The notes below the pieces were generated by a model. That model made no database searches. It saw only the letters and a list, made by a program, of their open reading frames with translations, and was not told the DNA's origin. A stretch of DNA of 64,000 bases from assembly GCF_011045215.1 (NCBI RefSeq), contig NZ_CP049201.1. One strand, given 5' to 3'. Position 1 is the stretch's first letter. Each line of letters starts with the position of its first letter. Positions 1 to 64,000 of the stretch are shown piece by piece. Made by a program: the position numbers and the translations under genes. The DNA is from Escherichia coli. Lineage in GTDB: Bacteria; Pseudomonadota; Gammaproteobacteria; Enterobacterales; Enterobacteriaceae.

Positions 1-1048
1 TGGCCAGCGCTGGAGCGAAATCATCCCAGTAATACGCCAGAATCGTTGAGCCGATCACATTGCCCAGACCGACCCACCAGTAGTGCACCTGGCCTTCTAC
101 CGCGCGGTACATCCAGCCGGTTTCGCAGCCGCCAGCCAGCACGATGCCAAAACCAAACAGTAAACCACCAATTACCGCGTTTGGTCCCGCCCACATGATT
201 TTGGGTTCAACGCCTAACTGTACGTAACTGAAGATCCCGATGGCACTCACCGCCATACCGATAATGATTGCTTTCGCCATATGAGTACGTCCGGTGATCC
301 ACATATCGCGGAACGCCGAAGTAAAGCAGATTTGCGCACGTTCAATCAGTAAACCAAAGCCGACGCCAAACAGCATTGCCAGCCCCAGTTTGGGTTGGTT
401 CATCGCCGTGAGCAGCGCCCAGCCCAGCATGCCGAAAAAGACCAGCATCCCGAGACGAAAACGACGTCGCGCCTGATCCGGTTTTTGCGTCAGCGGTGAG
501 GCGGCAGAAACTTTCTGCATTTTCACGGGAATACGGAAGATGGGCAGCAGGGTAAAGCGCGCGCCAAACCATGAACCAATGGCAGTGGCGATGGCAAAGA
601 ACCAGGCATGCAGCGAGAACTGAGGAATACCGGTAAAGAACGCCGCCAGGTTACAGCCCATTGCCAGACGCGCGCCAAAACCGGCGATAATGCCGCCAAT
701 GATGGCCTGCATAATGCGGATACGGCTGCGCGGCATTCGCAGTTTGACATTGTTGGCCCACAGCGCTGCGGCAAAGCAGCCGCCAAACATACCGAGGATC
801 ATCATCCCGTCGATGCGGGTTAATGGCGATCCTTCCAGATGGATAATTTTAAAGTAACCCCACTCTTCAGCATGGACGCCGAACAGTTGCAGGAGCTGGC
901 CGCCCCAACGGGTAAATTCACCCGTGACAGCCCAAAAGGTGCCAGTAATGCCAAAATAGTAAGTGGAGAGAATACCCGCCGCGATGACCGCGGGGATGGG
1001 CGCCCAGAATTTAATCAACCAGGCGTGTTTGAATTGCTGCCATGACAT
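1..1048 (-). CDS. yedE: YedE/YeeE-family inner-membrane transporter (putative selenium/sulfur compound transport), partial: 3' end lies beyond window start
   Basis: Minus-strand translation from ATG at 1046-1048 gives MSWQQFKHAWLIKFWAPIPAV... and stays open to position 1 (C-terminal region ...IVLAGGCETGWMYRAVEGQVHYWWVGLGNVIGSTILAYYWDDFAPALA). Not in ORF track because no stop inside window. Synteny next to yedD/amyA. Confidence 0.85.
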   Translation of the reverse strand, partial: MSWQQFKHAWLIKFWAPIPAVIAAGILSTYYFGITGTFWAVTGEFTRWGGQLLQLFGVHAEEWGYFKIIHLEGSPLTRIDGMMILGMFGGCFAAALWANNVKLRMPRSRIRIMQAIIGGIIAGFGARLAMGCNLAAFFTGIPQFSLHAWFFAIATAIGSWFGARFTLLPIFRIPVKMQKVSAASPLTQKPDQARRRFRLGMLVFFGMLGWALLTAMNQPKLGLAMLFGVGFGLLIERAQICFTSAFRDMWITGRTHMAKAIIIGMAVSAIGIFSYVQLGVEPKIMWAGPNAVIGGLLFGFGIVLAGGCETGWMYRAVEGQVHYWWVGLGNVIGSTILAYYWDDFAPALA

Positions 1049-1234
1049 GAATGTAGCCTCTGAACTCAGAAGGTTTGAAACAAGAGTCGCGAATCATACA
1101 CCATGCAAATTTATTTTCGGGGTAATAATTCACAAAAATAATAGTTAGATCAAATTTCTCTCTGAACCTGGAAAGGCTGGCGACATCAGGGCTTTAATGC
1201 CACAATCCTCTTTTCTTCTCATGCAGGACGAATG

Positions 1235-1648
1235 ATGAAAAAACTCGCAATTGCAGGCGCGCTCATGTTGCTGGCGGGCTGTGCCGAAGTCGAAAACTAT
1301 AACAATGTCGTGAAAACCCCCGCGCCGGACTGGCTGGCGGGCTACTGGCAGACCAAAGGGCCGCAACGTGCGCTGGTCAGCCCGGAAGCGATAGGCAGCC
1401 TGATTGTCACTAAAGAGGGCGATACCCTGGATTGCCGTCAGTGGCAGCGGGTGATTGCTGTGCCGGGCAAGTTGACATTGATGTCTGATGATCTCACTAA
1501 CGTTACCGTAAAACGTGAGCTGTACGAGGTTGAGCGTGACGGTAACACCATTGAGTACGATGGTATGACGATGGAGCGTGTGGATCGCCCGACGGCAGAG
1601 TGTGCCGCCGCGCTGGATAAAGCGCCGTTACCGACGCCACTGCCGTAA
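1235..1648 (+). CDS. yedD: lipoprotein YedD
   Basis: ORF 1232..1648; lipoprotein signal MKKLAIAGALMLLAGC; synteny between yedE and amyA. Confidence 0.85.
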   Translation: MKKLAIAGALMLLAGCAEVENYNNVVKTPAPDWLAGYWQTKGPQRALVSPEAIGSLIVTKEGDTLDCRQWQRVIAVPGKLTLMSDDLTNVTVKRELYEVERDGNTIEYDGMTMERVDRPTAECAAALDKAPLPTPLP

Positions 1649-1681
1649 TGAAATCTCCCCGGCTTGCTGCCGGGGATGAAT

Positions 1682-3169
1682 TTAAATCACCTCTTCGATA
1701 ACCCACACGCTAACGCTGCCGCCGTTGCAAAAGAAGGTCGCTTCGCCGTTTTCGTCGGTTACTACACTCTCTTGCCGGTTCCCAAGAAAATCACGCCAGG
1801 TTTTATTGCCGTAATTCTCTCCCAGATGAATGGTTTTTTCGCCATCATCCCCGTTCGACATGACCACCACGCAGCCGGGATATTCGTCAGTGCCACTGCG
1901 GCTAAAGGCAATGCAGTTCGGATGGTCGAAAAATAACGTCTGTACACCGTGGGCGAAACGCTGACGGGCGAGAATTAACTCATCAAGCTGTTCGATTATT
2001 GGCATATCTATCGGATAGGTTTGCCCGTCACCACCGACATCTTCGTAATGCGCACCGTAGAGGTCCGGATAGAATACCGAAGGAACGCCATTTTCCCGCA
2101 ACAAAATTAAGGCGTACGCCAGCGGTTTAAACCACGGTTCGACCGGCGCTTCGAGGGCTTGCAACGGTTGGGTGTCATGGTTGGCAACGAGGGTTACGGC
2201 GTGAAAAGGATCGGCTTCCACCAGCGTCCCAGTGAAAATCTGCGTCATGTCGTAGTCGCGTCCCATGCGCGATGCTTCATGGAATTTCATCTGCAGCGGC
2301 GCATCAAACAGCATGGTTTTGCCTTCCACCTGATCAATATACGTTTGCAGTTTATCGACTTCATGCGACCAGTACTCTGCCACAATAAACAGCGGCTTTG
2401 GCGCAACTTCCTGTACGTGTTCGATCCACTCTTTATAAAACCACGCCGGAATATGTTTGACCGCATCAAGACGAAAACCGTCGCATTGTGTTTGTTCCAT
2501 CACCCAGCGCGCCCAGTATTTAATCTCTTCCGTCACGGCATGATTGCGGAAATCGATATTCTCACCCATCAGATAATCGAAATTACCTAATTCATCATCA
2601 ACCTGATCGTTCCAGCCTTCGCCGGTGTAGTCGTTAACAATTTTAAATATGCCATCTTCATCAGGGTTTTCGATATGGTCGATACCGCTAAAACATTTGA
2701 AATCCCAGATAAACTGTGAGTATTGCCCGGCACGGGCGGGGAAGGTGTAACGCGTCCAGCCTTCGCACTCAATGATTTCTTCATCAATTTGCGTACGGTC
2801 GTCAGCATTTACACGCTGCACGCGAATAGCTTCTTTTTCATCCGCGCCCATTTTGTGGTTGACTACCACGTCCAACAGCACCGCAATGTCATTACGTTTC
2901 AGGGCGTCAATGGCGGCCAGCAGTTGTACTTTATCGCCATATTTAGTAGGGATGCTGCCTTTCTGATCAAACTCACCTAAATCAAATAAATCATAGGAGT
3001 CGTAGCCGACCGAATACCCGCCCGATGCGCCTTTATAGGCGGGCGGCAACCAGACCATATTGATACCAATATCATTAAAACCGTCGGCGCGCTCGGCCAG
3101 TTCAGGCCAGAGCTTACCGCCTTCCGGGTAATACCAGTGAAAACATTGTAACAGCGTGGGATTACGCAT
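1682..3169 (-). CDS. amyA: cytoplasmic alpha-amylase
   Basis: 495-aa ORF, glycoside hydrolase family 13 motifs ([22 protein letters not shown]); flanks fliT as in E. coli. Confidence 0.95.
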
Positions 3170-3246
3170 TCTTCGACTCCATTCAAGGGGAACATTAGAA
3201 GCGTAGCCGTAATCGGATTATTCGCGAGCCATCGACTCATTCAGAT

Positions 3247-3612
3247 TCAAAAGAGGTTATCCTGCGGAGCCAGCACAAAGCCGCCCTGATCGCCATAGGC
3301 ACTTAACACCGATTTTTGCACCGATGACTGACCGACCAGTTTCGCCAGTTCATCCATCCGAATCTGTAATAACTGCTTTACCTTGCTTTCGTTGTCGAGA
3401 ATCAGGCGCAGCATCGGGCGGAGCTGCTCCTGCATCGTGGTGGACGGGTCTATTTCTTCAGTCAGATGTGCAATCTCCTGCACCGCATTCACATACGCCA
3501 TTTCGCTGGCGATGAGTTCGTCCCATTGTTCTTCCGTTGCCAGGCGTAACATGAGCTGGCTTTTTTCGACGAGTTGTTGCCAGGCGAAATACAAATGCGG
3601 TGCATGGTTCAT
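3247..3612 (-). CDS. fliT: flagellar export chaperone / FlhDC anti-activator FliT
   Basis: 121-aa ORF immediately downstream of fliS in the fliDST operon. Confidence 0.9.
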
Positions 3613-4022
3613 CAGACTGGGTCCTGAATCAAAGAAGGGGAGAGTAACGACTCTTTCCAGGCATCGGCAATATTGCGCATTAATGCTTCCACTTCTTCGA
3701 CTGCGGAGACATCGTTGCGTAAATTGGCTTGCAGCAAGCGCCTGACCATATAGCTATAAAGAGCAATCAAGTTTTGGGTTAATTCGTCTTTGCTCTCTTC
3801 ATCAAGACTCACCCGCAGTCCGTTCTCAATGATGTTGATCGCTTTTGACAAAGAGACGCCTTTGCCTTGCTGATTGTTGTCCTGCATAAACAGGCGCGCT
3901 CTAACCAGTGCGCTCAGCACTCCATCAAATAGCATGGTGACCAGCTGCTGCTGGCTGGCGCTCATTACGGCGCTTTCGACGCCAATTTGTGCATAGGCCT
4001 GGGTGCCTTTTGCCGCGTACAT
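3612..4022 (-). CDS. fliS: flagellin-specific export chaperone FliS
   Basis: 136-aa ORF, position between fliD and fliT. Confidence 0.9.
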
Positions 4023-4046
4023 GACCTGTCTCCCGATGAATAATGA

Positions 4047-5453
4047 TTACTTGGAATTACTGTTGTTTTCGAACTGCTGCGTTAAGTAGCTGCTTGTGCT
4101 GTTTAACGAGGTCATTAAAACGTCCAGTTGGGTAAATTGTTCTTTGTAGCGCGCGACCTGCGCATCAATGCGATCGCTGGCGGCGTTGTAGTCTTTAGTT
4201 AATTTATTCAGGGTCTTACTAACGCCATCGGTAGCGGCTTTAATAATGCCCGTTGTCGAAAGCCAACTGGTCAGGTTGCTGCCGATGGTGGTCGTGATGC
4301 CGGTTTTTTTACCATCGCCAACAATCAATGCACCTACGCCGCTGGCATCTTTTTTCAGTGCAGCGGTGAGTTTGTCGGCATCCAGTTCCAGTTTGCCATC
4401 GCTGGGATCGGTCGTGATATCAATCTGCGCCAACGTTTTATAGCTGGAAGAACTGACGGTATTACTCAGCATCGATTTCAACTGCGTCTGAATCGTCCGC
4501 AGCGTGGAGTCGCCGAGCAGTGCGCCATTGCTAGAACTCTGGCTATCAGCTCCTGCATCTACGGCGGTGTATTTGGTCAGGCTGCTGAAGGTATCTATTA
4601 GCGAGTTATAGGCATTCACCCAGTCTTTAATCGCCGTTTGCGCTTTGGAGGTGTCCTGAGTGATGGTCAGCGTCTGGTTGCCCGTGGTGACATCGTTCAG
4701 GTTCAGGGTGATGTTTTCCAGCGCGTCGCTGATGGTGTTGCTGCTGTTCTCAATGGCGACGTTGTTGACCGTCAGCTGCGCATTCTGGGCGGCGACCGAG
4801 ACTTCCATGCCGTTGCTGCTGGCACTGGCGTCATAGCCCATAAAACTTTGTAGCGCATCATCACCGCTGACCGAGAGTGTCATCGCATTGTCAAGGCCGG
4901 TGTCATTTGATGTGACTGACAGACGATATTCACCGTTACCCACGTTAATGATGCTCGCACTTACGCCCGCTTTTGCGTTGTTGATGGCATCACGGATCCC
5001 GCTTAACGACGAGTTAGCCGCGCTGATATCAATGGTAATCGGATCTTTGTCGCCGCCTTGTTGAATGGTGAGTTTACTGTCGCTGGTGGCGATCGCCGTT
5101 TTCGTCTCGTCTCTGGTGGTGCGCGTGGTCAGGGTTTGCGCCTGCGCCAGATGGGTGACGCTGATGGTGTATTTCCCGGCGATAGCGTTTCCCGCAGTGG
5201 TGGCACTGAACGCGGTGGTGCTGCTGGTGGTGCTGGTGGCGGAAAAAAGATCAGCTTTAGACAATGCAGTATTGGCGGTCTGGAAAGTCGTCAGCGCGCT
5301 TTTCAGCGTACCGTAGGCGCTAAGTTTAGCGGTAAACGACGATTGCTGATTTGATATAGGGGTTAGCGTCGCTTTTTGCGCGGCGGTGAGGCTATCGAGG
5401 ATTGAACTTAAATCCAGACCTGACCCGACTCCCAGCGATGAAATACTTGCCAT
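4047..5453 (-). CDS. fliD: flagellar filament capping protein FliD
   Basis: 468-aa ORF, Ser/Thr-rich, divergent from fliC. Confidence 0.95.
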   Translation of the reverse strand: MASISSLGVGSGLDLSSILDSLTAAQKATLTPISNQQSSFTAKLSAYGTLKSALTTFQTANTALSKADLFSATSTTSSTTAFSATTAGNAIAGKYTISVTHLAQAQTLTTRTTRDETKTAIATSDSKLTIQQGGDKDPITIDISAANSSLSGIRDAINNAKAGVSASIINVGNGEYRLSVTSNDTGLDNAMTLSVSGDDALQSFMGYDASASSNGMEVSVAAQNAQLTVNNVAIENSSNTISDALENITLNLNDVTTGNQTLTITQDTSKAQTAIKDWVNAYNSLIDTFSSLTKYTAVDAGADSQSSSNGALLGDSTLRTIQTQLKSMLSNTVSSSSYKTLAQIDITTDPSDGKLELDADKLTAALKKDASGVGALIVGDGKKTGITTTIGSNLTSWLSTTGIIKAATDGVSKTLNKLTKDYNAASDRIDAQVARYKEQFTQLDVLMTSLNSTSSYLTQQFENNSNSK

Positions 5454-5615
5454 GCGATTTCCTTTTATCTTTCGACACGTAAAACGAATACCGGGGTTAT
5501 CGGCCTGAATTGCGCAAAGTTTACGTTTAATTGTTTTTTTTAATAGCGGGAATAAGGGGCAGAGAAAAGAGTATTTCGGCGACTAACAAAAAATGGCTGT
5601 TTGTGAAAAAAATTC

Positions 5616-5642
5616 TAAAGGTTGTTTTACGACAGACGATAA
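5616..5642 (+). promoter_or_regulatory. sigma-28 (FliA) class 3 promoter of fliC
   Basis: TAAAGGTT (5616-5623) - 11 nt - GACGATAA (5635-5642), ~75 nt upstream of fliC ATG; matches the TAAAGTTT-N11-GCCGATAA consensus. Confidence 0.6.
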
Positions 5643-5718
5643 CAGGGTTGACGGCGATTGAGCCGACGGGTGGAAACCCAATACGTAATCAACGACTTGC
5701 AATATAGGATAACGAATC

Positions 5719-7536
5719 ATGGCACAAGTCATTAATACCAACAGCCTCTCGCTGATCACTCAAAATAATATCAACAAGAACCAGTCTGCGCTGTCGAGTT
5801 CTATCGAGCGTCTGTCTTCTGGCTTGCGTATTAACAGCGCGAAGGATGACGCAGCGGGTCAGGCGATTGCTAACCGTTTCACCTCTAACATTAAAGGCCT
5901 GACTCAGGCTGCACGTAACGCTAACGATGGTATCTCTCTGGCGCAGACCACTGAAGGCGCACTGTCTGAGATTAACAACAACTTACAACGTGTGCGTGAG
6001 TTGACTGTACAGGCGACCACCGGTACTAACTCTGATTCTGACCTGGCTTCTATTCAGGACGAAATCAAATCCCGTTTGTCTGAAATTGACCGCGTATCCG
6101 GGCAGACCCAGTTCAACGGCGTGAACGTATTGTCTAAAGATGGCTCCCTGAAAATTCAGGTTGGCGCAAATGATGGTCAGACTATCTCTATCGACCTGAA
6201 GAAAATTGACTCTGATACTCTGGGTTTGAATGGTTTCAACGTTAATGGTTCTGGTACCATTGCAAACAAAGCGGCCACAATCAGTGACTTGACTGCTCAG
6301 AAAGCCGTTGACAACGGTAATGGTACTTATAAAGTTACAACTAGCAACGCTGCACTTACTGCATCTCAGGCATTAAGTAAGCTGAGTGATGGCGATACTG
6401 TAGATATTGCAACCTATGCTGGTGGTACAAGTTCAACAGTTAGTTATAAATACGACGCAGATGCAGGTAACTTCAGTTATAACAATACTGCAAACAAAAC
6501 AAGTGCTGCGGCTGGAACTCTGGCAGATACTCTTCTCCCGGCAGCTGGCCAGACTAAAACCGGTACTTACAAGGCTGCTACTGGTGATGTTAACTTTAAT
6601 GTTGACGCAACTGGTAATCTGACAATTGGCGGACAGCAAGCCTACCTGACTACTGATGGTAACCTTACAACAAACAACTCCGGTGGTGCGGCTACTGCAA
6701 CTCTTAAAGAGCTGTTTACTCTTGCTGGCGATGGTAAATCTCTGGGGAACGGCGGTACTGCTACCGTTACTCTGGATAATACTACGTATAATTTCAAAGC
6801 TGCTGCGGACGTTACTGATGGTGCTGGTGTCATCGCTGCTGCTGGTGTAACTTATACAGCCACTGTTTCTAAAGATGTCATTCTGGCACAACTGCAATCT
6901 GCAAGTCAGGCAGCAGCAACCGCTACCGACGGTGATACTGTCGCAACGATCAACTATAAATCTGGTGTCATGATCGGTTCCGCTACCTTTACCAATGGTA
7001 AAGGTACTGCCGATGGTATGACTTCTGGTACAACTCCAGTCGTAGCTACAGGTGCTAAAGCTGTATATGTTGATGGCAACAATGAACTGACTTCCACTGC
7101 ATCTTACGATACGACTTACTCTGTCAACGCAGATACAGGCGCAGTAAAAGTGGTATCAGGTACTGGTACTGGTAAATTTGAAGCTGTTGCTGGTGCGGAT
7201 GCTTATGTAAGCAAAGATGGCAAATTAACGACAGAAACCACCAGTGCAGGCACTGCAACCAAAGATCCTTTGGCTGCCCTGGATGCTGCTATCAGCTCCA
7301 TCGACAAATTCCGTTCCTCCCTGGGTGCTATCCAGAACCGTCTGGATTCCGCAGTCACCAACCTGAACAACACCACTACTAACCTGTCTGAAGCGCAGTC
7401 CCGTATTCAGGACGCCGACTATGCGACCGAAGTGTCCAATATGTCGAAAGCGCAGATCATCCAGCAGGCCGGTAACTCCGTGTTGGCAAAAGCTAACCAG
7501 GTACCGCAGCAGGTTCTGTCTCTGCTGCAGGGTTAA
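5719..7536 (+). CDS. fliC: flagellin (605 aa; conserved N/C termini, long central variable domain)
   Basis: MAQVINTNSLSLITQNNINKNQSALSSSIERLSSGLRINSAKDDAAGQAIANRF... and C-terminal ...QVPQQVLSLLQG. Confidence 0.95.
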   Translation: MAQVINTNSLSLITQNNINKNQSALSSSIERLSSGLRINSAKDDAAGQAIANRFTSNIKGLTQAARNANDGISLAQTTEGALSEINNNLQRVRELTVQATTGTNSDSDLASIQDEIKSRLSEIDRVSGQTQFNGVNVLSKDGSLKIQVGANDGQTISIDLKKIDSDTLGLNGFNVNGSGTIANKAATISDLTAQKAVDNGNGTYKVTTSNAALTASQALSKLSDGDTVDIATYAGGTSSTVSYKYDADAGNFSYNNTANKTSAAAGTLADTLLPAAGQTKTGTYKAATGDVNFNVDATGNLTIGGQQAYLTTDGNLTTNNSGGAATATLKELFTLAGDGKSLGNGGTATVTLDNTTYNFKAAADVTDGAGVIAAAGVTYTATVSKDVILAQLQSASQAAATATDGDTVATINYKSGVMIGSATFTNGKGTADGMTSGTTPVVATGAKAVYVDGNNELTSTASYDTTYSVNADTGAVKVVSGTGTGKFEAVAGADAYVSKDGKLTTETTSAGTATKDPLAALDAAISSIDKFRSSLGAIQNRLDSAVTNLNNTTTNLSEAQSRIQDADYATEVSNMSKAQIIQQAGNSVLAKANQVPQQVLSLLQG

Positions 7537-7647
7537 TCGTTGTAACCTGATTAACTGAGACTGACGGCAACGCCAAATTGCCTGATGCGTTGCGCTTATC
7601 AGGCCTACAAGTTGAATTGCAATTTATTGAATTCGCACATTTTTGTA

Positions 7648-7678
<31 letters not shown>

Positions 7679-7710
7679 AACATGAATGGTAATTTGTCAG
7701 CAACGTGCTT

Positions 7711-7734
7711 CCCCGCCACCGGCGGGGTTTTTTC
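7711..7734 (+). terminator. rho-independent terminator after fliC, within a REP-containing intergenic region
   Basis: ccccgcc-acc-ggcgggg hairpin followed by T-run; preceded by REP-like palindromes (gcctgatgcg...cttatcaggcctac; tgtaggccggataaggcg...gcatccggca). Confidence 0.6.
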
Positions 7735-7855
7735 TGCCTGGAATTTACCGGTAACCCCCAAATAACCCCTCATTTCACCCACTAATCGTCCGATTAAAAA
7801 CCCTGCAGAAACGGATAATCATGCCGATAACTCATATAACGCAGGGCTGTTTATC

Positions 7856-8575
7856 GTGAATTCACTCTATACCGCTGAAGGTGTAATGGATAAACACTCG
7901 CTGTGGCAGCGTTATGTCCCGCTGGTGCGTCACGAAGCATTGCGCCTGCAGGTTCGACTGCCCGCGAGCGTGGAACTTGACGATCTGCTACAGGCGGGCG
8001 GCATTGGGTTACTTAATGCCGTCGAACGCTATGACGCCCTACAAGGAACGGCATTTACAACTTACGCAGTGCAGCGTATCCGTGGCGCTATGCTGGATGA
8101 ACTTCGCAGCCGTGACTGGGTGCCGCGCAGCGTGCGACGCAACGCGCGTGAAGTGGCACAGGCAATAGGGCAACTGGAGCAGGAACTTGGCCGCAACGCC
8201 ACGGAAACTGAGGTAGCGGAACGTTTAGGGATCGATATTGCCGATTATCGCCAAATGTTGCTCGACACCAATAACAGCCAGCTCTTCTCCTACGATGAGT
8301 GGCGCGAAGAGCACGGCGATAGCATCGAACTGGTTACTGATGATCATCAGCGAGAAAACCCGCTACAACAACTGCTGGACAGTAATCTGCGCCAGCGGGT
8401 GATGGAAGCTATCGAAACGTTGCCGGAGCGCGAAAAACTGGTATTAACCCTCTATTACCAGGAAGAGCTGAATCTCAAAGAGATTGGTGCAGTGCTGGAG
8501 GTCGGGGAATCGCGGGTCAGTCAGTTACACAGCCAGGCTATTAAACGGTTACGCACTAAACTGGGTAAGTTATAA
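7856..8575 (+). CDS. fliA: RNA polymerase sigma-28 factor FliA
   Basis: 239-aa ORF with GTG start; sigma-70 family regions; upstream of fliZ. Confidence 0.95.
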   Translation: MNSLYTAEGVMDKHSLWQRYVPLVRHEALRLQVRLPASVELDDLLQAGGIGLLNAVERYDALQGTAFTTYAVQRIRGAMLDELRSRDWVPRSVRRNAREVAQAIGQLEQELGRNATETEVAERLGIDIADYRQMLLDTNNSQLFSYDEWREEHGDSIELVTDDHQRENPLQQLLDSNLRQRVMEAIETLPEREKLVLTLYYQEELNLKEIGAVLEVGESRVSQLHSQAIKRLRTKLGKL

Positions 8576-8620
8576 CGTCAGTAAATGCCGCACTTTAACT
8601 TTGACTACCAGGAGTTCTTA

Positions 8621-9172
8621 ATGATGGTGCAGCACCTGAAAAGACGGCCATTAAGCCGCTATCTTAAAGACTTTAAACACAGCCAGACCCATTGCGCGCA
8701 TTGCCGTAAATTACTCGATCGCATTACCTTAGTTCGCGACGGCAAAATAGTGAATAAAATCGAGATTTCCCGCCTGGACACGCTGCTTGATGAAAATGGC
8801 TGGCAAACGGAACAAAAATCATGGGCGGCATTGTGCCGATTTTGCGGTGATTTACATTGCAAAACGCAGAGTGATTTTTTCGATATTATCGGCTTTAAGC
8901 AATTTCTTTTTGAGCAAACTGAAATGAGCCCAGGTACGGTGCGTGAATATGTCGTTCGTCTGCGCCGTTTGGGGAATCATCTACACGAGCAAAATATTTC
9001 CCTCGATCAGCTGCAGGACGGTTTCCTTGATGAAATCCTCGCCCCGTGGCTGCCCACCACCAGCACCAACAATTACCGCATCGCATTACGGAAGTATCAA
9101 CACTATCAGCGCCAAACCTGTACCGGACTTGTGCAGAAATCCTCCAGCCAGCCTGCTTCTGATATATATTAA
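8621..9172 (+). CDS. fliZ: flagellar regulator FliZ
   Basis: ORF 8585..9172; likely start at MMVQHLKRRPLSRYL (8621); immediately downstream of fliA. Confidence 0.85.
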   Translation: MMVQHLKRRPLSRYLKDFKHSQTHCAHCRKLLDRITLVRDGKIVNKIEISRLDTLLDENGWQTEQKSWAALCRFCGDLHCKTQSDFFDIIGFKQFLFEQTEMSPGTVREYVVRLRRLGNHLHEQNISLDQLQDGFLDEILAPWLPTTSTNNYRIALRKYQHYQRQTCTGLVQKSSSQPASDIY

Positions 9173-9259
9173 ATAAGAATAAGATGTAGCGGAGTTGTTT
9201 TTGTGTTTACAAACAATGGCTCTACACTGCAAACAGACATAACAACATTCGGGGTGAAT

Positions 9260-11151
<1,892 letters not shown>

Positions 11152-11165
11152 CTCCGGGAACGCTC

Positions 11166-11834
11166 ATGCAAGAAAGTATACAACTGGTTATTGATTCCTT
11201 GCCGTTCCTGCTGAAAGGGGCTGGGTATACGCTGCAACTCAGTATCGGCGGCATGTTTTTTGGCTTACTGCTCGGGTTTATTCTCGCGCTGATGCGCCTG
11301 TCGCCAATCTGGCCCGTGCGCTGGCTGGCGCGTTTTTATATCTCTATTTTTCGTGGTACACCGCTCATCGCACAACTGTTTATGATCTATTACGGCCTGC
11401 CGCAGTTTGGTATCGAATTAGATCCCATTCCGTCAGCAATGATTGGTCTGTCGCTCAACACTGCCGCCTATGCCGCCGAAACACTGCGCGCCGCCATTTC
11501 TTCTATTGATAAAGGTCAGTGGGAAGCAGCTGCCAGTATTGGTATGACGCCGTGGCAGACCATGCGTCGCGCGATTTTGCCACAGGCGGCGCGGGTGGCG
11601 TTGCCGCCGCTGTCGAACAGCTTTATCAGCCTGGTAAAAGATACGTCGCTGGCCGCGACAATCCAGGTGCCGGAGCTGTTCCGTCAGGCGCAGTTGATTA
11701 CCTCGCGCACGCTAGAGGTGTTCACCATGTACCTGGCGGCTTCGCTCATCTACTGGATCATGGCGACAGTATTATCGACGTTGCAGAACCATTTTGAGAA
11801 TCAACTTAATCGCCAGGAGAGAGAACCAAAATGA
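11166..11834 (+). CDS. tcyL: L-cystine ABC transporter permease
   Basis: 222-aa polar amino-acid ABC permease; overlaps start of the next gene (operon). Confidence 0.9.
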   Translation: MQESIQLVIDSLPFLLKGAGYTLQLSIGGMFFGLLLGFILALMRLSPIWPVRWLARFYISIFRGTPLIAQLFMIYYGLPQFGIELDPIPSAMIGLSLNTAAYAAETLRAAISSIDKGQWEAAASIGMTPWQTMRRAILPQAARVALPPLSNSFISLVKDTSLAATIQVPELFRQAQLITSRTLEVFTMYLAASLIYWIMATVLSTLQNHFENQLNRQEREPK

Positions 11835-12583
11835 GTGCCATTGAAGTTAAGAACCTGGTGAAAAAATTTCACGGTCAGACGGTGCTGCACGGTATCGACC
11901 TTGAGGTAAAGCCTGGCGAAGTGGTGGCAATTATCGGTCCGAGTGGTTCCGGCAAAACCACGTTGCTACGCAGCATAAATCTGCTGGAACAACCCGAAGC
12001 GGGAACGATCACCGTTGGCGATATCACTATTGATACTGCACGTTCATTAAGTCAGCAAAAATCGCTGATTCGCCAGTTGCGTCAGCACGTCGGGTTTGTC
12101 TTCCAGAACTTTAATTTGTTTCCGCATCGTACGGTGCTGGAAAACATTATTGAAGGGCCGGTGATCGTCAAAGGCGAACCGAAAGAAGAGGCCACGGCGC
12201 GCGCTCGCGAGCTACTGGCGAAAGTTGGGCTGGCCGGTAAAGAAACCAGCTATCCACGTCGTTTGTCTGGCGGTCAACAGCAACGTGTTGCGATTGCACG
12301 TGCGCTGGCAATGCGTCCTGAGGTGATTTTGTTTGACGAGCCAACGTCGGCGCTGGATCCAGAGCTGGTGGGCGAAGTCCTGAACACCATCCGTCAGCTG
12401 GCGCAGGAAAAGCGCACGATGGTGATTGTGACGCACGAAATGAGCTTTGCCCGGGATGTTGCGGACCGGGCGATCTTTATGGACCAGGGGCGGATAGTCG
12501 AGCAGGGGGCCGCAAAAGCGTTATTTGCCGATCCCGAGCAGCCTCGCACCCGCCAGTTCCTCGAGAAGTTTCTGCTGCAATAA
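11831..12583 (+). CDS. tcyN: L-cystine ABC transporter ATP-binding protein
   Basis: Walker A GPSGSGKTT, ABC signature LSGGQQQRVAIARAL, Walker B ILFDEPTSALD. Confidence 0.9.
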   Translation: MSAIEVKNLVKKFHGQTVLHGIDLEVKPGEVVAIIGPSGSGKTTLLRSINLLEQPEAGTITVGDITIDTARSLSQQKSLIRQLRQHVGFVFQNFNLFPHRTVLENIIEGPVIVKGEPKEEATARARELLAKVGLAGKETSYPRRLSGGQQQRVAIARALAMRPEVILFDEPTSALDPELVGEVLNTIRQLAQEKRTMVIVTHEMSFARDVADRAIFMDQGRIVEQGAAKALFADPEQPRTRQFLEKFLLQ

Positions 12584-12812
12584 TAAGAAAAAATCAGCCC
12601 CGACGATTCGACAGTCGGGGCGGAACGCCATTTCAAGCCTGATAAAACTGCTTAACAAATCAGCATAACTCATTAATAACATAAGAGAATGTGATGGCTT
12701 GCAAAAGTAATTCATTGCCTGAATAATATAAATTATATATAAATCTTATTTATGTGATAGTTTGAATTATCATTATAAATGATACTCACTCTCAGGGGCG
12801 TTGCGGTTTACT

Positions 12813-13535
12813 ATGCAGGATACGGATTTTTTCAGCTGGCGTCGCACGATGCTGTTGCGTTTTCAGAGGATGGAGGCCGCAGAAGAGGTCTACCATGAAA
12901 TAGAGCTTCAGGCTCAGCTGCTGGAGTACGATTACTATTCGTTATGTGTTCGCCACCCGGTACCATTCACTCGACCTAAAGTGGCTTTCTACACCAATTA
13001 CCCTGAGGCGTGGGTTAGTTATTATCAGGCAAAAAACTTTCTCGCAATTGATCCGGTACTGAACCCTGAAAACTTTAGTCAGGGCCATCTAATGTGGAAT
13101 GATGACTTATTCAACGAAGCACAGCCGTTATGGGAAGCCGCGCGCGCACATGGTTTACGCCGCGGTGTCACTCAGTATTTAATGCTGCCAAACCGGGCGC
13201 TGGGCTTTTTGTCCTTTTCCCGTTGCAGCGCGCGCGAAATACCCATTCTTAGTGATGAACTGCAATTAAAAATGCAGTTACTGGTGCGCGAAAGTCTGAT
13301 GGCTCTGATGCGTTTAAATGATGAAATAGTGATGACGCCAGAGATGAATTTCAGCAAGCGCGAAAAAGAAATTCTGAGGTGGACGGCGGAAGGGAAGACA
13401 TCAGCAGAGATAGCGATGATTTTGTCAATCTCTGAGAATACGGTCAATTTCCACCAGAAAAACATGCAGAAAAAAATTAATGCACCAAATAAGACCCAGG
13501 TTGCCTGTTACGCGGCCGCTACTGGCTTAATTTGA
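12813..13535 (+). CDS. sdiA: LuxR-family quorum-sensing regulator SdiA
   Basis: ORF 12801..13535; MQDTDFFSWRRTMLLRFQ...; C-terminal LuxR HTH (EKEILRWTAEGKTSAEIAMILSISENTVNFH). Confidence 0.9.
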   Translation: MQDTDFFSWRRTMLLRFQRMEAAEEVYHEIELQAQLLEYDYYSLCVRHPVPFTRPKVAFYTNYPEAWVSYYQAKNFLAIDPVLNPENFSQGHLMWNDDLFNEAQPLWEAARAHGLRRGVTQYLMLPNRALGFLSFSRCSAREIPILSDELQLKMQLLVRESLMALMRLNDEIVMTPEMNFSKREKEILRWTAEGKTSAEIAMILSISENTVNFHQKNMQKKINAPNKTQVACYAAATGLI

Positions 13536-13564
13536 TCTCTTTTCTGTCCTGCGTGCCAGATGCA

Positions 13565-13600
13565 AAAACCGGCTGAAAGGCACGCTATCAGCCGGTTTTA
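13565..13600. terminator. bidirectional hairpin terminator between convergent sdiA and yecF
   Basis: aaaaaccggctga...tcagccggtttta inverted repeat. Confidence 0.5.
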
Positions 13601-13602
13601 TA

Positions 13603-13827
13603 TTACTGACGGTAGGCTTGTTTAATTTGCTTAACCGTTTTGGAAAATACTGCAGCCTGGGTTTCGTCTTCGATCAGCGCAAGCTGTTTTTCCATCTTTA
13701 ACATCACGCGGCCCGCGTCAGCTTGTCCCATCGCCTGCAGCATCAGCGTCAGCATCGCTTTCAGGCAGGAGACTTCATTTGCCAGTTCTTGATTATTCTC
13801 GGCAGTAGAAAAATCAGGCGTACTCAT
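13603..13827 (-). CDS. yecF: DUF2594 family small protein YecF
   Basis: 74-aa ORF, synteny between sdiA and uvrY. Confidence 0.75.
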
Positions 13828-14285
13828 TTATTTTCCTCGTCATGTTGCAATGAAAATTTGCGGTGAAAAATGTTAAGGCGGCGGAGTATACCATAAGCTT
13901 TGCTAAAAATAGCAGTGGTTGTTTTTTGAGCGTGTCGTCAACGGTGCTATTAAATGCGTTAATATAATGACCAATAAATATTTTTATCATGAATGTTTTT
14001 TGCCCGTATTGTTCGGGTTAATTAATGTTACATATTCAGCGGGCTGATTTTCATTTTTGCTGAATAAAGGTAATTTTTGTCACATTTCGTCGCAGGGCTT
14101 ACTGTGAAACGATCCGGTAAGCCGTTGGTGACGGGCGTGACCATAACTGTGGACAATCGAATTGACAAAAACGAGAGAAAAATCGAATACCCACCATTTT
14201 TAACGTTTCAAAGTTGCAATAAAAACCGCTAATATACGAATGACTAACTATCAGTAGCGTTATCCCTATTTCTGGAGATATTCCT

Positions 14286-14942
14286 TTGATCAACGTTCTA
14301 CTTGTTGATGACCACGAACTGGTGCGCGCAGGGATACGACGCATTCTGGAAGATATAAAGGGTATAAAAGTCGTCGGTGAGGCATCGTGCGGTGAAGACG
14401 CCGTTAAGTGGTGCCGGGCAAATGCCGTTGACGTGGTGCTAATGGACATGAGTATGCCGGGCATTGGCGGTCTTGAGGCGACGCGTAAAATCGCGCGTTC
14501 CACAGCTGATGTAAAAATCATCATGCTTACCGTCCATACAGAAAACCCTTTACCAGCGAAAGTCATGCAGGCCGGTGCTGCGGGCTACCTCAGCAAAGGC
14601 GCGGCTCCGCAGGAAGTCGTGAGTGCGATCCGTTCTGTCTATTCTGGGCAGCGTTACATTGCTTCTGACATCGCTCAACAAATGGCATTAAGCCAGATCG
14701 AACCAGAAAAAACAGAAAGCCCATTTGCCAGTTTGTCTGAACGTGAATTGCAGATTATGCTGATGATCACCAAGGGCCAGAAGGTCAATGAGATCTCAGA
14801 ACAGCTCAATCTCAGTCCGAAAACGGTGAACAGCTACCGCTATCGTATGTTCAGCAAACTAAACATTCATGGCGATGTTGAGCTGACTCACCTGGCAATT
14901 CGCCATGGTCTGTGTAATGCGGAGACATTATCAAGTCAGTGA
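14286..14942 (+). CDS. uvrY: two-component response regulator UvrY (NarL/FixJ family)
   Basis: 218-aa ORF with TTG start; receiver domain ([10 protein letters not shown]...[11 protein letters not shown]) and LuxR-type HTH; overlaps uvrC start. Confidence 0.95.
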
Positions 14943-16771
14943 GTGATCAGTTTGACGCAAAAGCGTTTTTAAAAACCGTAACCAGCCAGCCTGGCGTTTA
15001 TCGCATGTACGATGCTGGTGGTACGGTTATCTATGTCGGCAAAGCGAAAGACCTGAAAAAACGGCTTTCCAGCTATTTCCGTAGCAACCTCGCTTCGCGC
15101 AAAACCGAAGCGCTGGTCGCCCAGATCCAGCAAATTGATGTAACGGTTACTCATACAGAAACCGAAGCGCTGTTGCTGGAACACAACTACATCAAACTCT
15201 ATCAGCCGCGTTACAACGTTTTGCTACGCGATGATAAATCATATCCTTTTATCTTCCTGAGTGGCGATACCCACCCGCGTCTGGCGATGCATCGTGGTGC
15301 AAAGCATGCCAAAGGTGAATATTTCGGCCCGTTCCCGAATGGCTATGCCGTACGTGAAACACTGGCGCTACTGCAAAAGATTTTCCCCATTCGCCAGTGC
15401 GAAAATAGTGTTTATCGCAATCGCTCGCGTCCATGTCTGCAATATCAGATAGGGCGCTGTCTGGGACCGTGCGTTGAAGGACTGGTGAGTGAAGAAGAAT
15501 ACGCTCAGCAGGTCGAGTATGTGCGCCTGTTTTTGTCTGGCAAAGATGATCAGGTGCTTACGCAACTGATTAGCCGTATGGAAACTGCCAGTCAGAATCT
15601 GGAGTTTGAAGAAGCGGCACGTATTCGCGACCAAATTCAGGCGGTGCGACGCGTCACCGAAAAACAGTTTGTTTCCAATACCGGCGACGACCTTGACGTT
15701 ATTGGTGTGGCGTTCGATGCGGGCATGGCTTGTGTCCACGTATTGTTCATTCGTCAGGGCAAAGTGCTTGGCAGCCGCAGCTATTTCCCGAAAGTGCCTG
15801 GCGGTACGGAACTGAGCGAGGTGGTGGAAACCTTCGTAGGACAGTTCTATTTACAAGGCAGCCAGATGCGCACCTTACCGGGTGAGATCCTGCTCGATTT
15901 TAATCTTAGCGATAAAACGCTGCTCGCCGATTCCCTTTCAGAACTGGCGGGACGCAAGATTAATGTTCAAACCAAACCTCGCGGCGATAGGGCGCGTTAT
16001 CTGAAACTCGCGCGCACCAATGCGGCGACGGCCTTAACCAGCAAACTTTCGCAGCAATCTACCGTTCACCAGCGGCTTACAGCACTTGCCAGCGTGTTGA
16101 AATTGCCGGAAGTGAAGCGGATGGAGTGCTTTGACATCAGCCATACCATGGGTGAACAAACCGTCGCTTCCTGTGTGGTGTTTGATGCTAACGGCCCGCT
16201 GCGTGCGGAGTATCGGCGCTATAACATTACTGGCATCACGCCGGGCGATGATTATGCGGCGATGAATCAGGTGCTGCGTCGGCGTTATGGTAAAGCCATC
16301 GACGACAGTAAGATCCCGGATGTGATACTTATCGACGGCGGCAAAGGCCAGCTTGTGCAGGCGAAAAATGTCTTCGCCGAACTGGATGTCTCATGGGATA
16401 AAAATCATCCGCTGCTACTTGGCGTTGCCAAAGGAGCAGATCGTAAGGCTGGGCTGGAAACGCTGTTCTTTGAGCCGGAAGGTGAGGGATTCAGTTTGCC
16501 GCCAGATTCTCCCGCGCTGCATGTTATCCAGCATATTCGCGATGAATCACATGATCACGCGATTGGCGGGCACCGTAAAAAACGGGCGAAGGTCAAAAAT
16601 ACCAGTTCCCTGGAAACCATTGAAGGCGTCGGGCCAAAACGCCGGCAAATGTTGTTGAAATATATGGGCGGTTTGCAAGGTTTACGTAACGCCAGCGTCG
16701 AGGAAATTGCAAAAGTGCCGGGTATTTCGCAAGGTCTGGCAGAAAAGATCTTCTGGTCGTTGAAACATTGA
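14939..16771 (+). CDS. uvrC: excinuclease ABC subunit C
   Basis: 610-aa ORF, GIY-YIG N-terminus ([24 protein letters not shown]), GTG start overlapping uvrY. Confidence 0.95.
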
Positions 16772-16827
16772 TGTCTCTGTAGCAACATAGGGGTAATCTT
16801 ACTGACAACAGATAGTTACCCGTCATT

Positions 16828-17376
16828 ATGCAATTTAATATCCCTACGTTGCTTACACTGTTCCGTGTCATCCTTATCCCATTCTTTGTATTGGTCTTTT
16901 ATCTGCCTGTCACCTGGTCGCCGTTTGCCGCCGCGCTCATTTTCTGCGTCGCGGCGGTGACTGACTGGTTCGATGGTTTTCTGGCACGCCGCTGGAACCA
17001 GAGTACCCGGTTTGGTGCTTTCCTTGACCCTGTAGCAGATAAAGTTCTCGTGGCTATCGCCATGGTGCTGGTAACCGAGCATTACCACAGCTGGTGGGTG
17101 ACCTTACCGGCGGCAACGATGATCGCCCGTGAAATTATTATTTCTGCGCTACGCGAATGGATGGCGGAGTTGGGTAAACGCAGTAGCGTGGCTGTCTCCT
17201 GGATTGGGAAAGTGAAAACCACTGCCCAGATGGTGGCGTTGGCATGGCTGCTGTGGCGTCCGAACATTTGGGTTGAGTACGCCGGTATTGCACTTTTCTT
17301 TGTGGCTGCGGTACTGACTCTGTGGTCAATGTTGCAATATTTGAGCGCTGCGCGTGCAGATTTGCTTGATCAGTGA
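16828..17376 (+). CDS. pgsA: CDP-diacylglycerol--glycerol-3-phosphate 3-phosphatidyltransferase
   Basis: 182-aa membrane ORF with CDP-alcohol phosphatidyltransferase motif ([27 protein letters not shown]). Confidence 0.95.
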
Positions 17377-17527
17377 TCGTTTCGGCGCAATTTTCAGCAA
17401 ACGATCAAAAGTGGTGAAAAATATCGTTGACTCATCGCGCCAGGTAAGTAGAATGCAACGCATCGAACGGCGGCACTGATTGCCAGACGATAATAAAATC
17501 AAGTGATTAACTGATTGCTTGATGAAT

Positions 17528-17603
<76 letters not shown>

Positions 17604-17656
17604 GTTTAAAAGGCATCGGCGTCAGCGGATGTCTGGCTGAAAGGCCTGAAGAATTT

Positions 17657-17730
17657 GGCGCGTTAACAAAGCGGTTATGTAGCGGATTGCAAATCCGTCT
17701 AGTCCGGTTCGACTCCGGAACGCGCCTCCA
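17657..17730 (+). tRNA. cysT: tRNA-Cys (anticodon GCA)
   Basis: GGCGCGTTAACAAAGCGGTTATGTAGCGGATTGCAAATCCGTCTAGTCCGGTTCGACTCCGGAACGCGCCTCCA. Confidence 0.95.
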
Positions 17731-17742
17731 CTTTCTTCCCGA

Positions 17743-17829
17743 GCCCGGATGGTGGAATCGGTAGACACAAGGGATTTAAAATCCCTCGGCGTTCGCGCTG
17801 TGCGGGTTCAAGTCCCGCTCCGGGTACCA
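17743..17829 (+). tRNA. leuZ: tRNA-Leu (anticodon TAA)
   Basis: GCCCGGATGGTGGAATCGGTAGACACAAGGGATTTAAAATCCC...GGGTTCAAGTCCCGCTCCGGGTACCA; long variable arm typical of tRNA-Leu; its 3' 55 nt are duplicated at 39473. Confidence 0.95.
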
Positions 17830-17898
17830 TGGGAAAGATAAGAATAAAATCAAAGCAATAAGCAGTGTCGTGAAACCACCTTCGGGTGGTTTTTTTGT
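17775..17898 (+). repeat. attL: 124-bp direct repeat (3' 55 nt of leuZ plus 69 nt downstream including terminator hairpin)
   Basis: Identical by eye to 39473..39596; sequence diverges immediately outside both copies. Confidence 0.85.
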
Positions 17899-18370
17899 AT
17901 TTGTATTTTGAGCAATGGCGGTAGAGTGGCGGTGGTGTGGCGATATGCAGAAACAACAATGGTAGTGCACGTGCTGTTTAAGCTCTAAGGATGAAGCAGA
18001 ATTCTCCTGCAGCTCCTCCGTATTTCGCATAGTGAACCAAGACTTCGGTTAAACAAAATTTTTCTGGGATTTTTCCACTCGACTTCATTTTTCCTCCAGT
18101 CATCCACCAAAGGTACCTGCGCTAATCTATCTTTTTTAATCTGACAACATCCTGAGAAAAGGCAAATTCGTCAGATTTACTGTTTTTTCTACTGCTTCGA
18201 ATGCCGATGTCTGCAGTACTGATAAGAGCTCTATCTCTTTGATATAGATCTTTTATTTGATGAATTGCTCGACATATTATCGTTATGACACCTTCTTGTT
18301 AAAGGTGTTGTACTCCACATCTCGATTTTATGATGTGGGTTATGATTGGTTAGTAATAGAGTGTATCGGT

Positions 18371-18652
18371 ATGCGATGTGGTTTATTAATGGCAATCTGC
18401 TTTTGTTTGGTATCTTTTAGTGGGTATGCAGCAACAGGAAAGTCTGATGTTCAGATCAAGAAAGAAATAATTAAAGAATCCATTGAATCATATCCAGGCA
18501 ATTGTGCGTGTCCTTATAATCATGCAAGGAATGGTAGTAGGTGTGGTGGACGCAGTGCATATAGCCGTACTGGAGGGTATGATGTGGTATGTTATGAGAG
18601 TGATGTTACTGATGAAATGATCCGGCAATGGAAGCAGGAGAATGCTGATTAA
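18371..18652 (+). CDS. small Cys-rich secreted protein of unknown function (prophage cargo)
   Basis: ORF 18257..18652; probable start MRCGLLMAICFCLVSFSGYA (signal peptide) followed by GNCACPYNHARNGSRCGGRSAYSRTGGYDVVCYESD; AT-rich; followed by hairpin terminator 18729..18761. Confidence 0.5.
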   Translation: MRCGLLMAICFCLVSFSGYAATGKSDVQIKKEIIKESIESYPGNCACPYNHARNGSRCGGRSAYSRTGGYDVVCYESDVTDEMIRQWKQENAD

Positions 18653-18843
18653 TTACTTTTGACTGGTTTGTTTTGCGAGCATTATGTGTGTTGTTAACGG
18701 TACCCTAGCTAAGTGAGAGTTCCAAAATAAAACCCGCAGTTTTTACGCTGCGGGTTTTATTGTTTCTGTCGATGGGATAGGGTGCCACTTCGGCCAGCCT
18801 TGGCAACCGATTGACGGGGGATTACTCCCCCGTCGCGGTTTCC

Positions 18844-18984
18844 TTACTGCTTACACTGTAAGAACGCCGCAAACTCCGCTCCCCAGAAGCTCATCCGTAT
18901 TTCACACAGCGAACCGTGCAGCATCCAGATGATGAGGATTACCGTCACGCAGAACGTGATGGCCGTAAGCGATTTTTGCGACAT
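18844..18984 (-). CDS. Hok/Gef-family type I toxin (46 aa)
   Basis: Manual translation MSQKSLTAITFCVTVILIIWMLHGSLCEIRMSFWGAEFAAFLQCKQ: single TM helix followed by SLCEIR and ...AAF motif as in Hok/Gef; AGGAG-like SD upstream; too short for the ORF track. Confidence 0.7.
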   Translation of the reverse strand: MSQKSLTAITFCVTVILIIWMLHGSLCEIRMSFWGAEFAAFLQCKQ

Positions 18985-19165
18985 AGCGCTTGCTCCTTTT
19001 TAGGGGAGGCGCTAACCTATCACTTGCTAAGGTTAGATGGTTAGGGCCTCGGTTAAACAGGGATGTTTTCCGGGGCCTTTCCACATCTGGCCTTCGGGCA
19101 TACCCTCCGACCATCAGCCGAAAGGCACCCGCGCGTAATCTATCGTTTTTTTGTTGCTTCGGCAA
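18902..19165 (-). other. mok-like overlapping reading frame upstream of and overlapping the hok-like gene
   Basis: 87-aa ORF in another frame that starts upstream of and runs across the hok start, the arrangement seen for mok in hok/sok loci; sequence itself not recognisable. Confidence 0.35.
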
Positions 19166-19174
19166 TTCTGCTCG

Positions 19175-19435
19175 TTAATTCTGAGGTAAAGGCAAACTCA
19201 TCTGATTGTTTCCCCTGTGTGACGTTGGCAGTTCATGCCACGGGATACCTTCTGAAGATCGAACGCCTGAGGTGTGTTTCGATGTGAATTTATGGAAAGC
19301 TTCCAGTGTTGAGAAGCATACGCCGCATTCCAGGTTGTTACACTGGTAATACTTTTGTCGGACGGTGTTTGAATCATTTTCCGGACGACTTGTGCGGATA
19401 CGGGCAGATGCGCCACAAAGCGGACAACGGAACAT
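19175..19435 (-). CDS. ogr: Ogr/Delta-family zinc-finger late-gene transcription activator
   Basis: MFRCPLCGASARIRTSRPENDSNTVRQKYYQCNNLECGVCF: CPLC...CxxxxC pattern and layout as in P2 Ogr (MFHCPLCQHAAHARTSR...YHQCQNVNCSATF). Confidence 0.8.
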   Translation of the reverse strand: MFRCPLCGASARIRTSRPENDSNTVRQKYYQCNNLECGVCFSTLEAFHKFTSKHTSGVRSSEGIPWHELPTSHRGNNQMSLPLPQN

Positions 19436-19678
19436 AGCAACCTCCCTTTAGGTGGTGCTATTCTAAATTTCATCAATGCAGATTCCAACTCCTTCCCACT
19501 TTAAGCGAAGGATGGTGATAAAGTCAGAAGATGTTAGATGAAATCTAAACGGGCGATAAGTTTTCCAATATTTGAATAACAACGTGGCAGGATTTTTGTT
19601 TATCAATTATCTTACACTTTTAAGTGTAATAAATTTGTTAGTGATGACAATATTGTGAGAGGAGATTATCAATTGAAG

Positions 19679-21077
19679 ATGGCAAAAAATAACAATGATA
19701 AAATGCGGGCAAAGTATAGGCCGTTCATAAATATATGGGAACATCTTCCTTCTGAGTTCAATGAACTCATCAAGACGTTAATGGTGCTGATACGGCAAGG
19801 GGAAAATGTGGGAGCTCAGCAAAGGGAGCTTGATTCCATCGAAAACTTCAAACACCTGTTAAGTGGATGGAAGCGGGCGCAAAGGATCATAGCTGATGAA
19901 CTCATTATCAGGCTTTCTCAAATCAAGGATCTGGAGTTAGAAAAGAATTGTGCCCATTCAAAAAAGGACTATGAAACAAAGAAGAAGTGTATACGCAATA
20001 TTGAAAGGACTAGACTAGAAATTAGGATTTTACGTAGGTGCATTGATTCAATTGTATGGGCGATATTCCGCAATGAACACTCGTCTATAAGACGTTTACC
20101 TATAAATAGAAATACTGACAATCTGACAATATTTAATATACATGATTCAATGGTGGTAGCAGATGAAATCAATGCTGATCCGATGGCTATAGCTGTTATC
20201 ACTGATATTACTACGTTTGTACATACTGGTGATTTACTTGCGTTAATACCTCAGCAAGGCATAACTTTAATTGAAATAAAAAGTGGTAAGAAAAATATAG
20301 AGTTTTCAAAGGCGGCTATGTTCTCAGTGCAAAGTAAATGTCTTCATTTTGATGAGATTTATAGAAAAGACCTTGATAAAAATGACTTGAAACACTATGA
20401 CAGAGCTAAGCGTCAACTTAAAAGAGCTCAAAATGTGATAGATGTCATTGAGACTGGTAAGGGATTTGATAACTTTTTTCAGTCTCAAGTAACAATTCAT
20501 GACAGAGATTTTTGTCCCGATTTTTATACAGATAAGATTATTGAGCTTTGGTATGAGATATATAACGGTAAAACTTGGGCGATTACTGACATTAATGATT
20601 GTTTATTCCTTGGGGCATATATTAATTCTAATATGGGTTTTTGCGGTTTTAATGGATGGATGGAGGTATCTAGAATATCGGGGAGAGTGGTTTAATATTC
20701 TTGATAGCTTTTCAGATGCTTTATCACGTCCATTTTTTAGTTTGAACCTACCTGATAAATTGCTTCTGGATATCATTAATGGCAATCTAATTGTTGTGCT
20801 GTGTTTCGATCATCGTCGTTTCGTAGAAAGAGCAAATAAAAAATACCCCGGGATTTATGAGTTATTGGATTTTCCATCTCCGAAGATTAATCCTATGAGT
20901 ATGCTTTCCATCAATGGGAAGGGGGTAGTTTCTAGTGTTGATGGACAGAGTGTTTTTATTGGAAATGGTTACGAAACTCGGATTATTTTTGATCAGCAAT
21001 ATCCAGATAGTCTGATTAAGTGGTCATACCATATGAGTGATCTCAAAAAAATATTGATAAAAAAAAGCGTAAAATGA
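19679..21077 (+). pseudogene. ~470-aa cargo protein with PD-(D/E)xK-like nuclease motif, interrupted by a frameshift near 20660-20690
   Basis: ORFs 19655..20695 and 20499..21077 overlap in different frames; protein-like sequence continues across frames around the direct repeat ggatggatgg; motif HTGDLLALIPQQGITLIEIKSGK (D ... E-x-K); AT-rich; upstream palindrome ttacacttt/taagtgtaa (19612..19629). Confidence 0.5.
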
Positions 21078-21272
21078 AAAAGGAAACGCAAAGAAAAATA
21101 AAAGAGAAAAGAAAACGTAGCAGAAAACAATGCTTAAACTAACACATCTAATGCTTTAATTTGCTTTACTGTTACAATGTCCGCTTACTGGTACAGGGCG
21201 GACTGCCATATTAGATTTGGTTCTATCTCGTAAGAGTGGCCGTTCAGGTCTGCACTAATACATCTGAATGGT

Positions 21273-22382
21273 TCACTCTGTTTCTGCTATCCATTCCGGG
21301 ATTTTTGCTTCAAGCTCAAGCTGCGTGGTAAAGCCGCTGTTATCAATGGTGTGCTCGGCTTTTGCAATAATCCAGTCCTGATTATCAATCTCGCTTTTAA
21401 ATCCTGTTACCGTGCCATGCATTTCGGGGTAGAGTTCTGCGCGTCCGCGTGCCAGTGTGATGGAGAATGATGCGGCTCCGCGTTGTAGTTGTTGCCACTT
21501 TGCCGCCGCTGCGCGTCTTGCTGCCTGCTCGTTCTGATAAGTCTTGCGTAACACAAACACATTGCCTTCCGCGCCTTCCATATAATCACCTTCACGGCTG
21601 CTGCTTTTCTCTTTTTTCGGTTTTGGCGGTTTGCGGCGTTTCACGCTGACTTTTTTCTTTTTCCCGTAATTAAGATCAAGCCAGTAAGCGCGTACCCCCG
21701 TATACGCCTCGCGGTCAGCAATGCGGAACTGATGGCGATCGCCGCTGCTGCGTGTGATGGCGAACGAGGGCAACGGCTGGCCCTGTGCGTTCACGCCACC
21801 GCCGGGCATGATGAATAACAGATTACCGCTTTTTACCGTGGTGATTGCGCCCAGCATTTCCGCCATGCGCGTAAGGAAGGACATGTCACTTTCTTCGGTC
21901 TGGTCGGCGTGGTCGATTTCGATATCCATCAGCATTTCGCTGATTTGCGGTTTCAGACCGTACCGATGAGCGATGGCGGATACCACACGCTCAACGGTCA
22001 CATCATGCCAGGACATCTCACGTTTAACGTTAAATTCATCCCGAAAATCTGCGCTTCTGGCTGAAACAGTCAGCCTGTCCGGCGGTCCTTCGTGTGCGAT
22101 TTCATCAACAATGTAAGAGCCTTTTTCTGTCAGCGGTTCGCCTTTCCAGCCAATGAGAACCGTCAGGCGCGCGCCCCGTGGCGGTAGCCGCAACTGACCA
22201 TCCGCATCATCCAGCGTGATGGTGAGCTGGTCTGCCTCAAATCCCCGGTTGTCGGTCAGCGACAGGCTCATCAGGCGCTCTGCCACGCCGGACAGCGTTT
22301 TACCCTCCGCGAGAATATCAAAATCCGGCATTTTTACGGGGTCTGTGCCCTGACTGAGCAATTGCATGGTGGTGTCGGTCAT
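21273..22382 (-). CDS. P2 gpD-like tail protein (late control gene D)
   Basis: ORF 21273..22514; probable start MTDTTMQLLSQGTDPV...; P2 D-family by recollection and by position next to the tail-gene block. Confidence 0.8.
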   Translation of the reverse strand: MTDTTMQLLSQGTDPVKMPDFDILAEGKTLSGVAERLMSLSLTDNRGFEADQLTITLDDADGQLRLPPRGARLTVLIGWKGEPLTEKGSYIVDEIAHEGPPDRLTVSARSADFRDEFNVKREMSWHDVTVERVVSAIAHRYGLKPQISEMLMDIEIDHADQTEESDMSFLTRMAEMLGAITTVKSGNLLFIMPGGGVNAQGQPLPSFAITRSSGDRHQFRIADREAYTGVRAYWLDLNYGKKKKVSVKRRKPPKPKKEKSSSREGDYMEGAEGNVFVLRKTYQNEQAARRAAAAKWQQLQRGAASFSITLARGRAELYPEMHGTVTGFKSEIDNQDWIIAKAEHTIDNSGFTTQLELEAKIPEWIAETE

Positions 22383-22539
22383 CTGTTCCCTCCCTGTGCG
22401 GCATGGTCGCATGTGCGTGCGGAGGGGGTTACTGCTTTTTGTTGTCGCCGGGTCGGGAGAACGGCGCAGGGGTGAGATTACGCGCGTGGTGGGTGATGAT
22501 TGTTGCCGAATCATTTAACGGATACAAGGGGCTGAAGCT

Positions 22540-23724
22540 ATGAGTGAAACTCGTTTTCATGGTGCCCGTGTTACGGAAAATACCGACCTGGTAACAGCGA
22601 TTAACGATGTTGATTCCAGCGTTATCGGTATCGTGGCAACGGCGGATGATGCGGACGCGAAGCTGTTCCCGCTGAACAAGCCCACACTGCTGACCCGCGT
22701 CAATGACGTGCTGGGAAAATGCGGGACAACGGGGACGCTTTATCGTGCGCTTAAGGCCATCGCAGACCAGGTGAGCACAAAGGTGATCGTCGTTCGCGTG
22801 GCTGAACACAAAGAAGAAGACGGAAAAACGCAGGATCAACTGGTTATCGGTGGTTCTGAATCTGACGGCAGCTATACGGGGATGTATGCGCTGCTTGTTG
22901 CAGAGCAGGATGAAAGCATCGGATACCGTCCGCGTATTCTGGCCGCGCCGGAGCTGGACACGGAGGCGGTAACAAAATCCCTGTGCGTGATTGCGGGTAA
23001 ACTGCGCGCGTTTGTGTATGCCTCATGTCACGGCTGTAACACGATGGCTGAGGCGATTACCTACCGCCAGAAATTCAACGAACGTGAGGTGATGCTCTTA
23101 TGGCCGGACTTCATCGCCTACAACCCGAAAAGTGGCAAAAACGAAACGTTCCCCGCGCCTGCCTATGCGTGCGGCCTTCGTGCGTACATTGACCATGAGC
23201 AGGGATGGCACAAATCACTGTCCAACGTTCCGGTTAAAAATGTGCTGGGGATGTCGAGGCATGTGTTCTGGTCGTTGCAGGCCGAAGACAGCGATGCCAA
23301 CAGCCTCAACAACAAAGAAATCACGACCATTATTCGTCGCAACGGGTTCCGCTTCTGGGGCAACCGCACACCGGAAACGAACGCCTACATCTTTGAGGTG
23401 TATACCCGAACCGCACAGGTGCTGGCTGATTCAATTGCGGAAGCGCAGTTTGAAACCATCGACAGTCCATTAACACCCGCGAACGTGAAGGATGTTATCA
23501 GTGCCATCAGGGCAAAACTGGATTCGCTGGTTACTGCCGGGAAACTGATAGGCGCGGAGTGCTGGTATGACGTGGTGGATAACAGCACCACGGATTTACG
23601 TCAGGGACGTGTGCGTATTCGCTACAAATATACGCCCGTTCCGCCACTGGAAGACATGGAGCTTTACCAGACGTTTACTGATGAATACTTTGAACCCGCA
23701 TTTGCGGTGCTGGGAGGTGCCTGA
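22540..23724 (+). CDS. contractile tail sheath protein (P2 FI-like)
   Basis: 394 aa; shares FPLNKP, KLRAF, WPDF, EQGWHKSLSNV, GFRFWGNRT, YTRTAQV, YTPVPPLE with P2 FI as recalled. Confidence 0.9.
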   Translation: MSETRFHGARVTENTDLVTAINDVDSSVIGIVATADDADAKLFPLNKPTLLTRVNDVLGKCGTTGTLYRALKAIADQVSTKVIVVRVAEHKEEDGKTQDQLVIGGSESDGSYTGMYALLVAEQDESIGYRPRILAAPELDTEAVTKSLCVIAGKLRAFVYASCHGCNTMAEAITYRQKFNEREVMLLWPDFIAYNPKSGKNETFPAPAYACGLRAYIDHEQGWHKSLSNVPVKNVLGMSRHVFWSLQAEDSDANSLNNKEITTIIRRNGFRFWGNRTPETNAYIFEVYTRTAQVLADSIAEAQFETIDSPLTPANVKDVISAIRAKLDSLVTAGKLIGAECWYDVVDNSTTDLRQGRVRIRYKYTPVPPLEDMELYQTFTDEYFEPAFAVLGGA

Positions 23725-24236
23725 TGGCTGTGCCAAAACATCTTCGCTTTTTTACGCTGTTTGTGGATGGTGAAAACGAAGTGGGTAAGGTGACGTCCGT
23801 CACTCTGCCTAAGCTGACGCGCAAAACCGACAGCTACCGGGGTGGCGGCATGATGGGTGCGGTAAGTATTGATCTCGGTCTGGACGACTCCGCGCTTGAT
23901 GCGAGCTTTGTCATGGGGGGCGCAGTTCGTGAGCTGTTCCTTAAGTATGGCGGCACGATTGACGGCACGCTGCTGCGTTTTGCGGGTGAATACTACACCG
24001 ATGCAGAAAGCGACCTGTATGAAGTCGAAATGCGCGGACGTGTGACGGAAATTGATATGGGGGAAGCCAAACAGGGCGAAGCCACATCACACACTTACGC
24101 CATTAAAAACACCTACTACAAGCTGAGTGTTAACGATCGCCCGTTGTGGGAGATTGACCTGCTGAACTTCATTTACCGGAAGGACGGCAAGGACATTGTG
24201 CCCGATCGCATCCGTTCCGCGCTTGGGCTTGGCTGA
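23724..24236 (+). CDS. tail tube protein (P2 FII-like)
   Basis: 170 aa; SVTLPKLTRK...YRGGGM...LGLDD pattern as in P2 FII; directly follows FI. Confidence 0.85.
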   Translation: MAVPKHLRFFTLFVDGENEVGKVTSVTLPKLTRKTDSYRGGGMMGAVSIDLGLDDSALDASFVMGGAVRELFLKYGGTIDGTLLRFAGEYYTDAESDLYEVEMRGRVTEIDMGEAKQGEATSHTYAIKNTYYKLSVNDRPLWEIDLLNFIYRKDGKDIVPDRIRSALGLG

Positions 24237-24290
24237 TAAGTAATATGCAGGCGGCGCAGTGCGTCGCCTCTGACTGAAAGGAGTTTCCTG

Positions 24291-24656
24291 ATGAAAGAGA
24301 CGAAAAACATCGATACCGAAAACACGGTAGTTACTGACACTGTGAAAGAAACCAGTGAGCGTGGCGTAAAACTTACCCAACCAATTGAGCGAGGCGGCGA
24401 AAAAATCACGTATGTGGAGATCACCGGGGCTATTGAGCAGGCTGGATCTCTGCGAGATTTGTCGCTGTCTGATGTGCTGAATCTGAAAGCGGAATCCATG
24501 TTTACGCTGCTGTCACGCGTGACATCACCGCGACTGGATGAAGTGACGATCAAAAAAATGGCATCCCGTGACTTTATTCAGTTATGTGTGGTTGCCGTAA
24601 ATTTTTTGAGCGGTGCGGACTCTGGCGGGAAGAACGAACAGGCGACGGAAGCCTGA
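24291..24656 (+). CDS. tail assembly chaperone (P2 gpE-like)
   Basis: 121-aa ORF between tube and tape-measure genes; contains the slippery site for E' frameshifting. Confidence 0.75.
   Translation: MKETKNIDTENTVVTDTVKETSERGVKLTQPIERGGEKITYVEITGAIEQAGSLRDLSLSDVLNLKAESMFTLLSRVTSPRLDEVTIKKMASRDFIQLCVVAVNFLSGADSGGKNEQATEA
24602..24608 (+). other. predicted -1 programmed ribosomal frameshift site (TTTTTTG) producing E+E' fusion
   Basis: T6G heptamer inside gpE-like ORF; the -1 frame (ORF 24584..24820) extends to the start of the tape-measure gene, as in P2 E/E'. Confidence 0.6.
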
Positions 24657-24770
24657 TCACGGTTGTGTGCTTTGAGCACATAGAAGACTTTGTGGCGGAT
24701 ATTGCCGCCATTTTTAACTGGTCGCCCGCCGAAATCTTCATGATGACGCCCGGCGAAGTGGTTAGCTGGC

Positions 24771-27614
24771 GTGAGCGGGCGGCACTTCGCAGCGGGAATG
24801 CAGACAATGAAGACTCTTGATATCCGGGTCGCTTTCAGCGCCGTTGACAGGCTGACCCGGCCTGCCGAAAACGCCCGCCGCCTGATGGGGCAGTTTGGTG
24901 ACTCCATCCAGCGAACGCAGGGGGCGATCAAAAATCTCGAGCGTCAGGCGCGTTCATTTGAGCGCGCCCGTGACGCTGTCAGTAAAGCGGATGCTGGCAT
25001 ATTGAAAGCACGACGCCAGCTTAACGCCCTTAATCAGTTACAACGCACGGGTACAGTGCTCAGCGAAAAACAACAAAAGCTGATGCAGCAGTTAAGCACC
25101 CGGCTTGAACGCCTGAATGAATCGCGCACACGTGAAATTCAGAAAATGCGGGAGCTTGGCGGAGAGCTGAAACGCCACGGCATTTCCCTGACAGGCAGCG
25201 ATAACACCATCCAGCAGGCCATCAGACGCACCGAACAGTACAACAACCAGCTTGAACGCGAACGGCAGGCGCTTGCGCGTGTAACGCGGGCGCGTGAGCG
25301 GTATTCGCGCGCGCAGGAAACCGCGGGAAAACTGAAAACAGGTGGTGCGCTGGCAATTGGTGCGGCAGCGGCTGGCGGCTATGCTGCCGGGCGTTTTTTG
25401 CAGCCTGCGATCGGGTTCGGCAAAGAGATGTCCCGCGTTCAGGCACTGACGCGAATCGACAAAAACAGCCCGCAGTTTAAGGCGCTGCGTGAGCAGGCGT
25501 TAAAACTTGGCTCTGAAACACAGTTTACTGCGAGTGATGCCGCCAGTGGGCAGAGCTTTCTGGCAATGGCTGGTTTTACTCCGCAGTCCATTCAGGCCGC
25601 ATTGCCCGGTGTTCTTAATATGGCGCTGGCAGGTGGCGTCGAACTCGGCGAGACGGCTGATATAGGCTCCAATATCCTCACACAGTTCAACCTGACAGCC
25701 GATCAAATGGGCCGTGTTGGCGATACGCTGACAGCAGCATTCACCCGGACCAATACTGATTTACGCGCGCTGGGCGAAACCATGAAGTATACCGGTCCGG
25801 TTGCCGCAAAACTTGGTATCAGTCTTGAAGAAGCGGCAGCCATGGCCGGGATGCTTGCCAATAATGGTCTTCGTGGAAGCGATGCTGGTACGGCCATTCG
25901 CGCAAGTCTGTCCCGCCTTGCATCACCGCCAAAAGCTGCGGCTGATGCGCTGAAAGAGCTGGGGGTGTCAGTTGCTGACGCCAGAGGCAAAATGCGCCCG
26001 ATGGAGGATGTGCAGCTTGATCTCTACAAGGCGACACAAAAATACGCACAGGTGGACCAGGTTTCCTTCTTCAAGGACATCGCCGGAGAAGAGGCGTTCG
26101 TTGGTTTGCAGACGCTTGTTGCGGCGTCTGGTTCAGGAGAGCTGCAAAAACTGACCAGAGAATTGCAGGGGGCAAGGGGAGAGGCCGATCGCGTTGCAAA
26201 AGTAATGGCCGATAATCTTGATGGGGACCTGAAAAATCTCGACAGCGCATGGGAAGGTCTTCGTATTCGCATCAGTGATCTGGTTGACGGTCCGCTGCGT
26301 TCTGTCACGCAGTGGCTCACGCGGGGGCTTGAAAAAATCACCTCGCTGGCGCAGGCCCATCCGGTACTGACGCGCCAGCTACTGATAGCAGGCGGTGCGT
26401 TGCTGGCAATGACTGTAACGATTGGCTCGTTGTCGCTGGTTATTGGGGGGCTTTACGGGAAGCTGGCTACCTTGCGTCTTGGTTTTGACATTCTTACCCG
26501 GTCAATGAATGTCGTCAGGGTGTTGCCTGCGCTGTGGGGAATGGTGACGGGTTCCGTTTCTTTACTGGGAGGCGCTATCGGGGCGCTGTTCAGTCCGGTT
26601 GGTCTTATCGTGGCTGCGCTTGCCGGAGCTGCCGTTCTTATCTGGAAATACTGGGATCCCATCAGGGCATTTTTTGCAGGGGTGTTCAGCGGGATTATGG
26701 AAAGGCTGACCCCGTTGCGCGAAACCTTTGAACGGTTTGGTCCTGTTTTTGACGCAATCGGAAGCGGGATCAGCCAGGTGTTTAACTGGTTTAAATTGCT
26801 GCTGTCACCGATGGAGTCCAGCAAGGAAACGCTGGATAAATGCACCAGTGCTGGCGAGGTATTCGGTAACGTTCTTGGTGGCGCGTTACAGCTTGTTCTG
26901 ACGCCTGCAAAAATGCTGCTGGATACGCTGGCGTGGATACTTGAAAAACTCGGTGTGCTTCCGGATGAGGCGGAAAGGGCGCGTAAGAAAATCGAAGACG
27001 CACAGCGTGCGGCCATTCTTCAGGACAAGGTTGCCTTGCTTCAGGGGGATCTGGCGAAAATCAATCCGCCGAAGCCTGTGGAAAATGGCAATGGCACCGG
27101 AGGTGATAAACCCAAAGACAACAAACCGCTCACAGACAGCAATACCGGGACGCTACGCAGACTCAGCAAAATTGCTGATAACACAGGTAAGCTGGTTGAT
27201 GAGACGAAAAAACGCATTGGCCCCGGCGATATTGTCTTTAAGAACCTGCCCCGCGCACTTGCTGTTCGTGGGGAGTGGCAGGAGCGGAAGATTGCGCAGG
27301 TCAGTAAGCCTGCCCCCGCAATTAATATCACACCTGTGGTCCCGGCTCCGCTGCCTCCGACGCTGGTCCCTGTTGTTGCGGCCAGCTCCCGCCCGGTGGC
27401 GGAGTCCATACGATCTCCAGTGGCATCAGTTCCTGCAACTTCCCGTAACCGGGAGCCTGTTGCCTCCGGATTTGGCGGTGAAATTCATGTTCATCTGCAT
27501 AACGTTGTTACGCAGAATCCCCGCGAACTGGCGAAACTGGTCGGCGAAATGGTCAGTGCAGAAATGGAACGGCGCGCCCGTGCCAGGCGTGGCAGTTTTT
27601 ACGATAAAGATTGA
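24771..27614 (+). CDS. tail tape-measure protein (P2 gpT-like)
   Basis: 947-aa ORF, coiled-coil N-terminus, Gly/Ala-rich hydrophobic central segments; position after E/E'. Confidence 0.9.
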   Translation: MSGRHFAAGMQTMKTLDIRVAFSAVDRLTRPAENARRLMGQFGDSIQRTQGAIKNLERQARSFERARDAVSKADAGILKARRQLNALNQLQRTGTVLSEKQQKLMQQLSTRLERLNESRTREIQKMRELGGELKRHGISLTGSDNTIQQAIRRTEQYNNQLERERQALARVTRARERYSRAQETAGKLKTGGALAIGAAAAGGYAAGRFLQPAIGFGKEMSRVQALTRIDKNSPQFKALREQALKLGSETQFTASDAASGQSFLAMAGFTPQSIQAALPGVLNMALAGGVELGETADIGSNILTQFNLTADQMGRVGDTLTAAFTRTNTDLRALGETMKYTGPVAAKLGISLEEAAAMAGMLANNGLRGSDAGTAIRASLSRLASPPKAAADALKELGVSVADARGKMRPMEDVQLDLYKATQKYAQVDQVSFFKDIAGEEAFVGLQTLVAASGSGELQKLTRELQGARGEADRVAKVMADNLDGDLKNLDSAWEGLRIRISDLVDGPLRSVTQWLTRGLEKITSLAQAHPVLTRQLLIAGGALLAMTVTIGSLSLVIGGLYGKLATLRLGFDILTRSMNVVRVLPALWGMVTGSVSLLGGAIGALFSPVGLIVAALAGAAVLIWKYWDPIRAFFAGVFSGIMERLTPLRETFERFGPVFDAIGSGISQVFNWFKLLLSPMESSKETLDKCTSAGEVFGNVLGGALQLVLTPAKMLLDTLAWILEKLGVLPDEAERARKKIEDAQRAAILQDKVALLQGDLAKINPPKPVENGNGTGGDKPKDNKPLTDSNTGTLRRLSKIADNTGKLVDETKKRIGPGDIVFKNLPRALAVRGEWQERKIAQVSKPAPAINITPVVPAPLPPTLVPVVAASSRPVAESIRSPVASVPATSRNREPVASGFGGEIHVHLHNVVTQNPRELAKLVGEMVSAEMERRARARRGSFYDKD

Positions 27615-27620
27615 GGAGTC

Positions 27621-28115
27621 ATGGCCATGATGATGATCTATGGCATGTTTGTTTTTGAGCTGCGCACACTGCCACATCAGCAGTTACAGCAAAACAAAAG
27701 CTGGCGGCATGTGAAAAATGAACGCGTTAACCGTTCAGCAAGCTGGCAGTATATCGGTGCAGGTGATGATCGCATCGTTCTTTCCGGCGTGCTTTATCCT
27801 GAAATTACAGGTGGTGAAGTGTCGCTGTCGCTGCTGACCACGCAGGCATATACAGGGCGGCCCTGGCCTCTGATTGATGGTGTCGGGCAGATTTACGGCA
27901 TGTATGTCCTGACCGGAACGAATACGACCCGCTCCGAGTTTGATCGCTACGGTAAGGCGAAAAAAATAGAATTTTCACTGACCCTTGAACGCTGTGATGA
28001 GGATTTGCGGGAGCGCCTGCAATCCTCATCGTTCAGCGATATGCTGTCCGGCTTCAAAGATAAGGTGACATCATCCCTTAACAGCGCGGCCAGTTCAGTT
28101 AAAGGACTGTTCTGA
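27621..28115 (+). CDS. tail protein (P2 gpU-like)
   Basis: 164-aa ORF directly after tape-measure gene; MMIYGMFVFELRTLPHQQLQ... P2 U-like. Confidence 0.8.
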   Translation: MAMMMIYGMFVFELRTLPHQQLQQNKSWRHVKNERVNRSASWQYIGAGDDRIVLSGVLYPEITGGEVSLSLLTTQAYTGRPWPLIDGVGQIYGMYVLTGTNTTRSEFDRYGKAKKIEFSLTLERCDEDLRERLQSSSFSDMLSGFKDKVTSSLNSAASSVKGLF

Positions 28116-28211
28116 TTTTACATTGCCGCCGATACCCTCATATTGGGTAATGGGCGGCTTGTTGTTATATAATATATCGTAGGTCCTGATAAAACTGTTG
28201 AGGTTTCTACT

Positions 28212-29450
28212 TTATAAAGAATTGCTACTTTCTAATTCTGGGTTTCTGGATCTATTTTTACAACCTAAATCCGAGTGGTAATTCGGTATATCGTTTGTCA
28301 AATCTTGTTTGATAGCATTAATTAAGATCATTATGTCGAATTTATGCATATCGTCGCCCCCTTCAGACCTTAGATGTTCGGATGTGGTGAGTTGAGTCGC
28401 TAATTTGCTGTTTGGCCCCCACACAATATTGTTTTCGAATTTTCCTTCATGCATTCTGTTATTATATATACAGTATTGTCTAATGTTTAATCCACTGGCT
28501 AAATGTACAATAGCAGTATCTACAGTTATAACAAAATCAGCATGGCGAACCAATGCAAATGAACATCCGGCATCAGAAAATGGAGATAGAGACACATTAT
28601 CCAATCCATTGTGATTAATCTGTTCTCCCATATTAAAAACTATTGTGTGATATCCCTTAAGGTTATTAAGGTAAGCTAGTACTTTGTTTATCTGTTCATC
28701 AGATAATGTTCTGCTATTCTGAGAACCATAAGGGTTAAATATAACTAATTTTTTGTTTTTCTTCCTGAATTCATTTGCAACAATATTTGCTGGTTCATAT
28801 ATTTTGTTGTCAAAATTAAGCGCTGCAGCATAATTATTATTTTTTATCTTTAGTAAAGATAAAACTTTTTTCATTCTTTCAGATGTGTGAATGGAACGAT
28901 TATCGATTATATTTGTATCAAAAATAGTTACGGCAGGATGATTAAAACAGATAGAGTGTTTAGGTCTAAGTAAATGTAGTGTTTGCAATCTGGTTATCGC
29001 TGTGTTATCAAAATTTGAGAAGTCAACAACAAGATCTACATTCAGTTTTTTTATCTTTGCTTTTAGTTCGTTAAATTTATTTTTCTCGTAAGATATAAAG
29101 GCATCCACGCCAACAATATCAGTAAAGAGGAATGATACTCTTGAAGGTGCTATCACATATACCACCATACCGGATTTTTGAAGTTGTTTAATAAACCCTG
29201 AGGTAACGATGCCGTCACCAATGGCTTGCATGTGCATGAAAATGCACACTGTTTTATAACTATCCGGCTGTAATGATGTTTTCCTTCTGTATCGCATTTT
29301 TAGAAATGCCAGTCTGGCCTTCGTCTTTATCTTTTTTGTTTTAATATTTCGCTCTCTGTTAAGCTGTTTTAATGATGAAATAACATTCATAATGGTACCC
29401 TGAAAATCCAAATCACACATGTCATCCGAAATGAGCAGGATACTATACAA
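28212..29450 (-). CDS. glycosyltransferase family 9 (LPS heptosyltransferase-like) cargo gene
   Basis: 412-aa ORF, very AT-rich; N-terminal ...MQAIGDGIVTSGFIKQL and C-terminal ...FVITVDTAIVHLASGLN resemble the GT9 motifs of WaaC/WaaF-type enzymes; start may be internal. Confidence 0.6.
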   Translation of the reverse strand: MYSILLISDDMCDLDFQGTIMNVISSLKQLNRERNIKTKKIKTKARLAFLKMRYRRKTSLQPDSYKTVCIFMHMQAIGDGIVTSGFIKQLQKSGMVVYVIAPSRVSFLFTDIVGVDAFISYEKNKFNELKAKIKKLNVDLVVDFSNFDNTAITRLQTLHLLRPKHSICFNHPAVTIFDTNIIDNRSIHTSERMKKVLSLLKIKNNNYAAALNFDNKIYEPANIVANEFRKKNKKLVIFNPYGSQNSRTLSDEQINKVLAYLNNLKGYHTIVFNMGEQINHNGLDNVSLSPFSDAGCSFALVRHADFVITVDTAIVHLASGLNIRQYCIYNNRMHEGKFENNIVWGPNSKLATQLTTSEHLRSEGGDDMHKFDIMILINAIKQDLTNDIPNYHSDLGCKNRSRNPELESSNSL

Positions 29451-29484
29451 AAAACTGGACTACAATGGTTTGAAATGAAAGCCT

Positions 29485-30084
29485 TTATGCTTGTTTACTC
29501 CTTGATTCCACTGGGGAAGCAGGCCACTCAATATCCGGTGCTCTTGATGTATCAACACGGTTCAGCAGCACTCGATACTTCTTCCATGCCACCAGTAACG
29601 ATGTTTCTTCCTCTGTTGCAATATTCAAATCTACGGCATCTTGAAGTGGCGAAATATGCTCACTGGCTACCTGCATGAGGCTGTTTTTTGTTTCTTCCGC
29701 CTCCCGTATCCGGAACACTTTTTCTGCTTCTGCATCTTTCACCCACGTTGTGCCGTTCCACTTCTGAAACTCCCCTTCCGGGGATAACCAGGTGACATTT
29801 TCCGGTAATGGACCGAGTTCAGAAATAAATAACGCGCCCCCTGATGCCACGTCATAAACCGTTTTACCACGATGATCTTCAACGAGATGCCAGGACGTCT
29901 TATCACTGTTGAAAATAGCCACGAAGCCAGCTGGAATATCTGGCGGAGAAATATCAGTACTATTTGCAGGTAGACCTGTATGAGGTGGAATGTATGCATC
30001 ACCTTCACCAATAAATTCATTGGTTCCGACCAGCAGATTATAAATTTTTATGGTTCGTGGTTGTTCACTCATTCTGAATGCCAT
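29485..30084 (-). CDS. tail fibre assembly chaperone (Tfa / P2 G-like)
   Basis: 199-aa ORF immediately downstream of the tail-fibre fragment; Tfa-like C-terminus (...[22 protein letters not shown]). Confidence 0.8.
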
Positions 30085-31259
30085 TATGCAAGCCTCACAA
30101 TATAGTTAAATGCGATGTTTTTTACGGTGTTTTCCGCGTTGCCATAAGCGGCAATGGTAATGGTGTGTGTGTGCGAACCAATAGCGAGCGTATGTGTATG
30201 CGCACCTATTGCTACTGTGTGAGTATGAGCTCCTGCGCTTAATACGCGATTACTTGCTGTCTTGCTTGTGTTAGTTGCATGCATTCCACCACCGGTACCG
30301 GGAGTTTCTGCGTATGCTGAAGTATTGTTGTAAGCAAAGTTGTGTGTATGTGCTCCGGTGTTATTTGTGGATTTAGTTCCGTAATCAAACGACGATGTGG
30401 TTTTCGTCCCCAAATCCGTACTGGATGCGCTGGCGCTGTGGGTGTGCGATTTAATGCCGTCCTGTTCCTGAGACAATACGGCTCGACCACTGGCTGGTTT
30501 GCCCTTAATCGTCCAGCCACGCATATCAGGGATCACGCCTGACGGATAAGCGGCTGCAAGTTTCGGGTATGCAGATTTGTCAAAAGTCTGCCCCTGCATC
30601 AGGGCATAACCAGACGGAACGGTATCTGATGGCCACGGGATTGGTGCGCCAGGCGGATAAAACTGCTCTGATGGCGTATAGAGTGAATAAACTGTACCGT
30701 CCGTTAACCCTTCCGGCTTATTAGCAGAATATGCTGGTGACGTATGAATCGTCACGCTGGCATTACTGGTATAATCCCATTGAATATTTACACCAGTCGC
30801 ATAATTTCCGATTGCAACGTAAATATCGTAAGTATCACCAGATGTATTGACCCAGGCAAAATTTGTAAACCCTGTCGATGTGCGCTGCCATAAAGCACCA
30901 GTAATCCCCTTCGGATTACCATTACCTGCACGCAAAACAAGTTCAGATATACCTGCCTGTTGAGGTGAACCGACGTTATATCCAGCCCCACCAATCAACG
31001 TAATTGAAACAACAGAACTCGCCTGCGGCATGGTTACCGTTGCTAATTTGAACCAACCAGCACCACCGCTAAATGACATAGTTGTTGAGTTAAGCGTACC
31101 AATATCTTTCGGTGTCAGTGTTATATCCGCTGAAAGCGCCTTACCATTCACCTTACGGGCAGAAGGTACGGTCTGGCAAGAGCCGCCCGGCAAACGTCCT
31201 GGCATCAGTCTGCGCTTTACTTTAAGCGCAATGTATTGCTCGGTTGCTACATCCCGCAC
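30084..31259 (-). pseudogene. tail fibre protein, C-terminal portion only (N-terminus deleted)
   Basis: 391-aa ORF with HTHT/His-x-His repeats ([24 protein letters not shown]) typical of fibre tips; reading frame runs into the portal fragment junction at ~31236-31259. Confidence 0.7.
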
Positions 31260-32030
31260 CCGCTGCTTTCCCGGCAGGATTTCTCGGCGCTGGCGCTGGA
31301 CTGGTTTGTGTTCGGTAACGCATTCCTTGAGCTTCGGAGCAATATGCTCGGCGAACCACTTAAATTACGGCACGCACTGGCGAAATACATGCGACGCGGA
31401 AGCGATCTTGAATCATGGTGGTATGTGCAGGATGGCAAGGACGCGTTTCAGTTTCGCCCTGGCAAAGTGTGCCACCTGATGAATCCGGACATTAACCAGG
31501 AAATTTACGGCATGCCGGAATATCTTGGAGCATTACTCTCGGCCAGCCTGTCTCATTCGGCGGACATGTTCAGAAAACTGTATTACGACAACGGATCCCA
31601 CGCCGGGTGCATCATCTACATCGGTGCAGCGCAGGTAAACCGCGAAAGCATGGACTCCCTGAAAGAAACGTTACAGGGTGCGCGTGGTGGTGGTGCGTTT
31701 AAAAACGTGCTCATCCACGCGCCCAACGGGGGCAAAGAGGGGGTGCAAATTTTGCCGTTCCAGCAGATCACCGCAAAGGATGAGTTCATGAATGTTAAGG
31801 CGGCATCCCGTGATGATGTGCTGGCTGCGCACCGCGTTCCGCCGCAACTGATGGGGGCGATGCCGGGCGAAAAAAGTGCGTTTGGTGATGTGGAGAAGGC
31901 CGCGCGGGTTTACGCAATTAACGAGCTGATGCCCGTCATGGAGGCTATGAAGCACATCAATGACTGGCTTGGCGAAGAGGTGATCCGCTTTAACCCTTAC
32001 GCACTGCTGGACACCCAGCCCACATCCTGA
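31236..32030 (+). pseudogene. portal protein fragment (P2 gpQ-like, C-terminal part)
   Basis: 264-aa ORF divergent from the tail-fibre fragment; portal-like sequence (…IYGMPEYLGALLSASLSHSADMFRKLYYDNGSHAG…); shorter than P2 Q (recalled ~344 aa); P,O,N,M,L and baseplate genes absent. Confidence 0.6.
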
Positions 32031-32560
32031 CGCGCTTCGCTTGTCTGCTGCTTCGCCGGGGCATAAAAAATTTATGCCCCGACTCTCCAGCTCCTGTATC
32101 AATCAGATAATTTCACGACGTCTTCCAGCTTATTGCCATCATCGACGGTCAGGCTCTTACGCAATCCCATCGCGCTGACTGCATGTTCTCGCCGCCTCAG
32201 TGCGATTTTGACGGCCTTATCTGCCACCCCATCAAATCAAAAGCCCTCACGTCTTTTTCACGCTCAGCGTGAGAAATACAGCCATTCTGTTGTGTTGCTG
32301 CGACATCGTTCAGGGGATGCTATTTATCCCCTGAAACGCGGGCTGTTCCCCCGTCACCTGCGCGCAGAAAAAACGCGTTTTTTTGTGCACGCACGGATCC
32401 TTGACGGATCCAGCCGCCACGGGGGCCGGAAGGGCAAAAAGTCGTTCAAAAAAATTGTGCAAATTTGTGCACTATCGTGCAGTGTGCATCGTGCTGTTTT
32501 CTGCGCAAAAAACGGATGGTAAATTTGTTCGTAGCAGGGAAATTTTAATGAGCGCAAGAC

Positions 32561-33091
32561 ATGAAGAAAGATTCATATCCTTATTTGATTTGCATGACTG
32601 TTTCAGTGCTAGGGATTATTTTCCTCTTTTACTGGTGGAGGGCAGATATCTACAGGATTACATATCTTAATTCGCGTATATCCAATTATTACATCTTGTG
32701 TAGTATGGGTATGTCCTTTTTCTTCTCCTTGTTTCTGGTGAAGAGGGGGGTAGTGAAGCAAAGTGGCTGGAAAGGACTGTCGGAATACCTGAAGGTTTAT
32801 GCTGGCTCTTGCATTCTTACAGGGATATTCCTGATTATTCCTCTTATGATGGTGACTTATTTTTTACCAGGAGTAACATCATCATATGTTGCACCGTATG
32901 AGTATACATCTGGTAGTTCAAGAAGCTGTTCCGGAGCGTTTGTTGATGATCCCGAACTGCATAAAAATATTCTTATTTGCTATCCGTATGGTAACTATGA
33001 ATATGACAATATTATCTATGTTGAAAAGAAAACTAATGCATTGGGCGTTGTTGTGACGTATGCACAGACTGCACGAGACGATGCTGAATAA
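32561..33091 (+). CDS. integral membrane protein of unknown function (hotspot cargo)
   Basis: 176 aa, about 3-4 hydrophobic helices then a soluble tail; AT-rich; preceded by TGTGCA-type repeats at 32455..32494. Confidence 0.55.
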   Translation: MKKDSYPYLICMTVSVLGIIFLFYWWRADIYRITYLNSRISNYYILCSMGMSFFFSLFLVKRGVVKQSGWKGLSEYLKVYAGSCILTGIFLIIPLMMVTYFLPGVTSSYVAPYEYTSGSSRSCSGAFVDDPELHKNILICYPYGNYEYDNIIYVEKKTNALGVVVTYAQTARDDAE

Positions 33092-33282
33092 GATACTACA
33101 GATATAGTCCACTTTTTTGTTTATTTGTCGGGATAAAAACAAATTACCCCGACTCACCATGTATTAATCTTCCGCTTTAAGTTAGTATTTTAGCTGCGCT
33201 GTCCTGCTATTCAGCAAAGCGGCGTACTTTAATGCGTCCTGTGCTTTCTGGAATTTAAGTGCATAGTCAGTGGCGATTTTTT

Positions 33283-33564
33283 CTAGTTCAGCGATTCGGT
33301 TGTTTTTGGTTTCCAGCCAATCAAGTAGCGCCAATACTTCAGGATCCCGACATCCAACACTGTTACGCGTGATTTTTCATAATGTTCGTCGGCAAGAGTT
33401 CGGCCAATTTTGAAATCTCCATCATCACCATAACCGGAGCAGGCATAAACAACCTGTGCTCCAGATATTCGCTGAATTGACATTTCCTCGCCGCAAATAG
33501 GGCATTTCGGTACTGGCACAGGTGAATAACGTTCACGTAATGCCTGATAGTTGATTTCGCTCAT
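33283..33564 (-). CDS. small zinc-ribbon protein (possibly frameshifted)
   Basis: MSEINYQALRERYSPVPVPKCPICGEEM...YACSGYGDD; an alternative frame downstream (to ~33182) reads as a coherent helical tail (DPEVLALLDWLETKNNRIAELEKIATDYALKFQKAQDALKY). Confidence 0.45.
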   Translation of the reverse strand: MSEINYQALRERYSPVPVPKCPICGEEMSIQRISGAQVVYACSGYGDDGDFKIGRTLADEHYEKSRVTVLDVGILKYWRYLIGWKPKTTESLN

Positions 33565-33627
33565 TAAGTCGTTCTCCTTGTTTATGTTCTGAGGTGGAGA
33601 GCAGGGCGAACTCGCCCTGATGTTGTG

Positions 33628-33929
33628 TTATTCAGGAAATAACGCCCGGATATTTCCGGCCATCTGACTGGTTATCTGTGCGGTTGATACTGGCTGTGAT
33701 GCGGGGCGTTCTGTCCTGGTTTGTGTCACTGATAACGCTTCATCATCAGCCCATGCAGCTAGTCGGTAAGCCTCTGCCGGATTCATTTTCAGAAGTGCCA
33801 GCCCGGCCAGAAAAGCCACACGTTGGCCGCTTTTGCGGGCTTCTGGTGTAAGGCTGTCCAGCCAGGCGCATGCTTCGCCTTCGTTCTTGACGGCGGCGGG
33901 CTTCAGATAGAAACTTATCCGTCTGGTTG
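33628..33929 (-). CDS. ParR/StbB-like partition adaptor protein
   Basis: From MTTPTRRISFYLKPAA...LDSLTPEARKSGQRVAFLAGLALL...NIRALFPE; resembles plasmid R1 ParR (RRTIAFKLNP...LDSIPQGERSRLNRAALTAGLAL...LRSLFPKE) from memory; lies directly downstream of the parM-like gene. Confidence 0.65.
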
Positions 33930-33943
33930 GTGTCGTCATTGGT

Positions 33944-34893
33944 TTACTCCTTGTCCATTGCGTACAGCCCATTAACCAGAGCAAACTGTGGCACCCCGTC
34001 CGCGATGAAAGTCGCATTAACTCCGCAGGCTTCGCGGATAGCGGGTGCCACAATCTCCGCCCCGCCACCGACAACCATCACCCGCCCGTAACCCGAAAAA
34101 ACCGCCAGCGCGCGGATCACGCGTTGTTTCAGTGTTTCTTCCTTTTCACGAATAACCGCCATCAGGCTGGCGTAATGCGCGTCATTGTGGATGTGTTGGC
34201 GCAACCAGGCTTCATCATGGCGATGTTCGATAATGGTATTGGCGATGTGGTGACTGGTACGCATACCGTTAGCGGCCATCACCGACAGCACGGCACCGGC
34301 CATCAGGGAGACGCCTACGTGTGGATCGCAAAACACCTGGCTGATACCTGCCAGTTGCCCCTGAACCTTTGCCACATCCAGCGTGGTTCCGCCTAAATCC
34401 ACAATCAGCAGGGATTCAAACGGACTCATGTCAGCCAGTGCTTTAAAGCCAGCCGGAATGGATTCAGGCATAACCCGCACGTTACGGATAGTGAATGCTT
34501 CGCCGTTCTGGTACTCCACCGGGCGCATAACGTTCGCTTTTTTGCGGTTGATGTTGGCCATGTCCGGCTGTGCGTTTGTGTCGAAATACTCGCTCAGTGG
34601 CAGGGTGACAACCACATCCACCTCCTGTGGCGTGATGCCTGATTTGACCAGCGTGTGATGAATGGCGATTACATTCACATCGCTGTACTGGTATTGCGTG
34701 TCGGTCGTCTGGACAAAGCGATCGCTGACCGGATCAAAACCATAGCGCACGCCATCAAGCATGTAGTTCGCGGGCTGCATGCCACCGAACGGCGCAGATC
34801 ATTCCGACTTGAAGCTGTTCGGGCTGATGGCGTTGCGGCGTTCGCCATTCTCAGTCCATGCCAGCTTGATGTTGGTGGAGCCGTCGTCGATAC
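33944..34893 (-). pseudogene. ParM/StbA-like actin-type ATPase with in-frame TGA nonsense codon
   Basis: MKICIDDGSTNIKLAWTENGERRNAISPNSFKSE-TGA(34799-34801)-SAPFGGMQPANY...; remainder matches ParM (VMPESIPAGF, IVDLGGTTLD, VMVVGGGAE); the stop replaces the Trp of R1 ParM KREWAVSFG. Confidence 0.75.
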
Positions 34894-34932
34894 AAATTTT
34901 CATGTCGCTTTTCCTTATGTTGATTAATTAAT

Positions 34933-35044
34933 CGTTTACGGGATTCTGAAATCCCGTTTTTGCCTGTTTTGTGTGCGCTTCATATATCGCGGCGCGTTTT
35001 TTGCTCATTTACGGGATTTGTGAATCCCGTTTCTGTCTGTTTTT
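34933..35044. repeat. two ~36-bp direct repeats, each with an internal dyad (acgggatt..aatcccgt), upstream of the parM-like gene
   Basis: tttacgggattctgaaatcccgtttttgcctgtttt (34933..34968) and tttacgggatttgtgaatcccgtttctgtctgtttt (35008..35044); candidate parC-like centromere/operator, or a remnant of a replication origin near the end of gene A. Confidence 0.5.
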
Positions 35045-36533
35045 TGTTTCCACTGGTCAGGCCACCCCGCAGCAGGTCTGCTTTGCGGCGGGCACGTTCA
35101 GTGGTTTCACTGATTCTCTGTGCGTGCTCTGCGTCGCGGATGGCGCGCAGCATGTCAGAAAGCACGGTAACGGGGGTTTTCATGGTGTTCTGGTCCTGCT
35201 GAAGTGTGGATGCCAGACGTGCGGCGGCTTCGAGGTCTGATGCCCCCAGCTGTTCCAGATAGCTGGCGACCGGGTTATGGCGGATCTCCGTGCTGCTTAC
35301 GCCGTGATTACGGCTCAGGCGCTGCCAGAGCTGCGTGATTCGGCTGTCCGGGCGGGTATCCGGTTTGCGTACAATTTCAAATCCCTGCGGTGCAATGATG
35401 CTGCCGTCAACGTACAGGCTGCCGCCCCGTAACAGGTGCTGCATCTGCTGTTCACCGATATGCATGCCGAGAGATTCGGCAGATTCCCGCCATTCTTTAG
35501 CGAGTAATTCGTGGTTATCAGGCAAAGGCCGCTGCTGTTTGCGGCTCTGTGTCCAGCTCTGCATTTCATCACTGCTGTTTTTTGCCTGTTTGTCACGCAG
35601 CGAACGCATCAGCGCCCGGCGTTCGTGCCGTTTCAGTGAGCGCACCCATTCATCCACATCAACGCCGTCAGGAAGCTGCGGCCACGGTGCTGGCCGTTCT
35701 TCCGGCTGTTCTGTCCCGTTGTTGTCCGTTTCCTGTACACGGGGACAGTTATTGCCACGAGTCCAAGGGGCGGCAGGGCCGCTCTGAAGGTCAAAACCAT
35801 TTTCGCGGGAGCTGTCTTCCGCTTCCGGTTTGCGTCTTACCAGCTTCCAGTTATCCGGATGCGTGCATACGCGGGAAGACTCCCCGATGAGCGGCGACCA
35901 GATCCCGTAAATCTGTACACTCTGCTCACCGTAATCGTTCAGTTCATCTGCGAGGTCGTAGGCGGTGCGAATCAGGTAGTCTTTGCGTGGAACAAGCACG
36001 CCACCCTGTTTTTCAATGTAGGTGGCAAAACACCCGGCATCAGCGGCAGCGAGTACCGCATCCATTGCGTCATCCTTCAGCCGTTGCGGGCCTTCCGGGT
36101 TGCGTGCCATCTGGCTGGCAAGGCGGCGCAGTTCACGCCACACCTGACGGGAGGGGATACCAAAGAACTGGAACTGGCGGACCCGGTGAAGGCGCGCCCA
36201 GCCGATGGCGCGTTCCACGCTCTCGGCCATTGATTTTCCGGTTTCGTGGTCAACGCGTGGCTTGCCCGTTTTCGGGTCGATGCCATCCACGGCGCGGCTG
36301 TCCAGGTTCTTTCCGATGTAGGTGGCGATGTAGCTGGTTGGCGTGCCTTTTGAGCCGTCGACGTACTCCGCCTTAAAACGCGGAGTTATGTCATCGCCCA
36401 GCTCGTGGCGGTCTTCCTGAATGGCAATATCGCAGACGTGGGACACGATGGTTTCAATCTCGTCCGGATGTGCAAAGACCATCATATGCCAGTGCACAGT
36501 GCCGTCATGGTGAGGCTCCAGCGGTGTATTCAC
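34980..36533 (-). pseudogene. replication initiation endonuclease gpA-like, N-terminally truncated
   Basis: 517-aa ORF begins within the region matching P2 A (LEPHHDGTVHWHMMVF vs P2 VEPHHDGTPHWHMMVF as recalled); the N-terminal part of a full-length A protein plus cox/B equivalents are missing. Confidence 0.7.
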
Positions 36534-36686
36534 TCAGCGAGGCACACCCGCCAGCAGTGTGATGCGCCAGCATTGCCGCAAATACGGAGGCCGGGGAGTC
36601 GTAATACGCCAGCAGTGATTCGCCATGCGGTGTCAGGCAGCGCAACGCCAGCCCGTGTGGTGTTAAGTCCACGCGGTAGCAGTCGT

Positions 36687-36836
36687 CTACTGTGAAATAA
36701 AGGGTGAGCGTTGTTCTTTAGCTGCCATTTCATCAATGACGGCTCGCTCTTCGAGGGACAGCCGAAGTGCCAGTCTTGGACCTGTGGCGGTGTTACGCGG
36801 AATGCGTGATCTGGTATCGTGAAGAACTTGTTTCAT
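36687..36836 (-). CDS. small ribbon-helix-helix-like ORF (49 aa), uncertain
   Basis: Manual translation MKQVLHDTRSRIPRNTATGPRLALRLSLEERAVIDEMAAKEQRSPFISQ: beta-strand/helix pattern of RHH proteins; lies between A fragment and the divergent repressor gene. Confidence 0.3.
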   Translation of the reverse strand: MKQVLHDTRSRIPRNTATGPRLALRLSLEERAVIDEMAAKEQRSPFISQ

Positions 36837-36911
36837 AGTGGTATATTGTGATCATCTAATAGCTCATGAAATCATTTTGGTATCAAAAAAGATACCTGTC
36901 AAGGTTTTTGT

Positions 36912-37316
36912 ATGAAAAATGATATTGGTCAGCGGTTGCGTGAGGAAAGGGAAAGATTGGGGCTTAGTCAAGTTGCTATGAGCGACATTGGTGGAGTCAA
37001 AAAGCTAACTCAGCTTAGATATGAGAAAGGAGATAGCTTTCCTGATGCTGCGTATTTGGCAGCGCTGTCTCGTTTTGGCCTTGATGTTCAGTATGTTGTG
37101 TTGGGAATTCACTCACCTGAAACTTATAACGATGATGAGCAGGAGTTGATTACTCGCTTTCGAGCAGCTTCGTTAGATGTAAAAAACGCGGTGATCGGGG
37201 CTTTAAAAGGTGCGGGCAGTGAAAAGGAAACTCAGCCATCAGGGCGTGAGTTAAATATTTCTGGTGGTAATAACCGTATCGCTGGTCGTGACTATAACGA
37301 AACTAAGGGTAGGTGA
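36912..37316 (+). CDS. XRE-family HTH repressor (P2 C-like immunity repressor) with C-terminal tail
   Basis: IGQRLREERERLGLSQVAMSDIGGVKKLTQLRYEKGDSFPDAAYLAALSRFGLD HTH; divergent from A, co-directional with int as for P2 C; C-terminal ...SGGNNRIAGRDYNE motif repeated in the next protein. Confidence 0.7.
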   Translation: MKNDIGQRLREERERLGLSQVAMSDIGGVKKLTQLRYEKGDSFPDAAYLAALSRFGLDVQYVVLGIHSPETYNDDEQELITRFRAASLDVKNAVIGALKGAGSEKETQPSGRELNISGGNNRIAGRDYNETKGR

Positions 37317-37331
37317 TAGTAGGGAGGTGAC

Positions 37332-37982
37332 ATGGCCGTCAACTCAAACGGTTCAAACAATCGCGTTGCTGGGCGTGATTTTCACGAAAAGAATATTCAG
37401 ATAGAGCGATATGATGGTTCTCATACCGTCAATATCGCAATCCCTTCGAATAATGATGATGACGCTCGCCCTTTGCTTAAGGCACAGCGTAAGGAGCTAA
37501 ATAGCTTGGTTGCTGCTATTGCAGAAGCTAGCAATACTGAAGCGTTTATTATTTGGCAAAAAGTACATGCGGAGATTGGTGTAGCTGGTATTGATGATAT
37601 GACAATAAATCAATATAAAACAGCGGAGAGTTTTCTGCATGCAATGCTTGAGCGATGTAAAGATCATGATGCCTGTAAGACTCTTGTAAGTTTATTACTA
37701 CGTAACAGTGAAGACTGTGGACTTCGACAAAAACTTCTGCGGTATTGCCATATCAATTTCGGTACAGGACGTTTAAACGATCTTACTCGTTCTCAGTTAC
37801 AGTCTGCATTGTCGTGGTTAGAGCAACAATCGGTATCAAGCCACTCAGAGAATTCGACCTTACCAGAAGTTCGCCTTCGTGCTTCAGAATTAATCCGATT
37901 TTATCCAAAAGAAATAATATTCTTTATCTGCGTAGGGGTTTTGGTAGGCGGAGCCATTTCTAGGATGTTTTTTAATTTGTAA
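37332..37982 (+). CDS. tail-anchored membrane protein of unknown function (lysogeny-operon cargo)
   Basis: 216 aa; N-terminal SNGSNNRVAGRDFHE repeat shared with the upstream repressor; single C-terminal TM helix (IIFFICVGVLVGGAISRMFF); strong SD (GGAGGTGA) after three consecutive in-frame stops. Confidence 0.6.
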   Translation: MAVNSNGSNNRVAGRDFHEKNIQIERYDGSHTVNIAIPSNNDDDARPLLKAQRKELNSLVAAIAEASNTEAFIIWQKVHAEIGVAGIDDMTINQYKTAESFLHAMLERCKDHDACKTLVSLLLRNSEDCGLRQKLLRYCHINFGTGRLNDLTRSQLQSALSWLEQQSVSSHSENSTLPEVRLRASELIRFYPKEIIFFICVGVLVGGAISRMFFNL

Positions 37983-38011
37983 TCTTACTTGAGCTAAATT
38001 GAGGCAATGAC

Positions 38012-38359
38012 ATGAAAGTAAAAAAGGTTCAACTATTAGTTGCTTTTTTATCTATGTTTTCTTTTTCCGCCGTCGCAATGCCTTTTAAAACTATTGAACG
38101 TGAGAGTTTCAATGGAGTATGGCCATTTAATACAGATGAGGTTCAATTGCAGTGTCTTGATGGTAATCCTTATGTGATGAATTTTGACGATAATAAGTTA
38201 TATGCGCTTACAGGTTTGGCTCGAATAAAAGGTAAAACATTTGGTGCGTTACCGTTAGATAACAATAATCCATTTTGGCTAGATAATGATGCCGCCCCAG
38301 GGTTAAAAAAGAATCTGGGGGACGTCACTAAGGCTGCATTTGATTTATGTGATAAGTAA
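38012..38359 (+). CDS. YebY-like (DUF2511) secreted/periplasmic protein
   Basis: 115 aa; signal peptide MKVKKVQLLVAFLSMFSFSAVA; ...WPFNTDEVQLQC... and C-terminal ...LC resemble E. coli YebY as recalled. Confidence 0.55.
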   Translation: MKVKKVQLLVAFLSMFSFSAVAMPFKTIERESFNGVWPFNTDEVQLQCLDGNPYVMNFDDNKLYALTGLARIKGKTFGALPLDNNNPFWLDNDAAPGLKKNLGDVTKAAFDLCDK

Positions 38360-38364
38360 CAAAA

Positions 38365-39366
38365 ATGTCGGTTCGTAAAACTCCATCAGGTAAATGGCTT
38401 TGCGAATGTTATCCCTACGGAGCATCGGGAAAACGCATTCGTAAACAGTTTGCGACAAAAAGTGAGGCGCTCTCTTATGAGCGCCGTTTAATGAATAGTA
38501 GAGTTGGAGACGAGTTTCAAGATGGTTCTGGTCCTCGTCTTTCTGAGTTGATTGCTCGTTGGTTTGAGATGTACGGAAAAACCTTGTCCTCTGGTGCAGA
38601 GCGCAAAGTCAAACTTGAGGCGATTTGTTCTAGGCTGGGAGATCCATTTGCTTCTCAGTTTGACAAAAATATGTTTGCTACTTATCGGGAAAGAAGGCTA
38701 TCAGGAGAATGGAATCCCAAGGGGAAGAAAAAACTTAGTGAAGCAACCGTTAATCGCGAGCAGTCATATCTACATGCTGTTTTTGCCGAACTGAAGCGCC
38801 TTGGGGAGTGGTCTGGTGAAAACCCCCTGACTGGAATTCGCAAGTTTCGTGAGGAAGAAAAGGAGCTGGCGTTTCTGTATGTAGATGAGATTGAACGCCT
38901 TTTGATTGCGTGTGATGATTCACGGAATAAAGATTTGGGGGTTGTTGTCCGTATTGGGCTTGCGACTGGTGCTCGGTGGAGTGAAGCAGAAGGATTAAAG
39001 CAATCTCAAGTACTGCCCGGTCGAATCACATTTGTTAAAACTAAAGGAAAGAAGAACCGCACTGTACCGATTTCACCTCAATTGCAGGCTATGCTTCCTA
39101 AAAAACGAGGAGCGCTATTTTCACCATGTTATGAGGCTTTTGACGCTGCAATTAAGAGAGCGAAGATAGAGCTCCCTGATGGGCAATTAACTCATGTGCT
39201 ACGTCACACGTTTGCTAGTCATTTTATGATGCGGGGCGGAAATATTCTTGTGTTGCAAAAAATACTGGGGCATAGCGATATAAAAATGACTATGCGTTAT
39301 GCGCATTTTGCTCCGGGTCATTTAGAGGCTGCTGTTGAATTAAACCCTTTTGACAATAGAGGGTAA
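38365..39366 (+). CDS. int: phage tyrosine integrase
   Basis: 333 aa; C-terminal catalytic region HVLRHTFASHFMMRGGNILVLQKILGHSDIKMTMRYAHF (R...HxxR...Y); ~110 bp from attR. Confidence 0.9.
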   Translation: MSVRKTPSGKWLCECYPYGASGKRIRKQFATKSEALSYERRLMNSRVGDEFQDGSGPRLSELIARWFEMYGKTLSSGAERKVKLEAICSRLGDPFASQFDKNMFATYRERRLSGEWNPKGKKKLSEATVNREQSYLHAVFAELKRLGEWSGENPLTGIRKFREEEKELAFLYVDEIERLLIACDDSRNKDLGVVVRIGLATGARWSEAEGLKQSQVLPGRITFVKTKGKKNRTVPISPQLQAMLPKKRGALFSPCYEAFDAAIKRAKIELPDGQLTHVLRHTFASHFMMRGGNILVLQKILGHSDIKMTMRYAHFAPGHLEAAVELNPFDNRG

Positions 39367-39472
39367 AAAGTGGCGATAAAAAGTGACAATAGATTCAAAT
39401 GGCGTCGTATAGAGCTATTTGCAAAGTTAATAAAATCATAAGGTTATGATTTATAAATGGTGGTTGATAGTT

Positions 39473-39596
39473 TTTAAAATCCCTCGGCGTTCGCGCTGTG
39501 CGGGTTCAAGTCCCGCTCCGGGTACCATGGGAAAGATAAGAATAAAATCAAAGCAATAAGCAGTGTCGTGAAACCACCTTCGGGTGGTTTTTTTGT
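39473..39596 (+). repeat. attR: second copy of the 124-bp repeat (partial leuZ 3' end 39473..39527 plus downstream terminator)
   Basis: Identical to 17775..17898. Confidence 0.85.
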
Positions 39597-39722
39597 GCCT
39601 GCAACTTGTCGTTACACCCTCCTTAATTTTTAATCACCGGCAAAGCCACTCAAAAAGTATCTCTGATACGGACCGGCATGTAAGATAGGTGCTGGCGAGT
39701 TGAGATCCACAAGGAAAAGCGT

Positions 39723-40388
39723 ATGAAAACGGGACCGTTAAACGAAAGTGAGTTGGAATGGCTGGACGATATTCTGACCAAATACAACACTGACCACGCC
39801 ATCCTTGATGTGGCGGAGCTGGACGGTTTATTGACGGCAGTGTTGAGTTCTCCGCAAGAGATTGAACCGGCACAGTGGCTGGTTGCCGTGTGGGGTGGGG
39901 CTGACTATGTGCCGCGCTGGGCGTCAGAGAAAGAGATGACGCGCTTTATGAACCTGGCTTTTCAACATATGGCCGATACCGCAGAGCGTCTGAACGAATT
40001 CCCGGAGCAGTTTGAGCCGTTATTCGGCTTGCGAGAAGTTGATGGCAGCGAGCTGACGATTGTTGAGGAGTGGTGCTTTGGCTATATGCGGGGCGTGGCA
40101 CTTTCTGACTGGTCAACATTGCCCGATTCGTTAAAACCAGCGCTGGAGGCGATAGCGCTGCACGGTACTGAGGAAAACTTCGAGCGGGTAGAGAAGATGT
40201 CGCCAGAAGCGTTTGAAGAGAGCGTAGATGCCATTCGACTGGCGGCGCTTGATTTACATGCATACTGGATGGCGCATCCGCAGGAAAAAGCTGTTCAGCA
40301 ACCGATCAAAGCAGAAGAGAAACCGGGGCGTAACGATCCTTGTCCGTGCGGCAGTGGTAAGAAATTTAAGCAGTGCTGCCTGCATTAA
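39723..40388 (+). CDS. yecA: UPF0149 family protein with SEC-C metal-binding motif
   Basis: 221 aa; C-terminal [13 protein letters not shown]; synteny with tyrP. Confidence 0.9.
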
Positions 40389-40449
40389 GAAGTCAAATTG
40401 GGTGTCAGCGTTAATTCTGGCACCCAATAAGGAATTTGAGGCTATCTAA

Positions 40450-41661
40450 TCACCCCACTTCTGGTAACAACCCTGCCGCAATCAAAAATTGCACGCCAAT
40501 CACAGCAATACCACAGAGAAACACCACCACCAGCGCCGGACGACCACCTTTGACCCGGTAACCCGCTTGAGGATTGTGCCTTCTGCTTTGCCAGGTCAAC
40601 AGCGAAGGGATAATCAATGCCAGTACCGCCAGCGCCACACCGGCGTAACCCAGCGCCATCACAAATCCTCGTGGATAAAACAGTGCAAACGCCAACGGCG
40701 GCAGAAAGGTAATTGCTCCAGTTTGCAATCGTCCACCAACGGTATTTGAACGCTGAAACAAATCAGCCAGATAATCAAATAAGCCTAACGCAACGCCGAG
40801 AAATGACGTGGCGAGGGCTAAATCAGCAAATAAATGCACTGCCAGCTCAACATGCGGAGAGGCCACCATTTCGCGTAACGCCTGTAACAGCCCGTTTAAT
40901 CCGGCATGATTAGCCAGCAATCCCATAAAGGTTGTTGAATCAATGCTGCCAAGCGTCGCCACCTGCCAGAAAATATATGCCACCAGGGGGATCGCACTAC
41001 CGATTATAAACACCCAGCGTAGCTTACGAATGTTGCCATCCATATAGCTGACAATACTCGGCACGCTACCGTGAAAACCAAACGACGTAAAAATCACCGG
41101 GATTGCAGACAGTGCCAGCCCCTGTTGCAACGGCAGGGTTAAAAGATTCACTTTGTGAATATGCGGTAGCAGCAATACCAACATCACCACCAAAAAAATA
41201 ATTTTGGCGCTGAACAGAAAACGGTTAAATAAATCGACCAGCGATGTTCCAACACAAACCACGCCACCGGCAACAAAAGTGAACAACAGCACGCCAGCGG
41301 TTGCCGACATTGAAATACCTGTCCAGTCGCTGATGCTGGAGGCCAACAATTCACCGGCACCGCTGATGTATGCCGCAGTCAGAGCATACATTAAGAACAT
41401 CATACTGAAGCCCGTCAGCCATTGACCGTAGCGTCCCAGATAGCGTTTTGCCAGCGTGCCCAGACCGGTATCTGCCGGAACATGCTGGTACACCTCCAGC
41501 AGTAATAGCGCCGTGTAGCACATCAACGCCCAAAGCCCAATCAACAAGATTAACGTAACGCTAAAACCAACACCGGCCGCAGCCAGCGGCATTGCCAGCA
41601 TGCCTGCGCCAATTGTGGTTCCCGCCACGATAAAAACACTTCCCAGGGTTCTGTTTTTCAC
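40450..41661 (-). CDS. tyrP: tyrosine-specific transport protein
   Basis: 403-aa polytopic membrane ORF; synteny. Confidence 0.9.
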
Positions 41662-41852
41662 GCTTTCTTCTGTCCTGACGATCTTTATGAGTGATATCTG
41701 CGGCGCAGGTTAAGGCATAACGGCTGCTTCGTCAAACCGACGTTACATATGGTGTAAATATAAATGTACAATAAAAAGCATTCAGTCCTGCGCTGGCGCA
41801 AAGTCTTCATAAGCGGCAATCGCTACGCTAGGCTTTTTTTTGAGGAGGAACG

Positions 41853-42092
41853 ATGGACTCTATTCACGGTCATGAAGTGTTAAATATGATGATTGAATCA
41901 GGCGAGCAATATACGCATGCCAGTCTGGAAGCTGCGATTAAAGCGCGTTTTGGTGAACAGGCACGTTTTCACACTTGCTCGGCAGAAGGGATGACAGCGG
42001 GAGAGCTGGTAGCGTTTCTGGCAGCAAAAGGCAAATTGATAGCTTCAGAAGAAGGTTTTTCGACCGATCAGAGTAAGATTTGCCGTCACTGA
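41853..42092 (+). CDS. yecH: DUF2492 family protein YecH
   Basis: 79-aa ORF between tyrP and ftnA. Confidence 0.8.
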   Translation: MDSIHGHEVLNMMIESGEQYTHASLEAAIKARFGEQARFHTCSAEGMTAGELVAFLAAKGKLIASEEGFSTDQSKICRH

Positions 42093-42129
42093 TTTGAAAC
42101 GGCGGCAGAAAACCTGCCGCCTGAGAGCA

Positions 42130-42627
42130 TTAGTTTTGTGTGTCGAGGGTAGAGAGTTCTTTGTCGATAAAATACAGACCTTCGCCGCTTTTGCCTGCCA
42201 GGCTTAATTTATCAATAATCGATTTGAACAGTTTCTCTTCTTCATGCTGCTCAGAAACATACCATTGCAGGAAATTAAATGTTGGGTAGTCCTGATTGGT
42301 CATTGCAGCATGAGCCAGTTCGTTAATTTTCTGGGTGATTAATTGTTCGTGTTTATAGGTTTCCTGGAATAATTCATCAAGTGAGGAATATTCAGCAAAC
42401 GGAGATTCAACGGTATTAATACGCGGTAAATTGCCGGTATCAGTCAGGTAATCAAACAGACGCTGCATATGCGTCATCTCTTCCTGGGCGTGACGGCGCA
42501 GGAACGCGGCAGCACCTTCGAAGGTATGATAGCTGCACCAGGCGCTCATTTGCTGATAAAGCAGTGAAGAGTACAGTTCCAGGTTCATCTGCTCATTAAG
42601 TTTTTCAATCATTTCTGGTTTCAGCAT
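42130..42627 (-). CDS. ftnA: ferritin (non-haem iron storage)
   Basis: ORF 42130..42642; start [31 protein letters not shown]...; ferritin di-iron site residues. Confidence 0.9.
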
Positions 42628-42797
42628 GATAGTGCTCCACAAAGGTTATATTTGTTGCTGTGGCGTCACTATAATTTGTTATTTTATTATTTGCAAAAGG
42701 TAAAATATAAACTTCAATTATTAAAAATACGAATGGGAATAAAACGCATTACCGCTATTTCTTTAATCAGCGAAGATCCCCTCGCTGATTAAAATAT

Positions 42798-43121
42798 TTA
42801 GAGAAAGACAGGGAAGGCGGAATGATGGCACTGATATGACAAAGTGAATTCCGTATTCAAACATAAGGAACCCGCAAAAAGGCTACAGTTGCCTACTGGC
42901 TGACCAAAGGGGATCGCGTGGGTATAGCCTTCCTGCTGGCATGCGCGATCGGCGATCCCGCGACTGACATAACGATCGGTATGGGCATGCTGCAAAAAAG
43001 CCTGGTCATAAACCAACCGTACAATACCTGTTGCCGCGTCAACTTCGCTCACATGGGCCTGGCGAGTAACTGTACACCCCGCCAGCGTTATTAATGAAAG
43101 AGTCAGAATCAGAAGTCTCAT
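42798..43121 (-). CDS. yecR: lipoprotein YecR
   Basis: 107 aa; lipobox MRLLILTLSLITLAGC. Confidence 0.8.
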   Translation of the reverse strand: MRLLILTLSLITLAGCTVTRQAHVSEVDAATGIVRLVYDQAFLQHAHTDRYVSRGIADRACQQEGYTHAIPFGQPVGNCSLFAGSLCLNTEFTLSYQCHHSAFPVFL

Positions 43122-43383
43122 GGTCCAGCCAGAAGAGTAAGAGAAAGCACTATTTTACGCGTTACAGCGCTGCGACAATGGCCGGAAAAGACGCCTGGCA
43201 GGCGCTATTTCTTGCCATCTGTAGGTGTCAGAAATAGGGGGGCTGTTTTTGGATTATCATTTTTATAACATTAAAGGGGTATTTATGTGATTTGTATCAC
43301 ATAAAGATTGATTTTTGTGATGGTTGTCATATTATAAGCGCAAAGACAATAACACCTGTATAACAAATGGTCGGAGTGCCGCG

Positions 43384-43470
43384 ATGAAACTGCGCAAAAT
43401 CCTGAAAAGTATGTTCAATAACTATTGCAAGACGTTCAAAGACGTACCGCCAGGCAATATGTTCCGATAA
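43384..43470 (+). CDS. azuC: small protein AzuC (28 aa)
   Basis: Manual translation MKLRKILKSMFNNYCKTFKDVPPGNMFR, followed by hairpin terminator 43473..43499. Confidence 0.7.
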   Translation: MKLRKILKSMFNNYCKTFKDVPPGNMFR

Positions 43471-43472
43471 CA

Positions 43473-43499
43473 AAAAACCTGCTCCGGCAGGTTTTTTTG
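43473..43499 (+). terminator. rho-independent terminator after azuC
   Basis: aaaaaacctgctccggcaggttttttt. Confidence 0.6.
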
Positions 43500-43584
43500 T
43501 GTCCTGATGACGGTGGATGTGACTATCGTTGAAGATGTGAAGCCGCTACTATAACGGTTTTCAAAATGCTATCAGGAGTTTACG

Positions 43585-43836
43585 ATGTCCCAGCCGCTGA
43601 ATGCCGATCAGGAACTGGTTTCTGATGTGGTTGCTTGCCAGTTGGTTATCAAACAAATTCTGGATGTTCTCGATGTAATCGCGCCCGTTGAAGTTCGCGA
43701 AAAAATGTCCAGCCAGCTGAAGAATATCGACTTTACTAACCATCCCGCCGCCGCAGACCCGGTCACCATGCGGGCAATCCAAAAAGCCATCGCGCTGATT
43801 GAACTCAAGTTTACCCCACAGGGCGAATCCCATTAA
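43585..43836 (+). CDS. yecJ: DUF2766 family protein YecJ
   Basis: 83-aa ORF, synteny. Confidence 0.8.
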
Positions 43837-43914
43837 AAAACCGCTGCTTCAAAAAGATGAGGCAGCGGTTTCTCAAAAACTTCATCGGCGCAATGCATTA
43901 GCGCCGATGTATGA

Positions 43915-44418
43915 TCAATGCAGCTGATGCGACACGACATTCAGAACATGTTGGTCGGTCTGCACTGGGCACATACCCGCAAGTTTCGCACTGCGCACTT
44001 CATCAAGAATGGTTTGCAGCAACAGGCCATCATGCTGCTGTTCTTTTTCCAGATCGCGCAGGAAATTGACGGTTGAATCATCATTCAGTTCTTTCGCTTC
44101 ATCGGCTAACTGCGCCAGCGTGCTTGAACGTTGCTCGTATTCTTCCATCGTTTTTTGGAACAGTTCTTCCAGAGAGTTCAGTTTTTCACCAGGAACATCA
44201 ATGGCTTTAACGATGGGGGTAGCGCCGACACTCTTCATAAAGTTAAACATGCGCATCATTTGGGTCACATTACTCTGTGCCTGGGCGCGAAGGAAAGTGG
44301 CGGTGCCGTTCAGACTCTGTTCAGAACACCAGTTACTCAGGTGAAGGTAGAGATTGGATGCGTAAAACTCGCGGTTCATTTGAGAGTTGAGTTTGAGAAG
44401 CATTCCAGCGGTTGCCAT
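43915..44418 (-). CDS. ftnB: ferritin-like protein
   Basis: 167-aa ferritin-like ORF, synteny. Confidence 0.85.
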
Positions 44419-45214
44419 ACCTAATATCCTTATATCCAGAAGTGGAGAGGTGCAAGATAAATCAAAACACCATAATTACTGTTTGCAGAATAATTCCTTT
44501 CTGCCGGTCCGAAATGTGATCGTGGAGTCAATTCTGACGATGATCTGAAATAAGAATAACGTCTGAACGGGTATAAGAAAATGCTTAAATCATCAAGTTT
44601 ATATATTTTTACATTTCATTGATGAAATCAATGTAACTGCAATGAATTTTAATGATAGTGCTTTTTGTATCTTGTTGATATTAATCGATGAATTTGAATT
44701 CATGATGAAGTGATGATTTTATAAAACGTTTTTTCATTTTTGCGAGATGGCTCTCATTATACGTGTTCTGTTAATTAATGAGCACAGTGATAATTAATGG
44801 CGAAATGAATGACGCGCATTTTCCACATCTTTGAGTTGTGGTTATTACACCATTTCAAAAACTCAACGCCAGGTAATGCGGCCTATTGACTGGTTAAAAA
44901 GAAGACATCCCGCATGGGTACCAAAGACAACAAGGATTTCCAGGCTAATCTTATGGATTAATCTGCTGTGCATTCGACAATTTGTCTGACAAATTGGCTT
45001 TCCCTTATGTCTTTTCCCGCTAAATTTATGCACGTTCTCACTGTAATTCTGCGATGTGATATTGCTCTCCTATGGAGAATTAATTTCTCGCTAAAACTAT
45101 GTCAACACGGTCACTTATCTTTTAGTTAAAAGGTAATGCTTTGTTTTCCGATTAATTTAACGAATGTCATTCGTTTTTGCCCTACACAAAACGACACTAA
45201 AGCTGGAGAGAACC

Positions 45215-46204
45215 ATGCACAAATTTACTAAAGCCCTGGCAGCCATTGGTCTGGCAGCCGTTATGTCACAATCCGCTATGGCGGAGAACCTGAAGCTCGG
45301 TTTTCTGGTGAAGCAACCGGAAGAGCCGTGGTTCCAGACCGAATGGAAGTTTGCCGATAAAGCCGGGAAGGATTTAGGGTTTGAGGTTATTAAGATTGCC
45401 GTGCCGGATGGCGAAAAAACATTGAACGCGATCGACAGCCTGGCTGCCAGTGGCGCAAAAGGTTTCGTTATTTGTACTCCGGACCCCAAACTCGGCTCTG
45501 CCATCGTCGCGAAAGCGCGTGGCTACGATATGAAAGTCATTGCCGTGGATGACCAGTTTGTTAATGCCAAAGGTAAGCCAATGGATACCGTTCCGCTGGT
45601 GATGATGGCGGCGACTAAAATTGGCGAACGTCAGGGCCAGGAACTGTATAAAGAGATGCAGAAACGGGGTTGGGATGTCAAAGAAAGCGCGGTGATGGCG
45701 ATTACCGCCAACGAACTGGATACCGCCCGCCGCCGTACAACGGGTTCTATGGACGCACTGAAAGCGGCCGGATTCCCGGAAAAACAAATTTATCAGGTAC
45801 CTACCAAATCTAACGACATCCCGGGGGCATTTGACGCTGCCAACTCAATGCTGGTTCAACATCCGGAAGTTAAACATTGGCTGATCGTCGGTATGAACGA
45901 CAGCACCGTACTTGGCGGCGTACGTGCAACCGAAGGTCAGGGCTTTAAAGCAGCCGATATCATCGGTATTGGTATTAACGGTGTGGATGCCGTAAGCGAA
46001 CTGTCTAAAGCACAGGCAACCGGCTTCTACGGTTCCCTGCTGCCAAGCCCGGATGTTCATGGCTATAAATCCAGCGAAATGCTTTACAACTGGATAGCAA
46101 AAGACGTTGAACCGCCAAAATTTACCGAAGTTACCGACGTGGTACTGATCACGCGTGACAACTTTAAAGAAGAACTGGAGAAAAAAGGTTTAGGCGGTAA
46201 GTAA
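45215..46204 (+). CDS. araF: L-arabinose ABC transporter periplasmic binding protein
   Basis: ORF 45164..46204; start MHKFTKALAAIGLAAVMSQSAMA (signal peptide). Confidence 0.9.
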   Translation: MHKFTKALAAIGLAAVMSQSAMAENLKLGFLVKQPEEPWFQTEWKFADKAGKDLGFEVIKIAVPDGEKTLNAIDSLAASGAKGFVICTPDPKLGSAIVAKARGYDMKVIAVDDQFVNAKGKPMDTVPLVMMAATKIGERQGQELYKEMQKRGWDVKESAVMAITANELDTARRRTTGSMDALKAAGFPEKQIYQVPTKSNDIPGAFDAANSMLVQHPEVKHWLIVGMNDSTVLGGVRATEGQGFKAADIIGIGINGVDAVSELSKAQATGFYGSLLPSPDVHGYKSSEMLYNWIAKDVEPPKFTEVTDVVLITRDNFKEELEKKGLGGK

Positions 46205-46273
46205 TTTGCCGGAAAAATTCCCCTCTGCATGATGCAGAGGGGGTGTGAACGACCAGTGATTCACGGAGACGTT

Positions 46274-47788
46274 ATGCAACAGTCTACCCCGTATCTCTCA
46301 TTTCGCGGCATCGGTAAAACGTTTCCCGGCGTTAAGGCGCTGACGGATATTAGTTTTGACTGCTATGCCGGTCAGGTTCATGCGTTGATGGGTGAAAATG
46401 GCGCAGGAAAATCAACTCTCTTAAAAATCCTCAGCGGCAACTATGCGCCAACCACGGGTTCTGTAGTGATTAATGGGCAGGAAATGTCCTTTTCCGACAC
46501 GACCGCAGCACTTAACGCGGGTGTGGCGATTATTTACCAGGAACTGCATCTCGTGCCGGAAATGACCGTCGCGGAAAACATCTATCTCGGCCAGCTGCCG
46601 CATAAAGGCGGCATTGTGAATCGCTCATTGCTGAATTATGAGGCGGGTTTACAACTTAAACATCTTGGTATGGATATTGACCCGGACACGCCGCTGAAAT
46701 ATCTCTCCATTGGTCAGTGGCAGATGGTTGAAATTGCCAAAGCCCTGGCGCGTAATGCCAAAATTATCGCCTTTGATGAGCCAACCAGCTCCCTCTCTGC
46801 CCGTGAAATCGACAATCTTTTCCGCGTTATTCGTGAACTGCGAAAAGAGGGGCGGGTGATCTTATACGTTTCTCACCGTATGGAAGAAATATTTGCCCTC
46901 AGCGATGCCATCACCGTCTTTAAAGATGGGCGTTATGTCAAAACCTTTACCGATATGCAGCAGGTTGACCACGACGCGCTGGTGCAGGCGATGGTCGGGC
47001 GCGACATTGGCGATATCTACGGCTGGCAACCGCGTAGTTATGGCGAGGAGCGCCTGCGTCTTGATGCTGTGAAAGCACCAGGCGTGCGTACGCCAATAAA
47101 TCTGGCGGTTCGCAGTGGTGAAATTGTTGGGCTGTTTGGTCTGGTAGGGGCGGGGCGTAGCGAATTAATGAAAGGCTTGTTTGGCGGGACGCAAATCACC
47201 GCCGGTCAGGTTTATATCGACCAACAGCCGATCGATATTCGTAAACCGAGCCACGCCATTGCCGCAGGCATGATGCTCTGCCCGGAAGATCGCAAAGCGG
47301 AAGGCATTATTCCCGTGCACTCCGTTCGCGACAATATCAACATCAGCGCCAGACGTAAACATGTGCTCGGCGGTTGTGTAATCAACAACGGTTGGGAAGA
47401 AAACAATGCCGATCACCACATTCGTTCGCTCAATATCAAAACGCCGGGCGCGGAGCAACTGATCATGAATCTCTCAGGCGGAAATCAGCAAAAAGCCATT
47501 CTGGGCCGCTGGTTATCGGAAGAGATGAAGGTCATTTTGCTGGATGAACCTACGCGCGGTATTGATGTTGGCGCTAAGCACGAAATATATAACGTAATTT
47601 ATGCGCTGGCGGCGCAGGGCGTGGCGGTGCTGTTTGCCTCCAGCGACTTACCTGAAGTCCTCGGCGTTGCCGACCGGATTGTGGTGATGCGGGAAGGTGA
47701 AATCGCCGGTGAATTGTTACACGAGCAGGCAGATGAGCGTCAGGCACTGAGCCTTGCGATGCCTAAAGTCAGCCAGGCTGTTGCCTGA
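46274..47788 (+). CDS. araG: L-arabinose ABC transporter ATP-binding protein (duplicated ABC domains)
   Basis: ORF 46229..47788; start [15 protein letters not shown]; two Walker A/ABC signature sets. Confidence 0.9.
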
Positions 47789-47802
47789 GTAAGGAGAGTA
47801 TG

Positions 47803-51155
<3,353 letters not shown>

Positions 51156-51161
51156 GAGCGG

Positions 51162-51590
51162 TTAATCTCCCGTAAGTGGAACTAACAGCACATCGACCTC
51201 ACTTGAGGCAATAACTCTTTTCGCCGAGCAGGATGCTCGCGAAAAGAAACTGTGATTGTGATTACCGCAAATCACCAAATCGAAATGATGTTTGTGACAT
51301 ACTTCCAGAATATGTTCGCTTAACTCACCGTAGGCAATAAACGTCTTGTCAACGGGATACCCCGCATCCTGAATTAACTTATCAAGAAAGCTTTGCGTTT
51401 CTTCCTGCATCACGCTGCGTAAATCTTCAAGCATCGGCGCAGCTAATTGATTGTACATTTCCGGGTCGGAAGCGAGAGTAATTAAACTGATGTGTCCCTT
51501 TACTGGCCTGGCGATAGATACCGCTTTTGCCAGCAGTTGCTGACTTTCCGGTGTAACCGCAACAGCGACAAGAATATTGCTATAGCTCAT
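51162..51590 (-). CDS. uspC: universal stress protein C
   Basis: 142-aa UspA-family ORF; synteny between otsA and flhD. Confidence 0.85.
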   Translation of the reverse strand: MSYSNILVAVAVTPESQQLLAKAVSIARPVKGHISLITLASDPEMYNQLAAPMLEDLRSVMQEETQSFLDKLIQDAGYPVDKTFIAYGELSEHILEVCHKHHFDLVICGNHNHSFFSRASCSAKRVIASSEVDVLLVPLTGD

Positions 51591-52360
51591 AACCTGTTCC
51601 TTATTCTGTGAACTTCAGGTGACATTAAAGCTTTACTCCTAATGGAGAAACGACGCAATCCCAACTCGGTCAAACAGGTAAATATTAGTCTGATTATTAG
51701 TAAAGACAATTAATCAATCACTCCCGGTGATCATATAATTTCAAATGTAATTATAAGAAAATAGTGTACTGATTCTCCGCATTAAACAAGTGGTTAATAT
51801 ATGTAAAACATTTCATTAACATTAAGTTGATTGTTGCCTTTCTTTGTATTTAATTAGTTTGTTGTGCGGTAAGTGTCTGTTTAAAAATAGCTTATCTGGT
51901 ATTGCATGAAAGTGATTATTTATAGCAGATGATTATTTACGGTGAGTTATTTTAACTGTGCGCAACATCCCATTTCGATTATTCCTGTTTCATTTTTGCT
52001 TGCTAGCGTAGCGAAAAACTTTTTAACAGATTGAAATACACCCAAAACAAAAGTATGACTTATACATTTATGTTAAGTAATTGAGTGTTTTGTGTGATCT
52101 GCATCACACATTATTGAAAATCGCAGCCCCCCTCCGTTGTATGTGCGTGTAGTGACGAGTACAGTTGCGTCGATTTAGGAAAAATCTTAGATAAGTGTAA
52201 AGACCCATTTCTATTTGTAAGGACATATTAAACCAAAAAGGTGGTTCTGCTTATTGCAGATTATCGCAACTATTCTAATGCTAATTATTTTTTACCGGGG
52301 CTTCCCGGCGACATCACGGGGTGCGGTGAAACCGCATAAAAATAAAGTTGGTTATTCTGG

Positions 52361-52720
52361 GTGGGAATAATGCATACCTCCGAGTTGCTGAAACACATTT
52401 ATGACATCAACTTGTCATATTTACTACTTGCACAGCGTTTGATTGTTCAGGACAAAGCGTCCGCTATGTTTCGTCTCGGCATAAATGAAGAAATGGCGAC
52501 AACGTTAGCGGCACTGACTCTTCCGCAAATGGTTAAGCTGGCAGAAACCAATCAACTGGTTTGTCACTTCCGTTTTGACAGCCACCAGACGATTACTCAG
52601 TTGACGCAAGATTCCCGCGTTGACGATCTCCAGCAAATTCATACCGGCATCATGCTCTCAACACGCTTGCTGAATGATGTTAATCAGCCTGAAGAAGCGC
52701 TGCGCAAGAAAAGGGCCTGA
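52361..52720 (+). CDS. flhD: flagellar master regulator subunit FlhD
   Basis: 119-aa ORF ([28 protein letters not shown]...); preceded by ~770 bp AT-rich regulatory region with no IS insertion. Confidence 0.9.
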
Positions 52721-52722
52721 TC

Positions 52723-53301
52723 ATGAGTGAAAAAAGCATTGTTCAGGAAGCACGGGATATTCAGCTGGCAATGGAATTGATCACCCTGGGCGCTCGTTTG
52801 CAGATGCTGGAAAGCGAAACACAGTTAAGTCGCGGACGCCTGATAAAACTTTATAAAGAACTGCGCGGAAGCCCACCGCCGAAAGGCATGCTGCCATTCT
52901 CAACCGACTGGTTTATGACCTGGGAACAAAACGTTCATGCTTCGATGTTCTGTAATGTATGGCAGTTTTTACTGAAAACCGGTTTGTGTAATGGCGTCGA
53001 TGCGGTGATCAAAGCCTACCGTTTATACCTTGAACAGTGCCCACAAGCAGAAGAAGGACCACTGCTGGCATTAACCCGTGCCTGGACATTGGTGCGGTTT
53101 GTTGAAAGTGGATTACTGCAACTTTCCAGCTGCAACTGCTGCGGCGGCAATTTTATTACCCACGCTCACCAGCCTGTTGGCAGCTTTGCCTGCAGCTTAT
53201 GCCAACCGCCATCCCGGGCAGTAAAAAGACGTAAACTTTCCCAGAATCCTGCCGATATTATCCCACAACTGCTGGATGAACAGAGAGTACAGGCTGTTTA
53301 A
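52723..53301 (+). CDS. flhC: flagellar master regulator subunit FlhC
   Basis: 192-aa ORF with Zn-binding Cys cluster (CNCCGGNF...CSLCQPP). Confidence 0.95.
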
Positions 53302-53427
53302 CTGATACGGTGAGGCGCAACATTCCAGCAGCGGTAACGACGTACCGCTGCTTTTTTTTGCCCCAATCGCGCGTTAACGCCTGACGACTGAACATCCTGT
53401 CATGGTCAACAGTGGAAGGATGATGTC

Positions 53428-54311
53428 GTGCTTATCTTATTAGGTTACCTGGTTGTTCTCGGTACAGTTTTCGGCGGTTATTTGATGACCGGTGGAAGCC
53501 TTGGAGCACTCTATCAACCCGCTGAACTGGTGATTATTGCCGGTGCAGGGATTGGGTCGTTTATCGTCGGCAATAATGGCAAAGCGATTAAAGGCACGCT
53601 GAAGGCGCTGCCGTTGCTGTTTCGTCGCTCCAAATACACCAAAGCAATGTATATGGATCTGCTGGCTCTGCTTTATCGGTTGATGGCGAAATCGCGGCAG
53701 ATGGGGATGTTTTCGCTGGAACGTGATATTGAAAATCCCCGTGAGAGCGAGATCTTCGCCAGCTACCCACGCATCATCGCGGATAGCGTCATGCTTGATT
53801 TTATCGTCGATTATCTGCGCCTGATTATCAGCGGTCACATGAACACCTTCGAAATCGAAGCCCTGATGGATGAAGAGATTGAGACGCACGAAAGCGAGGC
53901 AGAAGTCCCGGCGAACAGTCTGGCGCTGGTCGGGGACTCACTTCCGGCGTTTGGTATTGTCGCGGCTGTAATGGGGGTCGTTCACGCGTTAGGTTCAGCC
54001 GATCGTCCTGCCGCCGAGCTGGGGGCGCTTATCGCACATGCGATGGTGGGGACTTTCCTCGGCATTTTATTGGCTTACGGATTTATTTCCCCATTAGCGA
54101 GTGTTTTACGTCAGAAAAGCGCCGAAACCAGCAAAATGATGCAGTGCGTCAAAGTCACACTGCTTTCTAATCTGAACGGTTACGCACCGCCTATCGCCGT
54201 TGAGTTTGGTCGCAAAACGCTCTATTCCAGCGAACGTCCGTCGTTTATTGAACTGGAAGAGCATGTGCGTGCGGTGAAAAATCCGCAACAACAGACGACA
54301 ACCGAGGAAGC

Positions 54312-54315
<4 letters not shown>
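53428..54315 (+). CDS. motA: flagellar motor stator protein MotA
   Basis: 295 aa, GTG start, membrane protein. Confidence 0.95.
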
Positions 54316-57207
<2,892 letters not shown>

Positions 57208-57227
57208 ATGAGTAAAAAGGTAACAAT

Positions 57228-57731
57228 ATGACCGGTATGACGAATGTAACAAAGCTGGCCAGCGAGCCGTCAGGCCAGGAATTTCTGGTATTTACCCTTG
57301 GTGATGAAGAGTACGGTATTGATATCCTGAAAGTGCAGGAGATCCGTGGCTACGATCAGGTAACACGGATTGCGAACACGCCGGCGTTTATCAAAGGCGT
57401 CACGAATCTGCGCGGCGTTATTGTGCCGATTGTTGACTTACGAATTAAGTTCAGCCAGGTGGATGTGGACTATAACGACAACACGGTAGTTATCGTCCTG
57501 AATCTCGGACAGCGGGTGGTCGGCATCGTGGTTGACGGCGTTTCAGACGTGCTTTCATTGACGGCGGAGCAAATTCGTCCGGCACCAGAGTTTGCCGTGA
57601 CGCTTTCAACAGAATATCTCACTGGACTGGGCGCACTGGGCGACCGTATGTTGATTCTGGTGAACATCGAAAAACTGCTGAACAGCGAAGAGATGGCGCT
57701 GTTAGATAGCGCGGCGTCAGAAGTGGCGTAA
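57228..57731 (+). CDS. cheW: chemotaxis coupling protein CheW
   Basis: 167 aa. Confidence 0.95.
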
Positions 57732-57817
57732 TTCTCCCGATTTCCTCAATTGAAATAAACCCGATGATCTGCGCATCGGGTTTTTTATTTCAATTTCGCG
57801 GCGGGTGGCATCAGCAA

Positions 57818-57844
57818 TAAAGTTTCCCCCCTTCTTGCCGATAA
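57818..57844 (+). promoter_or_regulatory. sigma-28 promoter of the tar-tap-cheRBYZ operon
   Basis: TAAAGTTT (57818-57825) - 11 nt - GCCGATAA (57837-57844). Confidence 0.7.
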
Positions 57845-57875
57845 TGAGATCAACTTGTTTTCAGGAAGGTGCCTT

Positions 57876-59537
57876 ATGATTAACCGTATCCGCGTAGTCA
57901 CGCTGTTGGTAATGGTGCTGGGGGTATTCGCACTGTTACAGCTTATTTCCGGCAGTCTGTTTTTTTCTTCCCTTCACCATAGCCAGAAGAGCTTTGTGGT
58001 TTCCAATCAATTACGGGAACAGCAGGGCGAGCTGACGTCAACCTGGGATTTAATGCTGCAAACGCGCATTAACCTGAGTCGTTCAGCGGTGCGGATGATG
58101 ATGGATTCCTCCAATCAACAAAGTAACGCCAAAGTTGAATTGCTCGATAGCGCCAGGAAAACATTGGCCCAGGCCGCGACTCATTATAAAAAATTCAAAA
58201 GCATGGCACCGTTACCTGAAATGGTCGCTACCAGTCGTAATATTGATGAAAAATATAAAAACTATCACACAGCGTTAACTGAACTGATTGATTATCTTGA
58301 TTATGGCAATACTGGAGCTTATTTCGCTCAGCCAACCCAGGGAATGCAAAATGCAATGGGCGAAGCGTTTGCTCAGTACGCCCTCAGCAGTGAAAAACTG
58401 TATCGCGATATCGTCACTGACAACGCAGATGATTACCGATTTGCCCAGTGGCAACTGGCGGTTATCGCACTGGTGGTGGTATTGATTCTGCTGGTGGCGT
58501 GGTACGGCATTCGCCGTATGTTGCTTACACCGCTGGCAAAAATTATTGCTCACATTCGCGAAATCGCCGGTGGTAACCTGGCGAATACCCTGACCATTGA
58601 CGGGCACAGTGAAATGGGCGACCTGGCGCAGAGCGTTTCACATATGCAACGCTCTTTGACTGACACCGTCACTCATGTCCGCGAAGGTTCAGATGCCATC
58701 TATGCCGGTACCCGTGAAATTGCGGCGGGCAACACCGATCTTTCCTCCCGTACTGAACAGCAGGCATCCGCGCTGGAAGAAACTGCCGCCAGCATGGAGC
58801 AGCTCACCGCGACAGTGAAGCAAAACGCCGATAACGCCCGCCAGGCCTCGCAACTGGCGCAAAGTGCCTCCGACACCGCCCAGCACGGCGGCAAAGTGGT
58901 GGATGGCGTAGTGAAAACGATGCATGAGATCGCCGATAGTTCGAAGAAAATTGCCGACATTATCAGCGTTATCGACGGTATTGCCTTCCAGACTAATATC
59001 CTCGCGCTGAATGCCGCGGTTGAAGCCGCGCGAGCGGGTGAACAGGGCCGTGGTTTTGCCGTGGTGGCGGGCGAAGTGCGTAATCTTGCCAGTCGTAGCG
59101 CCCAGGCGGCAAAAGAGATCAAAGCTCTCATTGAAGACTCCGTCTCGCGCGTTGATACCGGTTCGGTGCTGGTCGAAAGCGCCGGGGAAACAATGAACAA
59201 TATCGTCAATGCTGTCACTCGCGTGACTGACATTATGGGCGAGATTGCATCGGCATCGGATGAACAGAGCCGTGGCATCGATCAAGTCGCATTGGCGGTT
59301 TCGGAAATGGATCGCGTCACGCAACAGAACGCATCGCTGGTGCAGGAATCAGCTGCCGCCGCAGCTGCGCTGGAAGAACAGGCGAGTCGTTTAACGCAAG
59401 CGGTTTCCGCGTTTCGTCTGGCAGCCAGCCCACTCACCAATAAACCGCAAACACCATCCCGTCCTGCCAGTGAGCAACCACCGGCACAGCCACGACTGCG
59501 AATTGCTGAACAAGATCCAAACTGGGAAACATTTTGA
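57876..59537 (+). CDS. tar: methyl-accepting chemotaxis protein II (aspartate/maltose receptor)
   Basis: ORF 57855..59537; start [11 protein letters not shown]; HAMP and highly conserved MCP signalling domain; C-terminal NWETF pentapeptide. Confidence 0.9.
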
Positions 59538-59582
59538 CGAGTATTTACTAACGCGGTCATTGCCGCCTGATGGGGAGCGTTG

Positions 59583-61184
59583 ATGTTTAATCGTATTCGA
59601 ATTTCGACCACGCTGTTTTTAATTTTGATTCTCTGCGGGATCTTGCAGATTGGCAGTAACGGCATGTCTTTTTGGGCATTTCGCGACGATTTGCAACGAC
59701 TGAATCAGGTCGAGCAGAGCAATCAGCAACGTGCGGCATTAGCGCAAACTCGGGCGGTAATGTTACAGGCCAGTACCGCGCTGAACAAAGCAGGCACTCT
59801 GACAGCGCTTAGCTATCCGGCGGATGACATTAAAACGTTGATGACGACGGCGCGCGCCAGTCTGACGCAATCCACCACGCTGTTTAAAAGTTTTATGGCG
59901 ATGACTGCGGGTAACGAGCACGTCAGGGCATTGCAAAAAGAGACGGAGAAAAGTTTTGCCCGCTGGCACAACGATCTCGAACATCAGGCGACCTGGCTTG
60001 AAAGTAATCAACTTTCGGATTTCCTCACTGCGCCGGTGCAGGGATCACAGAATGCGTTTGACGTTAACTTTGAGGCCTGGCAGCTGGAGATCAACCATGT
60101 GCTGGAAGCTGCCAGTGCGCAAAGCCAGCGTAACTATCAGATTTCGGCGCTGGTGTTTATCAGCATGATTATTGTTGCGGCGATCTACATCAGCAGTGCG
60201 CTGTGGTGGACGCGCAAGATGATTGTTCAACCACTGGCCATTATCGGTAGCCATTTTGACAGCATTGCTGCGGGTAATCTGGCGCGTCCGATTGCGGTAT
60301 ATGGTCGTAATGAGATCACCGCCATTTTTGCCAGCCTGAAGACCATGCAGCAGGCTTTGCGTGGGACGGTGAGTGATGTGCGTAAGGGAAGCCATGAGAT
60401 GCACATTGGGATCGCGGAGATTGTCGCAGGCAATAACGATCTCTCAAGTCGTACCGAACAGCAGGCGGCATCGCTGGCACAAACGGCCGCCAGTATGGAG
60501 CAATTAACCGCCACGGTAGGGCAAAACGCCGATAACGCACGACAGGCGTCGGAACTGGCAAAAAATGCCGCGACAACGGCGCAGGCGGGCGGTGTTCAGG
60601 TCAGTACCATGACTCACACCATGCAGGAGATCGCCACCAGCTCGCAAAAAATTGGCGACATTATCAGCGTTATCGACGGAATTGCTTTTCAGACCAATAT
60701 TCTGGCCCTGAATGCGGCAGTGGAAGCGGCTCGCGCCGGAGAGCAGGGGCGTGGTTTTGCGGTAGTGGCAGGTGAAGTGCGCAATCTTGCCAGCCGTAGC
60801 GCGCAGGCAGCAAAAGAGATCAAAGGGCTGATCGAAGAGTCAGTCAATCGTGTCCAGCAGGGTTCGAAACTGGTGAATAACGCCGCCGCGACCATGACCG
60901 ATATTGTCAGTTCGGTGACCCGCGTGAACGACATTATGGGAGAAATTGCTTCGGCGTCGGAAGAACAACGGCGGGGGATTGAGCAGGTTGCACAGGCTGT
61001 CAGCCAGATGGATCAGGTGACTCAGCAGAACGCCTCGCTGGTAGAAGAAGCGGCGGTGGCAACGGAACAACTGGCGAATCAGGCCGACCATCTTTCGTCG
61101 CGTGTGGCGGTATTTACCCTTGAAGAACATGAAGTAGCACGACATGAGTCGGCGCAGTTACAAATTGCGCCAGTGGTATCCTGA
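59583..61184 (+). CDS. tap: methyl-accepting chemotaxis protein IV (dipeptide receptor)
   Basis: ORF 59580..61184; MFNRIRISTTLFL; MCP signalling domain; no NWETF tail. Confidence 0.9.
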   Translation: MFNRIRISTTLFLILILCGILQIGSNGMSFWAFRDDLQRLNQVEQSNQQRAALAQTRAVMLQASTALNKAGTLTALSYPADDIKTLMTTARASLTQSTTLFKSFMAMTAGNEHVRALQKETEKSFARWHNDLEHQATWLESNQLSDFLTAPVQGSQNAFDVNFEAWQLEINHVLEAASAQSQRNYQISALVFISMIIVAAIYISSALWWTRKMIVQPLAIIGSHFDSIAAGNLARPIAVYGRNEITAIFASLKTMQQALRGTVSDVRKGSHEMHIGIAEIVAGNNDLSSRTEQQAASLAQTAASMEQLTATVGQNADNARQASELAKNAATTAQAGGVQVSTMTHTMQEIATSSQKIGDIISVIDGIAFQTNILALNAAVEAARAGEQGRGFAVVAGEVRNLASRSAQAAKEIKGLIEESVNRVQQGSKLVNNAAATMTDIVSSVTRVNDIMGEIASASEEQRRGIEQVAQAVSQMDQVTQQNASLVEEAAVATEQLANQADHLSSRVAVFTLEEHEVARHESAQLQIAPVVS

Positions 61185-61202
61185 AGTGATTGAGAAGGCG
61201 CT

Positions 61203-62063
61203 ATGACTTCATCTCTGCCCTGTGGGCAAACGTCTTTATTGTTACAGATGACCGAGCGCCTGGCGCTTTCCGACGCGCATTTTCGTCGGATAAGTCAATT
61301 GATCTATCAACGAGCCGGGATCGTTCTGGCTGACCATAAACGCGACATGGTTTACAACCGACTGGTTCGTCGTTTGCGTTCGCTGGGACTGACGGATTTC
61401 GGTCATTATCTGAACTTGCTGGAATCTAATCAGCACAGCGGTGAGTGGCAGGCGTTTATCAATTCGCTGACCACGAATCTGACGGCATTTTTCCGTGAGG
61501 CACATCATTTCCCTCTGCTCGCGGATCACGCACGTCGCCGTTCTGGCGAGTATCGCGTATGGAGCGCGGCGGCTTCGACCGGCGAAGAGCCGTACAGCAT
61601 TGCGATGACGCTGGCTGACACATTGGGCACCGCGCCCGGACGCTGGAAAGTGTTTGCCAGTGATATCGACACCGAAGTGCTGGAAAAAGCCAGAAGCGGT
61701 ATCTATCGCCATGAAGAGTTGAAAAACCTGACGCCGCAGCAACTGCAACGGTATTTCATGCGAGGGACGGGACCGCATGAAGGGCTGGTACGCGTGCGTC
61801 AGGAGCTGGCGAACTATGTTGATTTTGCCCCGCTGAATTTACTGGCGAAACAGTACACCGTGCCGGGGCCGTTTGATGCGATCTTCTGTCGTAACGTCAT
61901 GATCTACTTCGATCAAACTACCCAGCAGGAGATTTTGCGCCGCTTTGTTCCGCTCCTTAAACCCGACGGATTGCTGTTTGCGGGTCACTCTGAAAACTTT
62001 AGCCACCTCGAGCGCCGCTTCACGCTGCGTGGTCAGACGGTGTATGCGCTAAGTAAGGATTAA
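61203..62063 (+). CDS. cheR: chemotaxis protein methyltransferase CheR
   Basis: 286 aa. Confidence 0.95.
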
Positions 62064-62065
62064 CG

Positions 62066-63519
<1,454 letters not shown>

Positions 63520-63529
63520 GGATGCGACT

Positions 63530-64000
63530 ATGATGCAACCATCAATCAAACCTGCTGACGAGCATTCAGCTGGCGATATCATTGCGCGCATCGGCAGCCT
63601 GACGCGTATGCTGCGCGACAGTTTGCGGGAACTGGGGCTGGATCAGGCCATTGCCGAAGCGGCGGAAGCCATCCCGGATGCGCGCGATCGTTTGTACTAT
63701 GTTGTGCAGATGACCGCCCAGGCTGCGGAGCGGGCGCTGAACAGTGTTGAGGCGTCACAACCGCATCAGGATCAAATGGAGAAATCAGCAAAAGCGTTAA
63801 CCCAACGTTGGGATGACTGGTTTGCCGATCCGATTGACCTTGCCGACGCCCGTGAACTGGTAACAGACACGCGGCAATTTCTGGGAGATGTACCCGCGCA
63901 TACCAGCTTTACTAACGCGCAACTGCTGGAAATCATGATGGCGCAGGATTTTCAGGATCTCACCGGGCAGGTCATTAAGCGGATGATGGATGTCATTCAG
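63530..64000 (+). CDS. cheZ: CheY-P phosphatase CheZ (partial, 3' end beyond window)
   Basis: Manual translation from ATG 63530: [40 protein letters not shown]...; runs open to window end. Confidence 0.9.

Follow-up and report, generated by a model that had tools for sequence, protein, structure and literature searches.

The window, i.e., the entire stretch of 64,000 nucleotides of Escherichia coli DNA that was analysed, contains four consecutive plus-strand open reading frames, encoding an HTH repressor, a 216-aa tail-anchored protein (henceforth called the partner), a 115-aa secreted YebY/DUF2511-like protein, and an integrase. The layout put forward in the original prediction, in which two additional same-strand genes separate repressor and int, was borne out. 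The genes and features are as follows:

36687..36836, minus strand: truncated Arc-like ORF, first gene of the lytic-side operon (phrog_3431, E 3e-16)
36874..36902, minus strand: promoter-like site of the divergent (lytic) transcript, TTGACA-17-CAAAAT (consensus scan)
36912..37316, plus strand: XRE-type HTH repressor, 134 aa (Pfam HTH_31/HTH_3; phrog_8/4/3 repressor families)
37251..37301, plus strand: repressor tail motif L114-E130, LNISGGNNRIAGRDYNE, kept in the surveyed loci and co-varying with the partner N-terminus
37332..37982, plus strand: 216-aa Flk_N-domain tail-anchored inner-membrane protein (phrog_5825, E 2e-101; NCBIfam Flk, E 6e-15)
37338..37388, plus strand: partner head motif V3-E19, VNSNGSNNRVAGRDFHE, with invariant columns in alignment A1
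37464..37847, plus strand: helical cytoplasmic domain of the partner, residues 45-172
37905..37976, plus strand: C-terminal transmembrane tail anchor of the partner, residues 192-215 (AlphaFold2 helix)
38012..38359, plus strand: 115-aa YebY/DUF2511-like periplasmic protein (Pfam DUF2511, E 1.7e-5; phrog_2950, E 2e-39)
38365..39366, plus strand: tyrosine integrase, 333 aa (phrog_1, E 5e-77; Int_N and Phage_integrase in homologous loci)
39473..39596, plus strand: right copy (attR side) of a 124-nt exact direct repeat

Prophage context and transcription of the locus

The element carrying these genes is a defective P2-like E. coli prophage. Its 124-nt repeats bound a remnant of ~21.6 kb, the left copy (17775-17898) comprising the 3' 55 nt of tRNA-Leu(taa) and the 69 nt downstream. 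The Arc-like ORF, which has 49 aa here vs 68 aa in Escherichia phage 520873 (NC_049344), is cut by a deletion at about 36698, and similarity to relatives begins at 36698-36701. The block is carried by 505 of the 5426 complete E. coli genomes searched (~9%), and relatives were found on hundreds of Klebsiella contigs as well as in Pseudomonas, Ralstonia, and Serratia. A relative was present, by comparison, in only one predicted-prophage entry (two accessions) and three Ralstonia phage records out of 50,697 phage genome records.

A scan of the sequence between the four genes found no terminator-like site on the plus strand, which is compatible with a single operon. The lysogenic promoter probably drives all four genes, and co-transcription with int is assumed from the layout. 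The idea that genes of the lysogenic operon provide accessory functions expressed in the lysogen may be retained. The junction of the repressor and partner genes reads GGT AGG TGA TAG TAG GGAGGTGAC ATG, i.e., the three successive stops and the start codon described previously, with the Shine-Dalgarno sequence GGAGG 6 nt 5' of the ATG. On the opposite strand, the inverted repeat GGTATC-N6-GATACC (36879-36896) lies inside the spacer of the divergent promoter-like site; related repeats were also seen, and the repeat is a candidate operator. No plus-strand promoter for the repressor was found at the threshold of the consensus scan. In P2 and 186, the lysogenic and lytic promoters are arranged face-to-face, and by analogy the repressor promoter probably lies further left, facing the lytic promoter.

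All four genes are under purifying selection at depth, as judged from dN/dS. The ratio was 0.04-0.17 for the repressor and 0.07-0.10 for the YebY-like gene, and 0.57-0.78 for the partner gene among close E. coli relatives, where it is based on 4-6 synonymous and 10-12 non-synonymous changes.

The exchangeable gene next to int

The 115-aa protein starts with MKVKKVQLLVAFLSMFSFSAVA and has a signal peptide at ~residues 1-22 (...SAVA|MP). Its assignment to DUF2511/YebY, already proposed from the sequence, was upheld by the Pfam match, which covers residues 28-113, and by a distant match to the YebY structure 7N0J (E 0.0067), in which C48 and C113 align to the disulfide positions. Domain (PF10709), signal peptide, and conserved Cys pair are thus shared with YebY of the E. 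coli AZY operon and with MlbQ, a protein of lantibiotic self-resistance. The gene is, however, located outside a yobA-yebZ-yebY copper operon, its neighbours being the Flk_N gene and the integrase gene. A yebY gene flanked by genes for a recombinase and a phage CI repressor, as well as other non-AZY contexts, has already been described (Hadley et al. 2021).

Accessory genes in this position have further precedents, namely the order cI-orf2-glo-int in Vibrio phage K139, where Glo is a periplasmic exclusion protein, and, as described by Rousset et al. (2022), a hotspot between cI and int in P2-related vibriophages. There as here, the accessory genes fill the repressor-integrase interval of a Peduoviridae genome on the lysogenic strand, and one of them encodes a periplasmic protein. 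The 216-aa and 115-aa proteins were considered as homologues of K139 orf2 and Glo, respectively, but on comparison no sequence similarity was found for either pair. Given these precedents and the frequency of the block in E. coli, the term “non-canonical” originally applied to the two genes does not hold.

A survey of the genes between repressor and int in related prophages confirmed that extra genes are not unusual there and that the slot adjoining int is variable, being occupied by at least nine unrelated gene families or by nothing. The cargo includes YebY-like, BRCT/WYL, TIR, and lipoprotein genes, e.g., a gene for a TIR_2 protein (L091) and genes for BRCT proteins with weak PDC-S48 matches, and, in enterobacterial relatives, the K139 orf2 family (phrog_3989). 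The interval thus has the same-strand position between repressor and int that characterises the known hotspot, whereas variable content was found for the gene next to int and not for the constant 216-aa gene. The YebY-like gene is ordinary exchangeable cargo and the 216-aa gene is not, and the initial treatment of repressor, 216-aa, and 115-aa genes as one module had to be given up, as the third gene is replaceable, in contrast to the 216-aa gene, which always accompanies the repressor. If K139 Glo and MlbQ are a guide, the YebY-like product would be a periplasmic binder that shields the lysogen via exclusion or via peptide or bacteriocin resistance. The slot next to int is a small, well-delimited hotspot of cargo that is probably expressed in the lysogen.

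The partner and its match to the repressor tail

The 216-aa protein begins with MAVNSNGSNNRVAGRDFHEK and, rather than being an orphan, carries an Flk_N domain. No family match was obtained in a Pfam-A version without PF27202, whereas newer precomputed annotation assigns Flk_N (PF27202) to a 96%-identical protein (P0001) and to nearly all homologues. The NCBIfam model NF007987 (Flk) aligns to residues 38-168 (E 6e-15) with 55.3 bits, below the 353-bit cut-off of the equivalog. By sequence homology, the protein belongs to the Flk_N family. The AlphaFold2 model (pLDDT 85) has Flk among its Foldseek matches in AFDB50, and about 60 residues of it superpose on small three-helix bundles. The C-terminal transmembrane anchor, a further part of the original prediction, was corroborated by the modelled helix 192-215 and by hydropathy maxima 16-19 residues before the C-terminus in short homologues, giving a cytoplasmic body on a C-terminal anchor as in Flk.

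Chromosomal Flk is a tail-anchored inhibitor of the flagellar export switch, possibly acting through FlhA_C (PMC13344023). Its helical domain is homologous to that of the 216-aa protein (BLASTP identity 22-31%), but Flk is longer (320-420 aa; about 330 aa for the equivalog vs 216 aa here), contains the module twice in tandem, and has a long linker and an N-terminus rich in P and Q; it is also chromosomal, flagellum-specific, not located beside a repressor, and without a matched N-terminal motif.

Across lineages, the partner generally consists of the head motif, a disordered linker, usually an Flk_N helical domain, and a membrane anchor, and faces the cytoplasm. Minimal partners consist of motif, linker, and transmembrane segment alone (L170, L175, L178); as these have no globular domain, what all partners share is the motif and the membrane anchor. 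In alignment A1, the invariant columns of the head motif are S5, G7, N10, R11, G14, R15, D16, and E19, and in the AlphaFold2 monomer model the motif is disordered (pLDDT about 55) and not docked.

The repressor, whose secondary structure was read from an AlphaFold2 fusion model (see below), has its HTH part at ~residues 1-65 and a conserved helix at ~74-101; a disordered linker then leads to the tail motif, and the protein closes with a basic stretch (KGR), its C-terminus being ...LNISGGNNRIAGRDYNETKGR. Among the repressors, the HTH parts are very diverse, and the C-terminal helix and tail are conserved.

The repeat between repressor end and partner start was confirmed as conserved in protein and diverged in codons: over the 11 codons of NNR(I/V)AGRD(Y/F)(N/H)E, 24 of 33 bases are the same, and synonymous differences occur in five of the seven shared residues. 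Originally taken solely as evidence for translation, this repeat is the most informative feature of the locus. The pattern [AS]GRD[YF] occurs in only two ORFs of the window, i.e., the repressor and the 216-aa protein, and the alignment of the cognate tail and head scored 8 sd over shuffled heads; the repeat is therefore far beyond chance. Ongoing gene conversion or a DNA-level repeat was rejected because of the limited identity in bases and because only about half of the residues agree in distant pairs. Fusion of both proteins by read-through or frameshifting was also rejected, since three stops intervene in the window and no frame relation is conserved (the ORFs are in frame in the window, L003, L006, and L062; L057 and L084 have spacers of 11 or 13 nt).

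The loci surveyed, 87 in all, were seeded from Flk_N, and in 86 of them the Flk_N gene lies directly 3' of a repressor with the tail motif; in the exception (Erwinia, L009), a yebY gene lies between, and the tail motif is found on the repressor one gene further upstream. Spacing across lineages is 9-22 nt, or the genes overlap by 4 nt. The motif is ~17-24 residues long and rich in G, N, V, and I; it differs between lineages, and each pair stays matched, e.g., KVRTVRGDMVQRDKIV with KVRDVHGDYVERDKFV and GDVLGNVIKGNVTI with GDVGNVVSGDVTI. For seven lineages, the cognate alignment scores summed to 360 vs a permutation mean of 226, a value reached by 3 of 5040 permutations and by none of 1854 derangements. 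A set of 33 lineage representatives, collected with the repressor minus its tail as seed, gave a cognate sum of 1235 vs 726 (sd 45), reached by none of 200000 permutations.

The same pairing occurs in P2-like prophages of Enterobacterales and in Mu/BcepMu-like prophages of Pseudomonas, Ralstonia, and Serratia. Both motif types are present in Serratia, AGRD (P0027, P0041) and GDV (L098), which weakens host-tracking as the cause of the co-variation; as judged from these sequences, the motif follows the module rather than the host genus. In Ralstonia phage YO077_2, the match is kept in a convergent gene arrangement, and repressor relatives that have no tail also have no motif-bearing neighbour (L165, L171, L173, L174). 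For about five tail-bearing repressor lineages, no partner was detected within the DNA covered. A literature search returned no publication on the repressor/Flk_N pair, and this pairing, common in prophages, was apparently undescribed. In some lineages, the membrane-anchored partner has a periplasmic domain.

Interpretation of the matched pair

The co-varying motifs suggest a two-protein immunity module in which the membrane-tethered partner binds the repressor tail, and a probability of about one half was assigned to this reading. Tail and head motifs would pair with each other, and the partner would retain some of the repressor molecules at the inner membrane, resembling chromosomal Flk as a tail-anchored protein that fixes a cytoplasmic target in one state. 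Such titration could set the lysis-lysogeny threshold, or couple the switch to a membrane signal, in the case of a small repressor without a large oligomerisation domain. As the prophage is defective, the module's original job may not persist in this strain.

Transcription factors with a dedicated partner that controls their availability are known from 186 CI/Tum, P22 C2/Ant, and membrane anti-sigma factors. Membrane anti-sigma factors are co-transcribed with their targets; known antirepressors, in contrast, are soluble, transcribed from separately regulated promoters, and not co-translated with the repressor, and none is known to recognise the protein it binds by means of a copy of that protein's terminal motif. 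When repressor and partner were joined by a (GGGGS)8 linker and modelled with AlphaFold2 from an alignment with 26 paired rows, the two motifs were disordered (pLDDT about 30, pTM 0.31). Constitutive sequestration of the repressor by a co-expressed partner also seems counter-productive unless the repressor is in excess.

The P2/186-like and Mu-like lysis-lysogeny switches are textbook systems, and the second component proposed here is invisible in the model phages yet common in genomes. A membrane-tethered partner setting repressor availability via a matched motif would add a control layer to prophage maintenance and induction and would be the first functional context of the Flk_N domain outside flagella, and the motif pairs would constitute a natural set of apparently orthogonal matched pairs.

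An amyloid-like (cross-beta) signalling pair, in which the matched terminal motifs template one another, is unlikely but survives best among the alternatives. Motif pairs of this kind are known from HET-S/NWD2 in fungi, from BASS1-10 in filamentous bacteria, and from Bab/Agp (BASS11) in E. coli prophage defence islands, the latter providing a prophage-borne precedent. In them, too, one gene product ends in a short motif rich in G/N/Q/V/I and the product of the adjacent gene starts with a matched one, one partner being membrane-directed, and motif sharing by adjacent genes is the very signature by which amyloid signalling motifs are found. The repressor and partner motifs are shared by adjacent genes in this manner and agree in length and composition with the description of BASS motifs as ~20-25 residues enriched in N/G/Q/V/I and depleted in K/P/L (Dyrka et al.), with N+G+Q+V+I at 57% and K+P+L at 6%. 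The flanking charged residues, the co-variation within pairs, and the exchange of the partner's globular domain while motif and transmembrane segment stay constant are in line with such a pair, too. The proteins themselves differ, an HTH repressor and an Flk_N/TM protein standing in place of the NLR- or STAND-like sensor and Bell/HeLo-type executioner; a TPR sensor is absent as well, and the polarity is inverted, with the N-terminal motif on the membrane protein. AlphaFold2 gave no beta structure for either motif, and a stable lysogen constitutively co-expressing both proteins would have to avoid spontaneous templating. Two variants are conceivable: clustering of the membrane protein could convert and inactivate the repressor, leading to SOS-independent induction, or loss or oligomerisation of the repressor could release or nucleate polymerisation of the membrane protein, leading to membrane damage (abortive infection or addiction). 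That the matched motifs form a self-recognising beta-zipper or amyloid-like element joining a membrane-anchored protein to the prophage master repressor is doubtful; if true, it would constitute a hitherto undescribed, SOS-independent prophage switch, or cell killing, upon signals from the membrane or envelope, and it would be common among proteobacterial prophages of the P2-like and Mu-like kinds.

Ranking below the amyloid-like pair, and improbable, is an exclusion or abortive-infection cassette like rexA-rexB, to which the 216-aa and 115-aa genes and perhaps the repressor gene would belong, and in which the shared motif would be incidental. Such a cassette would fit the position in the lysogenic operon, the combination of one membrane and one periplasmic protein, the role of periplasmic K139 Glo in exclusion from the same position, and the defence-like TIR_2 and BRCT cargo of the slot elsewhere. 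Yet the two genes are not linked, as the Flk_N gene is kept where the YebY-like one is absent or replaced by unrelated genes, and a free-standing exclusion protein would not need an invariant motif that co-varies with the repressor tail. PADLOC defence models gave no match to the four proteins beyond generic HTH ones, and for the 216-aa and 115-aa proteins no homology to RexA/RexB or other abortive-infection proteins was found in PADLOC, Pfam, or NCBIfam; a recognised anti-phage system was thus not found at the locus.

A shared tag for a third factor, e.g., a protease, an adaptor, or a Tum-type antirepressor, was judged a little less probable again. Repressor and partner would then be co-regulated or compete for this factor without mutual binding, which is consistent with the location of both motifs in disordered termini, as usual for degrons and short linear motifs, and with the lack of any sign of mutual docking by AlphaFold2; related prophages also encode a protein with a weak match to the Pfam family “Derepression” (PF25738). 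The motif varies widely within one host order and even within one genus (Serratia), however, which is difficult to reconcile with a conserved host factor, and a phage-encoded factor would have to co-vary too, with none seen to be conserved across P2-like and Mu-like contexts.

That the 216-aa protein is a prophage copy of Flk tuning FlgM secretion or the flagellar type III export switch in the lysogen, and thereby, e.g., motility or susceptibility to flagellotropic phages, is very improbable despite the Flk_N homology, the same tail-anchored topology, and the database name “flagella biosynthesis regulator” of some homologues, considering the score far below the equivalog cut-off, the head motif absent from chromosomal Flk, the strict repressor linkage that would be left without reason, and the abundance of the phage form in Klebsiella pneumoniae (P0085 on 754 contigs, 1158 blocks of the encoding-contig index), a non-motile, non-flagellate species.

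The lysogeny block and its prophage remnant

The window is part of the E. coli chromosome, in which the tRNA genes glyW-cysT-leuZ (17528-17829) precede an element of about 21.6 kb, with yecA (39723) and tyrP (40450) following beyond it in that order. The element is bracketed by an exact direct repeat of 124 nt (17775-17898 and 39473-39596) consisting of the 3' 55 nt of tRNA-Leu(taa) and 69 nt downstream, operon terminator included; so long a stretch of identity is unusual for an att core. The element is a rearranged remnant of a P2/186-like (Peduoviridae) prophage. Sheath, tape-measure, tail-fibre, and tail-fibre-assembly genes are present in scrambled orientation, the gpD-like tail gene and the tail-fibre genes lying on the strand opposite the sheath, tube, and tape-measure genes (17899-36700), and no head genes were seen among the ORFs scanned. 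The match of the replication gene is limited to positions 357-855 of the 855-position gpA profile. Similarity to an intact relative (NZ_AP022207, surveyed locus L002; 99.6% identical) begins at the breakpoint near 36698, and parts of the early region and gpA are absent from the remnant by comparison. On the lytic side, an Arc-like ORF is shortened to 49 aa; all four ORFs of the lysogeny side are intact, and their operon is the sole intact part of the remnant:

36912-37316, plus strand: HTH repressor (Pfam HTH_31/HTH_3)
37332-37982, plus strand: 216-aa ORF, preceded by TGA TAG TAG GGAGGTGAC ATG
38012-38359, plus strand: 115-aa ORF with signal peptide and DUF2511 match
38365-39366, plus strand: integrase

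Re-reading of the sequence recovered all features of the original prediction, i.e., the four ORFs with their coordinates, the TGA TAG TAG junction, and the repetition of the repressor end LNISGGNNRIAGRDYNETKGR at the start of the next protein MAVNSNGSNNRVAGRDFHEK, with shared residues partly in different codons. A scan of the plus strand detected no terminator-like site between the four genes. The block is AT-rich (37-46% GC; neighbouring replication region, 57-61% GC). Its layout had been considered non-canonical, which does not hold: the 2.7-kb block was present (coverage of at least 80%) in 505 of 5426 complete E. coli genomes, and Vibrio phage K139, also of the Peduoviridae, provides a precedent with cI-orf2-glo-int, transcribed from PL, Glo being annotated as a periplasmic protein with a role in phage exclusion.

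Some further features of the remnant were recorded. A ParM/StbA-like partition protein (33944-34780, minus strand; phrog_691, E 1e-73) adjoins the truncated gpA, an unusual gene inside an integrated P2-type phage. For 36685-36836, the annotations conflict, with a 45-aa plus-strand ORF in RefSeq (PGAP) and a minus-strand Arc-like repressor in the phage record; a PHROG match (E 3e-16) favours the latter. Candidate operators are located in 36833-36896, where an inverted repeat GGTATC-N6-GATACC (36879-36896) falls within the spacer of a minus-strand promoter-like site and the direct repeats TCATAGTGGTAT and TCATTTTGGTAT are 39 nt apart.

The repressor and its membrane-anchored partner

Relatives of the 216-aa protein, henceforth called the partner, were surveyed in E. 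coli, Klebsiella, and Erwinia genomes and 80 IMG/VR contigs, which yielded 87 loci. The partner gene was present in all of them and directly followed the repressor gene in 86, the exception being an Erwinia locus in which a yebY gene intervenes. Repressor and partner are thus a conserved, co-inherited gene pair, and both are under purifying selection at depth (dN/dS of 0.04 and 0.15, respectively, against locus L052); among close relatives, dN/dS was 0.07-0.10 for yebY and 0.04 for int.

The partner is the prototype of phrog_5825 (E 2e-101), a family annotated as function unknown. Its AlphaFold2 model (mean pLDDT 85) comprises a disordered region (1-44), a confident helical domain (45-172), a short linker, and a C-terminal helix (192-215), and the protein carries a membrane anchor. 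The homology search proposed with the original prediction established a domain-level relationship, Flk_N (PF27202), but not equivalence to Flk: the NCBIfam Flk model aligned to residues 38-168 (E 6e-15) with 55 bits, short of its 353-bit cut-off. The phage protein was ruled out as Flk itself, being shorter, without the duplicated module of Flk, and different at the N-terminus. It aligns to two consecutive stretches (11-165 and 148-219) of a chromosomal Flk of 332 aa (P0217), which suggests that part of the module is duplicated in tandem in Flk; two-stretch matches also occur in many long relatives.

Within the enterobacterial family, the N-terminal motif is the best-conserved part of the partner's disordered region, with S5, G7, N10, R11, G14, R15, D16, and E19 invariant at 57-77% overall identity. 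The cognate repressors all end in ...[IV]N[VI]SG..NR[VI]AGRD[YF].E.KK. Their HTH regions are very diverse, which indicates several immunity types; what is conserved is the next helix (DE.ELI..FR.APLAVKAAALAALTAG) together with the tail.

When 1.84 billion representatives were searched by profile, only 137 relatives of the partner were found. Those of long form are chromosomal Flk proteins without the motif; in almost all short forms, the C-terminus is hydrophobic and the N-terminus bears a G/N/V-rich motif that varies in sequence. Distant short forms reside in Mu/BcepMu-like transposable prophages (recognised by rve transposase, an HTH_IclR Ner-like gene, holin, SLT genes, Mu Gp27, and DUF2730) assigned by source name to Pseudomonas, Ralstonia, and Serratia, each directly downstream of an HTH repressor of about 140 aa whose tail resembles the head of its own partner.

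Matched repressor tails and partner heads at surveyed loci in Mu/BcepMu-like prophages
L094: repressor tail SQTFNAPISGGEFAARDIVNH; partner head TQEFNNQIHDGQFAGRDIVNN
L095: repressor tail VVKGDVLGNVIKGNVTI; partner head TVNGDVGNVVSGDVTI
L091: repressor tail QQFNGPVGTVTTGDVVN; partner head QQFHGAVEQVAAGDIKN
L096: repressor tail QVFHQAPIGDIFGRDLV; partner head QEFSGPVGDVAGRDII
L097: repressor tail QVFHGKVGQSIAGNV; partner head QVFREDVGQAVAGDL

To avoid seeding from the partner, a second survey was started from the repressor with the tail removed, and 33 lineage representatives were compared. The cognate tail/head scores summed to 1235, versus 726 ± 45 in permutations, of which 0 of 200000 reached the cognate value. 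The terminal motifs are hence matched and co-vary within pairs. A score of at least 35 with the next ORF was obtained for 21 of the 33 representatives, and a matching head was found at another start or ORF in three more. Around the tail-less repressor relatives (L165, L171, L173, and L174) there was no motif-bearing neighbour, and in about five lineages with a tail, the flanking sequence examined contained no partner. The partner domain is exchangeable, and Flk_N cannot be recognised in every partner: at L123, L161, L170, L175, and L178 the protein has 120-220 aa and consists essentially of motif, linker, and TM. A very different motif at L175 is still matched (tail KVRTVRGDMVQRDKIV, head KVRDVHGDYVERDKFV). 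Since Serratia hosts two motif types, AGRD (P0027, P0041) and GDVGNV (L098), the motif follows the module and not the host genus, and since the motifs still match in Ralstonia phage YO077_2 (L181; 1399-1977 and 2258-2935), where the Flk_N-like gene and the repressor gene are convergent, the match is independent of gene arrangement. At this locus, a small zinc-ribbon/TM-like ORF lies between the two genes, and the Flk_N-like ORF is seemingly without a C-terminal hydrophobic segment.

Some partners, among them L098 3501-4484 (Serratia), P0216 (Ralstonia), and other relatives of 260-330 aa, have a TM in mid-protein followed by 75-140 residues predicted to be extracytoplasmic, which suggests a transmembrane sensor architecture. 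Against three E. coli relatives (L039, L044, L020; 97-98% identical), the partner gene had a dN/dS of 0.57-0.78 (10-12 non-synonymous and 4-6 synonymous changes) and its three neighbours 0.04-0.17; the raised value could be due to relaxed selection, diversifying selection, or small-number noise.

Possible function of the matched termini

The matched motifs may physically link the repressor to the membrane protein, and the partner would then sequester or titrate the repressor at the membrane, with a sharpened or gated switch as a possible result. Sequestration is favoured because what all partners share is a copy of the repressor tail tethered to the membrane, and because Flk, the only studied relative of the Flk_N domain, is a membrane-tethered inhibitor. 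The main alternative is amyloid-like templating by the motifs, whose genomic signature, length, and composition (N+G+Q+V+I 57%, K+P+L 6%) agree with the criteria published for amyloid signalling motifs and for which Bab/Agp is a precedent in an E. coli prophage; however, domains and polarity are unlike those of known amyloid signalling pairs, and AlphaFold2 predicted no beta structure for the motifs. It is less likely that the motif is a tag by which both proteins are recognised by a third factor. A flagellar role of the partner, as its Flk_N domain might suggest, is likewise less likely; the phage form is abundant in Klebsiella pneumoniae, a non-flagellate species. Flk (Fluke) itself, cytoplasmic and tail-anchored, keeps the apparatus for flagellar export in early mode and may do so through FlhA_C (PMC13344023).

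The literature search returned no paper on the repressor-partner pair, probably because isolated phage genomes are almost without it. The module with its co-varying termini appears to be new, the mechanism being proposed.

The accessory slot between partner and integrase

The two genes between repressor and integrase had been treated as one module. Across the 87 loci, the partner gene is constant and the position of the YebY-like gene exchangeable, so the latter is hotspot cargo and the former belongs with the repressor. The slot holds a YebY-like gene, a BRCT+WYL protein (288-295 aa), a phrog_3989 protein (291-298 aa; the family of K139 orf2, which enterobacterial prophages share with that phage), a three-gene set, a 244-aa membrane protein, or a lipoprotein-like protein, or is empty. 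In outline, neither the slot nor the yebY context is new. Rousset et al. 2022 described a cI-int hotspot in K139-like vibriophages, Hadley et al. 2021 noted yebY homologues of Enterobacteriaceae with a XerD-like recombinase on one side and a phage CI repressor on the other, and in a 2026 preprint the integrase-primase interval accounts for 8% of P2 defence systems.

The YebY/DUF2511-like assignment was confirmed by the DUF2511 match and by an alignment to 7N0J, the structure of YebY, that covers both disulfide cysteines, and the product is predicted to be a small secreted, disulfide-bonded protein. Among its relatives is a self-resistance protein that binds a lantibiotic, and the analogous gene of K139 encodes a periplasmic exclusion factor. 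Exclusion as a free-standing function, as originally proposed, is nevertheless less likely; PADLOC recognised no defence protein among the slot genes beyond weak matches of BRCT proteins to the candidate PDC-S48. These matches concern both BRCT families that recur beside int, phrog_3989 and BRCT+WYL (BRCT-domain slot genes at L082 4551-5447, L010 (K139) 2194-3099, and L074 4648-5535). In a Mu-like Pseudomonas prophage (L091), a TIR_2-domain protein of 290 aa (4490-5362) is encoded two genes downstream of the repressor-partner pair and is likely defence cargo in an equivalent slot.
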